64,000 bases of DNA, from NCBI GenBank assembly GCA_963745075.1, contig CAVUWV010000023.1, forward strand, positions 1 to 64,000, written 5' to 3'. Position 1 is the stretch's first letter. Every line of letters starts with the position of its first letter. Positions 1 through 64,000 of this stretch are shown piece by piece. The notes beneath the pieces are model-generated. The model did no database searches. It was given only the letters and a program-made list of their open reading frames with translations, and was not told the DNA's origin. Source of the DNA: Candidatus Hydrogenedentota bacterium. GTDB taxonomy: Bacteria > Hydrogenedentota > Hydrogenedentia > Hydrogenedentales > SLHB01. A program made the translations under genes and the position numbers.

Positions 1-427
1 CGAGATGACCCGTTCCCAGGAGTTTGCCGGTTTTGGCGTGCCATTTCGGGGTGAAATCGCAGATGACCGTCGTGCCGCCCATCCCGTTGGGCTCATCGCG
101 CGCCCGAGGGTCGCGTGTTCCACCGGCCCGGTCCACGTCTTGCCGAGGTCGTCCGTGCGCATTTCGTTCAGCGCGTAGAAAATGTCCGAGCCGCTGAGGA
201 GCAGCTTCTGCATGGTGATGACGACAATCGGCGTCTTGCCGGGGATGGTTCCCGCCCGCGGGTGGACCCAGCAGGTCTTGTGGTCGAACCCGGACATGAA
301 TGGTATCCAGTTGGATGTCGTAGTCGACGATCTGTCCGAATGCGCACGGCGCTGTGACCGCTGCAACGAAAAGAGTGCCAATGTACCTAAGTGAACAACG
401 TGAAAAGCGAGGACCGATTTGCGTCAT
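1..427 (-). CDS. Exo-alpha-sialidase/BNR-repeat family secreted protein, 5' part (runs off the window; frameshifted)
   Basis: Manual minus-strand translation: signal-like MTQIGPRFSRCSLRYIGTLFVAAVTAPCAFG, then after a frame change CWVHPRAGTIPGKTPIVVITMQKLLLSGSDIFYALNEMRTDDLGKTWTGP with an Asp-box (TDDLGKTW). Confidence 0.65.
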   Translation of the reverse strand, partial: MTQIGPRFSRCSLRYIGTLFVAAVTAPCAFGQIVDYDIQLDTIHVRVRPQDLLGPPAGGNHPRQDADCRHHHAEAAPQRLGHFLRAERNAHGRPRQDVDRAGGTRDPRARDEPNGMGGTTVICDFTPKWHAKTGKLLGTGHL

Positions 428-680
428 GGGGCCGGGTGCCTCCTGTCATACATTGCATGTGACCGGACGTTTCCGCGTATTGTTGCAGGATTCGGTCGTG
501 GTCGCAAGACGCTGTTTCGCGACACAGGACTACGCAATTTGGCAAACTGGCCAGTACTTCCGTAAAGTACTGTTGCTATGCACCAGGAAGAGAATCGGAT
601 CGTGTGTCAGGGCGTGGACGTCGTCGAATCGTATCGCGACTACACACCGCGCCGTTCTTACACGCCGTACATTATGCAAT

Positions 681-1145
681 ATGCTCGCGTGCGTACCCAA
701 GCAGTATCTCGTCGGTCTGGACCAGGTAGTGTTGACCGATGCTGAGGGCCAGCCGCGCCGCGAGCGGCGCAAGAAAACATACAGCCGTAAGCGAAAGGTC
801 TCGCTCATCAAGTCACTGGGATTCTACCGACACGCTCGACATGACAGCCGTGCGTATATTCAACTTTACATTGACTGTATCTATCCGAGCGGACGCCCCG
901 AGCCGAACTGGTACGAGCGAGCAATCGCGCCTTTGCTTCGCCCTGCGTTTGTTCGCGTGCGACTCGCATTCGTGCTTTACCACGAAATAGGACATCACAT
1001 CCACGCGGAGCAGTGCCCGGAGCATCGAGAAAAAGAAAACGTGGCAGATATGTACATGTGGCGGCTCATGAAGCATTTGCTGCTGAGGCGATGTTACTTG
1101 GTGATTCCAGCAGTCTTGGGTATGATGATACTTCCGAGTTTCTGA
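681..1145 (+). CDS. Hypothetical protein with HExxH zinc-metallopeptidase-like motif
   Basis: ORF 354..1145 contains LYHEIGHH followed by E..AD; start uncertain because 354 overlaps the upstream gene. Confidence 0.45.
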   Translation: MLACVPKQYLVGLDQVVLTDAEGQPRRERRKKTYSRKRKVSLIKSLGFYRHARHDSRAYIQLYIDCIYPSGRPEPNWYERAIAPLLRPAFVRVRLAFVLYHEIGHHIHAEQCPEHREKENVADMYMWRLMKHLLLRRCYLVIPAVLGMMILPSF

Positions 1146-1318
1146 GCATGATCGCTCGGGCGGTTGTCGAGATTCTGCTTCCGGCAAGTGAGGATCATCA
1201 AATGCAGGACTCTGCATAACGGGAACTCGCAGGCGCAAGTTCTATTTAGAAGCGGACTATGGCAAGCTGTTGGGTATGGATTCCGTATGACCGGCCCAAA
1301 CCTTGCGAGAGGTAATCA

Positions 1319-2457
1319 GTGAAGACAAGAACCACATTCACACGCCGTCAATTCGGGGCAATCGCTGCGGGCAGCGCGCTCGCCGCTTTCGGACCAACGG
1401 CGCGGGCCGCGCAGAATGAAGCCGTCCCCGCGCATTTGCGTGGGTACGAAGAGCAGCCCGAAAAGAATCCGCGCGCCGCGTCCCTTGCGTGGTTTCAGAA
1501 CGCAAAATTTGGCCTCTTCATGCACTATGGCGTGTACAGCATTCTCGGGCATGGCGAATGGGTGATGCTGCGTGAAAAGATCCCGGTCGCGGAATACGCG
1601 AAGTTGAAGGATCGGTTCACGGCCGAACACTTCGATGCGGATTTCATTACAGACCTCGCTATCGACGCGGGTATGAAGTATGTGAACATTACGTCGCAGG
1701 CATCACGGACGGCTCCTTTGTTGTTTTCCAGACGAAAACGATTTTGAGCGTCAATTCACCGGCGAAACGCGATCTCGTGGAAGAACTGGCGGAAGCATGC
1801 CGGCGCAAGAAGCTCGGGTTGTTCCTTTACTGTACGTACGCACTCGACTGGAAACATCCCTATTTCTACTCGCGCGAAGCGGGCTGGACCAATGCCCGGC
1901 CCGCGTATGACGATCCGGAGCCCACGTACAAATTCGAGAAGGACGCGGATTTTCAGCATTACATCGACTTCGTCCACGCTCAGTTGCGTGAGTTGCTCAC
2001 GCAATACGGGCCGCTGGCCGGTATATGGCTGGATCCCATCATGGGGTACTACTCGCGACCCGACCTGTTCCCGATCGACGAGACGTACGCGCTGATCGGT
2101 CCCTACAACCCCAGTGCCTTATTTCGTTCAAACAAGGCGCGAACGGCGACGAAGATTTCGTTGCGCCGGAACGTAAAGCGGGCGGCTTGGCGAAAGGGGG
2201 CGACGTGGCAGCGCGCGTGTGGGAAATCAACAAAGACAAACCAAAAGAGATCTGCGACACGCTGCAACCCCGCGCCTGGGGTTATGACGAACGAACCAAT
2301 GGCGAACACCGCACGGCAGATGATGTGATGAATGTGCGGCGACGCGCGGACAATCCATGCAAACTTGCTGCTGAATAGCGGCCCCTTGCCCGATGGCTCG
2401 ATCCACCCCGACGACGTAGCGACGCTGCGCGAGGTAGGCAAACGGCTGCGGGCGTAA
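1319..2457 (+). CDS. Alpha-L-fucosidase (GH29), Tat-exported, frameshifted
   Basis: TRRQF Tat signal, WFQNAKFGLFMHYG, AGMKYV, ELLTQYGPLAGIWLD and LLLNSGPLPDGSI spread over three or more frames; stop at 2457. Confidence 0.85.
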
Positions 2458-2478
2458 TCGCCGTCCTGCGTGAATCGG

Positions 2479-2934
2479 TCATCGTCTCTGAGCCAGCAAT
2501 TCTCCAAATCGCTCCTCCGCCCACGCGCGCTGTGTCCGGTCGGCACAGTAGGTATCCCAGTAATCGGTGAGTCTCGGCAGGAGGGCGCTGATGCCGCCGA
2601 GATCGGATCGATACCGTTCGTCCTCGAGGAAATCATTTGCCAACCAGAAACACGCTTCCTCGGTATTCCGTGTGGCCCCATCGACATTCCCCGCGTGGAT
2701 TTGGTCCAACGCGTCGAGGGTGTTGACAAGCGGGGCTGTCTGGTGGCTTACCGCCGTATTGTAGCCCCGCTGATAGCCTATGCTGGAGAACAAGAGACAC
2801 GCGGCGACCACAGCAACAAACGTCACAATCACGCCGTATGCCCGCTTCAACCAGTGAGGGGCTTTCAAGTAGATGAGTAGACTAAGCGCTGCGACCGCGA
2901 CAATAGAGACAGGGACCAAGATAAATGCATTCAT
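2479..2934 (-). CDS. Hypothetical membrane-anchored protein (2 N-terminal TM helices)
   Basis: ORF with hydrophobic segments; AGGAGG RBS just upstream of ATG 2934. Confidence 0.6.
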   Translation of the reverse strand: MNAFILVPVSIVAVAALSLLIYLKAPHWLKRAYGVIVTFVAVVAACLLFSSIGYQRGYNTAVSHQTAPLVNTLDALDQIHAGNVDGATRNTEEACFWLANDFLEDERYRSDLGGISALLPRLTDYWDTYCADRTQRAWAEERFGELLAQRR

Positions 2935-3087
2935 GGATGGACGTCCTCCTTTCAAGTAATGACACATTGCCCATGCAGCGACACGGCCCGGTTGCTATGC
3001 CGCCCGATTTCGGATGCCTTCGACACTTCACATCGCTTCGTAGATGTGGAGAACGATTTGCTCTGTCGTGGCGCACAGAGATAATAG

Positions 3088-3258
3088 TCACCTGACTTTG
3101 GTCCTCCCCATCCACCAAAACCCACCCAAGAACAGTACTACCACGGTGACAACGGTGGCCGCATTAACGAGAACGTCCGTGTAGCCAAAAGCACGTGCTA
3201 ACACTCCAACAACCACACCCACCAATAAGGCGACGACCAGCTTGATTCGTGCATTCAT
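3088..3258 (-). CDS. Small hypothetical 2-TM membrane protein
   Basis: Two hydrophobic helices; co-oriented with its neighbours. Confidence 0.45.
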   Translation of the reverse strand: MNARIKLVVALLVGVVVGVLARAFGYTDVLVNAATVVTVVVLFLGGFWWMGRTKVR

Positions 3259-3292
3259 TGGGACAGCCTTTCGTTTTGTTCCTATCAATCGA

Positions 3293-3520
3293 CTACGTGT
3301 CGGTCCGTGCCTTTTCTAAGGTGTCAACGCGTTGCTCCAACAAAGAAAGACGCCTATGCAGAGGAGGAATGATAAAGCACGCGATGTACCCGCCTACCAC
3401 CATGGCAATGCCGAGGCCGCCAAGTGGATAATCCGTCTTCGGGAGAACTCCGAAGCGGCTCAGAGCGCCACCGATCAGGGAAGCAATGCCAAAAACTAAC
3501 GCAATTCGTCCTAAGTTCAT
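3293..3520 (-). CDS. Small hypothetical 2-TM protein with C-terminal coiled coil
   Basis: Two hydrophobic helices followed by RRLSLLEQRVDTLEK. Confidence 0.5.
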   Translation of the reverse strand: MNLGRIALVFGIASLIGGALSRFGVLPKTDYPLGGLGIAMVVGGYIACFIIPPLHRRLSLLEQRVDTLEKARTDT

Positions 3521-3847
3521 GGGTACCGTGTAGGCACGCGACGTGTCGCCACTCGATGAATGTATTTGGGGTGCCATTCGTGATTTCTCCTATCACCACT
3601 TCATGACGCCAGTGCCTTTGAGCGGCACAGTGTTACGCCTTGGTGGATCCAAACCGCGCCAAGACGGACCTTGCAATTAGAAACGAGTCTATCGCATGGC
3701 TTGAGGTCCGGTAAAGACGCAAGTTGGGCATTCTTAGCTTTGAATCGTCGAGGCGAGCTCTTCATACCGTTACCTGCGCAGAACCCTGTGTCGACAAACG
3801 TCTCGAGCGGGAAGACACACTTGGCTCCCGTTCCACGTCGGACGACA

Positions 3848-5594
3848 TCAGCGTACCGGCATGAGTGCTATCTCGCCGCTTTGCACGGTCACATTGATGG
3901 TCGCCCCGCTCGGTACGTCGCCTGCGTCAATCATGTCGTAGGCCGGCCTTACGACATGGCTTTCGAGCAAGGCCGGAAGTTCATCGGCGCCCTTGTCGGC
4001 GGTGTATCCTTTCTTCATGAGGACTTCATAGGCTTGTTCCTGCACGCGTAATCCGATCTGGCGCGGCTTCAACGCACGATGAAGCTCTTCCAATCCGCGA
4101 CGGATTATCAAACGCGCATCATCTTGTTCGAGCGCTTTGAACGGCACGACTGCGTCGAACCGCTTAATAACCTCGTTGGGAATCCTTCCGGACAACAGAC
4201 CGTTCAATTCCTCCACAACGCAGCTTTTGCCCGGCTCCAACGGTGGTGTGTTAAGCGTGAGCATGAATAGGACGTTCCCGAAAATCGACCTTATGGCCGC
4301 TGGCGTCCTGGAGCGAACCGGTCATCAGGATGGGGAGCAACGCCTGGAAGAAGCTTTCATGGGTGTGTTCGATACCTTCGAAAGCGATGGTGGCGAAAGG
4401 CGCATTTCGTGCCGCCGCCAATTCTCCCGTCGCTGCGTTGCCCTCATGTTGGGAAGTAACGCCAAACATCCGGGAAACAGATTTCGGGTCCGTGTAGTCA
4501 CTCATCTTGAATACCGTCAGGTCATCGTCCGAGCCAGTCAATTGATACTGCAGCGACCGGACCGTGTGCGCCTTGCCAACACCACAGGGTCCGCCAAGCA
4601 ACATGATGCCCCCTGGCCGGCCCGATCGACCAAAACACATTCGGACATCGGCCATCGCGGTTGCGATGCGATCGATCGCGGCATTTTGGCCGATGACGTA
4701 ATGCATGAGCCGTTTCGCGAAAGCTTCTCTTTCCATTCCTTGGCCTGGTCCGCATCAATGTCGACGGCGGTAATCTCCATGATGACCCGCTTGATATCGT
4801 GCGAGCCGACCCCCCGGCCCAAGCGTCTCATGGACACCGAATCGACCATGTTCGGATAGTCGTCTTTGGCCTTGGTCTTCAGTTTGTAGCGGGCGCACGC
4901 CTGATCGAGGACATCGACGGCCTTTCCGGGCAGGTAAAGATCGGGCATGTACTCCTGGGACATCTTGACGGCGTCTTCCAAAGCATCGTCACCGATCTCG
5001 ATACCGTAGTGCCCTTCCAGATAGGAGACGAACCGTTTCGAGGACTTCCAAAGCGGCACGGTTCGTCATCGGGGTTCAAGCCGGATAACTTCATAACTCG
5101 GGAGTTCGGCAGACACCGTCATCGTATTCTTCCGGCGTAAGTGTGCCGATGGAGACGATCTCACTATTCTTAATAGCCGCCGCCAACATTTCCGGCACCT
5201 TCGTTCTGACCTTCCTCCAACGCCAAAAGCGAATACATGCCGTCGACGAATAAGGTCATCTCGCGATTGGCCTTGAGGAACTTGATAAGTGAACTGACCA
5301 CGTCTTCGGTGCCCTTCGTGGTGGATAGCAACGCACCCAGGTTGAGTTCGAGCACATGGCACTCGGGCGAAGCACTTTCTTCCCGTCGCTTCATCCCGGC
5401 GACTGCAACACTATGTGCCAACTTCGTCTTTCCGACACCGTGATGGCCAAACAATAAGAACTCCTTTCCGGTCCTTGCGAGACAATTGCTGCAGGATCTT
5501 AAAGACCAACTTGTCCATTGCATGCGCAGGATCCCAATTCGCCTTTCTCGGCAGCGTGCCCGAGGTCGTATGTAATGGTGCTGAGTTTCAGCAT
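3848..5594 (-). CDS. ClpA/ClpB-like two-ring AAA+ protein lacking N and M domains, with degenerate catalytic motifs; frameshifted
   Basis: GGAGGA RBS plus ATG 5594 (MLKLSTITYDLGHAAEKGEL); GHHGVGKT; LPGKAVDVLDQACAR; VIGQNAAI; GPCGVGKA; LQDASGHKVDF; ClpB D2-small-like C-terminus. Confidence 0.85.
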
Positions 5595-5696
5595 TGGCTC
5601 TTCCTCCGCGTTCGGATTGCGATCTCTCTTCGCACTATCTCGGACGGTTCAATAAGTGTACCTCTGCGAGCAACTCTCTACGCTGGCTGCCACAGG

Positions 5697-8600
5697 TTAT
5701 TTCGCGACCAGATAGGTTCCGGCGAAACGGTCCTGGAAGCTACGTTCCCGCACGACAGCCGCGACAATCCCGTATAGGAACAGGATTGCGATTCCCGCAA
5801 AAGCGACCTTTCCGATGCCTCGGTGCGCGATTGGCAAAACGGTGAATAACATGACCACCCATCCATACACGGGAGCCCACGTGACAAGTCCTCGCCAGAG
5901 ACACCGCACCCGCGAAGCGCGGACACCGTGGCGCGTTACAACCCGGATACCAAACACGGTGAACAGAAAACCTCCACGAAACGCAAAGGCAGAAACAGGC
6001 GCCGTAACGCACAGCCACATCAAGACACCTACGGTCAATCCAAAGAGCACGATATTTCCATGTGAGGCAATGTGTGACCTTGTACCGGAGGCATGTTCCT
6101 GGGATGCCGCCTCCCGAAGCGCACGGGCCCGCTGCTCTCCCGCGGCAACCATATCATCGGAATGGTCGGGATGCGTGGAAACGATGCGCTCAGCGCGCTT
6201 CAACGCGGCTTGCTCAACGATCATTTGGCTGCGGAACATCGGGTCTGAAATCATATCCCCAAACCGCGAGGCAAAGTACGCCTCTAATTCCTTTTCTTCC
6301 TCAACGGCGTCTTGATCGCCGGAAGCTGCCGCCGTCTCAATTTCGTCCAAGCGCCCCAGCACTCGCATCGCCTCTTCCGTTGGGTACTTCTTATTCAGTT
6401 GGGACGTAAACACGGTGGCGTATCCAGCCGAAATGGCTAGAAGCATGAAGGGAAACTGGAAGCACGCCATGTGTCCTAGACGCTTCATACGCGACACTGT
6501 CGCCACGTCGTTGATATGAAACTTCAAGGTTTCTAACGCCGCGTTGACATCGCGATAACCTCGCTTGTCGAGCGTCCGGAGGAAGTCGCACGCGTGTAGT
6601 GGGAGTCGCCATTCCGGGCGGACGATGAATGGATCGTTGCGCGCCAAAAGACGACCTTCAAGCGCCGAAACTGCGACGTCAAGCAAGAAGCCTTGGATTG
6701 ATTCGTGGTTCACCTCAGAGTCACGGAGACACGTCGACGCCGATTGTGATTCGGCGAGCCCGGGTGCCGGAAAATCCAGCAGTTTGGCCCGATCACCTTC
6801 GGTAATCCACACACGATTCATGTCGATGGCGGGTGGCAGCGTACCGTCAGCCAACGAGGCGTCCAGTTCTTCGGCAAGATCCAGTAACCAGCCGCGCACT
6901 ATGCTCCACGACTGGGAATCGGCGATCCGCTCGAGAAGTGGTTTGCCCGTCGGGGCCTCGTATGCGTCCCAGCACAACTCGCCAGCGCGCTCGCCGTTTA
7001 GCCAGTGTGGCCGGCCCGGGCGGCTCACGTCGCGCCGTGCGGACGTGACCGGCGCCGTACCCGCGGGGAGTAGGTGCAACCAGACTTTCCGGCGAAGTAT
7101 TGGATCATGACCTTGCACGACGGCCGGTAGCTCATGCGGCGCTGGAAGCGAACTCGACAGGCTGTACGGCCCGATACTCGCGACTGCGGGTGTCGAGGGC
7201 ACCGTCATCCCGGCATAAGGCTCGACGCGGCGAGCGGAAGCGGCGCGTTTCACGACGACCCTCGTCCCTGAAAGCAAACCATGAATGGCCGCATAGCGGT
7301 TGGTATGCCTCATGGTCGAAAATAGCAGCAATGTGCAGACGGGGCCGATCAGCGCGGGGGCAATATACATGCCGGGCGAATCGCTCAGGGCAAGGGCTGA
7401 CATCGCGAGAAGCAGAGTGGCAAGAGCCGGAATGAATTTGAAAACGGTTGCACGGATAAGGGCTTTCTTAAAACCAGGGACCCTTTGCTTGCGGTCGACC
7501 GTTCGAAGTCGTAGAGCCGCTTTGCCAATGGATGCGCCCCATAGGCCCTCGGAAACTGAATAGTACAGAATGAGCACCACATTGACTACAAGCACATTAA
7601 GCGTATTGCTAACGAAGTACGATCCCGCGGTGTAGCCAACATCCTCCCGCGAATACACAAAGGCGCCCATCAGCAGGTTTATGGGCCAGGAAAGGAATGT
7701 CACCAACAGAATATGGTCGACGATACCTGCCATGAATCGTTTTCCGAGAGGCGCAGGGGCGGGAACGGTCGAGCAATAGGGGAGAAGTGCCTTGCGTAAG
7801 TCCGCGTAATTTGAAAAACGCTGTCCCGGCTCCTTCTCCAAACAACGCATGATTACCTGCGAAAGACCGGCCGGAATCTGTGAACGAAGCTTCTTCGGCG
7901 GATCCGCCTGACGGTCTAAAATCAGAGCAACCAGGTTCACCATGTTGTCGGAATCGAATGGCACCTTTCCGGTGAGTAGGTAGTACAGCGTTCCCCCGAG
8001 AGAATAGATGTCGGATCGAACGTCCAGGTCTTCACCGCGCAATTGTTCGGGTGACGCGTAGACCGGTGTTCCAACGAAGGAACCGCTTTTGGTCAATTGG
8101 GTTTGCTCTTTCAGAATGGTCGTGATTGAGAGTCCGAAGTCGCCAATTTTGACTTGGCCCTGCGTATCGACAAAACAGTTGGAGGGCTTGATGTCGCGGT
8201 GGAGGATGCCGGCGGCCTCAGCGGCTTCCAAACCGGCGATGAGCTGAAGGACCGCGTCCACAGCTTCCTCGACCGGGATTGGGCCATCCCGTTTCACTCG
8301 CTCGTGGAGGGTGCCTCCGTGGGCCAGTTCCATGGAGATTACGGGGGCGCCTTCAATTTCTTCCGTCCCGTACACATAGACGCAATTCGGATGACTGACG
8401 GAAGCCGCCACGCGCCCTTCACGTAGGAAACGCTTTTTGTCGACCTCCGACGCGCATGCTTCGTTTAAGACTTTGACGGCCAAGCGCCGCCCGTTCTCGA
8501 CGTGCTCGACCTCATATACCTGCCCCATGCCCCCCCGACCCAGGAGCCGGTGTACGCGATACGGTCCGAACATCTGTCCTGGAACCATTGGTGCCTGGGT

Positions 8601-8777
8601 AGGACGGAGCGCGCGAAATCCGGCCTCTGGCGGAGTGGAAGCGGATTCAAAGGTTTCGGCGGACAACTCCGACTCAGTGTCCAGGCCCTGCCGCATAAGG
8701 CATTGAGGGCATGGCCCTTGGGGTGCATGGTCCGGGTACTTGGCCCCACACCTTGGACAGCGTTCCACGTCGTTCAT
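5697..8777 (-). CDS. Membrane Ser/Thr protein kinase: Zn ribbon + kinase + RDD + kinase-like remnant + RDD-like
   Basis: CPRC..CPQC; GRGGMG, AVK, HRDIKPSN, DFG, GTPVYASPEQ; RDD motifs APLGKRFMAGIVD, SIGK and HGLLSGTRVV; C-terminal QDRFAGTYLV. Confidence 0.92.
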   Translation of the reverse strand: MNDVERCPRCGAKYPDHAPQGPCPQCLMRQGLDTESELSAETFESASTPPEAGFRALRPTQAPMVPGQMFGPYRVHRLLGRGGMGQVYEVEHVENGRRLAVKVLNEACASEVDKKRFLREGRVAASVSHPNCVYVYGTEEIEGAPVISMELAHGGTLHERVKRDGPIPVEEAVDAVLQLIAGLEAAEAAGILHRDIKPSNCFVDTQGQVKIGDFGLSITTILKEQTQLTKSGSFVGTPVYASPEQLRGEDLDVRSDIYSLGGTLYYLLTGKVPFDSDNMVNLVALILDRQADPPKKLRSQIPAGLSQVIMRCLEKEPGQRFSNYADLRKALLPYCSTVPAPAPLGKRFMAGIVDHILLVTFLSWPINLLMGAFVYSREDVGYTAGSYFVSNTLNVLVVNVVLILYYSVSEGLWGASIGKAALRLRTVDRKQRVPGFKKALIRATVFKFIPALATLLLAMSALALSDSPGMYIAPALIGPVCTLLLFSTMRHTNRYAAIHGLLSGTRVVVKRAASARRVEPYAGMTVPSTPAVASIGPYSLSSSLPAPHELPAVVQGHDPILRRKVWLHLLPAGTAPVTSARRDVSRPGRPHWLNGERAGELCWDAYEAPTGKPLLERIADSQSWSIVRGWLLDLAEELDASLADGTLPPAIDMNRVWITEGDRAKLLDFPAPGLAESQSASTCLRDSEVNHESIQGFLLDVAVSALEGRLLARNDPFIVRPEWRLPLHACDFLRTLDKRGYRDVNAALETLKFHINDVATVSRMKRLGHMACFQFPFMLLAISAGYATVFTSQLNKKYPTEEAMRVLGRLDEIETAAASGDQDAVEEEKELEAYFASRFGDMISDPMFRSQMIVEQAALKRAERIVSTHPDHSDDMVAAGEQRARALREAASQEHASGTRSHIASHGNIVLFGLTVGVLMWLCVTAPVSAFAFRGGFLFTVFGIRVVTRHGVRASRVRCLWRGLVTWAPVYGWVVMLFTVLPIAHRGIGKVAFAGIAILFLYGIVAAVVRERSFQDRFAGTYLVAK

Positions 8778-8877
8778 GACGGCGACTCCTCGTTCTGGCT
8801 TCGTCTCTAATCCGTACTAAAGAAACCATCCGGAAAGGTTACGCGTCCGAAGGCTGTATGGTGTTCCGACCTTCCGT

Positions 8878-9615
8878 TCAGTCCGCGAGGGCGGCGAGTA
8901 ACTGTTGAATCTCCTCTTCAATCTGGTCTTCTGTTACGACGGTTTGCGCAATCTCCTCGCGCAAGACATGGCGATATCGCTTTCGCAGCCGATGCACCGC
9001 AACCTTTACAGCGCCTTCGGTCATTTTCAATTCGTTGGCCACTTCTCGGTACGGAACAGAGTCTTTCTCCGCCGTCAAATACGCTTGAAGTAGCTCGAAT
9101 TGCCTCGTGTTTCCTGTCGCGGTGGCCTCTGCAGCGAGCCTTTCCATTACCGTGTCCAACACAGCCAAAGCCCACGACCGATCGAATGCCCTGTCAGGCG
9201 TCAGTCGTTCAGGGGCTCTCAGACCGTAGTGGCGTTCCGCGTCCGCGAAATCCAGGGGTAGAGGATGTTGTCCACCACCGCGTTTTTGCGCTTGCGCACG
9301 GTCGTATTCATTGGCCACGAAGTTTTTCAGGACCGTCAGCAAAAACGCCCTGAACTTCCCGCATTCCCGATCGGCCTTGTTCAACGTACCCTTTTCCAGC
9401 ATCCATGCGAAGCAGGCTTGCACGTGGTCTTCGGAATCTTGTGGAGTGAACCCACGGCGACGAAGGTAGGCGTAGAGGGGGAACCAATACCGTCTACAGA
9501 GTTCCGCCAACGCCTCGCGGTAGTCCGGTGACGACAGGTGCCCCGCGGCAAGCACCATGCTCCATTGCGTGGTGGCGAACCCGTTGCGCTCGAAGTTATC
9601 CTGTCTTGAATCCAT
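8878..9615 (-). CDS. ECF sigma factor of the kinase-associated PVC type
   Basis: FATTQWSMV, ALAELCRRYWFPLYAYLRRRG, DSEDHVQ, region 4 MTEGAVKVAVHRLRKRY; lies directly upstream of the kinase. Confidence 0.9.
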   Translation of the reverse strand: MDSRQDNFERNGFATTQWSMVLAAGHLSSPDYREALAELCRRYWFPLYAYLRRRGFTPQDSEDHVQACFAWMLEKGTLNKADRECGKFRAFLLTVLKNFVANEYDRAQAQKRGGGQHPLPLDFADAERHYGLRAPERLTPDRAFDRSWALAVLDTVMERLAAEATATGNTRQFELLQAYLTAEKDSVPYREVANELKMTEGAVKVAVHRLRKRYRHVLREEIAQTVVTEDQIEEEIQQLLAALAD

Positions 9616-9907
9616 CGTGTACCCACGGATACCCAGATTCCAAGAAGCCTGCACACGAACAATTACCCGTTTGCACGGCACAAGTCAAAACGCGACAAGC
9701 GGGAGTGCGATGGGAGGTACGATGATGGGGCGCATACCGCCGAGCTTCCTGGCAGCTAGACTGTTATTGACGATCATGGACGTGCTTTGGGCTTGGAATG
9801 CGCGGAGTCATGACGCATCGGGAATTAAAGACATCATACCGGGTTCGGCACGAATGAACTTCTCGTACTTCGTGACCCCGAGCGCAACCACTGGCGTTGA
9901 GTAGAGG

Positions 9908-10468
9908 ATGAAGCAGTTCGATTCTGAAATGGACCCCGGTCGCTGGGTCGACGCCTATGGCGACGACCTGTACCGGTTTGCCTTGGCGCGTTTGCGCAAT
10001 GCGGCCCAAGCTGAGGACGCCGTGCAGGAGACGCTCTTGGCTGCGTTGAAGGCCAGAGACGGGTTTGCCGGCAAGTCGACGGTACGCACTTGGCTATTCT
10101 CGATTCTTAAACACAAGATCATCGATCAGATCCGGCGGGACTGCAAAGAAGACGCGGTCCGCGCCACAGCCGAACGGACCGCCCTGGACGATCTGTTCGA
10201 GAAAGGCGGGCATTACAAGGCCTCGCCCCAACCGTGGAGGACCGATCCGCGAACGTCCGCCGAGCGGCGGGAATTCTGGCAGCATCTGGAGGATTGTCTG
10301 TCGAAAGGCCAAAAGCGATTGGCCCAGATTTTCTCGTTGCGCGAGCTGGATGGCCTGGACCGGGATGAAATCTGTAAGATTATGGAGATTTCTCCGTCCA
10401 ATTATTGGGTCATGCTACATCGCGCGCGGTTGGCGCTTCGTGCCTGCCTCGAGCGCAACTGGGGATAA
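9908..10468 (+). CDS. ECF RNA polymerase sigma factor (TIGR02943-like)
   Basis: LYRFALARLRN, AEDAVQETLLAAL, TWLFSILKHKIID, EICKIMEISPSNYWVMLHRAR. Confidence 0.92.
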   Translation: MKQFDSEMDPGRWVDAYGDDLYRFALARLRNAAQAEDAVQETLLAALKARDGFAGKSTVRTWLFSILKHKIIDQIRRDCKEDAVRATAERTALDDLFEKGGHYKASPQPWRTDPRTSAERREFWQHLEDCLSKGQKRLAQIFSLRELDGLDRDEICKIMEISPSNYWVMLHRARLALRACLERNWG

Positions 10469-10489
10469 ATCGAGCCTGGGATTGCTATC

Positions 10490-10765
10490 GTGTTGAACTG
10501 TAGACAAGCAGCACTGCTGATTTCGCAAGACCTCGACCGCGAGTTGTCGTCGTGGCGAAAGGCGCTGCTGTACCTGCATCTTGCCATTTGCAGTTCGTGC
10601 CGGCTCGTGCGCCGGCAACTCACCCGAATCAAATCCGAAGCGCACGAATGCGGCCTGTGCGAAGACGAGGTTATCTCGCAGGTAGACCGGCCCGGGATGC
10701 CGCCGGAACTGCGGGATAAACTCAAGAAGACGATCCGCGCGCAGGAAGACGTGCCGGATTTGTAA
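10490..10765 (+). CDS. Zinc-binding (zf-HC2) soluble anti-sigma factor
   Basis: MLNCRQAALLISQDLDRELS...HLAICSSC (HxxxCxxC), immediately after the ECF. Confidence 0.85.
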   Translation: MLNCRQAALLISQDLDRELSSWRKALLYLHLAICSSCRLVRRQLTRIKSEAHECGLCEDEVISQVDRPGMPPELRDKLKKTIRAQEDVPDL

Positions 10766-10901
10766 GGCTTCCACCCTCTCCTCGACCAACCTGATGAACG
10801 TGTGCGGGAATGCATCGCACGCGAAACCAGGAACAGCCCCGTCTCCCGATCGATCCGGGTACAACCTTCCGGTGGGGCAAACGACAGAGGAGAATATTCG
10901 A

Positions 10902-11246
10902 ATGCGGTACAAACGAATGGTGGCATTGGTGGTTCCGGCCGTGGTGGCCGTCATGGCACTGGGAATCTTTCTTCCCCAGGCAGCGGCCCGCGGCGAAGGC
11001 AATCCGTTTCCGGCTGGGGCAATTTACGTGAACAGCCAGGGTCTGTATTTCGACACCATTGCGCCCACCACGTTGCCACCCCACGGCCGGTTCCAATTGC
11101 TGTACGTCGGGCCGAACGGGCCGACCACCGAGTACGGTCCCGGCGACGTCGGGTACCTGGGCGGACGTTGGAAGATGGACGACGGCAACGGCGGGTACAA
11201 ATACTTCTTGTGTCCCTTGATGGGCCCCGGTCACCCGGAACCCTGA
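10902..11246 (+). CDS. Small secreted Gly/Pro/Tyr-rich hypothetical protein
   Basis: GAGGAG RBS; signal peptide ending AAA; about 85 aa mature part. Confidence 0.7.
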   Translation: MRYKRMVALVVPAVVAVMALGIFLPQAAARGEGNPFPAGAIYVNSQGLYFDTIAPTTLPPHGRFQLLYVGPNGPTTEYGPGDVGYLGGRWKMDDGNGGYKYFLCPLMGPGHPEP

Positions 11247-11297
11247 GACGGACTTCTCTCGAGGGCGGGGCATCGCTCCGCCCTCAACCCATTTCTC

Positions 11298-12375
11298 CTA
11301 TTCGATTCGGTTCATTTTCCAATGGTATTCGTAGATGCGCGGCGGCATGTCATTCTCCGTTGCGGTTTTCCGAAGTGGTGAAGAAGTCGTTCCGCCACGG
11401 AGGTCATCGAGAAAATCCGTATTGGGATCGATCGTGTAGCTGAAGCGCAATGGTCGCGGTGCTGTCGTCGGAACGAGGAGCCCCGCGTCGGCGTCGAAGA
11501 TCGATGTCCGCGCGTAGTCGTCGAAGGTTACGCGAATCGTGCCGAGAGAAGCCACGTGCTTTTCCACGCTGACGACCAGCGTCTGTCCGTCGCGTTCGAC
11601 GGTTAACTGGACCGGCTCGTCGATCGTGCTCAAATCCTCGATGAAGTTTTGCGCGAGGATCGAACGGGTGCGCGGGTCGGGAGCGGGCGTTCCGCCGATG
11701 GCGACGATGCGGTCGCCTGACGCGCAGCTTCTTCGCGGCGTCGCCTTCCAACTCCGCCACCGTGCCGTCTTCGCTGCATCGGATACCGGCCTGCCCCATC
11801 TGGAAAGGTACTTTGGCTTCGTGAGTCAGCAGCTCCACGCCGATGTGCGCCAAGGTGCGGTCCGCCTCGTGCGTGAACTGATTGACGGTGAAGCGCAGGC
11901 GAACGTGGGGCGGTTTGAGGGTCGTCAAATCGCCGACCTTGAACACGTCGTCCGCCTCCCAGGAGTCGCCCCCCGCCACGGGAACGTCCGGGAGATACAG
12001 GTTAGGACCGTCTTCGCCGGAAAAGACGATATCCGTCGGAGATGGTCAGCGATTTGCCCGCGTTGGCGCGCCGCTCCATGTGCTCTGCGACCAATTCGTC
12101 CATGTTGTGTGAATTCAGGTGGACAGTCATCGTCATGCGGTAGCCGTCGCTTTCGCGGGCGTCCGGCGTCATAACGCAAACGGCGGACACGTTTTCGTTC
12201 ATCTTCTGCCGTTGGTGGTCTTGTCGAGGTCGACGGAGATTTCGTAGGCAAGCGGTTCGTCCAAGGTCGGCGTGAACCGCAATAGAAAAGATTCGGAAGA
12301 TGGATTGGATGTGCACGTCCCGAGTCCTATTGCCGAGATCAACACCACGAGTGGCGATAAACCGATCTTTCCCAT
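11298..12375 (-). CDS. Exported hypothetical protein with PDZ-like segment, frameshifted
   Basis: Signal-like MGKIGLSPLVVLISAIGLGTC; fragments GDAAKKLRV..(D)RIVAIGG and DEPVQLTVERDGQTLVVSV in different frames. Confidence 0.5.
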
Positions 12376-12566
12376 GTCGGTACCTTCGCCGCCTTCGCGG
12401 AACGCGGCCAATGATCACCCCTGAGCGCAACGACAAATCCTGGCTCTATGGTAGATCACCGTTCGGCCGGTGTACAGCCCATCGATCTACCGGGTCCGAA
12501 AAGTGTCTTGCCACGTGTTCCGGAGAGTATGATCTCCAGGAACCTGCGTGTTAGAGGTAGCTGGGC

Positions 12567-13598
12567 ATGAACGTGGAAAGCGAAAGTGACGTGGAACAAC
12601 TGCCCGGGATCGGTGCGAGTACTATCACCGCATTTGCTGCGCTGCTGCTCGCATTGATCATCCTGGCGGCATGGACTAACACGTTCTTTCATGAGGCGTT
12701 GGGACATTGTTTGACATTGGAGTTGCTCGGCGGGACGGCTGAGGGTTTTCGGATTGATTGGTTTGGGGGCGGCCAAGCCTATGGTTTGGATCTTCCCGGG
12801 AATTGGTTGCCTAAATTCCTTCACGATTTCAGCGGCATGATGGTAAACGTTGCCACCGCTATGCTGGCGCTGTTGTGGTTGAAATTGGGACAGCCCCGCA
12901 CGACGCTCCGGCTCGGGCTAATGGTGTTCGCTCTGATGGCGACGTTGGGTCCCATGGCTTATGCTTGCCTCGGTCTCTACTATGATTTCGGCGACGCCAG
13001 CGGATGGGCGGACCGCATCCCATTTGTCGGGCGATATCTATGGCTTCCATTTTTGATCGCCGCGCCGTTCGTCGCGAACCTGCTCATGAAGCCGTACGTG
13101 GGACTTCAGCAGCGGATGTTCCCAATTGCACCGGCGTTTCGACGCGTGAGCTTTTCCATTTTGACGCTGGGATCGGCGACCGTTGCACTCGCTGCGCTGA
13201 ACTTCGCGACATCGAACCTGCACCGCGTGGAATTCCCCAAAGCCGCAAGGGCGCAAGCGGTGGAGCGGGTCCGCGTCGCAAAAAGAGAGGTGCTGAGGAA
13301 AGAATTGCGCCGCGCGTATCCCCAGGCCAGCGCGCATGTCATCGAAGAACGCGTGGAACGAACGCCCATCGTGGTCGAGCCGGAGGAAGCGCACGTTGGT
13401 CCGTGGATTGCGATTGCGTACGTCGTCTTCACGATCGCGGGCGGACTCGCCGCTCTCTGGCGCGGGGCAAGGAGTGAAGCGGAGATGTCGCGGTTTCCGG
13501 GAAAGGGCGCCCTCATCGTGTCATGGTTTGCCGTGGCATTGGGATTGGCCGTTCTTTGGTACTGTGGTAACGAATTCCCGTGGCCGCGATTCGGCTAG
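12567..13598 (+). CDS. Multi-TM membrane protein with M50-like HEALGH motif
   Basis: FFHEALGH in a TM context; later YYDFGD; about 8 TM segments. Confidence 0.55.
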   Translation: MNVESESDVEQLPGIGASTITAFAALLLALIILAAWTNTFFHEALGHCLTLELLGGTAEGFRIDWFGGGQAYGLDLPGNWLPKFLHDFSGMMVNVATAMLALLWLKLGQPRTTLRLGLMVFALMATLGPMAYACLGLYYDFGDASGWADRIPFVGRYLWLPFLIAAPFVANLLMKPYVGLQQRMFPIAPAFRRVSFSILTLGSATVALAALNFATSNLHRVEFPKAARAQAVERVRVAKREVLRKELRRAYPQASAHVIEERVERTPIVVEPEEAHVGPWIAIAYVVFTIAGGLAALWRGARSEAEMSRFPGKGALIVSWFAVALGLAVLWYCGNEFPWPRFG

Positions 13599-13614
13599 GT
13601 TTTGCGGCGCTGCG

Positions 13615-14514
13615 CTATCCGGCCGCGCGGGTGTAGATCAGCTCGTAGATGTCCCGATCACCGCGTTCGTAGGCGATTTCCACCGGGGATTTGCCGGCGT
13701 CGTTCTTCTGGTTCATGGGTGAGCCGTGATCGATGAGGCTGCGGATAAGGTAAATTGGGGCGGACTCCGCGGCGAGATGGATGGGCAGGTTCTTGTCCTT
13801 GTCGGCGATGCTCAGGTCGGGGTTGTACGCGAGCAGGGTGCTGGCCATCGCGTGGTTTCCAGCGGCGAGGGCCACGTGCAGGGCCGTGCGGCCTTCGGAA
13901 TCCACGGCGTTGATGTTGGCCTGATGGGTGCCGGTTTCGACGCGAACGTATTCTTCTGTGCCGTCCTCCTGCTGGCGCTTCTCGAGTTTCCAGCTCGGCC
14001 ATTCGGTGAGCAGGTGGCGGACCATTGGTTCGTCGTCCTTTTCCACGGCCACGTGCAAGGGCGGTTCCCCTTGGGGATTCGGAATGTTCGGGTCGGCGCT
14101 GTACCGAAGCAGCAACTCCACCATTTCGGTCTGGTCGGAACGGATGGCGAGGTGAAGGGGCGTCCATCCCGTCGCGGTTTTCGCGTCGGGATCGGCGCGG
14201 TAGTCCAACAAGATCTGCGCGATGGCGAGTTTGCCGTCCCGCGCCGCGCGGTGGAGAGCGGTATTGCCGTCCACGTCGCGCACATCCGCGGCGACCCCGT
14301 CTTCGAGGTATTGCTTGACCGCGTCGAGATCGCCTTCACGGGCCACCATGTGGAACGGGGTCAGGCCGAGCGCGTTCTGTTTGGTGGGCTTCGATTCGCT
14401 ACCGCCACAACCGGCCGCGATGCAGACGAGCAGCGCCACCACAACCTGGAATCGGACCGATCGGTCGGATCGGTCGGATCGGTCCGGTACAGTGTGCGGA
14501 ACATGCGTAGTCAT
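13615..14514 (-). CDS. Ankyrin-repeat lipoprotein
   Basis: Lipobox IAAGC; repeated TPLH/TALH ankyrin motifs. Confidence 0.9.
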   Translation of the reverse strand: MTTHVPHTVPDRSDRSDRSVRFQVVVALLVCIAAGCGGSESKPTKQNALGLTPFHMVAREGDLDAVKQYLEDGVAADVRDVDGNTALHRAARDGKLAIAQILLDYRADPDAKTATGWTPLHLAIRSDQTEMVELLLRYSADPNIPNPQGEPPLHVAVEKDDEPMVRHLLTEWPSWKLEKRQQEDGTEEYVRVETGTHQANINAVDSEGRTALHVALAAGNHAMASTLLAYNPDLSIADKDKNLPIHLAAESAPIYLIRSLIDHGSPMNQKNDAGKSPVEIAYERGDRDIYELIYTRAAG

Positions 14515-14651
14515 CGGCTTTGTATAGCACCCCCACGTATTGCGCGCAAGGCGAAGCGCGGCCGGTGAAGGCAGATATTCCATTGAATTGGAGATTTTAC
14601 GATTAAGTGACTAGACTCCTGACTTTGGGCCGATCGAACCGGAGAAGCGCC

Positions 14652-15548
14652 ATGTTTCAACGAATTCTCGTGGGAGTCGTGTGTATGTTTTCGATTTTCG
14701 GCGCTTGGGCGCAGACCGCGGACCCGCCCGATTACGAGCGGATTCCGTTGTGGAAGGGCGAACCGCCGGGCGCGATGGGCACGGGCGAAGACGATATTCC
14801 GTACCTGCTGTACTGCCCGGCGCCGGCGGACACCGCGAACGGCACGGCCATCGTAGTATGTCCCGGCGGCGGGTACGCGAATCTCGCCATGGACCACGAA
14901 GGGTATCAGATTGCGGCGTGGATGAACGGCCACGGCGTCACCGCGTTTATCCTCGCGTACCGCCGCGCGCCGTATAAGCACCCCATTCCGTCGATGGATG
15001 CGGCGCGTGCGATGCGCATCGTGCGGTCTCGCGCGAAGGATTGGAAGATCGACCCCGCGAAGATCGGCATCATCGGGTTTTCGGCGGGCGGGCACTTGGC
15101 GGGCACGGCCAGCATTTTGCCGGAACCCGGCAATCCCGATGCGGAAGATCCGATCGAGCGGGTCTCGTCGCGCCCGAACTTCGCGGTGTTGTGTTATCCC
15201 GTGGTTTCCATGATCGATCCGGTGGCGCACGCCGGGTCGCGCAGGAATCTGCTGGGTGACAATCCCGATCCGGCGCTCGTGGAACGGCTGTCGCTGGAAC
15301 GGCAGGTGACCAAGGATACGCCGCCGATGTTTCTGTTGCACACGACCGAAGACCAAGTGGTCTCCCCGCTGAACAGCGTGCAGTTGTACCGCGCGTTGGT
15401 GGAACATGGCGTGCCCGCCGAGCTCCACATCTTTCTGCAGGGACGGCACGGTCTCGGACTGGGCAACAAGGAGCCGATCCTTCCGATGTCGGCCTGGCCG
15501 GACCTGTGCATTGCGTGGTTGCATGCGATCAAGATGCTGCCGGGTTGA
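14652..15548 (+). CDS. Secreted alpha/beta hydrolase (acetyl xylan esterase/BD-FAE-like)
   Basis: CPGGGY, GFSAGG nucleophile elbow, D(QVV) and HGLG triad residues. Confidence 0.9.
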   Translation: MFQRILVGVVCMFSIFGAWAQTADPPDYERIPLWKGEPPGAMGTGEDDIPYLLYCPAPADTANGTAIVVCPGGGYANLAMDHEGYQIAAWMNGHGVTAFILAYRRAPYKHPIPSMDAARAMRIVRSRAKDWKIDPAKIGIIGFSAGGHLAGTASILPEPGNPDAEDPIERVSSRPNFAVLCYPVVSMIDPVAHAGSRRNLLGDNPDPALVERLSLERQVTKDTPPMFLLHTTEDQVVSPLNSVQLYRALVEHGVPAELHIFLQGRHGLGLGNKEPILPMSAWPDLCIAWLHAIKMLPG

Positions 15549-15596
15549 ACTCGTCATTGCGACTTTAATCGTTGACCCTGTGAGGAGCGAGAATCG

Positions 15597-16589
15597 ATGA
15601 TTCAAACCACGGTGGTTGGAAGTTATCCTATTCCGGACTGGCTGGCGGCGTTGCCTTCGGAACAAGCGGTGATCGATGCAACGTCGGTCGTGTTCAAGAT
15701 CCAGGAGAACGCGGGGATCAACGTCGTCGCGGACGGCGAGTTGTACCGCTTCGACGTAAACCATCCCGATACGAACGGCATGATCGACTATTTCGTGCGG
15801 CCTCTCGGTAACGTGCGTTCCGCGATCAGCCGCTCGGATGTCGAGGCGATGCGTGCGGACCCGCAAATGAAATGGCGCGCAAAGCCCGCGGGCGTGGTGG
15901 AGGGCCCCATCACCGAGGGCACGCTCGACATCGTGTCGGATAGCCGGCGCGCCCGGGCGCTGACGAACTCGAAAATGAAGTTCACGCTGACCGGTCCGCA
16001 TATGCTGTGCAAGACGCTGCTGGACCATCACTACAAAGACACGCCTACGCTGTGCAACGCCATTGCCGACGTACTCGCGAAACAAGTCGCGGAACTCGAC
16101 GCCGACATCGTCCAGGTGGATGAGGCGAATCTGCCGGGCCATCCCGAGGATGCGGAGTGGGCCTTGGCGGCCATCAATCGCGTGTTGGATGCCGTGAAGA
16201 CCACGCCGGCCGTGCATTTGTGTTTCGGTAACTATGGCGGCCAGACGATTCAAACCGGGGACTGGGAACACCTCATCGGTTTCCTGAGCGGCCTCCACGC
16301 GGATCACGCGCTCCTTGAAGTCGCGCATCGCGACACCTGGGAACTGGCAAACCTTGCGAAGGTCGACAAGAAACTCGGCATTGGTTTGGGCGTGGTGGAC
16401 ATCAAGACCAACGTGGTCGAGACGCCCGAACAGATCGCGAAGCGCATCGAAAACGCCGTGCAAAAACTCGGAGACGGCCGGGTCACCTACATCAACCCGG
16501 ACTGCGGCTTCTGGATGTTGAAGCGCAGCGTCGCAGACCGCAAGATTCGCGCACTCGTCGAGGGACGCGATCTCTTCGAAGGCCGATGA
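15597..16589 (+). CDS. Cobalamin-independent methionine synthase II family protein
   Basis: TTVVGSYP, DGE, QVDE, Zn ligands HLCFGN and NPDCG. Confidence 0.9.
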   Translation: MIQTTVVGSYPIPDWLAALPSEQAVIDATSVVFKIQENAGINVVADGELYRFDVNHPDTNGMIDYFVRPLGNVRSAISRSDVEAMRADPQMKWRAKPAGVVEGPITEGTLDIVSDSRRARALTNSKMKFTLTGPHMLCKTLLDHHYKDTPTLCNAIADVLAKQVAELDADIVQVDEANLPGHPEDAEWALAAINRVLDAVKTTPAVHLCFGNYGGQTIQTGDWEHLIGFLSGLHADHALLEVAHRDTWELANLAKVDKKLGIGLGVVDIKTNVVETPEQIAKRIENAVQKLGDGRVTYINPDCGFWMLKRSVADRKIRALVEGRDLFEGR

Positions 16590-16596
16590 TCGCTGT

Positions 16597-19500
16597 TCAG
16601 TCCGCAGCGGCTGCCGTCGCGCGCGGTATTTCAAAACGGTCACCCGGACCGACATTGACAATCCAGGCGTCGCCGCCCGGTGTGAATGGCGTACCTTCTG
16701 TGACGGGCGTGACAAATTCGAGGGTGCCGTCGGAGACGTCGCGCAGGGGAATGAACGCGGTAAATCCGGGATCGCTGGCGTAGGCGCCGTCGTAGACGGA
16801 TGCGAAAGCGAGACCGGTTTCCGTCGTAATTCCTTCCGGCTTCACTTCAGACACGCGTACACGGCCCACGCGGAGATCGTCCCGCAAAGTAAACAGGAAG
16901 CCGTCGTCGACCTTCTCTGCGCGCTGGATCGTGTGGGTCGTCCGGCGGATCGTGTTTTCGAAATTAATCACACTTCCCACGAGAGAGTCTAGGTCGATGT
17001 TCGTCGCATTGGTACGGACGTGGATCTGGCTCATCTTCGGATCGACTCCAACGACTTCGCCGGCGAGCGGCGGCTGTTGCGGCAGCTTGTCATCGCCAAC
17101 GGTGAGATACGTACCGCCTGCGAACCAGCGTCGCGAAACGGCGCCGTCCGCGAATTGCACCAGCGCAAACTCCGCATCGGTTTCGATCGCGGGGTCGGCG
17201 ATGCGCAAGGGTTGACCGCCCGTGTTGATGAGCACCACGTCCCGCGCGCCGTTCCCTTCCTGCATGCCAATCGACAAGGCAACACCGTCGCCTTCCGCGA
17301 GATCGACGGCATGGACGCTGTCAATGGCCGGCGTTTCGGAGAAGGGTTCCAGGACGCTTACGAACCGTGATTGCAATGCGTCGCCGGTTCTTCGCGCGAT
17401 CAGGTACTTCAGAATTTCGTGGTGCTTCACGGGGGATACCGTGGCGTCCGCGAGGATCGCTTCGGCGTCCGGCGTCATAGAATAAACCCGAAGCTTCGCA
17501 TTGGCGTCGTGCTCGTGGGACCACTCGCAAAGGACGGGTCCGCCGCTGGAACGTTGCACGTTGAACAAGTGCTGAAACCCCGAGCCGTGGTAGCCGGAGT
17601 AGCCACCTGTGTACCCTTTCGCGGCGAGTTTGGGGTCGTCGTACATCACGCCGAGGGGGACGTCTTCTCCAGCGAGCGTACCGGCCACGGGGTCGGACCA
17701 CTCGCCCGTCAGGGCATGAAAGGTTCCGGGCGGACCGTGGAGACTGTAATCGTGTTCCGCGCCGCCGTCGACCGTGAAGCAATCCACGACGTAGGAGTGG
17801 GCCTCGTCCACATCGATCATCAGTATGCGTCGCCGGTACTCGCTGGTCTGGTCATAGATCCCGGCGTCGTCGATATCGAGGGCGCGGGCAAAATCCCGGT
17901 TCACAAACAGATTCACCGTGCCGTGGTGGTTGTTGGATTGGCGCGACGCGTCAACGACTACGGTGTTGTGCGTGACGGTGTTTTTGCTCCACGTGTAGAT
18001 GCCTGGAACGTAAGCGTTCATGAAATCGGGATAACCCGTGTCCGGCATCATGACCTGGTCGTCGGCAAACAGATCGAAGTGGAGCCGGTCACTGTGACCG
18101 TGGCCGCCCGCGTAGCCGTAGTACAACGACACCGAAACCGTGTTGGCGGGATTGTTCAGGATCGCCATGCCGTAGCCGTCGAGCAAGCGCGACACGACAG
18201 GTTCGTCGGGCGTACTTGCCGCTTCGATGGGGGGATCGAAGAGCGTGTCGAACGTGGAGAAGCCCGCCCCGCCTATGGCGCCGAAGGATTGGAGCTGTTT
18301 GCGGTAACGCGGGTCGTGATACGCGCGGAAGGCGTTCTGGTAAACGAAGGCGTTTTGTCCCACAAGCCCGCCGTAGACCGACCCGCTGTCGCCGAGGGAC
18401 GGCGTGTACAGGCCGATGTTCACGATGTCGAGAACGGCGTCGTAGAGCCGGTGCATCTTCGGAATGGCGTACACATCGTACCCGGCGCGTTCGAGGGCCT
18501 TTGCCACGGTTGTGAGATTGACGACCCAGGAGAAGTTATAGCCCGGCGACGTCTCGTACGGCGCGCCGTCACGGTACACGAGGTTGTATAGGGCGTAGTT
18601 CAGACCCGTCATACGATCGTTGGATCCGGCGTTGTTCAGAATGCCGTCCAGCCATTCCTTCTGCTTGCCGTATTGCCGCGTGATGGCCGCGTACACGAGG
18701 GCTTTCTGGTGCATGCCGAAGTTGCCGCGAATCTTGCCCTGGAAGTAGGCGTCGATGCCTTCTTCCAACAGATTCGCTTCGATGTTCGCGCGAACCTGCT
18801 CGCCGGTCTTGCCGGGAACGGTGTTGTCGTCGATGGTTTCCCAGACGTAGTCGTAGACCTCGGACAAAGTAGTAAGCGTGCCGGTTTCCCAAATGAGGTT
18901 GACGATCTTGCCTTCGTACCGGGAGCCGTTCGCGGCTTGAAGCTGGCCGTATCGCGACTGCACGTGGTAGTCCATGTTCGGATAGACCTCGGCGATGCGA
19001 TCGAGCAACACCGCCGCCTTATGGGCGTAGGCCTCGTCGCCGGTCAAGAGGTAGGCCTGCGCGAGGTACTGCACCGCCGGGATGAGTGTGGTTCTGCCAG
19101 GTCCAGTGGTTCGCGTAGGCGACGAACCAGTACTTCTCGCCATTGGGTCCGGTCCAGCCCCAGCCGTCGTCGGGGTAGTCGCCCGTCAACAGGGAACGAT
19201 CTTCGAGGCCGGACGCGTAAAACGCAGCGTAGTCGTTGCTCGGGTAGGTCGTGCCGTCCACGGGGCAGGTGACTTTGAACGGCTTCTTCGGATCGATGAT
19301 CCAGGGATAGGTGCCGCCCTTTTCGTAGATCTCCTTGCCGCACTTCGGACACCCTGCCGTGCCCACGTTGAACGCGCGCGGCACGTCGGCCGTCGGCACG
19401 AGTTTGCGGAGGGCGTCGTCGTCCCAGGCCCGCCATTCGTCCGCTCGGCTGACGATCGTGTCCGCGATGGCTTTCGCCGTATCGTACTGCGCGACATTCT

Positions 19501-19657
19501 GCCGGGCCGTGGCGATTTGTTCGTCCGACACCAGGGTGCGATCCGTCTTCAACGGGAACTGGGGTTCGCGCACCTTCGGCGGCATGAGCCCGGCGCGGGC
19601 CGTGAGGGCGAGGGACAAGAAGAAGAGTAAAAGAGAAAGCCGAGATTTCGATAGCAA
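16597..19657 (-). CDS. Heparinase II/III-like secreted polysaccharide lyase, one frameshift near 19090
   Basis: Signal peptide; CPKC..CP N-terminal motif; ETSPGYN, GHGHSDRL, PDTGYP and THNTVVVD; start approximate. Confidence 0.8.
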
Positions 19658-19788
19658 GATATCGTTTCCTTTCCACATGAAACGGAAGGCGTCTCCGAGT
19701 TCCTTATACTCGATGGAGCAGCGCTCACGCCACAATTCCCCAGGTTCCCGGTTTGGGTCTTGCCGCGACTTCAATTGACGATGAATCG

Positions 19789-19960
19789 ACGAAGAACATC
19801 CCCCTTGATCCCCCTTCGAAGGGGGAGTTGTGTTTGGTTCTGTCCATTGATATCAGTCGGTGCTCTATCCAAATTCCGATGCTTTGTTGGTCCAACAAGC
19901 AACGTGAAGCGTTGCGCGTAATTCCCCCTTTGAAGGGGGATCAAGGGGGATGTTCTTCGT
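19789..19960. repeat. MITE/REP-like element, family A copy 1 (about 41-bp terminal inverted repeats)
   Basis: acgaagaacatcccccttgatcccccttcgaagggggagtt ... aattccccctttgaagggggatcaagggggatgttcttcgt (2 mismatches). Confidence 0.9.
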
Positions 19961-20066
19961 GGCCGGAGAAGACTCAATTGCGATCGGGACGCTTGGTGGG
20001 CTAGCGTCATACCAGAATCTTGGGCAGCGGACACGACGCAGCCTGCGTCTTTGGGGGAGTCATCAC

Positions 20067-22916
20067 ATGGTTGGAATACTGGTCGTTCTTGCCGGTCTGG
20101 GTGCTTCGGGGAATCCCTTGGTTTTCGAAACGGATTCGTTTCGCTATGAACTCTCGCCCGAGGCTACCAGCGTCGCGTTTGTCGACAAAGCGACGGGAAC
20201 GGATTATTGCGTTTCGGACAAAGCCGTCCCGTTCGCGACGTGGATTGATGATGCCGCCCATCCCGCGACTGGTGCTCGGCGCGATGGCGAAATGCTGATT
20301 GTGCAGTTCGGCGATGCCGAACGGGAAGCGTCGTTTCGGGTGTCCGCCCATAAGCGGCGGCTCGAATTTGAACTGGCAGGACTCGCGGGCGACGTCGACG
20401 CGTTGCAGGAACTGCATTTCGCCACGATACCGCTCACCTTGGCTGGGTCATTCGACGAACCGTTCGCGGTCAGCCCCCTTGCCTTGAACCTGGAAACGTA
20501 TTGCGCGGAGATTCCGGGGTACACCGGATCGCTCTCGGGCGCAAAGTGTTTCGCGAAGCTGGGCATGGAAGGTTGTGCGCTCGCTATCGTCGCATGCCCG
20601 TCGGGTGAACTGCGCGACGCGTTGAAAGACGCGATCGCGGATGCAGATGCGTTGCCTAAGTCCGACAAGGGCGGTCCGTGGGCCTTGGACGCCGACATCA
20701 ACCAGCAATCCTACTTCCTCGATACGTCCGGCAAAGTCAACGAGCAGACCGTCGATTCGTGGATCGAAATGTTGAATGGACTGGGCGTGAAGCAACTCGA
20801 CCTCCACGGCGGGTACGCCTTCCGCTTCGGCGACTACGCGCCCAACCCCAAGGAGTATCCGAACGGCCGGGACAGTTTGAAGAACGTGGTGGACCGGCTG
20901 CACGAGGCAGGTATCGCCGTCGGGTTGCATACTTATGCCATGTTCATCGCGAAGGACACGCCGTGGGTCACGCCGGTGCCGGATCCCGGCCTGGCCAAGA
21001 ATGCGGTGTTTACACTCGCAAGCGACCTGTCTGAAACCGGCGCCGATGTTCCCGTCGTGGAGACGACGGAGAAGATGTCGCCGCTTACGGGATTTCATTT
21101 TCGTAACAGCGCGACGATTCAAATCGACGACGAACTCATCGTGTTCACGGCGGTCTCGAAAGAAGCGCCCTACGCGTTCAGCCAATGCACCCGCGGCGCA
21201 TACGGCACGGCCCCTGCCGCCCACACCAAAGAGGCGAAGGTCTATCACCTCAAAGAATGTTTCGGACTCTTCGCGCCGGACCCGGACTCGGAGTTGTTCC
21301 ACAAGGTCATCGCGGAAACCGCGAAGACGTACAACGATTGCGGCTTCGACATGATGTACATGGACGCCCTCGACGGATCGGACGTGATCGACTTGAAGGG
21401 CGGCGGCCAGTTCGCGTGGTACTACGGCGCAAAGTTTACGTACGAGTTGTTCCGGCAGCTCAAGAAGCCGCCGCTCATGGAGATGAGCACCTTCGGTCAC
21501 CATCTCTGGGCGGTGCGTTCGCGCATGGGCGCATGGGACGCCTGCCAGCGCGCGCCTCAGACGTTTGCCGATATCCATGTGCTGTCGAACAGCGAATGGC
21601 GCAGACATTTCTTGCCGACGAACCTGGGCTGGTGGGGCATCTTCCCCTGGAGCGGTGTACAGCCCAAACGTTCCCTCCCCTCCGATGTCGAATACATTTG
21701 CGGCAAGGCACTCGGGACGGACAGCAGCTTGTCCTTGTTGCTTGGATTTTCACCCAGCGCGTATCCAACGAGTTACCAACAGCAGCGCCTCGGCGCGATC
21801 ATCAAGCGCTACGAAACATTGCGGTTGTCGGGGGTCGTGCCGCAGGCCGTGCGCGACCGGCTTGCCACGCCCGGACAGGCCTTTCATCTCTCGGACGGCC
21901 CCGACGGAACGTACCAGTTCCGGCCGGTGGAGTTTGCCCGCCACGATATCGCGTCGGTGGACGGGAACGATTCCTGGCAAGTCGAGAATCTGCACGAAGC
22001 GCAAACGCCAAGCATTACGATCGAAACCCTGCTTTCCGCCGAGGCCTACGATTCACCGGGCTCGGCGCTGGTCGAAGACTTCTCCAATCCATCCGCGTAC
22101 ACCCAAGTCCAGTGCAATCAGGGCGTATCCGCCACGTTCTCCATCGTTGACACGCCGGTGCACGACGCGCCTGTAAGCGCGTCTTTCGTGGCGACCAATC
22201 AAAGCGCGGAGCGCACGCGCGCCTGGGTCACCGTTCAGCGGACCTTCGATCCGCCCATCGACTTGAGCGGGCGCGGAATGGGGCTATGGGTGCACGGCGA
22301 CGGCAAGGGGGCGTTGCTCGATCTTCAGATTCGCTCGCCTAAACACGTGACCTTCGCGCTAACCGAACACTACATGAAACTCGATTTCACGGGCTGGCGT
22401 TACGTCGAATTGATCGACACCGAGGACTACGCCATCGAGCGCTACGAGTGGCCCTATTCCCGTCCGCGCAGCGAGTGGGAGAACAACCTGGCATCCGCCA
22501 TGGGTTTCGCCTATCCCGTCTACCACGCCCATCTCAACTACGGCCAGATCGGGGAACTGCACTTGGCGCTCAACGATCTGCCCCAGGGCGAGGAAGTGCG
22601 GGTCTTCCTTGGGCCGATCCGGAGCATCCCGCACAAGACCGTGACCTTCCACAATCCGGAACTCACGTTCAACGGGCAGCGCATCGCGTTTCCCGTGACT
22701 TTGGAAAGCGGTCACATGCTCGAATTCACCCCGCCGAACACCTACACCGTCTGCGACAAGGCGGGTGAGTTAATTACGACCGGCACCATCGAGGGCGAGG
22801 CCCCGCTGCTCCAACCCGGCGGCAACACCATCGCGTTCAAGGCCGAGCCTCCCGAGGACGCCACGCTCCACGCACGCGTCACCCTGACTACGGCGGGGGA
22901 GGCGCTCGGGGGGTGA
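20067..22916 (+). CDS. Large secreted hypothetical protein, probable glycoside hydrolase-like TIM barrel plus CBM-like domains
   Basis: Short signal; LKNVVDRLHEAGIAVGLH and GFDMMYMDALD; CBM11-like GMGLWVHGDG..LDFTGWRYV. Confidence 0.65.
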   Translation: MVGILVVLAGLGASGNPLVFETDSFRYELSPEATSVAFVDKATGTDYCVSDKAVPFATWIDDAAHPATGARRDGEMLIVQFGDAEREASFRVSAHKRRLEFELAGLAGDVDALQELHFATIPLTLAGSFDEPFAVSPLALNLETYCAEIPGYTGSLSGAKCFAKLGMEGCALAIVACPSGELRDALKDAIADADALPKSDKGGPWALDADINQQSYFLDTSGKVNEQTVDSWIEMLNGLGVKQLDLHGGYAFRFGDYAPNPKEYPNGRDSLKNVVDRLHEAGIAVGLHTYAMFIAKDTPWVTPVPDPGLAKNAVFTLASDLSETGADVPVVETTEKMSPLTGFHFRNSATIQIDDELIVFTAVSKEAPYAFSQCTRGAYGTAPAAHTKEAKVYHLKECFGLFAPDPDSELFHKVIAETAKTYNDCGFDMMYMDALDGSDVIDLKGGGQFAWYYGAKFTYELFRQLKKPPLMEMSTFGHHLWAVRSRMGAWDACQRAPQTFADIHVLSNSEWRRHFLPTNLGWWGIFPWSGVQPKRSLPSDVEYICGKALGTDSSLSLLLGFSPSAYPTSYQQQRLGAIIKRYETLRLSGVVPQAVRDRLATPGQAFHLSDGPDGTYQFRPVEFARHDIASVDGNDSWQVENLHEAQTPSITIETLLSAEAYDSPGSALVEDFSNPSAYTQVQCNQGVSATFSIVDTPVHDAPVSASFVATNQSAERTRAWVTVQRTFDPPIDLSGRGMGLWVHGDGKGALLDLQIRSPKHVTFALTEHYMKLDFTGWRYVELIDTEDYAIERYEWPYSRPRSEWENNLASAMGFAYPVYHAHLNYGQIGELHLALNDLPQGEEVRVFLGPIRSIPHKTVTFHNPELTFNGQRIAFPVTLESGHMLEFTPPNTYTVCDKAGELITTGTIEGEAPLLQPGGNTIAFKAEPPEDATLHARVTLTTAGEALGG

Positions 22917-22939
22917 GGGAACAAGCGTACATACCCCGA

Positions 22940-22968
22940 TTGAATTATATGCATCAATAATGCATAAT
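22940..22968 (+). promoter_or_regulatory. Sigma70-like promoter with palindromic operator for vapBC
   Basis: TTGAAT-N17-CATAAT; inverted repeat TATGCAT-caata-ATGCATA at 22948-22966. Confidence 0.6.
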
Positions 22969-22975
22969 GATACAT

Positions 22976-23176
22976 ATGAGAACTACGCTCAATATAGACG
23001 ACGAATTGGTGGACAAGGCTTCCAGCCTGACCGGGATCAAGGAAAAGACCTCGCTGGTTCGCATGGGTTTGGAAGCACTCATCGCTCGGGAAAGTGCTCG
23101 GCGTCTGGCTGCTTTGGGCGGGACTGAACCGGGCCTTGAACCGGTGCCAAGACGGCGGGCAGCCAAGCTGCGATGA
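22976..23176 (+). CDS. vapB: Type II TA antitoxin, VapB family
   Basis: MRTTLNIDDELV..KEKTSLVRMGLEALIARESARRLAALGG; overlaps vapC (ATGA). Confidence 0.9.
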   Translation: MRTTLNIDDELVDKASSLTGIKEKTSLVRMGLEALIARESARRLAALGGTEPGLEPVPRRRAAKLR

Positions 23177-23529
23177 TACTCGTTGATACGTCGGTATGGG
23201 TCGACCATTTCCGGAATGGCAATGCTGTGCTTGAAACGTTGCTACACGATGGCGAGGTGATGACGCATCCTTTTGTCGTGGGCGAGCTTGCCTGCGGATC
23301 GCTCGCAAATCGCAACACGATTCTCGCGCTGCTCCAAGAACTTCCGGAAGCACCGTCTGCAGAGCACGACGAAGTCATGAGTCTGGTTGAACGGAAGCGC
23401 TTGTGGAGCCAGGGCATCGGTTGGATCGATGCACATCTGCTGGCGTCCTCGTTGCTCGCAAACACACCGGTCTGGTCTTTGGACAAGCGGCTTCAATTGG
23501 TTGCCGGAAGTCTTGGCGTCGCAAAATAG
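23173..23529 (+). CDS. vapC: Type II TA toxin, VapC PIN ribonuclease
   Basis: ILVDTSVW, HPFVVGELACG, IGWIDAHLLAS, WSLDKRL. Confidence 0.92.
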   Translation: MILVDTSVWVDHFRNGNAVLETLLHDGEVMTHPFVVGELACGSLANRNTILALLQELPEAPSAEHDEVMSLVERKRLWSQGIGWIDAHLLASSLLANTPVWSLDKRLQLVAGSLGVAK

Positions 23530-23576
23530 GTTCTCGTGTCGCGGGCTTCCTTCAAGTTTGCTTCGCTCGGCGTTCC

Positions 23577-23999
23577 TTACTGCTCGTTGCCCTGAATCCG
23601 GTCAAGCGCGTCGCGAGGGTTGAGTATCGGGATGCCCTGAGCTTGGCCGAGGGCCACCAAATGGCTTTTGTCGCCCGATACAATGAGGTCAGCTTCGCCG
23701 GCGATGGCCGTTGCCAGTACTGGATTATCCTTCGGGTCCGGAGATAGGTCTACTTCCGGTAGCGTAGTAACCACCACCCCGACGGATTCCATGTTGTACA
23801 CGAGGTCTTCGACTTCTTCGCGCGAAATCCGCTCACGCAAGTGTTTTCGGCTGCAAACATCACGGAGCTCGTCGGTAAGATGAGATGAGGAAACAATCGT
23901 GTGCTGGTTTTGCTTAATAGCAGTCAGAATCTGACCGGGGGGACCGTTGCTGGAAAGCAGGGCACTTACCAGAATATTCGTATCAAGCAGGATTCGCAC
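23577..23999 (-). CDS. PIN-family putative toxin (TIGR00305-like)
   Basis: LDTNILVSAL, DPKDNPVLATA, IVSGDKSHL. Confidence 0.9.
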   Translation of the reverse strand: MRILLDTNILVSALLSSNGPPGQILTAIKQNQHTIVSSSHLTDELRDVCSRKHLRERISREEVEDLVYNMESVGVVVTTLPEVDLSPDPKDNPVLATAIAGEADLIVSGDKSHLVALGQAQGIPILNPRDALDRIQGNEQ

Positions 24000-24219
24000 G
24001 GACTGCCTTTAAGGCTTCATCCGCGAGGGCCTGGGCTTCCTCAGGCGAGAGGTCCCTGTTCCGTTCTTGGATGGCATCGACGGTATCCCAAAAAACGGCC
24101 CGCCTTACGGCTCGGTCGACGTACTTTGACAAGTCGCCTTTCTTACCACCGGTGCGCGCCAGGTAGCTACGCACGCTCCGGTCTGTTTCCTCTGATATGA
24201 CCAAATTCCAACGGCTCAT
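23983..24219 (-). CDS. Ribbon-helix-helix antitoxin-like protein (XACb0070-like)
   Basis: RWNLVISEETDRSVRSYLA..GDLSKYVDRAVR; overlaps the PIN gene start. Confidence 0.8.
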   Translation of the reverse strand: MSRWNLVISEETDRSVRSYLARTGGKKGDLSKYVDRAVRRAVFWDTVDAIQERNRDLSPEEAQALADEALKAVRANPA

Positions 24220-24234
24220 GACGGGCTCCATATA

Positions 24235-24279
24235 TGTGTTTATACACACAACTTTACCCCAGTTTTGAGGAGGTTGCAA
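24235..24279 (-). promoter_or_regulatory. Sigma70-like promoter and operator of the RHH-PIN module
   Basis: Minus strand TTGCAA-N17-TAAAGT, followed by the near-palindrome TGTGTGTATAAACACA. Confidence 0.55.
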
Positions 24280-24312
24280 GAAGAACCGACTAGATTCGAG
24301 CGGTCTAACTAC

Positions 24313-24350
24313 TTGACGGCCCTTTCAAAGTGTGTTACACTTTCGACACA
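24313..24350 (+). promoter_or_regulatory. Sigma70 promoter with overlapping YtrA/GntR-type operator
   Basis: TTGACG-N17-TACACT with TGn extension; TGTGT-N10-ACACA and AAAGTGT-gtt-ACACTTT overlap the -10. Confidence 0.65.
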
Positions 24351-24387
24351 GTGAAACTGTACTGCGGCCTCTGGAGGGCCGGTCATC

Positions 24388-24831
24388 ATGCTACATCTTA
24401 CCGTGAATCAGGGCGACGGCGTTCCGCTCTATCTCCAATTGGTGCAACAGATTAAGCACCTCATCGCTACCGCGCGGTTGCAACCGGACAGCGAATTGCC
24501 GTCCGTGCGGGCCTTGTCCGAGCAGTTGCTGGTCAACCCCAATACGGTCGTGCGGGCCTATCGGGAACTGGAGACAGCGGGGCTGATTTACAAGAAGCGC
24601 GGTGCCGGGACCTACGTCGGGGCCGCGACCACGCCGTACACCGACGAGGAATGCCGGCGGATCCTGTCGCAACGGGCCGACGCGCTCATTGTGGAAGGCC
24701 GGAACCTGGGGTATAGCGCGGACCAACTCGTCGAACTGCTGCATGAACGCGACCGGGCCTTGAACGGGCACGCACGTCAACCCGAGGGAAACTCAACGAA
24801 AAAGGGGCATGCACTCAACGATGGCGTCTAG
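24388..24831 (+). CDS. GntR family regulator, YtrA subfamily
   Basis: PLYLQL, LPSVRALS..VNPNTVVRAYRELE, GAGTYV; short C-terminal helices; precedes ABC genes. Confidence 0.92.
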   Translation: MLHLTVNQGDGVPLYLQLVQQIKHLIATARLQPDSELPSVRALSEQLLVNPNTVVRAYRELETAGLIYKKRGAGTYVGAATTPYTDEECRRILSQRADALIVEGRNLGYSADQLVELLHERDRALNGHARQPEGNSTKKGHALNDGV

Positions 24832-24835
24832 CTCA

Positions 24836-25002
24836 AAGAACATCCACCTTGATCCCCCTTCAAAGGGGGAATTGCCCGCGACGCTTTGCGTTGCGTCTTT
24901 GTCGAACCCACGACTTCGTCTGGTGACAATCAACGTTGACTGCTTCGTAAACGTGGGTATGCGAATTTCCCCCTTTGAAGGGGGATCAAGGGGGATGTTC
25001 TT
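24836..25002. repeat. MITE/REP-like element, family A copy 2 (inverted relative to copy 1)
   Basis: aagaacatccaccttgatcccccttcaaagggggaatt ... atttccccctttgaagggggatcaagggggatgttctt. Confidence 0.9.
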
Positions 25003-25116
25003 CCGCTGCAACGGGAAATCGGCCCGAGGAAGGGTAACTCAGGGCAGGGTAATGGCCCGAAAGCCCTTCAGAAGATATCGTGGCGATGTCCGCCGACCCC
25101 AAGAGCGCAGAAAGGA

Positions 25117-26043
25117 ATGGGAATGATGGTAGAGCAACAATCCGAATCGTTGGTAACGGTGCGCAACCTGTCGTGCCGGTTCGGCCGGAAAGTCGCGCTG
25201 GACGGGGTAAGTCTCGACATCACCAAGGGCCGGGTCTTTGGGTTGATGGGCGAAAACGGCGCGGGTAAGACGACCCTGATCAAGCACATCCTCGGCGCGC
25301 TCACGCCGAAACAGGGCGAGGTTCGCGTATTCGGCGTCGACCCGACGCGGAACCCGCCCGCCGTGCTCTCGCAGATCGGCTACCTCTCCGAGGATCGTGA
25401 TTTGCCCAAGTGGATGCGCGTCAAAGAGGCGTTGCGTTACACCCAGGCCTTTTATCCCGACTGGGACGAGTCGTATGCCGAACGCCTGCGGGAACAGTTC
25501 CGGCTTCCCGCGAATGCCCGCATCCGCAATTTATCCCGCGGTGAGAAGGCGAAGGCCGGTCTACTGCTCGCGCTGGCCCACCGGCCGCAACTGTTGTTGC
25601 TCGACGAACCGTCTTCGGGGTTGGACGCGGTCGCGCGGCGCGACATCCTCGGCGTGGTGGTGCGGTCGGTCGCGGAAGAGGGGCGAACGGTAGTCTTCTC
25701 TTCGCACCTGCTGGACGAGGTCGAGCGGGTGGTCGACAACGTCGCGATGATCCACCACGGGAAACTTGCGTTGCACATGCCCATGGACGAGCTGAAGGCC
25801 ACGCACCAGCGGCGGGTCGTCGCGTTCGCCGAACCGGTCGCTACCTTCCCCGCGCTGGATTGCGTGCTGCACGTGGAGGGTGAAGGCCGCGAATGGGCCG
25901 TCATCACCCACGGCGAGGCGGACGTCACGCGCAGCACATTGGAGCAAGCCGGTGCGCGCATTCTCGACGAAAGCACCCCTTCGCTCGACTCCGTTTTTGT
26001 CGCTCGGGTAGTCGGCAGTCAAACCATGCAGGCGGTGGCATAG
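25117..26043 (+). CDS. ABC transporter ATP-binding protein (YtrB-like)
   Basis: GENGAGKTT, LSRGE, LLLLDEP, SSH. Confidence 0.95.
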   Translation: MGMMVEQQSESLVTVRNLSCRFGRKVALDGVSLDITKGRVFGLMGENGAGKTTLIKHILGALTPKQGEVRVFGVDPTRNPPAVLSQIGYLSEDRDLPKWMRVKEALRYTQAFYPDWDESYAERLREQFRLPANARIRNLSRGEKAKAGLLLALAHRPQLLLLDEPSSGLDAVARRDILGVVVRSVAEEGRTVVFSSHLLDEVERVVDNVAMIHHGKLALHMPMDELKATHQRRVVAFAEPVATFPALDCVLHVEGEGREWAVITHGEADVTRSTLEQAGARILDESTPSLDSVFVARVVGSQTMQAVA

Positions 26044-26045
26044 CC

Positions 26046-29000
26046 ATGAACAGCAATTCGAAAGCGGCGGAAGGCGCGTTGCGCCGGGAAACCGGCAGGC
26101 TTGGCACCATGATCAAGGCTTTGGCCTGGGAGGAGTGCCGCGTCGGCGGCGTCATCGCCGGTTGGTGCCTCATCGTAGGATTGCTTGGTCTTGCCTTCAG
26201 CCGCGCGTCATTGAGCGCCTCGGCGTGGAGCCACGATCCGGAACTCATCTTGCTCTTTGCGGTGGGGATGCCCATGCTCACGGCGCTGCTGCTCATTCTC
26301 AGCACGGACTACTCCGGCCATCTCGTCGGTGGGTTCTCCCAACGCATCCTACACTTGCCCGTACGGGCGTCCGCGGCCGTTGTAGTCGCGCTCTTGGCAC
26401 GAACCGTCTTTGTCTTTGTGTCCGCGTTCGTATTCACGACCGCATGTTACGCGCTGTTCGGCGATGGACCCGGAATCGGCGCGATTCCGGGCATCACGTT
26501 GGTCTATCTGCTCGCACAGACCATCGATTGGTTGCGAAAACCTCTCTCGGGGTTGTCGAGTTTGCTCATTGTCGCGTTTGTCGTTGCCTCCATTCTCCTG
26601 GGTCTCGGCGGGGCCATGGAAGACGCCGCGCGAAGTTTGGCAAATCATCCGGAGGCCCTGGCCATTCTGCTGTGCCTCGCACTTGCACCCGCCTACGGCG
26701 TTGCCGTTGCAGCGGTACACGCCGCCCGCGTTGGACGGCGAATTGGCATCCCGGAGCTTTGGGAATGGCCGCGCTACATTTCAGTGCCATGGCTCGTACG
26801 GAGCAGACCGTTCGCCACGCCACTGGCGGCGCAGGTCTGGTTTGACTTGCGGCGCACGTGGTGGATATTGCCGGGGGTTACGGTGCTTTTCTGCATTGTT
26901 GTTCCGATAGCGCTTTGGCTGAACGCTAAACCCGACGAGACGCTGCGCGAGTACTTTCCCTTCATGGTAGGTCTTCCCGCCTTTGCCGGAATTGTATTTG
27001 GCGCGGTTATGCACGGCGGATTGGCTGGTCGCCGCTACGCCAAGACGCAGGCGCAATTCCTGAACCCGTTAACCAGCGCGCAGTTCGCCTTCGCGCGAAT
27101 CATCACGAACGCGACCATCCTGGTTCCCGTTGTCGCGGTCGTGCTCGTTCTCCACTTGAGCCTCGATGGTAACCGCTTCATCTCTGAAGTCATCCCGAAC
27201 GCACTCGCGATAGACGCCACGTCGTACCGCGAAGTTCTTTGGGTGCTGCTCGGCCGGGGGCTATTGGTTGGACTGATCGCATGGCCGCTGATGAACGGTG
27301 GAAACCGCACGATTGCGGGCCTGCTCGCCGCCGAAGTGGCGCTCGCCGCCACGCTGGGCTCGTTTCATTGGAACGATCTCGTCGATTGGCACGACACGCG
27401 CATGCTCCTGCCCGTCTTTGCTATCGCCGTCACTATCGGCGCATGTATCCGCGCATGGAAGACGGGCGTCCTTTCATTGCGGGCGCTATGCCTGTCCGTC
27501 GGCGTGTGGGCCTTGGCCACGTGGGTGCTGCTGCATGCGGAATTCTCGGCGCAAATGCTGAACGGTTCGCAATGGCTCTGGTACACGACCGGCCTCATCA
27601 CATGCCTGGCGTGGGGAGCACTGATCCCGTTGCCGTACGTGGGCACGGCGTTGGATGTGCGCCGCCGCCGGCACGGGAAAGCGGCCCCGCAGGACCCGGT
27701 GCAACACATCACGGCCGACACCTCGCTTTTCAACGGGAACGCGCGCACTGTGGGCCGAGGGCTGGTGGCGACCCTGGTCGTGTTTCTGGTTTGGCTCGCC
27801 TGGCCCGCGCGTCCGGCGTATGAAGCCTACTGGCGAGCCCACGGCTACCCGGTGACGCTTCAAGAATTGAATAACTGGTACCCGGAGGTACCCGACAGCG
27901 AAAACCGGGCGTTGGCGTACCTGAAAGTGGTGGATCAATATGACCGTGCGCACGCAACGTGGGTAGCGCATTACAAAGAGTCAGACGCCGAAACCGAACC
28001 TTCGCAAGGGAAACCCGGTATTCCGGGTCCAGCGCCCGCACGTCCCGAATCTATGCAGAGTGTCGATGAACGTCTCCTCATCGTCGGGAGCGGCAAGCTA
28101 GAACGAGGAATACCGATTGCTGCGGCGACGTGGCGAACTACCGAGGCGTACTGGCAAGGCGTTACGTCCAAAATCGCGCCGGAATTGGAACAGGTCGGGG
28201 CCGAACCCATGGCCGGCAGCCGGTACCCTATTGATTTGCGAAAAGGGTTTGCCACCGATTTGCCTTACCTCGCGAACTTGCGAAACCTGGCCCGGCAGCT
28301 TTCCCTCGATTCGGTGCATTGGACCATCGCCGGCGATCCGGAAAGGGCGGCCCAATCTATCGATGCGCTGTTCCCTCTCGCGAACTCCCTTTCTGAAGAG
28401 CCATTGCTCATTTCCCAACTGGTTCGATTCGCGATTCTCGGTATCGCATATGCCGATGCCGAGGACCTCATGAATCGGTCGGTACCGTCGGACCAAACGC
28501 TTGTTGATCTGGAGCGAACGTTTTCGAATGCGCTGCCGCCGGCCGACGAGAGAATGATGCTGGACCACGCCCTAGTGGGCGAAGCTACGGTAACACTGAA
28601 TACGATTGCATCACCGGACGCACTGGCCGCCACCAGCCCCAGTCTTGGTAGCAACCAACGTCTACTATCGGGAACGGCGGTACTCTTCTGGCAACTGGTC
28701 GCGCCCGCTGCCGCGGAACGCATGGCGATGATGGACTTTTACAATCGCTACTTGACCGTCCCGCAGCGGCCGTCTTACGACTACGCGGCGTCGGGCGATA
28801 GGGACATGGGATGGTTGGGCGAGGACACGGGTTTCTTTGCGCCGCTGTCCGCCATCTTGACCCCCGCTCTTTCCAGCGCCTACGACGCCGAATGGCGGAT
28901 TCGCGCGCAATTCGATATCGCCCGCACGGCCATCGCGGTGGAACGGTATCGCCTGGCCAACGGCCGGTTGCCGGATACGTTGCAGGAGCTCGTGCCCACA

Positions 29001-29216
29001 TATTTGCCCGCAGTGCCGATGGACTACTTCGCCGGTGGCGACGAGACGCTTCGCTACCGTCAACTTGGTGGCGAGTCGTACGTAGTCTACAGCGTCGGAC
29101 GAAACGCCCGGGATGACAACGGCGAAGAGATGGACAACTGGTGGAGCGAAGGCGACATCACGTTTACCGTCGCGCCGCTCCGCGTTCGGACGGATCCGCA
29201 GGTCGCGCCGGCGTAA
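26046..29216 (+). CDS. ABC-2-type permease-like multi-TM protein fused to a soluble domain ending in a GspG-like motif
   Basis: MIKALAWEE and LAAQVWFDLRR permease-like repeat starts; many TM segments; C-terminal RYRLANGRLPDTLQELVPTYLPAVPMD..YSVGRNARDDNG. Confidence 0.75.
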   Translation: MNSNSKAAEGALRRETGRLGTMIKALAWEECRVGGVIAGWCLIVGLLGLAFSRASLSASAWSHDPELILLFAVGMPMLTALLLILSTDYSGHLVGGFSQRILHLPVRASAAVVVALLARTVFVFVSAFVFTTACYALFGDGPGIGAIPGITLVYLLAQTIDWLRKPLSGLSSLLIVAFVVASILLGLGGAMEDAARSLANHPEALAILLCLALAPAYGVAVAAVHAARVGRRIGIPELWEWPRYISVPWLVRSRPFATPLAAQVWFDLRRTWWILPGVTVLFCIVVPIALWLNAKPDETLREYFPFMVGLPAFAGIVFGAVMHGGLAGRRYAKTQAQFLNPLTSAQFAFARIITNATILVPVVAVVLVLHLSLDGNRFISEVIPNALAIDATSYREVLWVLLGRGLLVGLIAWPLMNGGNRTIAGLLAAEVALAATLGSFHWNDLVDWHDTRMLLPVFAIAVTIGACIRAWKTGVLSLRALCLSVGVWALATWVLLHAEFSAQMLNGSQWLWYTTGLITCLAWGALIPLPYVGTALDVRRRRHGKAAPQDPVQHITADTSLFNGNARTVGRGLVATLVVFLVWLAWPARPAYEAYWRAHGYPVTLQELNNWYPEVPDSENRALAYLKVVDQYDRAHATWVAHYKESDAETEPSQGKPGIPGPAPARPESMQSVDERLLIVGSGKLERGIPIAAATWRTTEAYWQGVTSKIAPELEQVGAEPMAGSRYPIDLRKGFATDLPYLANLRNLARQLSLDSVHWTIAGDPERAAQSIDALFPLANSLSEEPLLISQLVRFAILGIAYADAEDLMNRSVPSDQTLVDLERTFSNALPPADERMMLDHALVGEATVTLNTIASPDALAATSPSLGSNQRLLSGTAVLFWQLVAPAAAERMAMMDFYNRYLTVPQRPSYDYAASGDRDMGWLGEDTGFFAPLSAILTPALSSAYDAEWRIRAQFDIARTAIAVERYRLANGRLPDTLQELVPTYLPAVPMDYFAGGDETLRYRQLGGESYVVYSVGRNARDDNGEEMDNWWSEGDITFTVAPLRVRTDPQVAPA

Positions 29217-29615
29217 GAACGATCGAAGGATCTGCGTCTTACGTGGCTTAAGGGGCCTGGTGAAATCGGCTACACGGAGCGCGAGGACCTTGGGCAAGAT
29301 GCCCAAGCCACAGGAATTCGCATTGATTGGATGTGACTCGTCCACCGTCGGATCGTTGGCTTGGCGGGTAGGAAACCCCGTCCTTCTTGCGGGCCGGATT
29401 GTAGGTCGATCGAACGCAGAATCGGGGCGAATGGCCCGTTCCTGACGACTCGTACGTTGTGCTTGAGCAAGGATAGAGAGGATCGTGTTCGGAGCAAGGG
29501 CTCGATATTCCGTCACCTCGCTTAGTCTATCGGATTGTGTTTTCTCGAGCACAAGCATGAGCACGAGCACGATGAAGATTGCCAATATACGCTCGGGCCG
29601 CAGTCGATGTCTTTC

Positions 29616-30185
29616 TTACGGCGCGGCGCAGGAAGCGATTCCGATCAGTTTCGCCAGTTCTTCGATAGCCATGCGCCGGTCGATATCCGCTTCGTAGATT
29701 GCGGAGACCAGCTTCCGCGCGGCGCCGATATCTCCGCAGCCCTTGCCTCGGGAAAGCAGTTCGCGGCACGAATCGGGCATGGGGCCCCAGTTGCCGCATT
29801 CGGTGAACTGGTCGCTCAGGAACACGAATTTCGGGATGGCTTCGCCGCCGTTCGTCAGGAAACGGACGAAGACGTCGGGATGCTGTTCGCGGGTGATAAA
29901 GCGGAGTTTCACGTTCGGAGCCGCTTCCGCGAGGCGTTGCAGCACAGGCACGTGGCGCACCACGTCGCCGCACCAGTCCTCCGCGATGGCAATAACGTGT
30001 ACCGGCCGCGGCACGGCGCCGAGGAAGGCCGTCACCGGTGGTTCCAGGGATATGGCATTGCGGATGCCTTCCATCTTCCGTGCGTTGTCCTTATTCTCCG
30101 CCGCCGCGATCCAGGCAGAATAGTCCTGGCCGGAGTTGAAGACGGATTCCCAGTCTATTGTAGGCAATACAGGCGGGCGTGGCAT
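29616..30185 (-). CDS. Thioredoxin-like protein (Thioredoxin_9 type, WCGD)
   Basis: IAEDWCGD, TNGGEAIP, WGPMP. Confidence 0.85.
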   Translation of the reverse strand: MPRPPVLPTIDWESVFNSGQDYSAWIAAAENKDNARKMEGIRNAISLEPPVTAFLGAVPRPVHVIAIAEDWCGDVVRHVPVLQRLAEAAPNVKLRFITREQHPDVFVRFLTNGGEAIPKFVFLSDQFTECGNWGPMPDSCRELLSRGKGCGDIGAARKLVSAIYEADIDRRMAIEELAKLIGIASCAAP

Positions 30186-30319
30186 AGATGTGACTCCTTC
30201 TGGATGAACAATTGGGTATACCGTAAGAAACGGTGTGGGGATGGGTCTTTATTTCAGGTCTGTGACCGTCCGTGTCAGTCCGTGCAGGTCCGCGTCATCT
30301 CAGACTGAACGCACAAACC

Positions 30320-32161
30320 TCAGAAAATCTTCTCCACATACACGGTGTCGTCTGCTGCGAAATGCGCGTCCGCGGCGGCTTCGAGTCCGAGGCGGACGGT
30401 GCCGTCGCCGTCAACTTCTGTGATGCGCAGGTGGACGGAGCGCAGGCCGCCGAACCACCAGCGGCGGTCGCAGACATAAATGAGATCGCCGAGTTCGGCG
30501 TTCATGACATCCAGTGCGGATTGGGGAACGACCGCACCTTCGAACTCGGTCATCGATTCGTCGACGACGACGCGGAGGTGAGCGCGTTTGCCCGCGCGGC
30601 GATTCAGCGGTCCGCCCTTGAATGCGCGCATGGCGTCGAGTTGGGTGCCGGTCGTGAGACCGACGATAGTATCGACGGCGCGCGCTTTGGTAAAGGCCGT
30701 CACAGCCACACCGATGCCCGTGCAGATCGCGAGACCGTACAAGGCGCGCATGAATTTGTAGCTGTCGGGTCCCATGTCGAAGGCGAAGGGTCCAATCAGA
30801 CGCTGATCCCATCCGGGGACGAAGCTGACAAAGATCGCCAAGAGTCCGGCGGCCATGGTGGCGACCGCGGCGGCGGGCGTGTAGCGTTTCCAGAGTACGC
30901 CGAGGAGGATAGCGATGACGATGGGCGGCGTGACCGCGGCGGTGAACATGGCGTGGGCGTTGTAGATGCTTTTCGACGTCATGAAAACGGGCACGAGTGC
31001 GATGCCGAGCAGGCAGGTAGAGACACTGCTGAACCGTGCGACGACGAGGTAATGGCGGTCTTCGGCGTTGCGATGCACGTAGGGGCGATAGATGTCGTTC
31101 ACGAAGATGGCGCTCACCGCCGTGATCAACGTATCGGCCGTGCTCATGAGCGCCGCCGTCAACGCGGCCAATACGAACCCGAAGATCCCGGGGGCGCAGA
31201 GGAAGTGGGCAGCGTCGATGAAGGCGTCCTTGCCTTCGGTGGTGAGTTCGCCGTTCTCGACGAGGGCCCGCGCGATCCAGCCGCCGCTGCTGACCGTAAT
31301 CGCGGCGAGGGGCGCCAACACGAGAATCCAGAAGACGGCCATCTTCCGCGCGTCGTTCACGGTGCGGATAGCGAGGAAACGCATGATCATGCCCTGGTTC
31401 ATGAGCACGAAGGCGCCGGTATTCGCGAGGCCGTCTTGGGCGTAGATCCCAACGAAGCTGAACTCGTCCGGGTGGTTGAACTCGGAGAAGGCGAAGCGAT
31501 GGGACTGGGGCAACAAGGCCCAGAAATCGCCGAAGCCCCCGAGATGATAAATTCCGACGGCGAACAGACCGAGCCCGGCGATAAGCAGGATCATGCCCTG
31601 GGCGAGGTCCGTCATGATCACGGAGGTCTGGCCGCCCGCGAACATATAGAGCATGACGGCGAATCCAGCCGCGACGGCTCCGGCCATGACCGGCCAGCCG
31701 AGGAGCGTGTTGAGGGCCTGCCCCAAGGTGTAGAGGTTCACGCCCACGTAGCCGACGAGATACAGCAGAATGAGGCCGGTGGCGGCCATCCGCGCGCCAG
31801 TGCCGAAGCGGCGCTCGAAATATTCCGGTATGGATTGGATCCGGCCGAAATAGATGATCGGCAACCAGACCAGCAACAGAATCGGAATCCAGAACCAGTC
31901 GTTAAGATAGGCCTGCGTGCTGCTGATGCCATATTTGAAACCGACTTGACTGTATTTAATGAAGCTGTAACTGCCGACGGTCGTGGCGATGCTCGAGAAC
32001 GCAATGAGCCACCAGGCGAAGCGTTGGCCGCCGAAGAAGAAATCCTTCGTGCTGCGCGTGTACTTCCCGAACCAAAGCCCAAACCCGACGACACTCAAGA
32101 AGTACGCGACGATCACGAGATAATCGAGGGGTTCGCCCTTGAGGTGCTGGGTCTCAATCAT
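30320..32161 (-). CDS. Sodium:solute symporter (SSS/SLC5) with C-terminal soluble extension
   Basis: DFFFGG, SIPEYFERRF, GGQTSVIMTD, AALMSTAD, FVNDIY. Confidence 0.92.
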   Translation of the reverse strand: MIETQHLKGEPLDYLVIVAYFLSVVGFGLWFGKYTRSTKDFFFGGQRFAWWLIAFSSIATTVGSYSFIKYSQVGFKYGISSTQAYLNDWFWIPILLLVWLPIIYFGRIQSIPEYFERRFGTGARMAATGLILLYLVGYVGVNLYTLGQALNTLLGWPVMAGAVAAGFAVMLYMFAGGQTSVIMTDLAQGMILLIAGLGLFAVGIYHLGGFGDFWALLPQSHRFAFSEFNHPDEFSFVGIYAQDGLANTGAFVLMNQGMIMRFLAIRTVNDARKMAVFWILVLAPLAAITVSSGGWIARALVENGELTTEGKDAFIDAAHFLCAPGIFGFVLAALTAALMSTADTLITAVSAIFVNDIYRPYVHRNAEDRHYLVVARFSSVSTCLLGIALVPVFMTSKSIYNAHAMFTAAVTPPIVIAILLGVLWKRYTPAAAVATMAAGLLAIFVSFVPGWDQRLIGPFAFDMGPDSYKFMRALYGLAICTGIGVAVTAFTKARAVDTIVGLTTGTQLDAMRAFKGGPLNRRAGKRAHLRVVVDESMTEFEGAVVPQSALDVMNAELGDLIYVCDRRWWFGGLRSVHLRITEVDGDGTVRLGLEAAADAHFAADDTVYVEKIF

Positions 32162-32385
32162 GGCGCGACCGCGTTACCGGGCAGGAACGGCAACCAGAAG
32201 GTGAAGGCGCAGTAGAAGACGAGCAGTCCGGCGAACCCGGCGGCGATCATGGCAATCATGCGTCGATCGCGGGAATCCGTGAGATCGAGGTAGCCGCTGC
32301 TCACGCCGCACCAGATACCGATGGCGCAGAGCACGGCGCCCATGCCAAATTCAACGACGATTGGTAATACGCGTTCGATTCCCAT
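32158..32385 (-). CDS. Small 2-TM protein coupled to the SSS gene
   Basis: ATGA overlap with the symporter start; two hydrophobic helices. Confidence 0.7.
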   Translation of the reverse strand: MGIERVLPIVVEFGMGAVLCAIGIWCGVSSGYLDLTDSRDRRMIAMIAAGFAGLLVFYCAFTFWLPFLPGNAVAP

Positions 32386-32467
32386 GGTCCGCCCGCCCCT
32401 CTTGCCCACACGGTGGAACGGGTTGGATGATAACGGCTGCAAACGGGATGGCGCAAGCCCTCCCCTT

Positions 32468-32523
32468 TTCGTAATCGTAATCGGTCTTCCGTTGGGATTT
32501 GGTGCTTCGATTACGATTACGAA
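32468..32523. repeat. 16-bp perfect inverted repeat built from the CGATTA hexamer
   Basis: ttcgtaatcgtaatcg - 24 nt - cgattacgattacgaa. Confidence 0.85.
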
Positions 32524-32632
32524 CGGGAGGGAGAACGGTAACCCGCAAACCTTCGGTCACGGGCGCTGTTGTCACGGAGCGGGCGTTGTGTACAATGGCA
32601 CGTTTGAAGGCTCGCAAGGGAGTATTAGCTTC

Positions 32633-35331
32633 ATGCTTACCGTTTTTGCCGCTATGTTGATTGCATCGCAGTCCGCGCTGGGGGCCGTGGTCGAAGAAGA
32701 CACGGAGGTCCAGGGGACGTATACCACATTTCGCGTGGCGCCGGAGGCCGGTGCAGGCGTGGAATGGTTCGGCTCGTCCGTTTCCAAAGTGAACAACGCG
32801 GGCGGCGAAGGGCTGCTCCTGGAAGGGTTCGGCGTCGGCAATTTCTACGTGCCCAACCGGCGGTTGAACGAGAAGCTGGAAGTCGTCGATTCCATCACGG
32901 ACCGGCCCGTGCTGCGGTACAGCTACGACTGCGACGGTCCGAACATCCGCGGGCTTCGCGTGACGCGCACGATGGAACCAATGCCAAACGAAGCCTCGAT
33001 TCGGGTGACGTGGAAAGTCGAGAACAAGGGCGACGAAGATCAATGGGTCGCGCCGTGGGTACGTAACGAGATCCGTCCCGGCGGGACCTTCGAGGTGCGG
33101 GATCGCATGGAACTCGCCACTTGGGAAGGCATCATCAATGCCCAGCGGAGCGGATACCACGTGGCATCACGCAATTGGGTGGCCGCAACCGACCCAGCGG
33201 TGAAGGAAACGCTGTACGCCGTGTTCGATGCGGACCAGACCCATTCCTTTCTCGCGGAACGCAACGAGGACGCGCCGTTTTGTGCCTTTCAGACCGCCTT
33301 CGTCCCGCGGTTGATGAAGGCCGGTGATGCGTTCGAGACGGTATACCGCGTCAACGTGGTGCGCGGACTCACCCACGTCAACTTCGCGACGGACGAATTG
33401 GCGGCGCAGGTCGATTATGAAAACGATACCTTGAGTCTGCTGCTCGCAGCGGTGAAACCCATGCCGGGACTTCCAGATCGAAGTGAGTCTGCTTGCGGCC
33501 AACGGCAAAGTCTGGCATCTGCCAAAAAAGAAGTTCGACATCGATCCCAATACCGATCATTCGGTGCAGCTACGACTGGAAAGCGCCCGGCGACGGGACC
33601 TACCAATTGCTGGCCCGGCTCACGCGGGACGGAGATGCCGTCGCCCTCGGCAAAGACACCCATTCCCCCCACGGCGGTATCGACACGCAGTTCACCGTCG
33701 GCGATGGGAAGCCCGACGATTTCGAGCCGTGGACCGATGCGCCCTTCGCGCTCGAACGCGGATCGCGCACGCTGAAACGGCAGTTGGCGATTCCCGGCGA
33801 CACGGCGATCTGGTTCGAGAGTTCGCTCGAGAAGATTTTCCCGGAAGACGTGCCTCAGCGGGTGGGCGAATACCGGGCCATTGCAAACCTATCGCTGGCC
33901 GCGAACGAGAGCGAGTCGTTCCAGGTGGTACTGCGGCCGCCGAAGGGCGGTGACTGGCGCAACGTAAACGTGCGCGCCATGGATCTGGTGAACGCGGAGG
34001 GCGGTTCGCGCATCCGCGCGTCAGACATCGCGCTTCACACGGTGGCCTATTATCCGGTTCGGATTCCGACGCACTTCGAAGGCCCCACGGGCACGTGGCC
34101 GGACGCGCTGCCCGATTTGGAACCCTTTACCGCACCGGGTGGGAAATCCAGTCCGATCTGGATCACGGTTCAGGCGCCCGCGGGCACGGCGCCGGGGAAC
34201 TATGAGGGGTTTCTGGAGCTGACCGCGAGCGGCCGCGATCCGATTGAGTTGGGATTGCGCGTCACGGTGTACGATTTCGAGTTGCCGCAGACACCGAAAC
34301 TCAAAACCGATTTTGGATTCTGGAAGGAAGAGGCGGAGACGCTGTGCAAGCGCATGGGCTACGCGGGCGGCACGGAACAACTCTTCGACGCGTATCTCGA
34401 AAGCGGGCTCGATCATCGCGTGACCTTGCGCGGGCTGTGCCAGTTTCCGGCGGAGAGCGCGGACTACGAGGCGAGCCTGGCCGCGTACGAGCCGAAATTA
34501 CGCGACCTCCTGAACCGAGGCGCCAGCACCATCGCCGTACCCGCGTCGTTGCTGGACGTTCCCGAGCAGCTTACCCTGGCGAACGCATTCGTCGAGAAGC
34601 AGAATGTCGGGGATCGGGTGTTCTGTCAAATCGCCAACGAGCCCGAGCGACCGGCGTGGCCGCGCCTGTTCGAAACCATGCAGCAGTGGCGGGAACTCGC
34701 GCCCAACATCCCGCTCATGTTGACGACCTACGGCACGCAACCCTTCTTCCACGAAGCGGCGGACATCTGGGCCGTTCATTCGCCCGTGATGGACACGGTG
34801 AACAACCGCACCATCCTCGATCGAATCGCCGCGGGCGGTGCGGTGTGGTGGTACGTGAACAACACGCCGCCGCGACCCTATGCGAATTTCTTTGTCGATT
34901 TCGCCGGCATCGAGCATCGTATCTTCTTCTGGCAAACCTGGGCGTTGGGCATTCAGGGCGTGTACTACTGGAACGCGAACTACAGCGAACCCGGCGTGAA
35001 TCCCTGGGTCGATCAGCTCGACATTACGCCGACCAACGGCGACGGATTCCTGATCTATCCCGGCCCGAACGGTCCGGTCAGTTCCATCCGCTGGGAAATC
35101 ATCCGCGACGGGATCGACGATTACGACTATCTCGTCCTCTTTCGCGACCGCATGAAGAAATTGGAGGAGCAAGGCGGGCATGAAAACCTGCTTAAACAGG
35201 CGGCGGAAGTCTACAACCTGAAAGAACTCGTGCCGGATTTGGTTACGTTCTCGCGGGACCCGAACGTCCTGCTCAGCAAACGCGACGCGTTGGCCCGGAT
35301 GATCGTGGCGATGGATAAGGTGTTGAAGTAG
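32633..35331 (+). CDS. Large secreted protein with C-terminal DUF4091/GH123-like domain, frameshifted around 33475-33560
   Basis: Signal peptide; NESESFQVV, WPDAL, VWWY, GVYYW, NGDGFLIYPG, SSIRWEIIRDGIDDYDY. Confidence 0.8.
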
Positions 35332-35390
35332 ACACAACGCACTCCAAAGGGACCCCGTACTGAGGCTTGCTCCCAATAGCGAAAGCGATT

Positions 35391-36551
35391 TTATGCCGGC
35401 GTAATTCGCCCGAGCACCACGGGTTGTTGTGCGCCGGTGGCGTGGGGGACGTTCGAGGCGTTGCCGCAGAAGAGTTCGTTGCCGAGGATGGCGGCCCCGA
35501 TTGGATCAAGCGACATATGGGGAAGGCCGTAGTCGTCGCTGATGCGGACGGTGATGTCGCCGAGGCCGCTTTTGACGCGCTGGACCAGGGCCTTGTTGTT
35601 CACGCCGCCGCCGCTGAGGATGACGCGGGAGACTTTGTACTGCGGCTTCACGAAGCGGTTGTAGGCCCTTACGATGCAATAGCTTACGGCGGAGGTCACG
35701 GTCGCCATCAAGTCGCCGAGCGAATGTTCCGTCCGCCCGACGAGGGCGTCGCGCAAGTAGACCTCGGGACCGAATTCGTCGCGGCCGGTCGTCTTGGGCG
35801 GCACTTTCGCGAAGTACGGGTGGTCGAGGAGGAATTCGAGAAACTCGTCGATCACAACGCCTTTCGCGGCGGCTTCGCCGTCCTCATCGATTTCCTGGTT
35901 TCCGCTGGTGATATGCCGTACGGCGCCGTCAATCACAACGGTGCCCGGTCCTGCGTCGAAAGCGATCGATTCATCGAAGTTCGGCGTGATGACGGAAATA
36001 GTACTGATGCCGCCGAGATGGATGCGGGCGACGGACCGGTCTTCGCGGGAAAAGAGCACGTAGTCCGAGTACGTGAAGATAGGGCCGCCCTGTCCGCCGG
36101 CGGCCATGTCGCGCGCACGGAAGTCGGATGCGACCGGGAGTTCGGTTCGCTCCGCGATGATGGCCGGTTCGCCGACCTGCAACGTCCCGATGGCCTGATC
36201 GTAGCCGCGGGGCGCGAAATGGGCGACGGTAAAGCCGGTCGAGGCGACGAAGTCGACTTCGCACATCTCGGATTGGGCCAGGCGGATCATCTCTTGTGTG
36301 GCGTCGGCGAGAAACTCGCCCAACTCGAAGTTCAGGAGACAGACTTCCCGCACGTGTTTCTTGCCCACGATGAGCCGCGTGCGGAGTCCGGATGGGTACG
36401 GAAAATGACGGGACTTAATGAGCTTGATGTGCAGCCCGTGGCCGCTGCCTTTGATGCGCACGAGCGCCGCGTCTACCCCACGCGCGGCAGTCCCGCAGGT
36501 CAGCCCGATGGCGAACCGCGTCGCTTTACGTGAAATCGCCTGGAAAAGCAT
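35391..36551 (-). CDS. anmK: Anhydro-N-acetylmuramic acid kinase-like protein (divergent motifs)
   Basis: DFRARDMAAGGQGGP, FDAGPG..ID, PPKTTGRD, GGGVNN; in an operon with murQ. Confidence 0.85.
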   Translation of the reverse strand: MLFQAISRKATRFAIGLTCGTAARGVDAALVRIKGSGHGLHIKLIKSRHFPYPSGLRTRLIVGKKHVREVCLLNFELGEFLADATQEMIRLAQSEMCEVDFVASTGFTVAHFAPRGYDQAIGTLQVGEPAIIAERTELPVASDFRARDMAAGGQGGPIFTYSDYVLFSREDRSVARIHLGGISTISVITPNFDESIAFDAGPGTVVIDGAVRHITSGNQEIDEDGEAAAKGVVIDEFLEFLLDHPYFAKVPPKTTGRDEFGPEVYLRDALVGRTEHSLGDLMATVTSAVSYCIVRAYNRFVKPQYKVSRVILSGGGVNNKALVQRVKSGLGDITVRISDDYGLPHMSLDPIGAAILGNELFCGNASNVPHATGAQQPVVLGRITPA

Positions 36552-36584
36552 TGTCTCCTTCCGCCCGCGCCGGGTGCCGTGCGT

Positions 36585-38297
36585 TTAGTTCAGGGAATCG
36601 AGCAAGGCGCTGCGGAAGTAGTGCAGCACAATGTCCCGGTACCCCGCGCCGGCCAGAGCCATACCCCGAGCGCCATACTGACACAATCCTACCCCATGGC
36701 CGCGTCCGCCGCCAACAAAGGTAAATGCGACCGGCCCCTGTGCCCCCGATTCGGTCCTTATTTGTATCATGGCGCTGGGCAGCCCGCCAAATGCCTGGCG
36801 TATAGGCAGTTCCTTCCGGATGGTCACGGTACCCCGAGTTCCGGTGACTTTGACCCATTTCAGCCGGCCGCTGACGCCCCGGTCGCCGGACTCGATGGCG
36901 CGAACGGTGCCCACGGCATAACGTTGATTGACCGATCGGGTCACCTCCGCCACGGTCAGGCGGCGGGACCACCGAAACCCCTGGGGATCGCTGCTGCAGA
37001 AGGCATTGGGCTGTGATTGCAACCACTTAGCGAGATTTGAGGACGGCGTCGCGGTGGGGATGGTGCCCCGGGGGAAGTCGGCCACCCCACGCAAGCTCAT
37101 ATTCGGCGGGGACGACCACACGGCATCGTTGTCCTCCGTCCAGCCACCGCAATTCGAGCTGAACACGGCCGGGATGATTCGGACGCCATCGGTGAGCACC
37201 TGTCCCCGCGTCGCGGCAACAGCGGCGTCGGTGGAGGGCTGGCGTCCGCTGTATCCGGCGTAAACCCGATCGCCTTCGCTGTTCGTGAAATTGAACCCGG
37301 CGAGGATATGCTTCAAGGCCAAATGGGTGAGAACGTCGCTACGCGCGGCAACGGCCTGCGCTTTCAACGCTTCCAGCGGCCAACGGGCGGGCATCTCCGC
37401 GGGCAGCACCCCGGCGAGGTAATCCTCGACAGAGAGGGTCTCGTACACGCCGAGCGTCGCGTCGGGCTCGACGGAAAGGTCCAACACGCCCGCGTACGAT
37501 GCGCCGGTGCGGTCGCCGGGTTGGGTGATCCGGATCGGCGCAGACGAGGTGATGCGGACCGGTAGCGGCCATGTCATAATATGTCCTTCGGCGGATTTGG
37601 CAACGACGGACCCCGTGCCATCGAGGATGGTTTCGGGCCGAATCCACGTCCACACGCCCTCGCGTTCCAACGCAGCCTTCAAGGAGATGGCCTGCCCCTC
37701 TTGCTCGAACCGTTGGAGCGAGATCCACTGTTCACGTCCGTCCAGAATATGGCCGTCCGCCGTTCGATACCGGGTTCCCATTGCGACGGGTTTTGCAGGA
37801 TAGCCCTGCGCTTTCCAGGTATCCAGGAAGGCTGACATTTCGGCCGTTTCCTGGGGCCGGAAGGTCTTGATGAAAACATGAAAATGCTGACGGGGCGGGG
37901 TTGCCTGGGCGAGCGTGACGGTCCATGCGTTGCTCGGCAAGTTGATGGCGCCACCCGCGTGCTCGACGTGGAGCGTCGCCGTGCCGCGAATCCCGACCTC
38001 GCGAATCCCGTGAAAGAGGCGAATCCGGACCGGCGGATTGGCGGATGTCGTAAGTTCTTCGGGTTTCGGTTGCGCGACGGGTTCGGGCGCGGGTTTCGGA
38101 ACGACGGGCGGCACCGCCACGCTTGGCGGCGGGGGAGGCGGTTGCGGTGACCGGCAACCGGTCCACGCGATGCAGACTAGAAAGATGAAGAAGATGGCAC
38201 ATGGACGGACAAACGAATGCCGTTTGGGTCGTACAGCGTTACTGACGATGTACCGTCGAGAGTACGAGTGAAACACCTGTACCTGGACTCCACACAT
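36585..38297 (-). CDS. SpoIID/LytB lytic transglycosylase-family lipoprotein
   Basis: Lipobox WTGC; Pro-rich linker; YLAGVLPAEM..EALKAQAVAARS; GHGVGLCQYGA; start uncertain (the ORF extension to 38618 is repeat-derived). Confidence 0.9.
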   Translation of the reverse strand: MCGVQVQVFHSYSRRYIVSNAVRPKRHSFVRPCAIFFIFLVCIAWTGCRSPQPPPPPPSVAVPPVVPKPAPEPVAQPKPEELTTSANPPVRIRLFHGIREVGIRGTATLHVEHAGGAINLPSNAWTVTLAQATPPRQHFHVFIKTFRPQETAEMSAFLDTWKAQGYPAKPVAMGTRYRTADGHILDGREQWISLQRFEQEGQAISLKAALEREGVWTWIRPETILDGTGSVVAKSAEGHIMTWPLPVRITSSAPIRITQPGDRTGASYAGVLDLSVEPDATLGVYETLSVEDYLAGVLPAEMPARWPLEALKAQAVAARSDVLTHLALKHILAGFNFTNSEGDRVYAGYSGRQPSTDAAVAATRGQVLTDGVRIIPAVFSSNCGGWTEDNDAVWSSPPNMSLRGVADFPRGTIPTATPSSNLAKWLQSQPNAFCSSDPQGFRWSRRLTVAEVTRSVNQRYAVGTVRAIESGDRGVSGRLKWVKVTGTRGTVTIRKELPIRQAFGGLPSAMIQIRTESGAQGPVAFTFVGGGRGHGVGLCQYGARGMALAGAGYRDIVLHYFRSALLDSLN

Positions 38298-38314
38298 TTC
38301 CGGTCTGGCGGGTC

Positions 38315-38524
38315 GCCCCGAAGGGGCCGCAACATGACAGCCCAGCGCAACGCCCTGGGTAAAGGACGGACAAGAAGATAGAGCCCTGAAGGGGCGTAAC
38401 AAAGATGCGAAGGACGCGGCGGACATTGCAATTGTGTTGTAGCGCCCTTTCAGGGCTTCGCCTAATATGCGATACCAGCTACCCAGGGCGCTGCGCTGGG
38501 CTGTCGTGTTGCGGCCCTTCGGGC
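38315..38524. repeat. About 210-bp nested palindromic REP/MITE-like element (family B)
   Basis: gccgcaacatgacagcccagcgcaacgccctgggta..agccctgaaggggcg / cgccctttcagggct..tacccagggcgctgcgctgggctgtcgtgttgcggc. Confidence 0.85.
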
Positions 38525-38595
38525 CAGAATGTGGAAGGTCCGGGCGCGGGCGAGTACTCCGCTCGGCGAAAGGTGATTGCAAGCCGGTTGACTCC

Positions 38596-39462
38596 CTAAT
38601 CCGAATCCAGCGCGGCACGCAGGTTTCCTTTCGCGTTTATCAGTCGTGCTTCGGCCGTCTCGCGCGGAAGATTCAAGCGCGCCATGAGAACCGCCACCGG
38701 AATGCTATCGCCTGCCGTCTCCAAAAGTTTCGTCGCCGAGGTCTCGGTTTCACTCGTCAATGCGGCGACGATGCGGACGGCCCGTTCGCGGAGCTTGGCA
38801 TTCATGGGACGCACGCCGACCATGTACCCCTCGAACACGCGGCCGGACAAGGCCATTGCGCCGGTCGAGATCATGTTCAAGACCAGCTTGGTCGCGGTGC
38901 CGGCTTTCAGGCGCGTGGAGCCCGGCAACACTTCGGGTCCGGTGTCGAGGGCGATGACGCAATCGGCGGTGGCGGAGACTGTCGGGTTGCAGCACAGGAG
39001 GGCCGTATGCGCGCCGGACGCTTTGGCGTGATGCAATGCCGCGAGGACGTAGGGCGTGGTGCCCGATGCGGCGATGCCCACGACCACGTCGCGATCGTTG
39101 AGTTCAGGGGCGAGTGCATTGAGGTTCGCGACGGCGGCGGATTCGTCGTCTTCAGCGCCTTCGCCGCTCATGCGGAGTGCCACTTCGCCGCCCGCGATCA
39201 TTCCGACGACTTGTCCAGGGTCCACGCCGAAGGTCGGGGGGCATTCGGAGGCGTCGAGCACACCCAAGCGCCCGCTGGTCCCCGCGCCGATATAGATGAG
39301 ACGGCCGCCGGCGTTGAATGCGTCCGCGACCCGTTGCACGAGTTTCGCGATGGTGGGAAGCGTGTCCGTGACAGCTTCGACGGCTTCGTGGTCTGCCCCG
39401 GACATGCGGGCGGCGATGCCTTCCGCGGTCAACGTGTCGAGAGGCGGTTCGTGCGTCGCCAT
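38596..39462 (-). CDS. murQ: N-acetylmuramic acid 6-phosphate etherase (probably the C-terminal half of a kinase fusion)
   Basis: GAGTSGRLG, DASECPPTFG, GAED, GPEVLPGSTRLKAGTATK. Confidence 0.95.
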   Translation of the reverse strand: MATHEPPLDTLTAEGIAARMSGADHEAVEAVTDTLPTIAKLVQRVADAFNAGGRLIYIGAGTSGRLGVLDASECPPTFGVDPGQVVGMIAGGEVALRMSGEGAEDDESAAVANLNALAPELNDRDVVVGIAASGTTPYVLAALHHAKASGAHTALLCCNPTVSATADCVIALDTGPEVLPGSTRLKAGTATKLVLNMISTGAMALSGRVFEGYMVGVRPMNAKLRERAVRIVAALTSETETSATKLLETAGDSIPVAVLMARLNLPRETAEARLINAKGNLRAALDSD

Positions 39463-40457
39463 CGATTCCGTTCGGGGAGATCGGGCGAAGTGCCGACCGC
39501 GCCAACGCGAATGTCGGAAACGAACTGCGAAGCCGTTGGTTTCGCCAGGAGGCGCATACTGGCGCGGGTGCCTTCGAATGGCGTTCGTTTCACTTCCGAC
39601 GGTAACACCACTTCGTTCTGACCGTCCTTCATAGCCGATTCAAAGTGGGCAATCCATTCCGGAAGGGCGGTAAACACGCCCCCGTGAACGAAGACCGGCG
39701 CAGATTCCGATAGTCCTGTTTCATGAGCCGCACTTGCGGCGAGCACGAGCAGATCGGTGAAAGATTCGGAGACGCACTCATATGCGGCGTCGTCGAGATC
39801 GCGATAGAGCGCGATAACAGCGGGTGCGAGTGCAGCTACTTCGTTCTTCGTGGCGCTCCTCGACCAACCGATCAGTTCAGAGAACGTCTGCAATCCGGCG
39901 GCCTCCGGCAACGATTCGATCAGTTTGGTTGGGCCGCGCAAGCCGTCGAGCGACGCGGCGGCCGCGCGTAATGCCCGGACGGCGATGTCATACGCGCTGC
40001 CCGCGTCGCCGAAGAGCGTGCCGCGTCCGCCGAAGATTCGCGGTTTTCCTCCGGCCGTCTTCGCAATAACACTGGACCCGGTGCCGGCGATGACCACCAT
40101 CCCTTCGGCGTCGCCGACGTTTGCGTGGAGCAGGGTATCCACATCGCTGGCAACAACGGCACGCCGCACTTTGAGTGTTTGGACCAAGCCCATCGCAATG
40201 GCATTTCGAAGCGTCTCGTTGCGCGCGCCGGAGATGCCGGCTGCCACGTCGCATGAGGATGCGTCACATTCTGCGAGAAGTTGCGCCCCAAGCCGGGACA
40301 AGGTGCGCAAGGTTCGCGGTACGCCGATTTCTACGGGATTGGAAGGGCCCCCGGTCGCGTCGGCCAATTGATTCCCGTCGGCTTCGTACAAGGCGGCGCG
40401 GGTCGTCGTGCCGCCGCCGTCGAAGGCGAGATATACCGCGGCGTCCCGTCCGGTCAT
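39429..40457 (-). CDS. BadF/BadG/BcrA/BcrD-type GlcNAc/MurNAc kinase (MurK/NagK-like)
   Basis: AFDGGGTTT, GPSNP, IAGTGS, GGRGTLFGDAGS; ATG 40457 overlaps the GH1 stop. Confidence 0.85.
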   Translation of the reverse strand: MTGRDAAVYLAFDGGGTTTRAALYEADGNQLADATGGPSNPVEIGVPRTLRTLSRLGAQLLAECDASSCDVAAGISGARNETLRNAIAMGLVQTLKVRRAVVASDVDTLLHANVGDAEGMVVIAGTGSSVIAKTAGGKPRIFGGRGTLFGDAGSAYDIAVRALRAAAASLDGLRGPTKLIESLPEAAGLQTFSELIGWSRSATKNEVAALAPAVIALYRDLDDAAYECVSESFTDLLVLAASAAHETGLSESAPVFVHGGVFTALPEWIAHFESAMKDGQNEVVLPSEVKRTPFEGTRASMRLLAKPTASQFVSDIRVGAVGTSPDLPERNRWRRTNRLSTR

Positions 40458-41754
40458 GGCACCCTCGTGGCGGCGCCGGGCGCGAACTTGTCCATGGTAC
40501 CCGGCCGAAGTGTTCCCGTCTCGCAGAATGTCCTTGAAGAAATAGGCGCTGGGGTTGGGGGTTCGAGCCAGGGTTTCGCGATCCACATGGACCAGGCCGT
40601 AGCGGGCCGAGTATCCGTCGATCCACTCGAAGCCGTCCAGAAAGGACCGATGCAGGTAGCCGCGCACGTCAATCCCGTTGGCTATTGCCTCGTGCAGAAC
40701 GTCGAGATGGCGGGCGATGAACGAGCAGCGTTCGCTGTCATCGGCCGTATTGACGCCGTTACCGGCTACGAGCAGCGGCTTTTCGTATTGGGCAAGATCC
40801 TTCAAAACGTCCCACAAACCTTCCGGAGCGACGTTGTAGATGCCCGGTCGAATCGCATTGCCCGCGGAATCCGTAGCAGAGCGGAAGAATTGCAGTGGTT
40901 TACCCGCATGGAACCGCACGGTTTCTTTGCCGAAATACGATACGGCGATAAAGTCGGCCGCACCGCCGAGGCGACGCGCCCCACCCAGGGGGAATTGCGC
41001 TTCACCCCGGCACAAAGCGTCCGGGAACACGTTGTTTGCGCGATGCATTTCCCGGCGCGCGGCGCGGAGGTCCCATGCGTTTTCGACGCTCAGCGGAACG
41101 CAGTTCCGCGCGCGGACCGAAACACCGACTTCGGCGTCGGGCTGGATCCGATGGATGATCTCATAGCTCTCCGCGTGGGCGTGCAGGAGATGATTGAGCG
41201 CGGCGTAGCAGGACCAGAAGGCAGTTTTTCCGGGAGGCCACAACCCTTCCAACCAGGCCATGGTGACCAGATGCTCGGGCTCGAACAGGGGAATCCATCG
41301 CGTGCACCGGTCGGCCATGGCTTCCACCACGCGTTCAACGAAACGGGCGAATACCTCCGGCGAATCTCGCCGCGACCAGCCGCCCTGCGACGCAAACCAG
41401 GCCGGCAGGGTCACGTGATTCAGCGCGCAGATCGGTTCGATGGCGCGCCGCGCAATGGCGTCCGCAACTTCGGCGTAGTGGACCAGGGCGTCGCTGTCGA
41501 ACCGATCCGGTTCGGGCTGCACGCGGCTCCATTCGATGGAGAAAAGGTGCGCGTTGTGTCCCAGCTTGCGCGCGAGTTCGAAGTCGCCTTCATAGTGCTC
41601 GAAATGTTCCGATGCCCGGCTCGACGTGCCGGCGGTCGGCGATGCGGCCCGGACGCTGTTCCCAGCGCCACCAATCCGACGCGAAATTGCCGCCTTCGAC
41701 CTGGTACGCAGACGTAGTGGCGCCCCAAAGGAACTCTTTCGGAAAGGTAATCAA
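40454..41754 (-). CDS. Glycoside hydrolase family 1-like protein lacking the catalytic nucleophile; frameshifted
   Basis: GAGGAG RBS plus TTG; FPKEFLWGATTSAYQVEG; FSIEWSRV; HVTLPAW; FEP; VAGNG; DGFEW..GYSARYGLV. Confidence 0.85.
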
Positions 41755-41835
41755 GCGGCACTCCTCACGGCGCGAACGTGGCGTGACAACGGCGTTGTTC
41801 AATGGTAGCATGGCCGTGCCGGTTGGAGGAAACAC

Positions 41836-42783
41836 ATGACGGACGGCGAGATCATCGTGCTCATGGCCTTGCTGCGCATTCCGGGCGCGGGCAACATGGC
41901 GGCGCGCCGGGCGGTGGCACTGGCAAAGCACCTGGTCGTTTCGCTGCACGAATTGCCGGAAATCCCCGCGCGGGAATTGCTGGAGCGGTTTCCGTCCAAC
42001 CAAACGGACCAGCTCGCGACACTGCTTCCTCAATGTACGGCGGTTGCGCAGGTGCACGAAGGGCGCTTTCTCGACCGTGTGCTCCACTCGGGCGCGCAGG
42101 TGATTACGTGCGCCGACAACGACTACCCCGAATCGCTCGCGCGTGACTTGGGCAACCGTGCGCCTGCCTTGCTTTTCCTCGCCGGCGACCGCGAATTGCT
42201 CGAAGCACCGGCGGCCGCCGTCGTCGGCGCGCGGGATGTGAGCCGGCGTGGTTCGATTCTGGCCGACGAAACGGCGGCAGCGTTCGCGCGGGCAGGAGTC
42301 GGCGTCGTCAGCGGCGGCGCGACGGGCGTAGACACGGCCGCCCATGCCGCGGTGCTGATAAACGGCGGTAAGACCGTCGTTGTGTTGCCGCAAGGGCTCC
42401 TCACCTTTCGTGGCTCGCGAGAACTGTTGCAGGCCGTGGAAGACGGACGCGCCGCGATCCTCAGCGAATTCCTCCCGGACATGACGTGGCAGACCCACGC
42501 GGCCGTGACCCGCAACGCGACCATCAGCGCGTTGGCGAATCTGGTGTGCGTCATCGAGCCGAAGAAACAGGGGGGCAGCGTGCGTACCGCGCGGTACGCC
42601 ATCGAACACGGAAAACGGGTGTTGGTGTATTGCGACCCGCGTCACCGCGATCTCGCGGATACGTTGACCCGGGCCGGCGCCGGATCGTTGCTTGACGCGG
42701 ACGGACAGTTCGATGCGGAATACCTGCTCGACCAGTGGAATACCGCCCCGACACCGGCCGGCGGACAGGCGGAACTGTTCTAA
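41836..42783 (+). CDS. dprA: DNA-processing protein DprA/Smf
   Basis: DYPESL, AVVGAR, VVSGGATGVDTAAH, RNATISALA, GGSVRTA. Confidence 0.88.
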   Translation: MTDGEIIVLMALLRIPGAGNMAARRAVALAKHLVVSLHELPEIPARELLERFPSNQTDQLATLLPQCTAVAQVHEGRFLDRVLHSGAQVITCADNDYPESLARDLGNRAPALLFLAGDRELLEAPAAAVVGARDVSRRGSILADETAAAFARAGVGVVSGGATGVDTAAHAAVLINGGKTVVVLPQGLLTFRGSRELLQAVEDGRAAILSEFLPDMTWQTHAAVTRNATISALANLVCVIEPKKQGGSVRTARYAIEHGKRVLVYCDPRHRDLADTLTRAGAGSLLDADGQFDAEYLLDQWNTAPTPAGGQAELF

Positions 42784-42883
42784 AAGGGGGGCACGGGCGT
42801 CTCGCCCGTGTTTGGAGCAACACGGTTCGCCGACGGGCACGAAGCAGATACCGGACGGGCGAGACGCCCATGCTCCCTTTTTT
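42782..42883. repeat. REP-like inverted doublet (family C), possible bidirectional terminator
   Basis: aaaagggggGCACGGGCGTCTCGCCCGT ... ACGGGCGAGACGCCCATGCtccctttttt. Confidence 0.8.
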
Positions 42884-42979
42884 GCCCGCTCCGAACCGAC
42901 GAAGTCCGCAATTGTGTTAACCTGTGGGCGAGATCGTTCCTGCAAGGCGTGTTTCTCGAGTCCTCAAAGGAGAACAGTT

Positions 42980-43864
42980 ATGGCGACGGAAGCCGTACCG
43001 TATCGGTCGATACACGAAATGGTGGGAAATACCTTCACTCCGATGAAATCTGCGGCGGATGCGACGCAGTTCAGGCTGAGTGATGCACAAGCGGACGAAT
43101 TTCGTGAACGCGGGTTTGTAAAGGGGCCGCGTGTGTTGAATGACATGCAGATTGGGGTCCTGCGCGAGGGACTCGAACGGATCCGCACTGGCGAGAACGA
43201 GCGGCTCGGCGAACTGTACGAGGTCGACGATGCGTGGAAGAATGCGCCCGAACAGAACGTCTTCCACTTCCTGGGCGCCTGGCGCATCGACGAAGCCTTT
43301 CACGATATTCTGTTTCATCCCGCCGTGACGGTGCCCGTGAGCCAGTTGTTGGACACGCCGCGCGTGCGGTTCTGGCACGACCAGGTCTTCTATAAACCCG
43401 CGCGGCACCCGGGCGTCGTGGCGTGGCACCAGGACTACTCGTACTGGACACGCAGCGTGCCCGCGCGGCATCTCACCATCTGGATCGGCCTCGACGACTC
43501 GACCCTGGCCAACGGCTGCATCCACTTCGTGCCGGGGAGCCACCAGTGGCCCTTGTTGCCGAAACTGCAACTGCTGGAGAACATGGACGCGATCCGCGAC
43601 ATCCTCACGCCCGAACAACTCGCCGCGTTCAAACCGGAGCCCATGGAACTCAAGGCCGGCGAATGCTCCTTCCACGACTCGATGACCCTCCACGGTTCCT
43701 ACGGCAACAATTCCGACATCCCCCGCCGCGGCGTCGTCCTCAACTTCATGCACCCCGAAACCAAAAGCGCCGACGGCACGAAACCCCTGCTGGTACACAC
43801 GCCCGTCATCCCGGAGGGTGACGTGATCGAGGGCAAGGATTTCCCGATTGTGTATGACGGCTGA
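42980..43864 (+). CDS. Phytanoyl-CoA dioxygenase (PhyH) family Fe/2OG oxygenase
   Basis: WHQD, NGCIHFVPGSH, HGS..N.S..PRR; AGGAG RBS. Confidence 0.92.
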   Translation: MATEAVPYRSIHEMVGNTFTPMKSAADATQFRLSDAQADEFRERGFVKGPRVLNDMQIGVLREGLERIRTGENERLGELYEVDDAWKNAPEQNVFHFLGAWRIDEAFHDILFHPAVTVPVSQLLDTPRVRFWHDQVFYKPARHPGVVAWHQDYSYWTRSVPARHLTIWIGLDDSTLANGCIHFVPGSHQWPLLPKLQLLENMDAIRDILTPEQLAAFKPEPMELKAGECSFHDSMTLHGSYGNNSDIPRRGVVLNFMHPETKSADGTKPLLVHTPVIPEGDVIEGKDFPIVYDG

Positions 43865-43958
43865 AGGATAAGGGATGCGGTAAGAATCCTCTCGCACCCC
43901 AGCGGCCGAATCGTGCCAATATTATGTTGCGTGCGATATTGACAGGAGGTCGAGTATC

Positions 43959-44228
43959 ATGAGCGTGCGAGCGGATAGCATCCCAGAAATCCGCGCCATG
44001 AGTGTCGCGGAGAAAATACTTCTGGTGGAGGACATCTGGAATAGCATCGCTTCGCAGGAATGCGAAGTTCCCGTCCCCCCGAGCCACATTAATGAATTGG
44101 AGAAGCGACGTGAGAATCTCGACCCGGGAAACCTACTATCGCTCGAAGAACTTCGCATCCGAATTGATCGTAAAACCATGGCAAACGTGCAGCCACGAAC
44201 GGCAGAGAAATGTACAAACCGCGCTTGA
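43959..44228 (+). CDS. Putative addiction module component (TIGR02574-like antitoxin)
   Basis: MSVAEKILLVEDIWNSI..HINELEKRR; AGGAGG RBS. Confidence 0.8.
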   Translation: MSVRADSIPEIRAMSVAEKILLVEDIWNSIASQECEVPVPPSHINELEKRRENLDPGNLLSLEELRIRIDRKTMANVQPRTAEKCTNRA

Positions 44229-44398
44229 CGTACTTTCGAAAGGAAGACGTACTGCACTTGACGATTCTGGAGGAAACCGCGGCAGGCAGCACCGAACCCT
44301 GCCCGATCGTCACGGCCGAATTCAACGTGAAAGGCGATCTGATTGGCATCGAAATTCTCAATGCTAGCAGCTTCTTGAACCCTAGGCACACAGGGTAG
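44210..44398 (+). CDS. DUF2283-like small protein
   Basis: YFRKEDVLHL..KGDLIGIEILNAS. Confidence 0.7.
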   Translation: MYKPRLTYFRKEDVLHLTILEETAAGSTEPCPIVTAEFNVKGDLIGIEILNASSFLNPRHTG

Positions 44399-44410
44399 AG
44401 AAGGGAAGCT

Positions 44411-45112
44411 ATGAATACTGGTATTCGATTCTGGTTCATCCTAGTGCTTGCTTCTTCGATCCACGCGCTTGCACCCCTTCCTGCGTACGGGACAGCTCAG
44501 GAATCCGATCTGCTTGTCTTAAACGGGAAGGAACGTGAAATTCTGACCAATCCACTTGAAACGTTTTTGCGCGAGCACCCCGAAAAACGTCCTTCATCGG
44601 ACGTTCAGCTTACATCGCTGTGGCGGGGATACATTGCCGTGTGGAACATCGATGACGATAGACTATCCCTTGTCGACGTAGCGGTTAGGCGAATACGCGT
44701 GGGCGACGAGGACTCGTGGTTGATGGAGACCGAGTCAGTCCTTTCGGCGGTATTCCCCGGGCAGGATTCTGTACCTGCCACGTGGTATACGGGGTACCTT
44801 ATCGTTCCCGACGGAAAACGGATCGAGTACGTACATATGGGGTACGGGTCCTTATACAAACGATACATTGTCCTGACCGTGCGCAAAGGAACTGTGACTC
44901 AACGCGAGCAACTCAAAGCCAGAGGATTCCGGGAGTTTCGCGAGAAGCAGTTCGAGTCATTCAAGGAAACCGTTGAATACAGGGACGAATTGGCCAAGCT
45001 TCAAGACGGAAGGGACCGATCGAGAGAGGAACTTGAAGACTTTCTTTTTGACTATCTCTCGGAGCAGTACACGAACATGATTTTCGATTCCGAATCGGAG
45101 CGTAGACCTTGA
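44411..45112 (+). CDS. Secreted hypothetical protein
   Basis: Signal peptide; TAQESD..TNPLE..TSLWRGYIAVW..YVHMGYGS. Confidence 0.75.
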   Translation: MNTGIRFWFILVLASSIHALAPLPAYGTAQESDLLVLNGKEREILTNPLETFLREHPEKRPSSDVQLTSLWRGYIAVWNIDDDRLSLVDVAVRRIRVGDEDSWLMETESVLSAVFPGQDSVPATWYTGYLIVPDGKRIEYVHMGYGSLYKRYIVLTVRKGTVTQREQLKARGFREFREKQFESFKETVEYRDELAKLQDGRDRSREELEDFLFDYLSEQYTNMIFDSESERRP

Positions 45113-45236
45113 TCCAGAATCCCCTCTCCACCGGCCGACTTGGACACGGTCGTTTCCAAACTGTTACGACGGCGCCTACAACATTTGTTGTATACTTCTA
45201 CCGGACAGTGTTTTCACCGCAGAGGCAAGAAGAATC

Positions 45237-45467
45237 ATGGATGAACTGACGCGCATCACCTTTAACCCGGAAGTAATGGGAGGAAAACCCTGCATCCGCG
45301 GGCTCCGAGTCACGGTAGGGACAGTAGTGGGACTTGTCGCGTCAGGCTGCTCCACGGATGAGATACTGAGACTATACCCATACCTGGAGGCGGATGATAT
45401 CAAGGAAGCGCTGTCCTACGCCGCGTGGCGAGCGGAGGAAATCGAAGTCCCCATTAGCCGCCAATGA
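45237..45467 (+). CDS. DUF433 family antitoxin
   Basis: RITFNPEVMGGKPCIRGLRVTV..YPYLEADDI. Confidence 0.92.
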   Translation: MDELTRITFNPEVMGGKPCIRGLRVTVGTVVGLVASGCSTDEILRLYPYLEADDIKEALSYAAWRAEEIEVPISRQ

Positions 45468-45838
45468 AATTCCTCATTGACATGAACCTTTCTCCGGAAT
45501 GGGTACACGTCTTTGAGCGCGAAGGCTGGCAGTCTGCGCATTGGTCCGACATCGGCGATCCGGGGGCGCTAGACCGCACAATTCTGGCATGGGCACAGGT
45601 AAACGAGTATTGCATCGTCACCCACGATCTGGACTTCGGTGCGATTCTGGCCGCCACCGGCAATCAGAGCCCAAGTGTCGTGCAAATCAGAACGCAAAAT
45701 GTGACTCCTGGACACTTGGGAAGTTTACTCATCGAGGTACTCCGTCAACACGAGTTGGCCATCGATAGCGGAGCACTAGTGGTTGTGGATGAATCTAAAT
45801 CGAGAGTCCGCGTCTTACCGTTGCGAAGCCAAAGGTAG
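45464..45838 (+). CDS. DUF5615 PIN-like toxin
   Basis: MKFLIDMNLSP, THDLDFG, PSVVQIR; ATGA overlap. Confidence 0.9.
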   Translation: MKFLIDMNLSPEWVHVFEREGWQSAHWSDIGDPGALDRTILAWAQVNEYCIVTHDLDFGAILAATGNQSPSVVQIRTQNVTPGHLGSLLIEVLRQHELAIDSGALVVVDESKSRVRVLPLRSQR

Positions 45839-46187
45839 TCTGAACCGTCCTTCCTGGTCCGCATCTCAACTCCGCAGCATTCGATGGTCAAGAAGGTCCA
45901 TGCCGGGGAACCCCGTTGTGGCGCTGGACTTGCACACCCTTGGCCAGGGCTGTGGCTCTCTCGGAACGCCGCGCGGATATCCCCGGGTATCCCCCGCAAC
46001 GGACCCTGTACTCGAAAAATCATGACAGTTCGCCTTCTCCGGACGCATATGCAAATCGGGTTGGACTTCACTGCGGCGCCGCCGTCGTAGACGGTTTGAA
46101 ACCGGATCGCTGCAATACTGGTGCGCATTTTCCCCGAAACTTTGTTATGCTTGGAGGTGTCGGTATGCAGCGACAAGGAGCGGACCC

Positions 46188-47330
46188 ATGGCGCGGGAAA
46201 CATACGACGTTATCGTGCTCGGACTTGGGGCGATGGGCAGTGCGGCCATGTACTATCTGGCCGAATGCGGGGCCCGGGTCTGTGGCATCGAGCGGCACGG
46301 CATCGCCCATGACCTGGGCAGTTCGCACGGGGGCACCCGTGTGTTCCGGAAGGCGTATTTCGAACACCCCGACTATATCCCACTCTTGGAGCGTTCCCAG
46401 GCCGAGTGGCAAAAGCTGGAACAAGCGACGGGCGTCGAGCTTTTAGTGCCGAGCGGGCTGATTCTCTCCGGCGTTCCGGAGTCCCCCCTGATCCGAGGAC
46501 TTGACGCGTGCTACGCGGCCCACGATCTTCCACACCGGAAGATGAGTGCGGGCGAAGCGCGCGCCGAATTCACGCAGTTCCGGTTGCCGGGCGATCACGT
46601 TGTCTATCACGATCCCGAAGCGGGCTACCTGCGGCCGGAAGCGTGCATCGAACAGCACGTTGCGATGGCGCGACAGGAAGGCGCGACGCTGTTGCTTCAC
46701 GAAGACGCGCTTGCCTGGCGTTCGGACGGCACATCGGTAACGGTCACGACGAATCAGCGTGAAATCTCCGCAGGCAATCTGGTTTTGACCGCGGGACCGT
46801 GGGCGGCGGGGACGCTGGGTGAATTGGGGGTTGCCTTCCATGTGCTGCGCAAAGTGCAACTCTGGTATACCGCGCCGGATATGACGCGCTATCGCGCGGG
46901 CGAGATGCCGTGCTTTTATGTGGACACCGACTACGGTGGTTTTTACGGTTTCCCGGCGATTGACGAATTGGGCATCAAGATCGCCGAGCATACCGGCGGC
47001 GATCCGGTGGACGATCCGGATAACCTGAACCGCGGCCTCGAGACGGAAGATGAAACGAAGATTCACCGCTTGCTCAACGACGTGTTTCCGTCGATGGACC
47101 CTCATCGCACGCATTTCAGCGTGTGCATGTACTCGATAACGGCGGATCATCACTTTATCATCGACAAGCACCCTCGGCACAAGAACGTCATCATCGCGGC
47201 CGGATTTTCCGGTCACGGTTTCAAATTCGCCCCGGTCATCGGGGAGATTCTTTCGGACCTTGTGGTGGACGGCACCACGATGCACCCGTTGGATCTTTTC
47301 AAGATTGACCGGTTCGCTCACGCGTTCTGA
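46188..47330 (+). CDS. solA: N-methyl-L-tryptophan oxidase/monomeric sarcosine oxidase family
   Basis: GLGAMGS, GSSHGGTR, CMY, GFSGHGFKF. Confidence 0.88.
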   Translation: MARETYDVIVLGLGAMGSAAMYYLAECGARVCGIERHGIAHDLGSSHGGTRVFRKAYFEHPDYIPLLERSQAEWQKLEQATGVELLVPSGLILSGVPESPLIRGLDACYAAHDLPHRKMSAGEARAEFTQFRLPGDHVVYHDPEAGYLRPEACIEQHVAMARQEGATLLLHEDALAWRSDGTSVTVTTNQREISAGNLVLTAGPWAAGTLGELGVAFHVLRKVQLWYTAPDMTRYRAGEMPCFYVDTDYGGFYGFPAIDELGIKIAEHTGGDPVDDPDNLNRGLETEDETKIHRLLNDVFPSMDPHRTHFSVCMYSITADHHFIIDKHPRHKNVIIAAGFSGHGFKFAPVIGEILSDLVVDGTTMHPLDLFKIDRFAHAF

Positions 47331-47416
47331 CGGCGTGCACCGTCGACATAACCCGTATACAATAGGAAGGAAGAACTGCGCTTCCCCCCGGCGTGCAGAG
47401 AAAGGAGTTTGAACTC

Positions 47417-48289
47417 ATGCCCGACGGAGTCATCACGGATGACCAGATACGGTTTTTCCGCGAGAACGGATATCTGATTCTCCGCAGCGTTATCCATGGC
47501 GAAGAGTTTACGCGTTTGCGCAACGCCATGAACCGGCTCACCGAATACGGCAAGCTGGGGGTCCAGGGGGAACCCGACTACTTGTACGAACCCGGGCCGA
47601 AATCGGGGACGCGGGTCCTTCGCCGCATTGAATACATCGTGGACAAGGCGGACGAGGCGAAGGTGCTGCTCGGCCATCCGTTTATCCTGCGGTCGGTGGA
47701 GAAGCTGGCGGGCAGCGATTTCATACCGACGTGGGATTCGCTGGTGACGAAACTGCCCAAGGAGGGGGCGCAGATCCCTTGGCATCGCGACGCAGACACG
47801 CGGTACATGGGCGACACGCCCATCTTCAGCGTGGATTTCTATCTCGATCCCGCGGACGAGGATACGTGCCTGTGGATCTTGCCCGGCAGCCACCGGTGGG
47901 GCACGGAGGACGCGGAGCGCGCCATTGGCCGCCCGGGGTTTGAGACGAAAGGCGCGAAGCCCATGGTCATGCAGCCGGGGGACGTGCTGTTCCACAACAT
48001 CTTCCTGTTGCACGGGTCGAAGGAAAACGTGTCGCTAAAAACCCGGCGTGTGATCTATTTCGAGTTTCGCACGGCGCACATCGAAGCGGCGAAGGGTCCC
48101 CACACGCCGGAGTATATCCGGCTCAAACAGCGGATCTTGTTGGATTGCATCGAACGGCGCAAAGCCGCGCCGTATGTGGCGGAGGACGAAACGCCGTACA
48201 CCTACGCGCCGCCGGGACCGTGGAAGGTGGAACCGGTCAGCGAGCCGCTCTCGTCGCACCGCGTTCCGCACGAGGAGTATTGGCGGTAA
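47417..48289 (+). CDS. PhyH family Fe/2OG dioxygenase
   Basis: PWHRD, LPGSH, PGDVLFH..LHGS..N..RR. Confidence 0.9.
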   Translation: MPDGVITDDQIRFFRENGYLILRSVIHGEEFTRLRNAMNRLTEYGKLGVQGEPDYLYEPGPKSGTRVLRRIEYIVDKADEAKVLLGHPFILRSVEKLAGSDFIPTWDSLVTKLPKEGAQIPWHRDADTRYMGDTPIFSVDFYLDPADEDTCLWILPGSHRWGTEDAERAIGRPGFETKGAKPMVMQPGDVLFHNIFLLHGSKENVSLKTRRVIYFEFRTAHIEAAKGPHTPEYIRLKQRILLDCIERRKAAPYVAEDETPYTYAPPGPWKVEPVSEPLSSHRVPHEEYWR

Positions 48290-48439
48290 GGCGAGGGGTG
48301 GTACGAAGCGGTCTTTGTGCGCGCTGCGTGCGTTCATCGTGATTCGTAATCGTGCTCGTTATCGTAATCGGAAAAAAGGGACTACGCGTGCCTGCCATGT
48401 TCGAAGAGTCGATTACGAGAGGACGAGGGGGCAGTTGCG

Positions 48440-48868
48440 TCACGCGGGTTGCGGCAACAGGTACAGGATCACGTAAATCAGTACCCCCGTCACGGAGACA
48501 TACATCCACACCGGCCAGAGCCAGCGCGTGATCCGGGTATGGGCCTCGAATCGTCCCTTGAGCGCGAAGTACACGGCGGCAAGAATGAACGGCGTCATCA
48601 ACGTCGCGAGAGGGGTGTGGCTGAGCAGGATGGCGAAGTAGAGGATCCGCATCGCGCCATGACCCTGGTACCGGGTGATGCCGGCGGCGGTGAAGTGGTA
48701 GTACATGTAGCAGGTCAGGAACGCCGCCGATGCCACCAACGCCGCGAGCATAAGGGCCTTGTGACGGTCGCGGTTGCCGGATTTAATCGCGCGCCAGCCC
48801 AGAAACAGCAGCACGGCGGCGATGCCGTTCAGCGTGGCGTTGATGGTAGGAAGCAGCGGGATACTCAT
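48440..48868 (-). CDS. DUF420 membrane protein
   Basis: LPTINATLN, HKALM, ILLSHTPLA, WMYVSVTG. Confidence 0.9.
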   Translation of the reverse strand: MSIPLLPTINATLNGIAAVLLFLGWRAIKSGNRDRHKALMLAALVASAAFLTCYMYYHFTAAGITRYQGHGAMRILYFAILLSHTPLATLMTPFILAAVYFALKGRFEAHTRITRWLWPVWMYVSVTGVLIYVILYLLPQPA

Positions 48869-48912
48869 CGCTAAAGTTTCAATTCTCGATCCTGGCGAAC
48901 TTACAATCTTGT

Positions 48913-48960
48913 CGATTACGATTACGATTACGATTACGATTACGTTTACGTTTACGTTTA
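48913..48960. repeat. Hexamer microsatellite (CGATTA)5(CGTTTA)3
   Basis: Direct count in the sequence. Confidence 0.95.
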
Positions 48961-48976
48961 CGAGGGGGAGTGTGAA

Positions 48977-49609
48977 TTACGATTCCGACTTCTCTTGGAG
49001 CAGCCGATCGATGTCGCCTTTGAGACGGAGGGTGTCCGCTTCATCCATGCCGTCGTAGTAGCCCCGGATGTGGCCGTTGCCGTCGATGAGCACGAAGCGC
49101 TGGCTGTGCGCCATGGGAGTTTCCGGCACGCCGACCTTGAAGCCTTCCGTACCGGCCATCCGATTGATCTTCTCGATGGGACCCGTGAGGAAGTGCCAGC
49201 GGTTGGTGTCGGCCTGATGCTCGTTCGCGTACTCGGCCAGCACCTCCGGCGAATCCGTATCCGGGTCCGTCGAAAAGGAAACGAACTGGACACGATCGTT
49301 GCCGGTGTACTTGTCGTGCAGGGTCTTCATGTTTTTCGACATGACGGGGCAAGCGCCTTGGCAGGACGTCAAGAACAGATCCGCCACCCAGACTTTCCCG
49401 ACGAGCTGCGCCTTGGTGAATTCGTTACCGGTCGAGTCGACCAGCGAAAAATCCGGCACGACGCCTACGTCATAGAGTGAGTCCGGTTCGGTTTGCACGC
49501 CGGGCGTGGCCTTGACGGCGGAGGTGCGCTGGATGAACAGCGGCGTCACGCTGAGGGCGACCAGGATGACGGCCAGGATGGCGATGAGGGCGATTCTGCG
49601 GGAATTCAT
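48977..49609 (-). CDS. SCO1/SenC copper chaperone
   Basis: N-terminal TM; CQGACP; DPDTDSP; HSQRFVLID. Confidence 0.93.
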   Translation of the reverse strand: MNSRRIALIAILAVILVALSVTPLFIQRTSAVKATPGVQTEPDSLYDVGVVPDFSLVDSTGNEFTKAQLVGKVWVADLFLTSCQGACPVMSKNMKTLHDKYTGNDRVQFVSFSTDPDTDSPEVLAEYANEHQADTNRWHFLTGPIEKINRMAGTEGFKVGVPETPMAHSQRFVLIDGNGHIRGYYDGMDEADTLRLKGDIDRLLQEKSES

Positions 49610-49666
49610 GATGCGGTTTCCTGTACTGCCTGAATTATGGCTTCATGACCCACGGGGCCGGAGCGG

Positions 49667-50561
49667 TCAAAGGCTAAAGTCTATCACAATCAACATCAGC
49701 AAGAGCGGAAGATACAGAACCAACGTCTTAAGCACGCGCCGGGCGTCTCCCACGGAGCCGGTGCGCACCAGGGGGAAACACGAGGCCAGCATGTAGATTC
49801 CCAGCAGCACCGCGCCGACTGAATACACGTAGCCGGAAAGTCCAATGGCGGTCGGCAAAAGCGATACGGGAATCAACAGCGCCGCGAATCCGATGATCTG
49901 GCGGAAGGTCCGGCGGCCGCCCGGATCGTTTACGGGCAGCATCTTGAACCCGCCCTTGCGGTAGTCGTCCTTGAATATCCAGGCAATGGAATAGAAATGC
50001 GGCTGCTGCCAAATGAACAGGATCAGGAACAAGACCCAGGCCCCGGTTTCAATCTGGCCCGTTGCAGCGGTCCAGCCGCCCACCGGAGGCAAGGCGCCGG
50101 GAATGGCCCCGATCAAGGTGTTCAACCAGGACACGCGCTTCATCGGGGTATAGACCAGGACGTAGAGGAACGCGGTCAATAGCCCTAGGAAGGCTGTCAA
50201 CAGGTTCACTTTCCACATGAGCAGCAGGACGCCGCCGAGCACCAGATATTCGCCCAGTAGAAGGGCATGATTCGCAGGGACGGCGCCCGAAGGGATGGGC
50301 CGGTTGCGCGTGCGGTCCATAAGGGCGTCGATGTCGCGTTCGAGGAAGTGGTTCAGCGATCCGGAGCCGCCGGAGACCATCGCCACGCCAATCAGCGTGT
50401 AAATCAGGCCGTGAACGGATTCCCACCCGTGGAAGCCGATGCCGCCCATGAAATAGCCGAGCGTCGCGGTTACCAGCACCAAGCGTGGTGATTCGGGGTT
50501 TGGTCAGGTCCAAATAGGCCCCATAGGGAATGGAGCGTAAACGCGTAATAATTGTCTTCAC
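49667..50561 (-). CDS. ctaB: Heme o synthase (protoheme IX farnesyltransferase), frameshift near 50482
   Basis: LTKPRI, ERDIDALMDRTRNRP, YTPMKR, GALPP, WQQPHF. Confidence 0.93.
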
Positions 50562-50776
50562 GGGGGATAATTCGCCTATGGTTCAGTCGGTTTTCAGCTA
50601 AGATAACGGCCCACCAGGATTGGCCGAAAACGCAAAGTATAGCCGATAAACGCGACAAAAATCGACCCATCACCTCAGATTCCCGGCAATATCAGGCGTA
50701 ACGACGCCAAGCCGCGAAATATTTCACGAAATTCGCGAAATGGGAATCTACAACCGGTCCGAGACGTGGACGCAAT

Positions 50777-50804
50777 AAAAATGCCGCGCTTGGCGAGCGC
50801 GGCA
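50777..50804 (-). terminator. Rho-independent terminator of htpG
   Basis: Minus strand TGCCGCGCT-cgcca-AGCGCGGCA-TTTTT, about 27 nt after the stop. Confidence 0.75.
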
Positions 50805-50830
50805 GTACGATTCACGCGAAAGGCGGTATA

Positions 50831-52778
50831 TTACTCCGCGTGGACCATCAAGTCTGCCACGAGTTTTGCGAACTGCCCGGGGTTGGGCGGCTGATTGCCT
50901 TCGGCGAGGGCGGCTTGACCGTAAAGCAATTGGGCGTAGTCACTTAGGCGACTATCCCGGAATCCGCCGTATAGATCGATTCCAGGCGCTCCAGGATCGG
51001 GTGATTTGGATTTAACTCCAGGATTCGCTTCGTCTTAGGCACATCCTGGTTGGCGGCGCGCATGAGCTGCTCCAACTGGGGGCTCATGTCGAACTGATCG
51101 CCAACCAGGCATGCGGCCGAGTTGGTCAGGCGCGTAGAAAGACGGACCTCTTTGACGTGTTCGTCGAGGTGTTGCTTGAGGCATTCGAGGAGGGACTTGT
51201 GCTCCTCCTCCTTGGACTTGAGGTCTTCTTCGGCTCTTCTTCCGTTCCTCTTCGCTCCCGAGCTCGACGGTGCCCTTACCGACGGATTGGAACTTCTTTC
51301 CGTCGAACTCGAACATGGACTGGGTCCAGAGTTCATCGACGTTGTCGGTCAGGATCAGGACTTCGTAGCCTTTGTCGCGAAACGCTTCCAGGTGGGGCGA
51401 GTTTTCGATGGCCGCGCGCGATTCGCCCGTCATGAAGTAGATGGCGTCCTGGTCCTCCTTCATGCGGTCCTTGTATTCGCGCAACGACGTGAGGGCGGAC
51501 GAATCGTCCGTCGACTCAAACAGCATGAGGTCGAGCAACGCGTCGCGGTTGTCGTTATCCTGGTACAAGCCCTTCCTTCAGAACCGGCCCGAATTCCTTC
51601 CAGAACGACAGGTACTTGTCCTTCTCCGTGTCGCGCATCTTCTTGAAGGAATCCAGCAGCTTGTTGATGACGCCTTTGCGAATGCGCTGGATCTGCCGGT
51701 TCTGCTGAAGGATTTCGCGGGAGATGTTCAGCGAAAGATCTTCGGAATCGACGACCCCCTTGACGAAGCGGAGGTATTCAGGCAGCAGTTCCGTGCAGTC
51801 GTCCATGATGAAGACGCGCTTCACGTAAAGTTGGATGCCGCGGCGGCCTTCCCGCATGTAAAGGTCGAACGGCGCGCGCGCCGGAAGGAAGAGGAGCATC
51901 TGGTATTCCAGCGTACCCTCGATCTTGGCGCGTATCGTCTCCAGCGGCGGCGTCCAATCGTGCGACACGTGCTTGTAGAATTCCGTGTACTCTTCCTCCG
52001 TGACCTCGTCCTTGTCGCGGAGCCAGATGGCCTTCATCGAGTTGAGGGTCTCGATTTCGACGACCGTTTCTTCCTTCGCGCCCTCAATGGGTTTTCCCTC
52101 GTCGTCGCGGGGGACCTCGGTGCGCGTGATCTCCATCTTGATGGGATAGGCCACGAAATCGCTGTATTTCTTGACGATTTCGCGGATCTTCCACTCCTGC
52201 GTGTAATCGTGGAGACCGTCCTCCGAGTCCGCTGGCTTGAGGTGCAGGGTAACGCTGGTGCCGGGTTCAGGGACATCGACTTCCTCAAGGGTATACGTGC
52301 CTTCCCCGGAGGACTCCCAGCGGACGCCGGCGGTCTCGCCCGCATGACGCGTGACGAGCGTGACCTTGTCGGCCACCATAAATGACGAATAGAAGCCCAC
52401 GCCAAACTGCCCAATCATCTCGGGCGAGTGCGCTTCCTTGGCCTGTTTCAACGCGGCCATGAACTCGCGGGTACCGGATTTGGCGATGGTGCCGATGAGA
52501 TCGATGACGTCCTGACGCGTCATCCCGATCCCGGTGTCGCGAACGGTCAAGGTGTGCGCGTCCGAATCGGCCTCGATAAAGATGTGGAGGTCGGTGCCTT
52601 CCGGCATGAGATGGGGCTCGGTCAGGGATTGAAACCGGCGCCGGTCGAGGGCGTCGGAACTGTTGGAGATCAGTTCCCGCAGGAAAATGTCCTTGTTCGA
52701 ATAAATCGAGTGGACCATAAGGTCCAGGAGTTGGCGTGCTTCCGCCTGAAACTCGAAAGTCTCGGCCGTGGTGCTCAT
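50831..52778 (-). CDS. htpG: Molecular chaperone HtpG (Hsp90), frameshifted
   Basis: FQAEARQLL, IFLRELISN, IGQFGVGFYS, LNISRE; C-terminal LELNPNHP and LYGQAALAEG in other frames. Confidence 0.95.
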
Positions 52779-53007
52779 CTGTCTTCTCCTTCTGTTCGCA
52801 TTGCAAAAAACGACATTGGCAGCAGTTCACCGGGCAGACCCAGGGCCGCTTGTAGTTTGTGTTGAGCCCCGTATTCTACCGAACGACGACGGCGATGTGA
52901 AGATCCTCGTGGCCAGCGTTTGGGACGACCGCTCCGAGTATCCCTACAAAAACACAGGTGTGAGGGATGGCGATCCGTCTACCTCCGGCGACAAGTTGTC
53001 GTATGGG

Positions 53008-53141
53008 CACACTGGGAGCGCCAGGCACCAGCCTGGCGAAGCTTCGGAGAGGGTCCATCAAGTTGCACAATTGCAGTGCGTGCGTCGCAGTTGGTGGACG
53101 CTCCGAATCCCGCCAGGCTGGTGCCTGGCGCTCCCAGTGTG
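53008..53141. repeat. 31-bp perfect inverted repeat REP-like element (family D)
   Basis: cacactgggagcgccaggcaccagcctggcg ... cgccaggctggtgcctggcgctcccagtgtg. Confidence 0.9.
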
Positions 53142-53297
53142 GCGCGTTTCTCCCCCTTTGTATTGGTTCAAAGGCAGATCTGACCGCGGGCGTCAATTTT
53201 GTCAACCTTTGCACGGGCACCCGCGTTGCGGGCATAAGGATCGCTGTGTCCCGCGGGCGCGTGTTATAGTAGGTGTTTTCCGACGAGGAACCGCTCG

Positions 53298-54180
53298 ATG
53301 TTTCGTAATCATCGTCATATTGTGTGGGCTGTAGTGGCTGGTCTCGCCCTGTTCGGGTGTGAACGGCCGGCGGGGATTACGTCGTCCGACACCGCGCTCG
53401 CCGCGACGAAAGATCCCGCGCGGCCGGCGACACCGGAACCGCAGAAGGCCGAAGACCCCATCAAAGACTTGAACAGCAAGTTGGAGTCGATGGGGGCACA
53501 AGTCGTCGAGACACCCAAGGACAACCCGGGCGAAACGAAGGTCCGCGACCTCGAAACGTTGTCCAGGGAAGTGGACGAGTTGCAGGCGGAAGTCAAACGA
53601 TTGCAGGAGACGGTGGACCTGACGAATCTCGTACGTCGTGGGCGATTTGCAGGAAGAGAACCGGCGGCTTCGTGAAGAGGTGGCCCGTGCGTACGGTGTG
53701 ACGCCGGAATCGTCGGAAGACGGCCGTGACGTGGTAGTGCTGGGTTCGGGCGAGGCGGGGGGCATGCAAGACACGCCGGATATGCAAGACGGAAACACTC
53801 CGGAGCCCGGCCCGGGTGTGGAAGATGCGGATTACGGGGAACAGGGGTATATCTCCGTGAAGGAGTGGGGACGGTCGCCGGAGGAAGTAGCGTCGCTGGG
53901 GGCCAATGTGCCGTCGCTGAAAGGAATGATTTGCGCCGTACCGCATCGTATGGACGACGCGGAACTCTCCGATTTGGGGCGACAGTTGCGCGACAAATTC
54001 GACAACTACGACAACATCGTCATCGAAGTCTTCAACGATGAGGCGGCCGCGCGGGCCTACGCCGACAGGAACGTACGCTCGACGGTGACAAACGTGTTGA
54101 GCATTCAAAAGGACGGAGAAACCGGGAAAGACTATATTCTGCTTCATCGCAACGGGGTGTCCATCGACGTCCCCCGCTGA
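53298..54180 (+). CDS. Hypothetical lipoprotein with coiled coil, one frameshift near 53630
   Basis: GAGGA RBS; lipobox LFGC; heptad region continues across ORFs 53298 and 53638. Confidence 0.7.
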
Positions 54181-54307
54181 CGGGGGCGTCTGGAAATCTA
54201 CTTCCCGTATTCCTTTTCTCTTTCACATCCTGCGCGCGTGTACGGCGCCCCAATTGTCGAGTACGAGAGCGAGTACGAGAGAAAAGCCGCGACAGGATTT
54301 TTTCTTG

Positions 54308-54832
54308 CTATTCCTCTTCGAGGGTGTAGATCGCGGGGAGATGGCGGTACCGTTCGTCGTGATCCAGTCCGTAGCCGACGACGAAGTGGTCGTCGATGGT
54401 GATCCCCACGTACTGTGCATCGACCGACACGATGCGCCTGGCGGGTTTATCCAGGAAAACGCAGAGTTCCAGCGACTTCGGGTTGTGCTCGTTCAGGATC
54501 GCGAGGATAGCAGCCGTGGTGCGGCCGGTATCCAGGATGTCTTCGATCACGATGAGGGATTTGCCCCGCAACGGCTGTTCCGGAAGAACGGGCAGGAGCA
54601 CGTCGCCCCCGGAATTGGTGCCCGTGTAACTTTTCGCGCGGATGTATTCGACGGAGAGGGGCAGGTCGATCTGGCGCATGAGATCGGCAGCGAAGAGGGT
54701 GCCGCCTTTGAGCACCACCACGAGGACCAGGTCTTCGCAACCGCGATGTCGGTCGGAAACTTCGCGCGCAAGCCGCGCGACGGTGTCGCGGATTTCCGAT
54801 TCCGCAATCAGCGGTGCGTCACTCAGCCGCAT
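54308..54832 (-). CDS. hpt: Hypoxanthine phosphoribosyltransferase
   Basis: VLKGG, VIEDILDTGRT, FVVGYGLD; follows tilS. Confidence 0.95.
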   Translation of the reverse strand: MRLSDAPLIAESEIRDTVARLAREVSDRHRGCEDLVLVVVLKGGTLFAADLMRQIDLPLSVEYIRAKSYTGTNSGGDVLLPVLPEQPLRGKSLIVIEDILDTGRTTAAILAILNEHNPKSLELCVFLDKPARRIVSVDAQYVGITIDDHFVVGYGLDHDERYRHLPAIYTLEEE

Positions 54833-56219
54833 CCAGAACCTCCACCTCGATCAATCGTGCCGTATGTTGGGTCACGGCAAACTCCGCGCTCATGGCGTAC
54901 CCCACCACCCAGGCGATCCGGCCGCCGCTCATGAGCAGTGGAACCCGGTCTCGATCCGAGACCGGCAGGCCGGCATCCACAAAGTAATCTTTTACCTTCT
55001 TGGTCCCCCCCATGCCAAGGGGAATGAACCGGTCGCCGGGGCGCCGGAGCCGCACGGTCAGCGCCGCGCCCAGGACGTTGGCGTCGAAGACCTGGCGCGA
55101 CGGGGTGCAGTATTGGGTGAGGGGAACCGCGGGGGTCATCTCCAGGAACCGCACACGAAAGGTGAGGCCGAAGGCCGTCGTTTCGCCTGGACACGCGAGG
55201 CCGATTTCGCGATCGTCTCGCGCCGCTTCGCCGCGTATGACGTTGGTCAAGTCACGGGCGTTGCGCAGCAACACGCCCCCGCCGAGATCGAAGCAGCGGC
55301 CCGCGGGTCCATCGGCAATGAAGGCCCGGGCCCCTTCCACCCGATCGTACGGACACTCGACGCCGTACCGCCACCCGATGGCCACGACAGCGCGGCGCTG
55401 ACAGGCCACCATGCCGCGGGCGAAAACATCCCGTTTGATCCGGCCCGCGGTGAAACAGCGCTCGAGAAATTCCACCACCGTGTCGTCCAGCAGTTCATTC
55501 TCCGCGCGCTGTACATCGGCGAGCCGCACCAGCGCTTCGGGCAGGCGTGGATTATACTCGGCGGTAAGCATCGGCAGGAGGTCATGACGGAGGCGATTAC
55601 GAAGGAACCGCGTGTCCGTATTGGAGTGGTCGATACGATAGGCTACTTGCCGTTGGTCGAGGTAAGCGACGATCGCCTTGCGCGTGCAGTCCAACAAAGG
55701 ACGAATGATGCGCACGTTGCCGGCCATGCGCAGGGGCGGAATCCCGGACAAGCCGCCCGGCGCCGCGCCGCGCAATACACGCATCAACACGGTCTCCGCC
55801 TGATCGTCGGCGTGATGGCCCGTAGCGATTGCGTCGCATCCGATTGCTTCCGCCGTGTCCGCGAGATAGGCGTATCGAACCTTCCGGGCGTACTCTTCGA
55901 AGGACAGCGGCGACGCTTCGGCCTCCGCTTCGACGGCGCGGCTTTCCGCGTGCAAGGGCACGCCCAGGCCGTCGCACAACGCCGTGACGAATGCGGCGTC
56001 GGCGGCGCTGGCGCCTTCCCGCGTTTGATGATCGAGGTGCGCCGCTTCGACCGTGTACCCGAGTTCTTTCAGCACGTGCAACAGACACACGGAATCGGGA
56101 CCGCCGGAAACGGCGACGAGGATCTTCTCCCCCGTCTCGACCATGCGGTGGGCGCGAAGCGTTCGTTGCACTCGTTCCAGTAGAGGATGTGCCACAGGTT
56201 TTCTCGCGGGCCGTTGCAA
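54819..56219 (-). CDS. tilS: tRNA(Ile)-lysidine synthetase
   Basis: AVSGGPDS, GHHADDQAET, RPLL, RNRLRH, TilS C-terminal PGDRF..KKVKD. Confidence 0.95.
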   Translation of the reverse strand: MQRPARKPVAHPLLERVQRTLRAHRMVETGEKILVAVSGGPDSVCLLHVLKELGYTVEAAHLDHQTREGASAADAAFVTALCDGLGVPLHAESRAVEAEAEASPLSFEEYARKVRYAYLADTAEAIGCDAIATGHHADDQAETVLMRVLRGAAPGGLSGIPPLRMAGNVRIIRPLLDCTRKAIVAYLDQRQVAYRIDHSNTDTRFLRNRLRHDLLPMLTAEYNPRLPEALVRLADVQRAENELLDDTVVEFLERCFTAGRIKRDVFARGMVACQRRAVVAIGWRYGVECPYDRVEGARAFIADGPAGRCFDLGGGVLLRNARDLTNVIRGEAARDDREIGLACPGETTAFGLTFRVRFLEMTPAVPLTQYCTPSRQVFDANVLGAALTVRLRRPGDRFIPLGMGGTKKVKDYFVDAGLPVSDRDRVPLLMSGGRIAWVVGYAMSAEFAVTQHTARLIEVEVLDAAE

Positions 56220-56225
56220 GTGCGG

Positions 56226-57149
56226 TCAGGGCGCGCCGGTGTCGCGGCTGAATCGCTGCTGCAGAATGCGCCAGACCGCACAGGACTGGCCCAAATTCTC
56301 ACGGGGGTCGCCCGGGACTTGGTAACTCTGCAATCCAACCGGACCGCGGTATCCCCGATCGCGAAAGGCCTTGAGCACCGTGTAGTACTCGTCGATATCT
56401 TCTCGTTCCAAGGGTCCGATATCGTGGGGACCCACGTCGCCGTTAATCGACATGACGAGCATGCGTGGCGCGAGGGCTTTCGCGACTTCTTCGATGGGGC
56501 GCTTGCGATCCCCGAGCGCTTTCCAGTGGAACAGGTTGAACGAGGTTCCGAAGTTGGGCCGGTTCACCTTGTCCGCGAGGCGCACGGTGTCTTCCGGAGA
56601 CTCGACCCACAAACCAATGTGCGGATACGGGGCGACCTTGACGCCGTAAGGCGCGGCCATGTCGGCGATTTCCTGGAAGATTGGCACGGCGTATTCGTCG
56701 CCGGCCGGATCGGAGGGCTTGAATCGTTTGCTCTGCGTGTTGCACCAAAGCACGGTGCCGCGATCCTTCAGCAAGGGAAGGGCGTCCACGAGTCCCGGAT
56801 TATACGGCACTTCGCCGGGGTCGATGTGCACGGCGAAGTAAATGGTGAAGAGCTTAAGATGATGTGCGTCGAGCGCTTTCAAAGCGGGTTCGAGATCGGT
56901 GAGTTCGCGGTTGTCGAAACCATCGAGCCCAACATTGACCAGGATCTTGACCTGTTCCTCGACCGATTTCGGTCCGTCGATCTCCATGCTGTTCTTGAAT
57001 GCGAAGAGGGGGTTGTCAAGCCGGTCAGCCATTGCCGCGGACGTGCCGAACCACACGCCCAGCACGCAGACGCAAGCCAGCACGTGTGAAGGGGATCGCC
57101 GCTGGGGTGTCCGGTTCGCGGAACTTCGGATGGTAGGTTTCGAGATCAT
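56226..57149 (-). CDS. Exported sugar phosphate isomerase/epimerase-like TIM barrel
   Basis: Signal-like N-terminus; YPH, SFNLFHW, GYRGPVGLQ. Confidence 0.75.
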   Translation of the reverse strand: MISKPTIRSSANRTPQRRSPSHVLACVCVLGVWFGTSAAMADRLDNPLFAFKNSMEIDGPKSVEEQVKILVNVGLDGFDNRELTDLEPALKALDAHHLKLFTIYFAVHIDPGEVPYNPGLVDALPLLKDRGTVLWCNTQSKRFKPSDPAGDEYAVPIFQEIADMAAPYGVKVAPYPHIGLWVESPEDTVRLADKVNRPNFGTSFNLFHWKALGDRKRPIEEVAKALAPRMLVMSINGDVGPHDIGPLEREDIDEYYTVLKAFRDRGYRGPVGLQSYQVPGDPRENLGQSCAVWRILQQRFSRDTGAP

Positions 57150-57393
57150 GGCGCCGTCCTGGCCTTTCCGTTGTGCGGTTCCACCCGCACCGTCCCATGG
57201 CAACCCAGGTTCATAAGTACGTCCATTGTGGGCATGCAGAATCGCATATGTCCACGTCGATTTCCATCGTTCCCGGAATCTTCTTGGTGAGATGGGGTAT
57301 TATATGGGCCAAATCACGACATTTCCTGGCCGGTTATCTTCCGGTCGTCACGGTTTCGGACCGGAAATCCCTTCAAAACTATGGAAAGGCACC

Positions 57394-58587
57394 ATGCGCA
57401 TTAGAAGACATCTTCACGTACTCGGAATCGTCATTCTCTTGGCCACGATCCACATGGCAGCCGTCGCGGACACGGTTTACCTGCACAACGGCGACCGCAT
57501 ATCGGGGACCGTGACCGGCATTTCCGACGAGACCGTGCGCATCACCACGGATTACGCGGGCGACGTGGAGGTGCAGCGCACGGCAATTCTGGCGCTGGAC
57601 ACCGAGCGCAGTTTCACCGTGCAGCGCGACAACGGCACGACGGTTACGGGCCCGCTCACGCTGGAAGACGGCACGCCCGGTGTGCGGACGGGTTCGGGGT
57701 TCGTCCCGGCACCGATAGCCGGTCTCGTAAGTGCGGTTGAGCCTGCACCTGCCAATCCGGAAGGAACCCCCTCCTTGTGGTCCGGGTTCGTCGAGTCGGG
57801 CCTGACCCTCCGTTCGGGCAATACGGACACGACGGATTTTTTGTTCAAATCCAGCGCTACCCGCGACGGCGAGTGGACCGAACTCACGTTGACCCTTTCC
57901 GCGGACTACGGGGAAGCCGAGTCAATCATCAACACCCGGCGCTACAAGGGGGAGGCGAAGTGGAAGGGCTATCTGACGGACCGGTTCTATCTGCTGGGTG
58001 TGGCTTCGGCAGAACACGATGACGGACGCAAGCTCGATCTGCGCGGGACCGCGGGCGCGGGCGCGGGGTACGCGTTCATCGACAATGAAAAGCGGCATCT
58101 CAGTCTCGAGGCAGGGCTGGAGTACGCGTGGGAACGGTGGAACCCCCTCACGCCTCAGGAGCGGGACGAAACGCGCAACGCGATCCGCACGAGCGCCATC
58201 GAACGGCTTTCCTCGTTGACGGCTCAGATCAATGGGGACATCAACCTGTCGGACGTACGAAACTTGCGGCTCATCTTCAAGGACATCCGCGATCCGTTGC
58301 GCGGGTTTGAAAGCCGCGAGGAAGATTATCTCAGCGCACGGATCACCGGCGAATTCACGCAGCAGTTGTTCAAAGACAGCAGCCTATCGGACAAGTTGGT
58401 CGTGCTGCCGAATCTGAATAATTTTGGCGAGTTCCGGCTGACCAACGAACTCGCGTTTATGACGCCGTTGACGAAGGCGCTCAACCTCCGCGTGAGCCTT
58501 GAGAGCGAATACGACAGCCTGGCGGGTGAAAGCAATGTCGAAGACTGGAACCACACGCTGAAAACGGGCCTGCGCTACGAGTTTTGA
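57394..58587 (+). CDS. DUF481 (YdiY-like) outer-membrane beta-barrel
   Basis: Signal; DTVYLHNGDRISG; SGNTD; C-terminal GLRYEF beta-signal. Confidence 0.8.
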   Translation: MRIRRHLHVLGIVILLATIHMAAVADTVYLHNGDRISGTVTGISDETVRITTDYAGDVEVQRTAILALDTERSFTVQRDNGTTVTGPLTLEDGTPGVRTGSGFVPAPIAGLVSAVEPAPANPEGTPSLWSGFVESGLTLRSGNTDTTDFLFKSSATRDGEWTELTLTLSADYGEAESIINTRRYKGEAKWKGYLTDRFYLLGVASAEHDDGRKLDLRGTAGAGAGYAFIDNEKRHLSLEAGLEYAWERWNPLTPQERDETRNAIRTSAIERLSSLTAQINGDINLSDVRNLRLIFKDIRDPLRGFESREEDYLSARITGEFTQQLFKDSSLSDKLVVLPNLNNFGEFRLTNELAFMTPLTKALNLRVSLESEYDSLAGESNVEDWNHTLKTGLRYEF

Positions 58588-58644
58588 CGGAGACTCCACT
58601 GCGAACCGGCGGTGAGGAATTCCCTTTGGTAGAGGATCGCTCGT

Positions 58645-59238
58645 CTACCGAATCCACTGCAAGCCGCGGAGCCCTCCGCGATTCAACCGGGACGCCGTGA
58701 AGGGGCTGTCATCGGGGTAGCAGCGGTGGATGGCGCCGATCAGCGACTCCGCCGTGCACAGCATAGGCTTAACGCTGAGTCCGGTGATGTGGCAGAGATC
58801 CGCAATCGTGGTTTCATCCAGCGGGCAAACCATGCCCACGGTCAGCAAATGGCCCAGCTTGTCGATGGGGCACACTTGTCGATCGTACGCGAAATCCCGT
58901 GGAATCAGCCCCGCAAGTTCTTCGGACACGCGATAGTGGGTGAGGTCAATGCTGGTCATGCCGGGCTGCCGCGCCACGAAGGAAACAAAGGAATGGGAGG
59001 TGAGGTGTCCCAGGGCAATGAGCTGGTTGACGATGCGGCCGCCGTTGCCCGCCTGCAATGCCAGCGCTTGATTCAGTTGCTGGCTGGTGATGAGGCCTTC
59101 GGTAATCAGTAATTGCCCGATCGGCCGGCGCCTAGTACCGGACGGGACACCTGCGTGCATGGGTACCGCTCGTTGCGGCGCCGTGCCCGCACCACTGTTT
59201 CGGCTTTCCAACTCACTCACCTCCCTGCCCACCTGCAC
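58645..59238 (-). CDS. Stand-alone MshEN/GSPII_N (T2SSE_N) domain protein, paralog 2
   Basis: PIGQLLITEGLITSQQLNQALALQ..RIVNQLIALG; LTVGMVCPLD..TGLSVKP; no ATPase domain. Confidence 0.8.
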   Translation of the reverse strand: MQVGREVSELESRNSGAGTAPQRAVPMHAGVPSGTRRRPIGQLLITEGLITSQQLNQALALQAGNGGRIVNQLIALGHLTSHSFVSFVARQPGMTSIDLTHYRVSEELAGLIPRDFAYDRQVCPIDKLGHLLTVGMVCPLDETTIADLCHITGLSVKPMLCTAESLIGAIHRCYPDDSPFTASRLNRGGLRGLQWIR

Positions 59239-59289
59239 CTCGGCGGACCAGTGTCGCTCCGCTCCCCCAGAGCAACTTGAATTCCGGGC

Positions 59290-59841
59290 CTACCGCGCCC
59301 ACTGCAACCGGTACAGCTCCTTGCGGCCCGGAATCGGAATTGCAAATTCGTCGTCCCATCCGTAGTGCCGCGCGATGGCGGCCTTAATGCACTCGGGGGA
59401 GCACAACATCGGTTTGACCCGCAGTCCCGTAAGATTCTGCAACTCGTCGACTGTTCCTCTGTCCAAGGGACAGGCCATACCGACCGTGAGCAATTTCCCC
59501 AGCCGGTCTATAGGAAACACCTGGTGGGACGCCGCAAAGTCCTGCGGAACCAACGAAAGGAGTTCTTTTCGTACGCGGCAGTTTGCGAGGACGATGCTGG
59601 AGACTCCCGGCTGGCGCGCGAGAAAGGTCAGAAATGCGTGGGCGCTGATGTAGCCGAGCAGGATAAGTTTTTCGACGATTCGGCCGCCTTGGCCCCGCTG
59701 AAGTTCCAGTGCTTCAAGGAGTTGGCGTTCCGTGATGAGCCCGTCCAGCACCAACAACTCCCCAATCAACTTGCGCCGCGGTTGCGGCTTGTCTTCTGTC
59801 CGCCGCGATGCTGCTACGGGGAATTGTGCCCTGTCTTTCAT
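59290..59841 (-). CDS. Stand-alone MshEN/GSPII_N domain protein, paralog 1
   Basis: LIGELLVLDGLITERQLLEALELQ..RIVEKLILLG; LTVGMACPLD..TGLRVKP. Confidence 0.82.
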   Translation of the reverse strand: MKDRAQFPVAASRRTEDKPQPRRKLIGELLVLDGLITERQLLEALELQRGQGGRIVEKLILLGYISAHAFLTFLARQPGVSSIVLANCRVRKELLSLVPQDFAASHQVFPIDRLGKLLTVGMACPLDRGTVDELQNLTGLRVKPMLCSPECIKAAIARHYGWDDEFAIPIPGRKELYRLQWAR

Positions 59842-60353
59842 CACCAGACTCTCCCGTTCTACCGACCGAACCCCGCCGAATCCTTCACAAATCCACCAGT
59901 TTACTTGGTCTGTAAAGGGCAAGATTCGGGCCAAGTTTTGGGCGTGGTTGGTTCCGACCCCTTAAGTGGCATTTCAAAAGGGACTTATGAGGGGAGCGCG
60001 TACCCTCGACCGTAGCCTGGGCGAGGTCGGTAGCGGCTTGATTGGGTCTCGGTAGCATTTGTGTTATTCACATATGATAAATTACTAATCAATGTTGAAT
60101 ATCTATTTGCCAGTACATCAGCGGGTTGGCCCACATCCCAACGTGGGTCCCATGCGATTGGGTTGAAGTAGGAGCAAGGCCACGAGTGTTTGCGAGAGGC
60201 GTTTGACTCGGGCGGGCATACCAACGGAATCGGCAGATGATACTTCCGTATTATTTTAGCATACTTATATGTTCCAACGTGCTATGCTCTATCTGCCGAA
60301 ATCCGGTTTTCGGCACGGTGCATGGGGGCATGCCGAAGCAGGAGTATCTACCG

Positions 60354-61700
60354 ATGAAATCCTTCCATCGATCACGTGGACTATGTCTGGTCCTCGCCGT
60401 GGGGACAATCGCGGGCCTACTCGGGGTGGGTTGTCCTCGTCCGGAGGAAGACCGCGCGCTGGAACTCGACTTGGTTGTGGCGGACGCGGGGCTCGCGCCG
60501 GACTTGAAGAACGACGTGGATTCGCCGTTCAACTATGCGCGAATCCTGGTCTATCAAGATGTTCTTCGCGAAGACAGCCAACAGGAACCGGATCTGGTGC
60601 TGAGCGGGGAAACTATCCCCGAACTTCAGCACCCGGTCAGCATCGTCGTCGACTTCGGTGCACTTTACGTGTGTGACGATGTCTACGGCGCCGTCTTGTG
60701 CTGGCAGAACCTTCTCCGCTATGTCCACGGGCACGAAGACAATCTATCGCCCGACATTGTCTTCGATGGGAACGGCGCAGTTGGAGAACCCGTGGACGTC
60801 GTGTCGGACTTTCGGGCGCTTTATGTGGCCGACTTGTCCCCGCAGAATACGAAAGAATGCTGCGGCGCGGTGCACATCTTCGTGGATGCGTTCTATCTTC
60901 ACGCGGACCAAGCGCCCGACTACACGCTCACGGACCCATCGATACCGGTCAACCTTGCCCTCGGCGATGACCGGCTCTATGTGGCGGACGCGGGGTTGAG
61001 CCGCGTTCTGGTCTATGACGTGTCGGGCATCCCGTATACAGACAAGGCGATTACTCCCGATTTCGTCGAATTGAGTGGACCCTCCTGGCGGGGGCTGGAC
61101 TCCCAGGCCCCCATCACCCCAACCGGGGTGGCGGTCTTCGACAACCGATTGTACGTAACCACATTGTCGAATATTCTTTTCACCTTCAGCCCGGCGGACA
61201 GTCTGCAGGATTACCAGGAGCCGGACGCCGTTATCGCGGAAACGAGCGGTGCGTTGGACGCACCGATGGCGATGGCCCAGGTGGGCGACCGGTTGTTTGT
61301 AGGCAATCAGAATATCCCGCCACTGATCGTAGGGAGGACGATTGGTGATGCGAAGGCCAACACGGTGGGCATGGTGGGATTCGACGTTTCGCAGGGTCTG
61401 GTCGATGGGCAACAACCGTCGATCGTGTTCGACACGTCAAACGCCCAAATCCCGGCCGTTCGCGAACTCTTTTCGACGTACGACGTGCTGGTCAGTGCCA
61501 CGTCCGCTCCCGTGGACACCATCGTGCGCCTCCCGCTTGTGGACCCGCGTTATCCCGTGGGCGACGTTCACATCCTTCGGCATGCGGACAAACTGCATTC
61601 CGGAAGACCCGGCGATCTGGTGCTGCCCGCCCTTAAAGATTTTGTCGGTCCGTTGAGCATCGACGGCACATATTTTATCGAAGGGGCCTCGGCAAACTGA
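60354..61700 (+). CDS. Lipoprotein with NHL-like beta-propeller repeats
   Basis: Lipobox GVGC; repeated P..+.....LYVAD/LFVGN units with PD-linker spacing. Confidence 0.75.
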   Translation: MKSFHRSRGLCLVLAVGTIAGLLGVGCPRPEEDRALELDLVVADAGLAPDLKNDVDSPFNYARILVYQDVLREDSQQEPDLVLSGETIPELQHPVSIVVDFGALYVCDDVYGAVLCWQNLLRYVHGHEDNLSPDIVFDGNGAVGEPVDVVSDFRALYVADLSPQNTKECCGAVHIFVDAFYLHADQAPDYTLTDPSIPVNLALGDDRLYVADAGLSRVLVYDVSGIPYTDKAITPDFVELSGPSWRGLDSQAPITPTGVAVFDNRLYVTTLSNILFTFSPADSLQDYQEPDAVIAETSGALDAPMAMAQVGDRLFVGNQNIPPLIVGRTIGDAKANTVGMVGFDVSQGLVDGQQPSIVFDTSNAQIPAVRELFSTYDVLVSATSAPVDTIVRLPLVDPRYPVGDVHILRHADKLHSGRPGDLVLPALKDFVGPLSIDGTYFIEGASAN

Positions 61701-61715
61701 TTTGGCCGGACCAAC

Positions 61716-64000
61716 TCATTCCCTTGGCAGCCATTGCACGGCGTCGCCGACGACGTAGCCGTCCGTACCCTTGACGCTTACCTCGACCATGCCGTCGTTG
61801 GCCGCGGTGAAGGCGTACACCCCAAGGGAAATGAACGGTGACAATTTCCCCTGTTTTGCGCGTTCGTTCACTGTGACCGTGACCGGACCGTCCGCCGTGT
61901 GAATGGTGACAGGCACGTTGGTGGCGCGGTTGGGGTCGGCGGAGTAGGAGAAGCGCACTTCGTATCTGCCCGCCTTGGGGAGTTCCGGCACGTAGCGCAA
62001 ACGCGCGTCGTCCTGCTCAGCTTCGGCGAGTTCGTGGATGTAATCGTACCCGACGTAGGGGCCGACGGAGGTGCTGCGCCGCCATTGGCCGATCGGTTCG
62101 GCCTGGTTGTTGTCGATGACGATGCCGTCCAACTCCGACACCTTCACGTAGGGCGCGCCCACATCGTCCGGACCGAGGATTTGATTCTGTTCGTGGAGTC
62201 GCGCTTGCAGTTCGTCGATGGGCACGTCCTGCACGAAGACTTTGTCGCGGACCGCCAGCGCCGCCGCTACACCTGCCGCGTGGCCCATGATCATGTATTG
62301 CGGTTCCATACGAATCGATGAATACGCCACGTGCGACGCGGAACAACACACCGGCACGATCAGGTTCGTTGCCTGATCGCGCTTCGGCACGAGGGCGCGA
62401 TACGAAATCTCGTAGGGTTGCACCGGCACCTGCATGTCGCCTTCGTTGATGACCGAGGGTTCATCGCCCGGGAAATCATCCGGTCCGGCCAGAATCCGTT
62501 GCACGTGATGCGAATCCGAGTTGTACGACCCCATGCCGATGGAGTCGGGTTTCTCGCGATCGGTCTGGAGATCCTTTTGTTGCATGACGTACTCGCCGAC
62601 CATGCGGCGCGCTTCGCGGATGTACATCTGGTGCGGCCAATGGTCGGTGTCCTGGAATTCGTCGGCGGACGGTCCCCACTGGTGGGCGTCCTGCTGCAAC
62701 GGTTCCGGCACGCTCGGATCGTTGGCGAGGAAGTAATAAAAGCCCTGGATATACCGGAGCGTCTCGTCCCAGATTTCTTTGCGGCGCTCGTAGGTACCTT
62801 CCGGATAGTCCCAACTCCCGCCGATATAGTCGGTGGATATGGGCCCCCGGTTGTTGACGTCCGTTTTGGCCTCGGGCATGGGACTCAGAATCATCACGTC
62901 GTTCATCAAGAGGTCCGGATTCGCCTGAAGGTATCGCTTCAACAATTCGTAGCGCGCGGGATCGTAGTCCTCGGGTTTGGGGAAGGGCAGCCGGTTCTCC
63001 GGACGATTCGTAAGGCAGAGTCGGAAATTGTAGGCCTGCACTTTGCGGTCGCCGTGCCCCGGCGCGCCGGAAGGCCCGCGATAGATCAATGGAAGGAGTT
63101 CGCCGTTCGCATTGTAAGGATCCAACGGCTCGGGAAACTGGTGTTTGGGACTGCGCGCGATGCGCCCCGCGAGGGATTCGCCGTATACGGCCTGACTCTC
63201 GCGGCCCCACGTGTACAGCACGCCCGCCCGATACATCAGGTCACCCTCGTAGGAGCAGTCCGTAAAGACCTTCGCTCGGTACACCGTGCCATCGTCCATG
63301 ACCATCGCGGTGACTTGGGTTCCGTCCTTATCCACGGAATCGACGCGTTGGCCGAACACCACTCTCACGCCCGCCTCTTCGAGCCAGATGCGGAACTCCG
63401 CTTCGGCAACGTGCGGTTCGAAGAACCAGGAAATATCCTCGCCGTAGTGTTTGCCCAACCGCTCAAAGAAGTGCCGCGACATGCCGCCGATGACGCTTTG
63501 GTTGCCGTAGTCCGTGCGGCCCAGGCCGCCGGAGACCATGCCGCCGATATGCGCGCCGGGTTCGATAAGGATGACGTTCATACCCTCGTTCGCCGCGGCG
63601 ATGGCCGTGATCGCGCCGCCCGCCGTGCCGCCGTAGACGACCACGTCGTAGGCCTCGCCTTCCGGTTCGGACCCATGCACACCCGCGCGCCAATTGCCGA
63701 CGGCTTCGGAGGTGCGCAGGTAACGGTCGTACACGCGGAGCGATTCGATAGAGACACCGGTATAGTCTGCAAACCGGATCAATTTCGAGCCGTTGCAGTC
63801 GATCAACGCGGGATCGATGCGGTACCAGCCCTGAGGCCTTGCATCGCGGCCGTCGCACAGCATGCCGTCCACGACGAAGGTGACGATGCGGGGACCACCG
63901 TCCGCCGTGATCGCGACGTGGTGCAAGCCGGGTTCGGCCAGCACGTCCGGATCGCTCGCGTAGGATTGCGTCGTCGCGCCGTCGGATGCGGTCAATTGGA
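61716..64000 (-). CDS. FAD-dependent oxidoreductase with N-terminal LamG-like and C-terminal Golvesin/Xly CBD-like domains (5' truncated by the window)
   Basis: DVVVYGGTAGG, IGGMVSGGLG, YIREARR, SHVAYSSIRMEP; HHVAITADG..LRVYDRYL; NRATNVPV..VGDAVQW. Confidence 0.88.
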   Translation of the reverse strand, partial: QLTASDGATTQSYASDPDVLAEPGLHHVAITADGGPRIVTFVVDGMLCDGRDARPQGWYRIDPALIDCNGSKLIRFADYTGVSIESLRVYDRYLRTSEAVGNWRAGVHGSEPEGEAYDVVVYGGTAGGAITAIAAANEGMNVILIEPGAHIGGMVSGGLGRTDYGNQSVIGGMSRHFFERLGKHYGEDISWFFEPHVAEAEFRIWLEEAGVRVVFGQRVDSVDKDGTQVTAMVMDDGTVYRAKVFTDCSYEGDLMYRAGVLYTWGRESQAVYGESLAGRIARSPKHQFPEPLDPYNANGELLPLIYRGPSGAPGHGDRKVQAYNFRLCLTNRPENRLPFPKPEDYDPARYELLKRYLQANPDLLMNDVMILSPMPEAKTDVNNRGPISTDYIGGSWDYPEGTYERRKEIWDETLRYIQGFYYFLANDPSVPEPLQQDAHQWGPSADEFQDTDHWPHQMYIREARRMVGEYVMQQKDLQTDREKPDSIGMGSYNSDSHHVQRILAGPDDFPGDEPSVINEGDMQVPVQPYEISYRALVPKRDQATNLIVPVCCSASHVAYSSIRMEPQYMIMGHAAGVAAALAVRDKVFVQDVPIDELQARLHEQNQILGPDDVGAPYVKVSELDGIVIDNNQAEPIGQWRRSTSVGPYVGYDYIHELAEAEQDDARLRYVPELPKAGRYEVRFSYSADPNRATNVPVTIHTADGPVTVTVNERAKQGKLSPFISLGVYAFTAANDGMVEVSVKGTDGYVVGDAVQWLPRE

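Follow-up and report, generated by a model that had tools for sequence, protein, structure and literature searches.

Gene content and organisation of the operon

A profile search of the window (the whole stretch of 64,000 nt of Candidatus Hydrogenedentota DNA that was analysed) placed GH1, BadF kinase, MurQ, SpoIID and AnmK domains at positions 35391–41754, all on the minus strand. These domains belong to four genes, encoding a GH1-like protein, a BadF kinase-MurQ fusion, a probable SPOR-SpoIID lipoprotein and an AnmK-family protein:

35391..36551, minus strand: AnmK-family protein with degenerate Mg/ATP-binding residues (PF03702)
36585..38297, minus strand: SpoIID/LytB lytic transglycosylase with SPOR domain and likely lipoprotein signal (TIGR02669)
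38313..38523, no strand: REP-like palindromic repeat, dispersed in the genome, between murQ and spoIID (blastn matches, predicted hairpin)
38596..40457, minus strand: BadF/BadG-family sugar kinase (putatively MurK-like) fused to MurQ etherase (PF01869, TIGR00274)
40454..41754, minus strand: putative GH1-like pseudo-glycosidase, about 430 aa (Pfam PF00232; alignment to solved GH1 structures; fold model)
41836..42783, plus strand: dprA, conserved flank in divergent orientation (PF02481)

The first-pass annotation had described a tight, co-oriented cluster of five genes without nagZ. The common orientation holds, and no GH3 domain was detected by profile search in the operon or the window, but the genes number four and their spacing is uneven: there is a 4-base overlap between the inferred stop codon of the GH1-like gene and the start of the kinase, whereas the murQ-spoIID gap measures approximately 300 bp and holds a dispersed palindromic repeat. 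Genome-wide, blastn gave 33 matches to this repeat (at most about 18 for either arm); it is predicted to form a long hairpin and is probably incidental to the operon. A promoter and terminator scan gave results at chance level, and the public sequencing runs included no RNA run and only small DNA shares. The cluster is conserved across Ca. Hydrogenedentota, and the dprA flank was present in the fetched loci of 36 genomes; dprA is considered here as a neighbour only, with no pathway role argued.

The kinase-MurQ fusion and the SPOR-SpoIID protein

The fusion protein matched PF01869 in its kinase part and TIGR00274 in its MurQ part (313.5, cut-off 302), and both domains were present in 119 of the best 120 protein matches. 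The catalytic Asp and the Gly-Thr-Gly motif of the kinase are intact in 67/67 sequences, and the two Glu motifs of MurQ, which we take to be catalytic, retain both Glu residues in 55/55. The fusion to MurQ suggests that the kinase is MurNAc-specific (MurK-like). The SpoIID protein scored 175 with TIGR02669 (cut-off 83), with the Glu of its conserved motif, presumably the catalytic residue, found in 51/51 sequences. A SPOR domain was recognised in 17/49 SpoIID orthologues, and the SpoIID model matched the SPOR domain of CwlC (1x60) with probability 1.00 and E 0.032. The lipoprotein Cys near position 38156 was judged by eye, and the start codon is uncertain.

According to the available text of PMC5790795, a BcrAD/BadFG-family kinase beside MurQ converts MurNAc via MurNAc-6P to GlcNAc-6P in Tannerella forsythia (murTKQ) and Clostridium acetobutylicum (MurK). 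The operon described here has the same pairing of a BadF-family kinase with MurQ, but as one polypeptide, without a transporter in the operon, with SPOR-SpoIID, AnmK and GH1-like proteins added, and with a MurNAc specificity that is predicted. The linkage of an AnmK-family gene to murQ is shared with the AnmK-MurQ recycling of the E. coli type. The SpoIID domain resembles that of lytic transglycosylases of non-sporulators such as Waddlia, which act on peptide-free glycans in the portion of PMC6635528 available, but has its own SPOR domain and is followed directly by anmK in 68/82 loci. The same portion reports that the Waddlia enzyme yielded non-anhydro products too, and such products would suit the kinase.

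Loss of Mg/ATP-binding residues in the operon AnmK

The AnmK-family protein of the window scored 250 bits with PF03702 and reached no NCBIfam equivalog cut-off (360 vs 387), unlike the canonical paralogue from the congener G106 (419). Compared to Pseudomonas aeruginosa AnmK (3qbw, 8bre; PMC10570956, available in part), it carries Ser12Ala, Asp14Arg, Asn168Thr and the conservative change Glu326Asp, which bears out the divergence noted in the first-pass annotation, and is also changed at Asn162 and Asn187, but retains Thr97, Arg129, the catalytic base Asp182 and Asp191; 3/15 motif positions are canonical. Protein P0271, 97% identical to the window copy, is the same at all motif positions, and the changes are common to four congeners, so they are not sequencing errors. 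Residue roles were taken from the accessible parts of bioRxiv 10.64898/2026.03.13.711553 and PMC10570956, in which Asp14 binds Mg and the ATP phosphates. When family membership was judged on the Mg/ATP residues Asp14 and Glu326, the window copy had Arg and Asp at these positions; Asp182, Thr97 and Arg129 were present in this copy, although not every degenerate sequence keeps all three.

Most of the phylum has a canonical AnmK in the operon, and the Mg/ATP residues are lost within a portion of a single family that includes this genome: motif scores were bimodal, with 41/133 sequences degenerate, of which 40 were in family f1. In this class, which is defined by the same positions as are counted here, Asp14 was found in 0/41 and Glu326 in 2/41 sequences. 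Nine different residues replace Asp14, Arg129 is lost in 25/41 and Asp182 in 9/41 (kept in 32/41), while a new His is fixed at Asn162 in 37/41, Asp occupies Glu326 in 31/41, and the adenosine-side motifs are retained. Median dN/dS was 0.094 for degenerate copies (4 genera) versus 0.058 for canonical copies (12 genera), and 0.017–0.026 within the genus of the window. One degenerate and one canonical copy co-occur in 17 genomes, two canonical copies in no fetched genome, and in 14 genomes the degenerate copy is the only AnmK match (9 of these lack murQ).

From these residue changes, the operon copy in this lineage is a probable pseudokinase, most likely unable to phosphorylate. The rewired active site first proposed is borne out in that the site is altered, but only some members of one family show the alteration, which resembles a loss of kinase chemistry. 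That the degenerate AnmK still acts as a kinase, with changed specificity or at a low rate, would be compatible with the other readings discussed below and is unlikely, though of some weight: it would account for the frequent retention of Asp182 and the adenosine-side motifs, for the recurrent His and Asp at positions 162 and 326, and for the genomes in which this copy is the sole AnmK match, but sits poorly with the replacement of the Mg/ATP-phosphate-binding Asp14 by nine different residues and with the losses of Arg129 and Asp182.

All five congeners carry a canonical second AnmK copy, unlinked to the operon. A true loss of this copy from the genome studied is unsupported, as synteny with the congeners G104 and G106 stops at the start of contig C14, 5–8 kb short of the canonical anmK site in both, making an assembly gap likely. 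A single origin of degenerate AnmK is also unsupported, with at least two origins forced, while grouping the 21 rows with most erosion in a single clade was not rejected (p-AU 0.40) in a quick tree of 83/133 rows from which eroded columns had been dropped.

A GH1-like protein without a nucleophile

The GH1-like protein belongs to the GH1 family (PF00232, 232 bits), and the model of its G106 orthologue (pLDDT 93.8) has a full (beta/alpha)8 fold, with Pyrococcus horikoshii GH1 (1vff) as best match (E 1.5e-39, TM 0.87). As in 1vff, Glu405 and Trp406 are mostly kept, but in contrast to 1vff and other GH1 beta-glycosidases the nucleophile is absent, most glycone residues are variable, and loop motifs are clade-specific. 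Alignment to solved GH1 structures showed that the nucleophile Glu on strand 7 is Gly in the window copy, as first reported. The protein forms its own clade, present in 65/135 genomes and absent from about half of the phylum; in a quick tree its 64 sequences fell on one branch, supported at 99. The nucleophile Glu was found in 0/64 clade members versus 20/20 canonical GH1s, with Gly fixed at this position in 52/60. Asn165 (the Asn of the Asn-Glu-Pro acid/base motif), Asn293, Trp398 and Asn403 were each found in 0/64, as was Arg77 (19/20 canonical GH1s), and Gln20 and His121 are kept in 16/64 and 23/64. The acid/base Glu is kept in 41/64, including the window copy, with at least 7 changes of state on the tree. 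Conservation is concentrated away from the catalytic residues, in clade-specific residues such as Trp236 and Asp237 (both 64/64) and Arg43 (97%), and dN/dS was 0.07–0.24 in 5/5 measurable pairs. Two rewired active sites had been proposed for the operon; both sites are altered, but in the GH1 pocket many positions are eroded and vary freely.

Among the 120 closest database matches (5 of which are canonical GH1s), the acid/base Glu was present in 103, Glu405 in 117 and Trp406 in 116, and the genus of the window retains His121, Glu166 and Glu405, which fits residual catalysis. Since four sugar-binding residues are retained in the window copy along with the acid/base Glu, it may have a role in binding or, with lower probability, in an unusual catalysis. 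We consider the protein most likely to be a non-hydrolysing accessory that keeps a spacious sugar pocket and outer loops that are conserved; at best it would act as a glycosidase-fold binding protein, with Klotho and engineered Glu-to-Gly glycosynthases as possible analogies. An ESM Atlas search with the GH1-like protein returned generic GH1 clusters only, and looking up the clusters of 10 distant clade members yielded no names.

The predicted linkage of the GH1-like gene to the kinase-MurQ gene in relatives, as a conserved variant of a recycling operon, was confirmed: it lies directly upstream of the kinase in 51/66 loci. The kinase is present in 61/65 GH1-like carriers, and the two genes are still adjacent in 6 genomes (two genera) without detected murQ. 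The GH1-like gene is dispensable, being absent in 41/102 kinase-bearing genomes, and one genome (G084, 95% complete) carries it without the kinase. A complex prediction for the GH1-like protein and the kinase domain (G106 orthologues, 44-row alignments) scored 0.00, uninformative either way on binding.

NagZ and NamZ in Ca. Hydrogenedentota

The first-pass annotation had placed the GH1-like protein in the slot of NagZ. This slot does seem empty in most genomes: a dyad-bearing (intact) NagZ-like gene was present in 16/106 genomes examined, the phylum's own NagZ-LysM protein is mostly dyad-less, and an enzyme for GlcNAc-anhMurNAc was not identified in most of these 106 genomes. However, the proposal that the GH1-like protein fills it is unsupported in that form, as intact NagZ shows no anticorrelation with the GH1-like gene (9/58 genomes with the GH1-like gene, 7/48 without), the acid/base Glu is missing in 23/64, and this genome carries its own NagZ-like GH3 with an Asp-x-His motif (G000:C8:317959-318942), which scored 131 bits, under the NCBIfam NagZ cut-off of 207. 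Co-degeneration of NagZ-LysM with AnmK, hinted at in the first sample, did not hold in a wider one, where the dyad was mostly missing whatever the AnmK state. This genome, 89.7% complete, yielded neither an AmpG-type transporter nor a GH20 enzyme.

NamZ is present in 128/135 genomes, fused to a beta-lactamase-family (AmiE-like) domain. In the NagZ-AmiE-NamZ salvage of Bacillus subtilis, as given in the available part of PMC8054146, NamZ and an AmiE-like domain likewise feed MurNAc to MurQ, but in Ca. Hydrogenedentota the two are one protein, usually unlinked to the operon, intact NagZ is rare, and entry would be via the kinase instead of a PTS.

A putative salvage operon with two probable pseudoenzymes

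From the gene order, fusion, residue loss, purifying selection and co-occurrence established here, we infer all activities, the ligand and the partner in a vertically inherited Ca. Hydrogenedentota operon for peptidoglycan-sugar salvage, in which the core is intact and two pseudoenzymes are retained, a reading that we hold to be somewhat probable. The SPOR-SpoIID lipoprotein would cut peptide-free glycan strands in the periplasm, and MurNAc would be freed by the NamZ-AmiE-like fusion encoded outside the operon. The kinase-MurQ fusion would convert MurNAc to MurNAc-6P and on to GlcNAc-6P, and anhydro-MurNAc would enter via canonical AnmK, which most of the phylum encodes in the operon and this genus in the unlinked second copy. 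As key catalytic residues are lost yet selection persists, the GH1-like protein and the degenerate AnmK are probably binding or regulatory proteins. The former is most likely a non-hydrolysing cytoplasmic accessory of the kinase, which would bind a muramic-acid-containing saccharide, the kinase or both and thereby channel or regulate entry into catabolism, while the operon AnmK of this lineage would no longer phosphorylate and be kept for a second, non-catalytic job in sugar sensing or scaffolding. Operon adjacency is inheritable without physical contact, a counterpoint to the kinase partnership.

The data support the operon being an undescribed, conserved variant of the MurNAc recycling operon, in which both pseudoenzyme types occur together under purifying selection; no description of bacterial glycosidase-fold pseudoenzymes or AnmK pseudokinases was found in the literature searched. 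Databases annotate the GH1-like protein as an ordinary beta-glucosidase and the degenerate AnmK as an ordinary AnmK, so metabolic reconstructions of the phylum are likely to be wrong on these genes. Pairs of canonical and degenerate AnmK within single genomes, and GH1-like proteins that differ in the presence of the acid/base Glu, offer ready comparisons for moonlighting in peptidoglycan recycling and for the way in which GlcNAc-anhMurNAc is split without NagZ.

The scarcity of intact NagZ (16/106) makes nucleophile-free catalysis by the GH1-like protein possible, with activity later lost where recycling decayed, a scenario that we consider doubtful. Gly stands in for Glu351, Arg often for Trp398 and Ser for Asn293, and a nucleophile face altered in this way could bind phosphate, given a pocket geometry that we assume from known GH1 structures. 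The chemistry would be an inverting phosphorolysis (to alpha-GlcNAc-1-P and anhydro-MurNAc) or an acetamido-assisted hydrolysis. The prevalent Gly at the nucleophile position fits such a catalyst, but Glu166 and Arg398 occur together in only 23/64, and no second conserved carboxylate or Asn stands in place of Asn165. The acid/base Glu was found in 27/33 sequences accompanied by a canonical operon AnmK versus 8/25 with a degenerate one, but this trend comprises 2 independent pairs (sign test p 1) and is non-significant once phylogeny is considered. NamZ leaves GlcNAc-terminal substrates uncut, according to the part of PMC8054146 available, a point in favour of this scenario, yet 41 genomes examined have neither the GH1-like gene nor dyad-bearing NagZ, and 9 have both.

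It is improbable that the GH1-like protein merely heads the operon and functions outside cell-wall sugar metabolism, for instance as a membrane-associated scaffold. Among solved structures the protein is closest to the Pyrococcus enzyme, its conservation lies mostly outside the catalytic residues, about half of the phylum lacks it, and it is apart from the kinase in 15/66 loci (some at contig ends), all of which would be compatible with such a job; against it, adjacency to the kinase survives the loss of murQ in two genera, and g32 (0/4) and g53 (0/10), which lack the GH1-like gene, also lack kinase-MurQ and SpoIID. Similarly improbable is the combination of a GH1-like protein that replaces NagZ by phosphorolysing GlcNAc-anhMurNAc and an AnmK whose non-catalytic, near-indispensable role outlives its kinase activity; if true, the cell-wall system would be largely built from repurposed recycling enzymes.

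Frameshifts in the assembled operon

Compared to two congeners (G106 and G107), the window has three uncompensated one-base indels, +1 near 41629, +1 near 40526 and −1 near 39477 (in a G/C run), which split off the GH1 start, run GH1 into the kinase and sever the latter from MurQ. In 26/26 related loci GH1 has an ORF of its own, and kinase and MurQ form one ORF in 39/40. A natural GH1-kinase fusion was ruled out, as the sole such protein among the best 120 matches is the 697-aa call of the window itself. Elsewhere in the window, HtpG is likewise split, over three frames, which points to assembly error. That the frameshifts are real and the operon is decaying in this genome is very unlikely: three indels do lie within 2.2 kb, at sites to which contigs from the public runs did not extend, but HtpG and a neighbouring GH123-like gene are frameshifted as well, one indel is in a homopolymer, and the altered residues are common to intact relatives under purifying selection.

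Gene content and distribution of the operon

Domain matches place the operon beside a divergent dprA, a conserved neighbour that adjoins anmK even in genera g32 and g53, for which no other operon genes were found:

41754-35391, minus strand: GH1, BadF kinase, MurQ, SpoIID and AnmK domains, in this order
41836-42783: dprA, divergent, upstream of the GH1-like gene
38313-38523: dispersed palindromic repeat that recurs on several contigs
30320-35331: sodium:solute symporter and GH123-like glycosidase (frameshifted near 33480), convergent with anmK
50944-52778: HtpG (Hsp90), broken into three frames and so indicative of indel errors in the assembly

As assembled, the GH1 start lies in its own frame, the GH1 body is continuous with the kinase, and MurQ stands apart. 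DNA alignment with the congeners G106 and G107 identified three uncompensated 1-base indels (+1 near 41629, +1 near 40526 and -1 near 39477), and the neighbouring GH123-like gene is likewise broken, into two frames. Relatives have GH1 as a separate ORF in 26/26 loci and kinase-MurQ as a single one in 39/40; both domains were present in 119 of the 120 best protein matches to the fusion, and the remaining match is the chimeric call from the window itself. We infer that the three indels are assembly errors, and therefore that the operon has four genes, not the five frames counted in the first-pass annotation.

The nearest named relative was a Ca. Hydrogenedentota record (70% identity), the source of eight of the nine taxon-named GH1 matches also being this phylum, with one labelled Bathyarchaeia. 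Among 135 genomes of the phylum, many of them fragmented or incomplete and related ones being non-independent, matches were obtained in 133 for AnmK, 102 for the operon-type kinase, 101 for MurQ, 82 for SpoIID and 65 for the GH1-like clade (omitting one short fragment in G033). The linkage of the GH1-like gene to recycling genes extends to these relatives, with the kinase directly downstream of it in 51/66 loci, murQ directly downstream of the kinase in 93/102, and anmK directly downstream of spoIID in 68/82.

Conserved kinase, MurQ, SpoIID and NamZ

The catalytic Asp and the Gly-Thr-Gly motif of the kinase (67/67 sequences), both MurQ Glu motifs (55/55) and the SpoIID Glu (51/51) are invariably kept. 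A His-Cys pair frequent in SpoIID orthologues (His 27/51, Cys 34/51) is Gly-Asp in the window copy (near 37330-37260), where a zinc site may have been lost. SpoIID has a likely lipoprotein signal, as judged by eye, and a SPOR domain, detected by Pfam in 17/49 and by structural similarity to that of CwlC. According to PMC6635528, SPOR proteins bind and SpoIID proteins digest peptide-free glycan. The adjoining of a BadF-family kinase and MurQ resembles the MurK arrangement of Tannerella, as described in PMC5790795.

A NamZ domain is present in 128/135 genomes, and in the window's genome and G101 it is fused to a beta-lactamase-family domain:

Window's genome, contig C9, 2670-4907 (locus L202): beta-lactamase-family (AmiE-like) domain fused to NamZ

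By analogy with PMC8054146, NamZ would feed MurNAc to the kinase. NamZ adjoins the operon in G048, G082, G101 and others.

Degenerate and canonical AnmK copies

The AnmK alignment comprised 133 of 162 matches, from 116 genomes, and scores over 15 motif positions were bimodal, with 41 degenerate copies (40 of them in family f1; 22 genera). The divergence of AnmK noted earlier is borne out: in the window copy Ser12, Asp14, Asn162, Asn168, Asn187 and Glu326 are changed, and Thr97, Arg129, Asp182 and Asp191 are kept. Of the changed residues, Asp14 contacts Mg and the phosphates of ATP, while phosphoryl transfer is assisted by Glu326 (bioRxiv 10.64898/2026.03.13.711553 and PMC10570956). In a tree built without the eroded columns, degenerate copies nest among operon orthologues and arose at least twice; canonical second copies fall outside.

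Seventeen genomes have one degenerate and one canonical AnmK, and each of the five congeners carries a canonical copy away from the operon. No such copy was found in the window's genome, but there synteny ends where contig C14 begins, slightly before the place of this copy in congeners. In 24 genomes only a degenerate AnmK was aligned; ten have a further match outside the alignment and 14 a single match, with murQ missing from nine of these 14, two of the nine being 100% complete. Median dN/dS was 0.094 for degenerate vs 0.058 for canonical copies, indicating that selection persists, and several new Arg and one His are fixed in the degenerate class. That the protein was retained despite loss of both its chemistry and the enzyme acting after it suggests an additional role, as we infer. 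We consider it rather unlikely that the protein is an altered yet active kinase, a question separate from the GH1-like readings. A possible parallel is the second AnmK clade of Chitinophagaceae, with unexplained variants according to the tick AnmK preprint (bioRxiv 10.64898/2026.03.13.711553).

The GH1-like protein

The reported absence of the GH1 nucleophile holds across the clade: Glu351 (Thermotoga numbering) occurs in 0/64 sequences, 52 of which have Gly. Asn165, Asn293, Trp398, Asn403 and Arg77 are each 0/64, Gln20 (16), His121 (23) and Tyr295 (27) are partly kept, and the acid/base Glu166, Glu405 and Trp406 occur in 41, 51 and 61, respectively; newly fixed positions include Arg43, Pro164, Trp236, Asp237 and Gly284. 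A quick tree put the 64 sequences on a single branch (support 99), with 20 canonical GH1s outside it. When 1.84 billion representatives were searched with a profile, clade members ranked first, and 138 matches of <700 aa comprised 98 canonical sequences and 40 without the nucleophile Glu, 35 of which carry the clade's loop motif. The fold is intact (model pLDDT 93.8; nearest structure 1vff), and the protein has neither a transmembrane stretch nor a clear signal peptide. The protein lacks the residue defining an active GH1, yet the gene is maintained (dN/dS 0.07-0.24 over five pairs, the pair including the window being saturated).

Glu166 and Glu405 are kept in 103 and 117 of the 120 closest database matches, and the window's genus keeps His121, Glu166, Glu405 and Trp406, as well as Gln20 in the window, G104 and G107 copies, and has Arg in place of Trp398, which argues against a purely dead pocket. 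We regard nucleophile-free catalysis by the protein as unlikely, and an unrelated role as improbable too.

The NagZ step

The GH1-like protein had been proposed to fill the place of a missing NagZ. The genome does encode, on contig C8, a GH3 that bears an Asp-Thr-His motif and apparently a signal peptide, but it scores below the NagZ cut-off, and its close orthologues occur in only six other genomes, none in the window's genus. In most cases the common NagZ-like LysM protein is without the dyad:

Window's genome, contig C8, 33135-34112 (L003): NagZ-like GH3 with C-terminal LysM repeats, phylum-wide, Asp-His dyad missing in most genomes examined
Window's genome, contig C36, 255460-256431 (L004): further GH3-fold protein, degenerate Lys-His-Phe-Pro-Gly motif

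On its motif, the LysM protein is probably a third pseudoenzyme of cell-wall metabolism. Asp-Ser/Thr-His was found in 16/106 genomes (112 NagZ-like sequences), a lower bound, as best matches only were surveyed and variant motifs uncounted. Cross-counting these 106 genomes (GH1-like and dyad, 9; GH1-like only, 49; dyad only, 7; neither, 41) gave no sign of replacement of a dyad-bearing NagZ by the GH1-like gene, but in most genomes the disaccharide-splitting step lacks an explanation, and nothing speaks more strongly for the original proposal.

Proposed salvage scheme

We lean modestly towards a scheme of kinase-MurQ salvage in which the GH1-like protein would assist the kinase as an optional accessory without catalysing a reaction, and in the window's lineage the operon AnmK would be a pseudokinase, its catalytic job handed to a paralogue. 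Periplasmic SPOR-SpoIID and AmiE-NamZ would free sugars that enter the cell by a carrier; AmpG was not found in the window's genome, and the symporter is a sugar-uptake candidate. Kinase-MurQ would convert MurNAc to GlcNAc-6P, and the route would continue with a NagA-like gene encoded elsewhere in the genome (score below cut-off). The GH123-like protein is a candidate substrate-assisted hexosaminidase; its gene holds the same position in G106, G107, G082 and genus g30.

The view of the operon as an undescribed recycling variant agrees with the literature searched, most subscription papers lying outside the search: no description of the operon or its GH1-like and AnmK families was found in work on Hydrogenedentes peptidoglycan, AnmK/MurQ/MurK/SpoIID, GH1 pseudoenzymes, MurK-MurQ fusions or non-catalytic AnmK. 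The available main text of PMC11406978 mentions only a Gram-negative wall, and its supplements may list operon genes; the accessible parts of PMC13691567 and bioRxiv 10.64898/2026.05.08.723886 do not treat the system.

Two further features were recorded in the window:

5697-8777: fusion of a Ser/Thr protein kinase with an RDD domain
48440-50561: oxidase assembly cluster of DUF420, SCO1/SenC and a UbiA-family prenyltransferase (start apparently frameshifted)

Follow-up and report, generated by a model that had tools for sequence, protein, structure and literature searches.

The described proteins closest to the gene reported here are the P. horikoshii BGPh-type GH1s (1VFF), which gave the best sequence match (E 5.6e-69) and the best fold match (TM 0.88) but which, unlike it, keep all 13 pocket residues almost always. 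In animals, the KL domains of Klotho and beta-Klotho have a GH1 fold, each with one catalytic Glu missing, and are described as binding proteins; weak activity is reported for Klotho in spite of its missing glutamates (PMC11696049). Klotho proteins are membrane FGF co-receptors with no operon or cell-wall link, and the likeness drawn here is one of fold and missing Glu. Lactase domain II, with which the mollusc lactase-like repeats were grouped as a close system, is removed during maturation and forms part of a chaperone pro-fragment (PMC7658089 and PMC6412902); it is a secreted, multi-domain pro-fragment, whereas the protein described here is a single cytoplasmic domain. Replacement of the nucleophile by Gly is shared with engineered glycosynthases and with an engineered GH1 trans-N-acetylglucosaminidase (PMID 25378480, as cited in PMC7014002). 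Finally, the NagZ (GH3), NamZ and AnmK-MurQ route operates in the same pathway and gene neighbourhood, but its enzymes belong to different fold families. We know of no GH1 that is a member of this route.

The gene lies in a window of 64,000 nucleotides from a Candidatus Hydrogenedentota bacterium, to which all coordinates refer. It is found with the following genes:

40454..41754, minus strand: nucleophile-less GH1 gene of about 432 codons, spread over three frames in the assembly owing to two one-base insertions
38596..40457, minus strand: fusion of a BadF/NagK-like amino-sugar kinase and a MurQ etherase, split by a third frameshift at 39474-39489
36585..38618, minus strand: SpoIID/LytB lytic-transglycosylase-like gene, whose true start is probably later than 38618
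35391..36551, minus strand: AnmK anhydro-MurNAc kinase, over the Pfam cut-off and under that of the NCBIfam equivalogs
41836..42783, plus strand: dprA, divergent, a fixed neighbour with or without the GH1 gene

By sequence and fold, the window protein belongs to GH1: it matched PF00232 (GH1; Pfam E 5e-57), and a GH1 fold was obtained for its 82%-identical relative P0001. Its pocket and clade-specific motifs are encoded as follows:

40761..40763, minus strand: Gly codon at the GH1 nucleophile site (E351), aligned with E324 of 1VFF
41280..41285, minus strand: F-E, with the acid/base Glu retained and Phe for the preceding Asn
41112..41114, minus strand: Arg on beta5 (SVR), by covariation a possible salt-bridge partner of the acid/base Glu
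40647..40649, minus strand: Arg for the sugar-stacking Trp398 (HRS versus YWS/HWS)
40623..40637, minus strand: DGFEW (E405 and W406 present, N403 replaced by Gly)
40938..40940, minus strand: Ser for N293 (AVSYF versus GxNYY)
41544..41546, minus strand: Leu for Arg77, with which the nucleophile is normally paired
41644..41676, minus strand: near-invariant, clade-specific loop DWWRWEQRPGR
41070..41075, minus strand: W-D motif peculiar to the clade, opening the helix that follows the long beta5 strand

The earlier note had read L-L-V-A-G-N-G at 40755-40775. Codon reading and alignment bore this out: codons 40775-40755 of the minus strand are CTG CTC GTA GCC GGT AAC GGC, and the Gly codon (40763-40761) aligns with E324 in the TENG of the P. 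horikoshii beta-glycosidase 1VFF. Both FEP, with its Glu kept, and DGFEW were found as the note had described them; by a count of alignment positions, the FEP Glu (41282-41280) corresponds to E155 in the NEP of 1VFF. FEP, AVSYF, LLVAGNG and HRSFLDGFEW are all encoded in frame 41633-40527 of the minus strand, and four same-genus relatives have TGNG or AGNG, encoded by different codons. Since the motifs share one open frame and the relatives agree through other codons, the Gly is not a sequencing slip, and the claim of an in-frame substitution rather than an indel artefact holds. Compared with an active GH1, the window protein has Gly in place of the nucleophile Glu of I/V-T-E-N-G on beta7, and at N-E-P on beta4 it has the acid/base Glu without the Asn. 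Within the -1 subsite it keeps Q20, H121, E405 and W406 and has L, F, S, F and R at R77, N165, N293, Y295 and W398, residue numbers such as E351 and W398 following what we take to be the T. maritima BglA numbering.

The limits 41754..40454 are the true ends of the gene, as previously proposed: it starts at a TTG and stops at a TGA that overlaps the ATG of the kinase. The N-terminus (TTG at 41754) and the C-terminus (TGA at 40456-40454) lie in frames other than that of the core, and the window copy is broken at two points:

41628..41628, no strand: extra base causing the first frameshift, as judged from relatives and an independent contig
40500..40530, no strand: second frameshift (about 40527), through which the GH1 stop is lost; relatives stop 11-36 aa past the match

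P0001 (432 aa, full length) is colinear with all three window frames, frame 0 in the window matching its C-terminus. Both breaks are bridged by the uninterrupted relatives P0001 and P0004, which places one extra base near 41628 and one near 40527. An independent contig from run X4, about 99% identical, matches 41629-41868 with 2 differences; its alignment ends at 41629, and its loose end fits the window without base 41628. Read support covers only the first break, and the reads found did not reach the nucleophile codon; none of the sequencing runs listed as containing the sequence was an RNA run. Further frameshifts were found in neighbouring genes of the same assembly, one at the kinase-MurQ junction and two in a GH123-like gene. 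The two insertions in the GH1 gene are probably assembly errors. The second creates an apparent 697-aa GH1-kinase ORF (39429-41522), whose product is deposited as P0138. A genuine fusion was rejected in view of the stops of the relatives and the colinearity of P0001, and, given the one-base insertions, the deposited "fusion" is probably an artefact.

A homologue set was assembled from the 120 matches listed out of 265, together with the core from the window and 40 loci from genomes; 13 near-duplicates (95%) were dropped, and the nucleophile Glu was missing in 104 of the remaining sequences and present in 44. Trees were built without the pocket columns, since a split into Glu and non-Glu sequences uses the trait itself. 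All 101 non-Glu sequences longer than 300 aa formed one clade with no Glu-bearer inside (SH-aLRT 100 in a 26-row subsample), nested among bacterial/archaeal-type GH1s. An alignment of homologues had been proposed as a check on the conservation of xGNG, and it showed Gly in 85, Ala in 9 and Glu in none of the 101 clade sequences at the nucleophile site; TENG, which would have spoken against the reading, was not seen in any clade member. Among 1.84 billion representatives searched with a profile, the best 150 rows included 139 new ones, and by eye none of these was a Glu-bearing protein with the EQRPGR and WD pair; the ESM Atlas returned generic GH1 clusters only. A named genome collection contained 79 loci (47 without the Glu, 31 with it and 1 not covering the site). 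The 47 and the uncovered one mostly carried the title Ca. Hydrogenedentota; some were entered as Nitrospirota, one as Bathyarchaeia and one as Rhodothermota, names that we take to be mislabels. The nucleophile-less GH1 was present in 32 of the 61 genomes of the order, including the window's own, in which no other full-length GH1 match was found. No signal peptide was recognized by eye in the six clade proteins with long N-termini.

The incomplete distribution, together with the two frameshifts of the window copy and a decayed remnant upstream of the kinase in genome G060, would fit a decaying pseudogene, or an assembly artefact, without function. However, no stop was found within the match at any of the 32 orthologous loci in relatives (one locus, G035, came out as two pieces in one search and one piece in another), and pairwise dN/dS ranged from 0.09 to 0.26 in eight of nine pairs, the ninth being saturated. 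These values are not those of a decaying pseudogene, the outcome that the earlier note had named as fatal to its reading. Moreover, the three further frameshifts in neighbouring genes and the X4 contig without the first extra base point to the assembly. A functionless pseudogene or artefact is highly improbable, and for the family it is largely refuted. The sequences form a lineage-wide, selected, nucleophile-less GH1 subfamily.

The structural comparison with a GH1 that the earlier note had proposed was made on P0001, whose AlphaFold2 model is a confident GH1 barrel (pLDDT 94.7; TM 0.88 to 1VFF at 33% identity); a helix (226-249) follows beta5. Pocket changes were compared between 37 canonical relatives (tree length 16.4) and the 101 clade sequences (length 60.2). 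Canonical relatives had 0 changes at Q20, R77, N165, E166, E351, N352, W398, N403, E405 and W406, versus 35, 18, 46, 19, 13, 27, 26, 8, 7 and 5 changes, respectively, in the clade. Near-average rates were found in the clade at Q20, H121, N165, N293, Y295, N352 and W398; the only slow pocket sites were N403G, E405, W406 and the new Gly, with E405 and W406 among the slowest 16% of sites. Arg77 was kept in 1 of 101 clade sequences versus 44 of 44 canonical ones. Trp398, likewise present in 44 of 44 canonical sequences, occurred in none of the clade, where the position was occupied by Arg in 57 and by Tyr, Glu, His, Gln or another residue in 44. According to a published study, replacing the residue at the His or the Trp398 position by alanine affects the activity of archaeal GH1s (PMC11376072). 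The net pocket charge was 0 or -1 in 80 of 101 clade members, versus -2 in 43 of 44 canonical sequences. Newly fixed in the clade were E32, Q33, R34, W227 and D228 (P0001 numbering), with 0 changes at E32 and Q33, 2 changes at R34, and conservation of 98% and 99% for W227 and D228.

The acid/base site was occupied by Glu in 71 of the 101 clade sequences, and by Arg (8), Asp (7), Thr (6), Ala (4) or other residues (5) in the remainder. This Glu was lost at least 13 times on the clade tree, and it evolves slower than 70% of sites. Its top covariation partner was the new beta5 Arg (z 7.9), which is present in 60 of the 71 Glu bearers, and its pairing with Arg398 ranked 189 of 81,426 pairs. All 8 sequences with Arg at the acid/base site have Glu at 398, and the converse also holds; five of the 8 also have a beta5 Glu. 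By parsimony, the charge swap between the acid/base site and 398 required 3 changes, that is, few events, and an independent-pairs test of the Glu-Arg covariation was not significant (4 pairs, median p 1) but underpowered. As the swaps stem from few events and the test lacked power, salt bridges between the acid/base residue and the arginines are suggestive only.

At most loci, the nucleophile-less GH1 heads a peptidoglycan-sugar salvage operon comprising the BadF kinase-MurQ fusion, SpoIID and AnmK. In the fusion, MurQ scored over the NCBIfam cut-off and the NagK model under it; in relatives, kinase and MurQ are a single ORF of about 610 aa. Gene content was mapped by tblastn at the 32 orthologous loci of 31 relatives, on contigs some of which end early: the kinase follows at 24, MurQ at 23, AnmK at 20 and SpoIID at 16. 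Any of these four was found at 28 loci and none at 4, and at 3 loci SpoIID and AnmK are present without the kinase-MurQ. In the named set, which overlaps with this one, salvage genes lay nearby at 39 of 48 clade loci versus 0 of 31 canonical, BGPh-type loci, several of which have short flanks. Of the 61 genomes of the order, all had AnmK and 49 had MurQ.

A non-catalytic protein with a job unrelated to cell-wall sugars, which merely has a promoter in common with these genes, would fit one subgroup that lies outside the salvage operon (G006a, G033, L143, L146, L147 and L163; divergent to a galactokinase in G006a and G033). Furthermore, dprA too stays at the locus, being divergent at 20 of the 32, without an obvious pathway link. 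However, at most loci, and in several families of the order, the GH1 gene immediately precedes the operon on the same strand, and stop-start overlaps occur at 18 of 32 loci (ATGA at 13, TGATG at 5). A function outside cell-wall sugars is accordingly very unlikely. The earlier note had guessed at an amino-sugar substrate, which fits the BadF-MurQ, SpoIID and AnmK operon, a context absent from that note.

The substrate-assisted form of that guess fared less well. In that form, the protein would be an exo-beta-N-acetylglucosaminidase substituting for a cytoplasmic NagZ and splitting the GlcNAc-anhMurNAc released by the SpoIID enzyme; the BadF kinase would receive the GlcNAc and AnmK the anhMurNAc, the Gly would make room for an oxazoline, and Glu would act as acid/base. 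Such a role may be confined to the Glu-keeping core that includes the window. By the established order of the salvage pathway, cleavage of GlcNAc-anhMurNAc is the one step absent from the operon. No NagZ exceeded the NCBIfam cut-off in any of the 61 genomes, no GH20 was found in the window's own genome (89.7% complete), and the only NagZ-like motif there occurs in a protein with a signal-like N-terminus. The missing hexosaminidase is the strongest argument on the side of the earlier note. The protein itself matched only GH1 models and had neither the GH3 fold nor KH(F/I)PG(H/L)GxxxxD(S/T)H, which we take to be the NagZ motif. A GH1 has in fact been engineered to such an activity (PMID 25378480, as cited in PMC7014002).

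Several observations stand against it. Together with NamZ, the exported-looking NagZ-like GH3 of the same genome offers extracytoplasmic cleavage. The strict NagZ motif, counted for the best GH3 match per genome in 43 of the 61 genomes, was equally rare with the nucleophile-less GH1 (4 of 27) and without it (3 of 16). In genomes without an intact copy, dprA directly abuts the kinase, with no gene between, at 11 of 20 kinase-MurQ loci; the pathway therefore runs there without it and without a stand-in in the same slot. Replacement by a non-orthologous NagZ or NamZ in the slot was not seen, and a beta-lactamase-NamZ fusion was found near operons both without the GH1 gene (G016, G021, G028 and G034) and with it (G049). 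Substrate-assisted hexosaminidases (GH18/20/84/85) polarise the acetamido group with an Asp, Asn or Glu next to the acid/base. The clade resembles them in lacking an enzyme nucleophile, but the site preceding the acid/base, the only one scored for a polariser that could lie elsewhere in space, held Asp, Asn or Glu in 0 of 101 sequences and was mostly Leu, Tyr or Phe. This is the opposite of the GH1 engineered by Andre-Miral (2015), which reportedly carries N163D/E338G, with an Asp added before the acid/base. Nor is the acid/base itself invariant, Arg, Thr and Ala being among its replacements. The missing adjacent polariser, the repeated loss of the acid/base and the dispensability of the gene without replacement thus weaken the substrate-assisted reading, which we consider possible but rather unlikely.

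Engineered nucleophile mutants retain the remaining pocket. A natural glycosynthase, with Gly, Ala or Ser at the nucleophile site, likewise needs the rest of its -1 donor pocket intact; most of it is changed in the clade, which makes this option of the earlier note unlikely.

Other matches of the profile search were a bird protein named lactase/phlorizin hydrolase and three multi-domain proteins, one from a frog and two from invertebrates. In the bird and frog sequences, the second repeat has FHEP, SHY, AGNG or TGNG, and RSLxDGFEG, and N293S, E351G, W398R and N403G are common to the window protein and this lactase domain II; in both, the acid/base is kept and R77 is lost. The pocket signature of lactase domain II (bird P0121, 379-857; frog P0146, 342-819) is xxHHESYGNRGEG, versus QLHxESYGNRGEW in the clade, with Gly at W406 and Asn on beta5 in the former and Trp and Arg in the latter. 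In the tree, the bird and frog domains fall among eukaryotic GH1s, and a topology constrained to unite them with the bacterial clade was rejected (AU p 6.8e-05; 28 rows, 15 pocket columns removed, Klotho domains outside the tree); a horizontal or common origin was thereby discarded. The probability of the four-site match is 0.001-0.005, as a rough product of single-step mutational probabilities for a pattern noticed after the fact. The simplest account of this convergence is a shared structural way of retiring a GH1 pocket; a bolder one is a shared ligand.

The same figure, rough as it is, makes the convergence hard to reach by drift alone and favours an enzyme with an external nucleophile, in which the Glu-to-Gly cavity, lined by Arg398, would hold phosphate or a small carboxylate. 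Phosphate would make it an inverting phosphorylase yielding an alpha-sugar-1-phosphate; with formate, acetate or the D-lactate that MurQ sets free, it would be a retaining hydrolase, much as GH1 mutants with Gly for the nucleophile are chemically rescued by formate or azide. In reverse, such an enzyme would be the natural synthase of the earlier note. The frequencies of Gly (85 of 101) and Arg398 (57 of 101) suit an anion site, which needs a new cation beside the gap. However, the acid that the scheme requires to be invariant is not, Arg398 is another residue in 44 of 101 sequences, and the full four-residue signature occurs in only 24 of 101. In addition, E-to-G, W-to-R and N-to-S are each a single transition, and N403G is also found in the intact-looking GH1 domain 8IN1. 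We regard an external nucleophile as distinctly improbable. That a natural GH1 without a protein nucleophile, using the acetamido group of its substrate or else a phosphate or carboxylate bound by Arg, splits GlcNAc-anhMurNAc, the lactase-II-like pocket being a real site, is doubtful; all catalytic readings taken together are a minority prospect, though one of some weight.

With moderate confidence, we favour the view that this GH1 is catalytically dead and has been retained to assist MurNAc salvage through binding or regulation. Pocket loss, charge swaps, the neutralised pocket, selection, dispensability and the lactase domain II parallel were counted for it. By analogy with Klotho and lactase domain II, the protein most likely acts by binding, without catalysis; of the three functions offered by the earlier note, this one fits best. 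The protein, a GH1 barrel under purifying selection, would be cytoplasmic and serve anhydro-MurNAc/MurNAc/GlcNAc salvage. After loss of the nucleophile, new arginines at the W398 site and on beta5 would have paired with the remaining glutamates and neutralised the pocket, so that the former acid/base would have become structural and free to drift or swap charge, and conservation would have shifted to E405/W406 and to the new EQRPGR and WD loops. It might bind an amino sugar or its phosphate, or alternatively dock on the kinase-MurQ fusion or AnmK, in either case tuning or organising salvage flux. The acid/base Glu kept in 70% of the clade and the slow E405/W406 also fit residual chemistry in the core group that includes the window protein. 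No salvage neighbour is universal across the loci, which counts against the accessory reading.

CAZy annotations aside, no prior description of a bacterial, lineage-wide, nucleophile-less GH1 subfamily in a cell-wall salvage operon was found in the open-access literature; nucleophile-less GH1 domains were already known from animals. Databases label these proteins as beta-glucosidases, and the cellulolytic potential of these genomes is thereby inflated. If the protein is dead, peptidoglycan recycling would have a new accessory factor, and the clade would be a clean series of bacterial pseudoenzymes in which charge swaps occur naturally; an active protein would instead represent a new GH1 mechanism, one that has only been engineered until now. 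Either way, owing to the convergence, the purpose of the lactase domain II pocket becomes testable in a small, soluble protein.

The window assembly is indel-prone. Frameshifts or split reading frames were seen in two genes, and in the window copy of the kinase-MurQ gene an indel divides the fusion into parts; the fusion itself is natural and was aligned from 42 loci:

Window 32321-35331: GH123-like gene, interrupted at two frameshifts around 33470-33550.
Window 50944-52778: HtpG-like gene, spread across three ORFs and recognised by eye.
Window 38596-40457, and L034:5848-7707 at another locus: BadF/NagK-type kinase-MurQ natural fusion, about 610 aa.

A 697-aa GH1-kinase read-through of the window (P0138) has been deposited as a protein in NCBI and ENA.

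In G060, a decayed remnant of the nucleophile-less GH1 gene (GH1*; L092:1893-2426) was found upstream of the kinase-MurQ gene, which itself contains an internal stop. The neighbouring dprA (window 41836-42783) was divergent at the locus even when anmK was the sole remaining gene (G048, G055, and G059).

A GH1* subgroup (L020, L053, L143, L146, L147, and L163), located outside the salvage operon, carried Arg-Arg at the Asn and acid/base Glu positions of the N-E-P motif and Glu at position 398, the sugar-stacking Trp of canonical GH1 (T. maritima BglA numbering); at L020 and L053, GH1* was divergent to a galactokinase. Six prokaryote-type GH1s outside the GH1* clade (P0167, P0233, P0190, P0155, P0159, and P0127) had lost either the nucleophile (Ala, Ser, Ala) or the acid/base together with a W398R substitution. 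Among these, P0127 consists of GH1 repeats in tandem, the second of them degenerate.

Two further wall-related genes were located, the first of them close to the salvage operon in five genomes:

L079:6450-8699, L080, L081, L043, and L083: beta-lactamase-domain-NamZ fusion, about 735-750 aa.
G000:C8:33171-34010, with best GH3 matches at L189-L228: NagZ-like GH3, membrane-anchored, with a LysM-like tail (by eye).

In the window's own genome, a NamZ match lay inside a 753-aa frame, away from the operon (G000:C9:3174-3773). In the NagZ-like GH3, KHxPG was present and the catalytic D-S/T-H was missing in 23 of 43 best GH3 matches, taken one per genome; the strict NagZ motif was retained in 7 of these 43. 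Judged from these motifs, the NagZ-like GH3 may be another pseudo-glycosidase of wall metabolism, besides GH1*, in this lineage.
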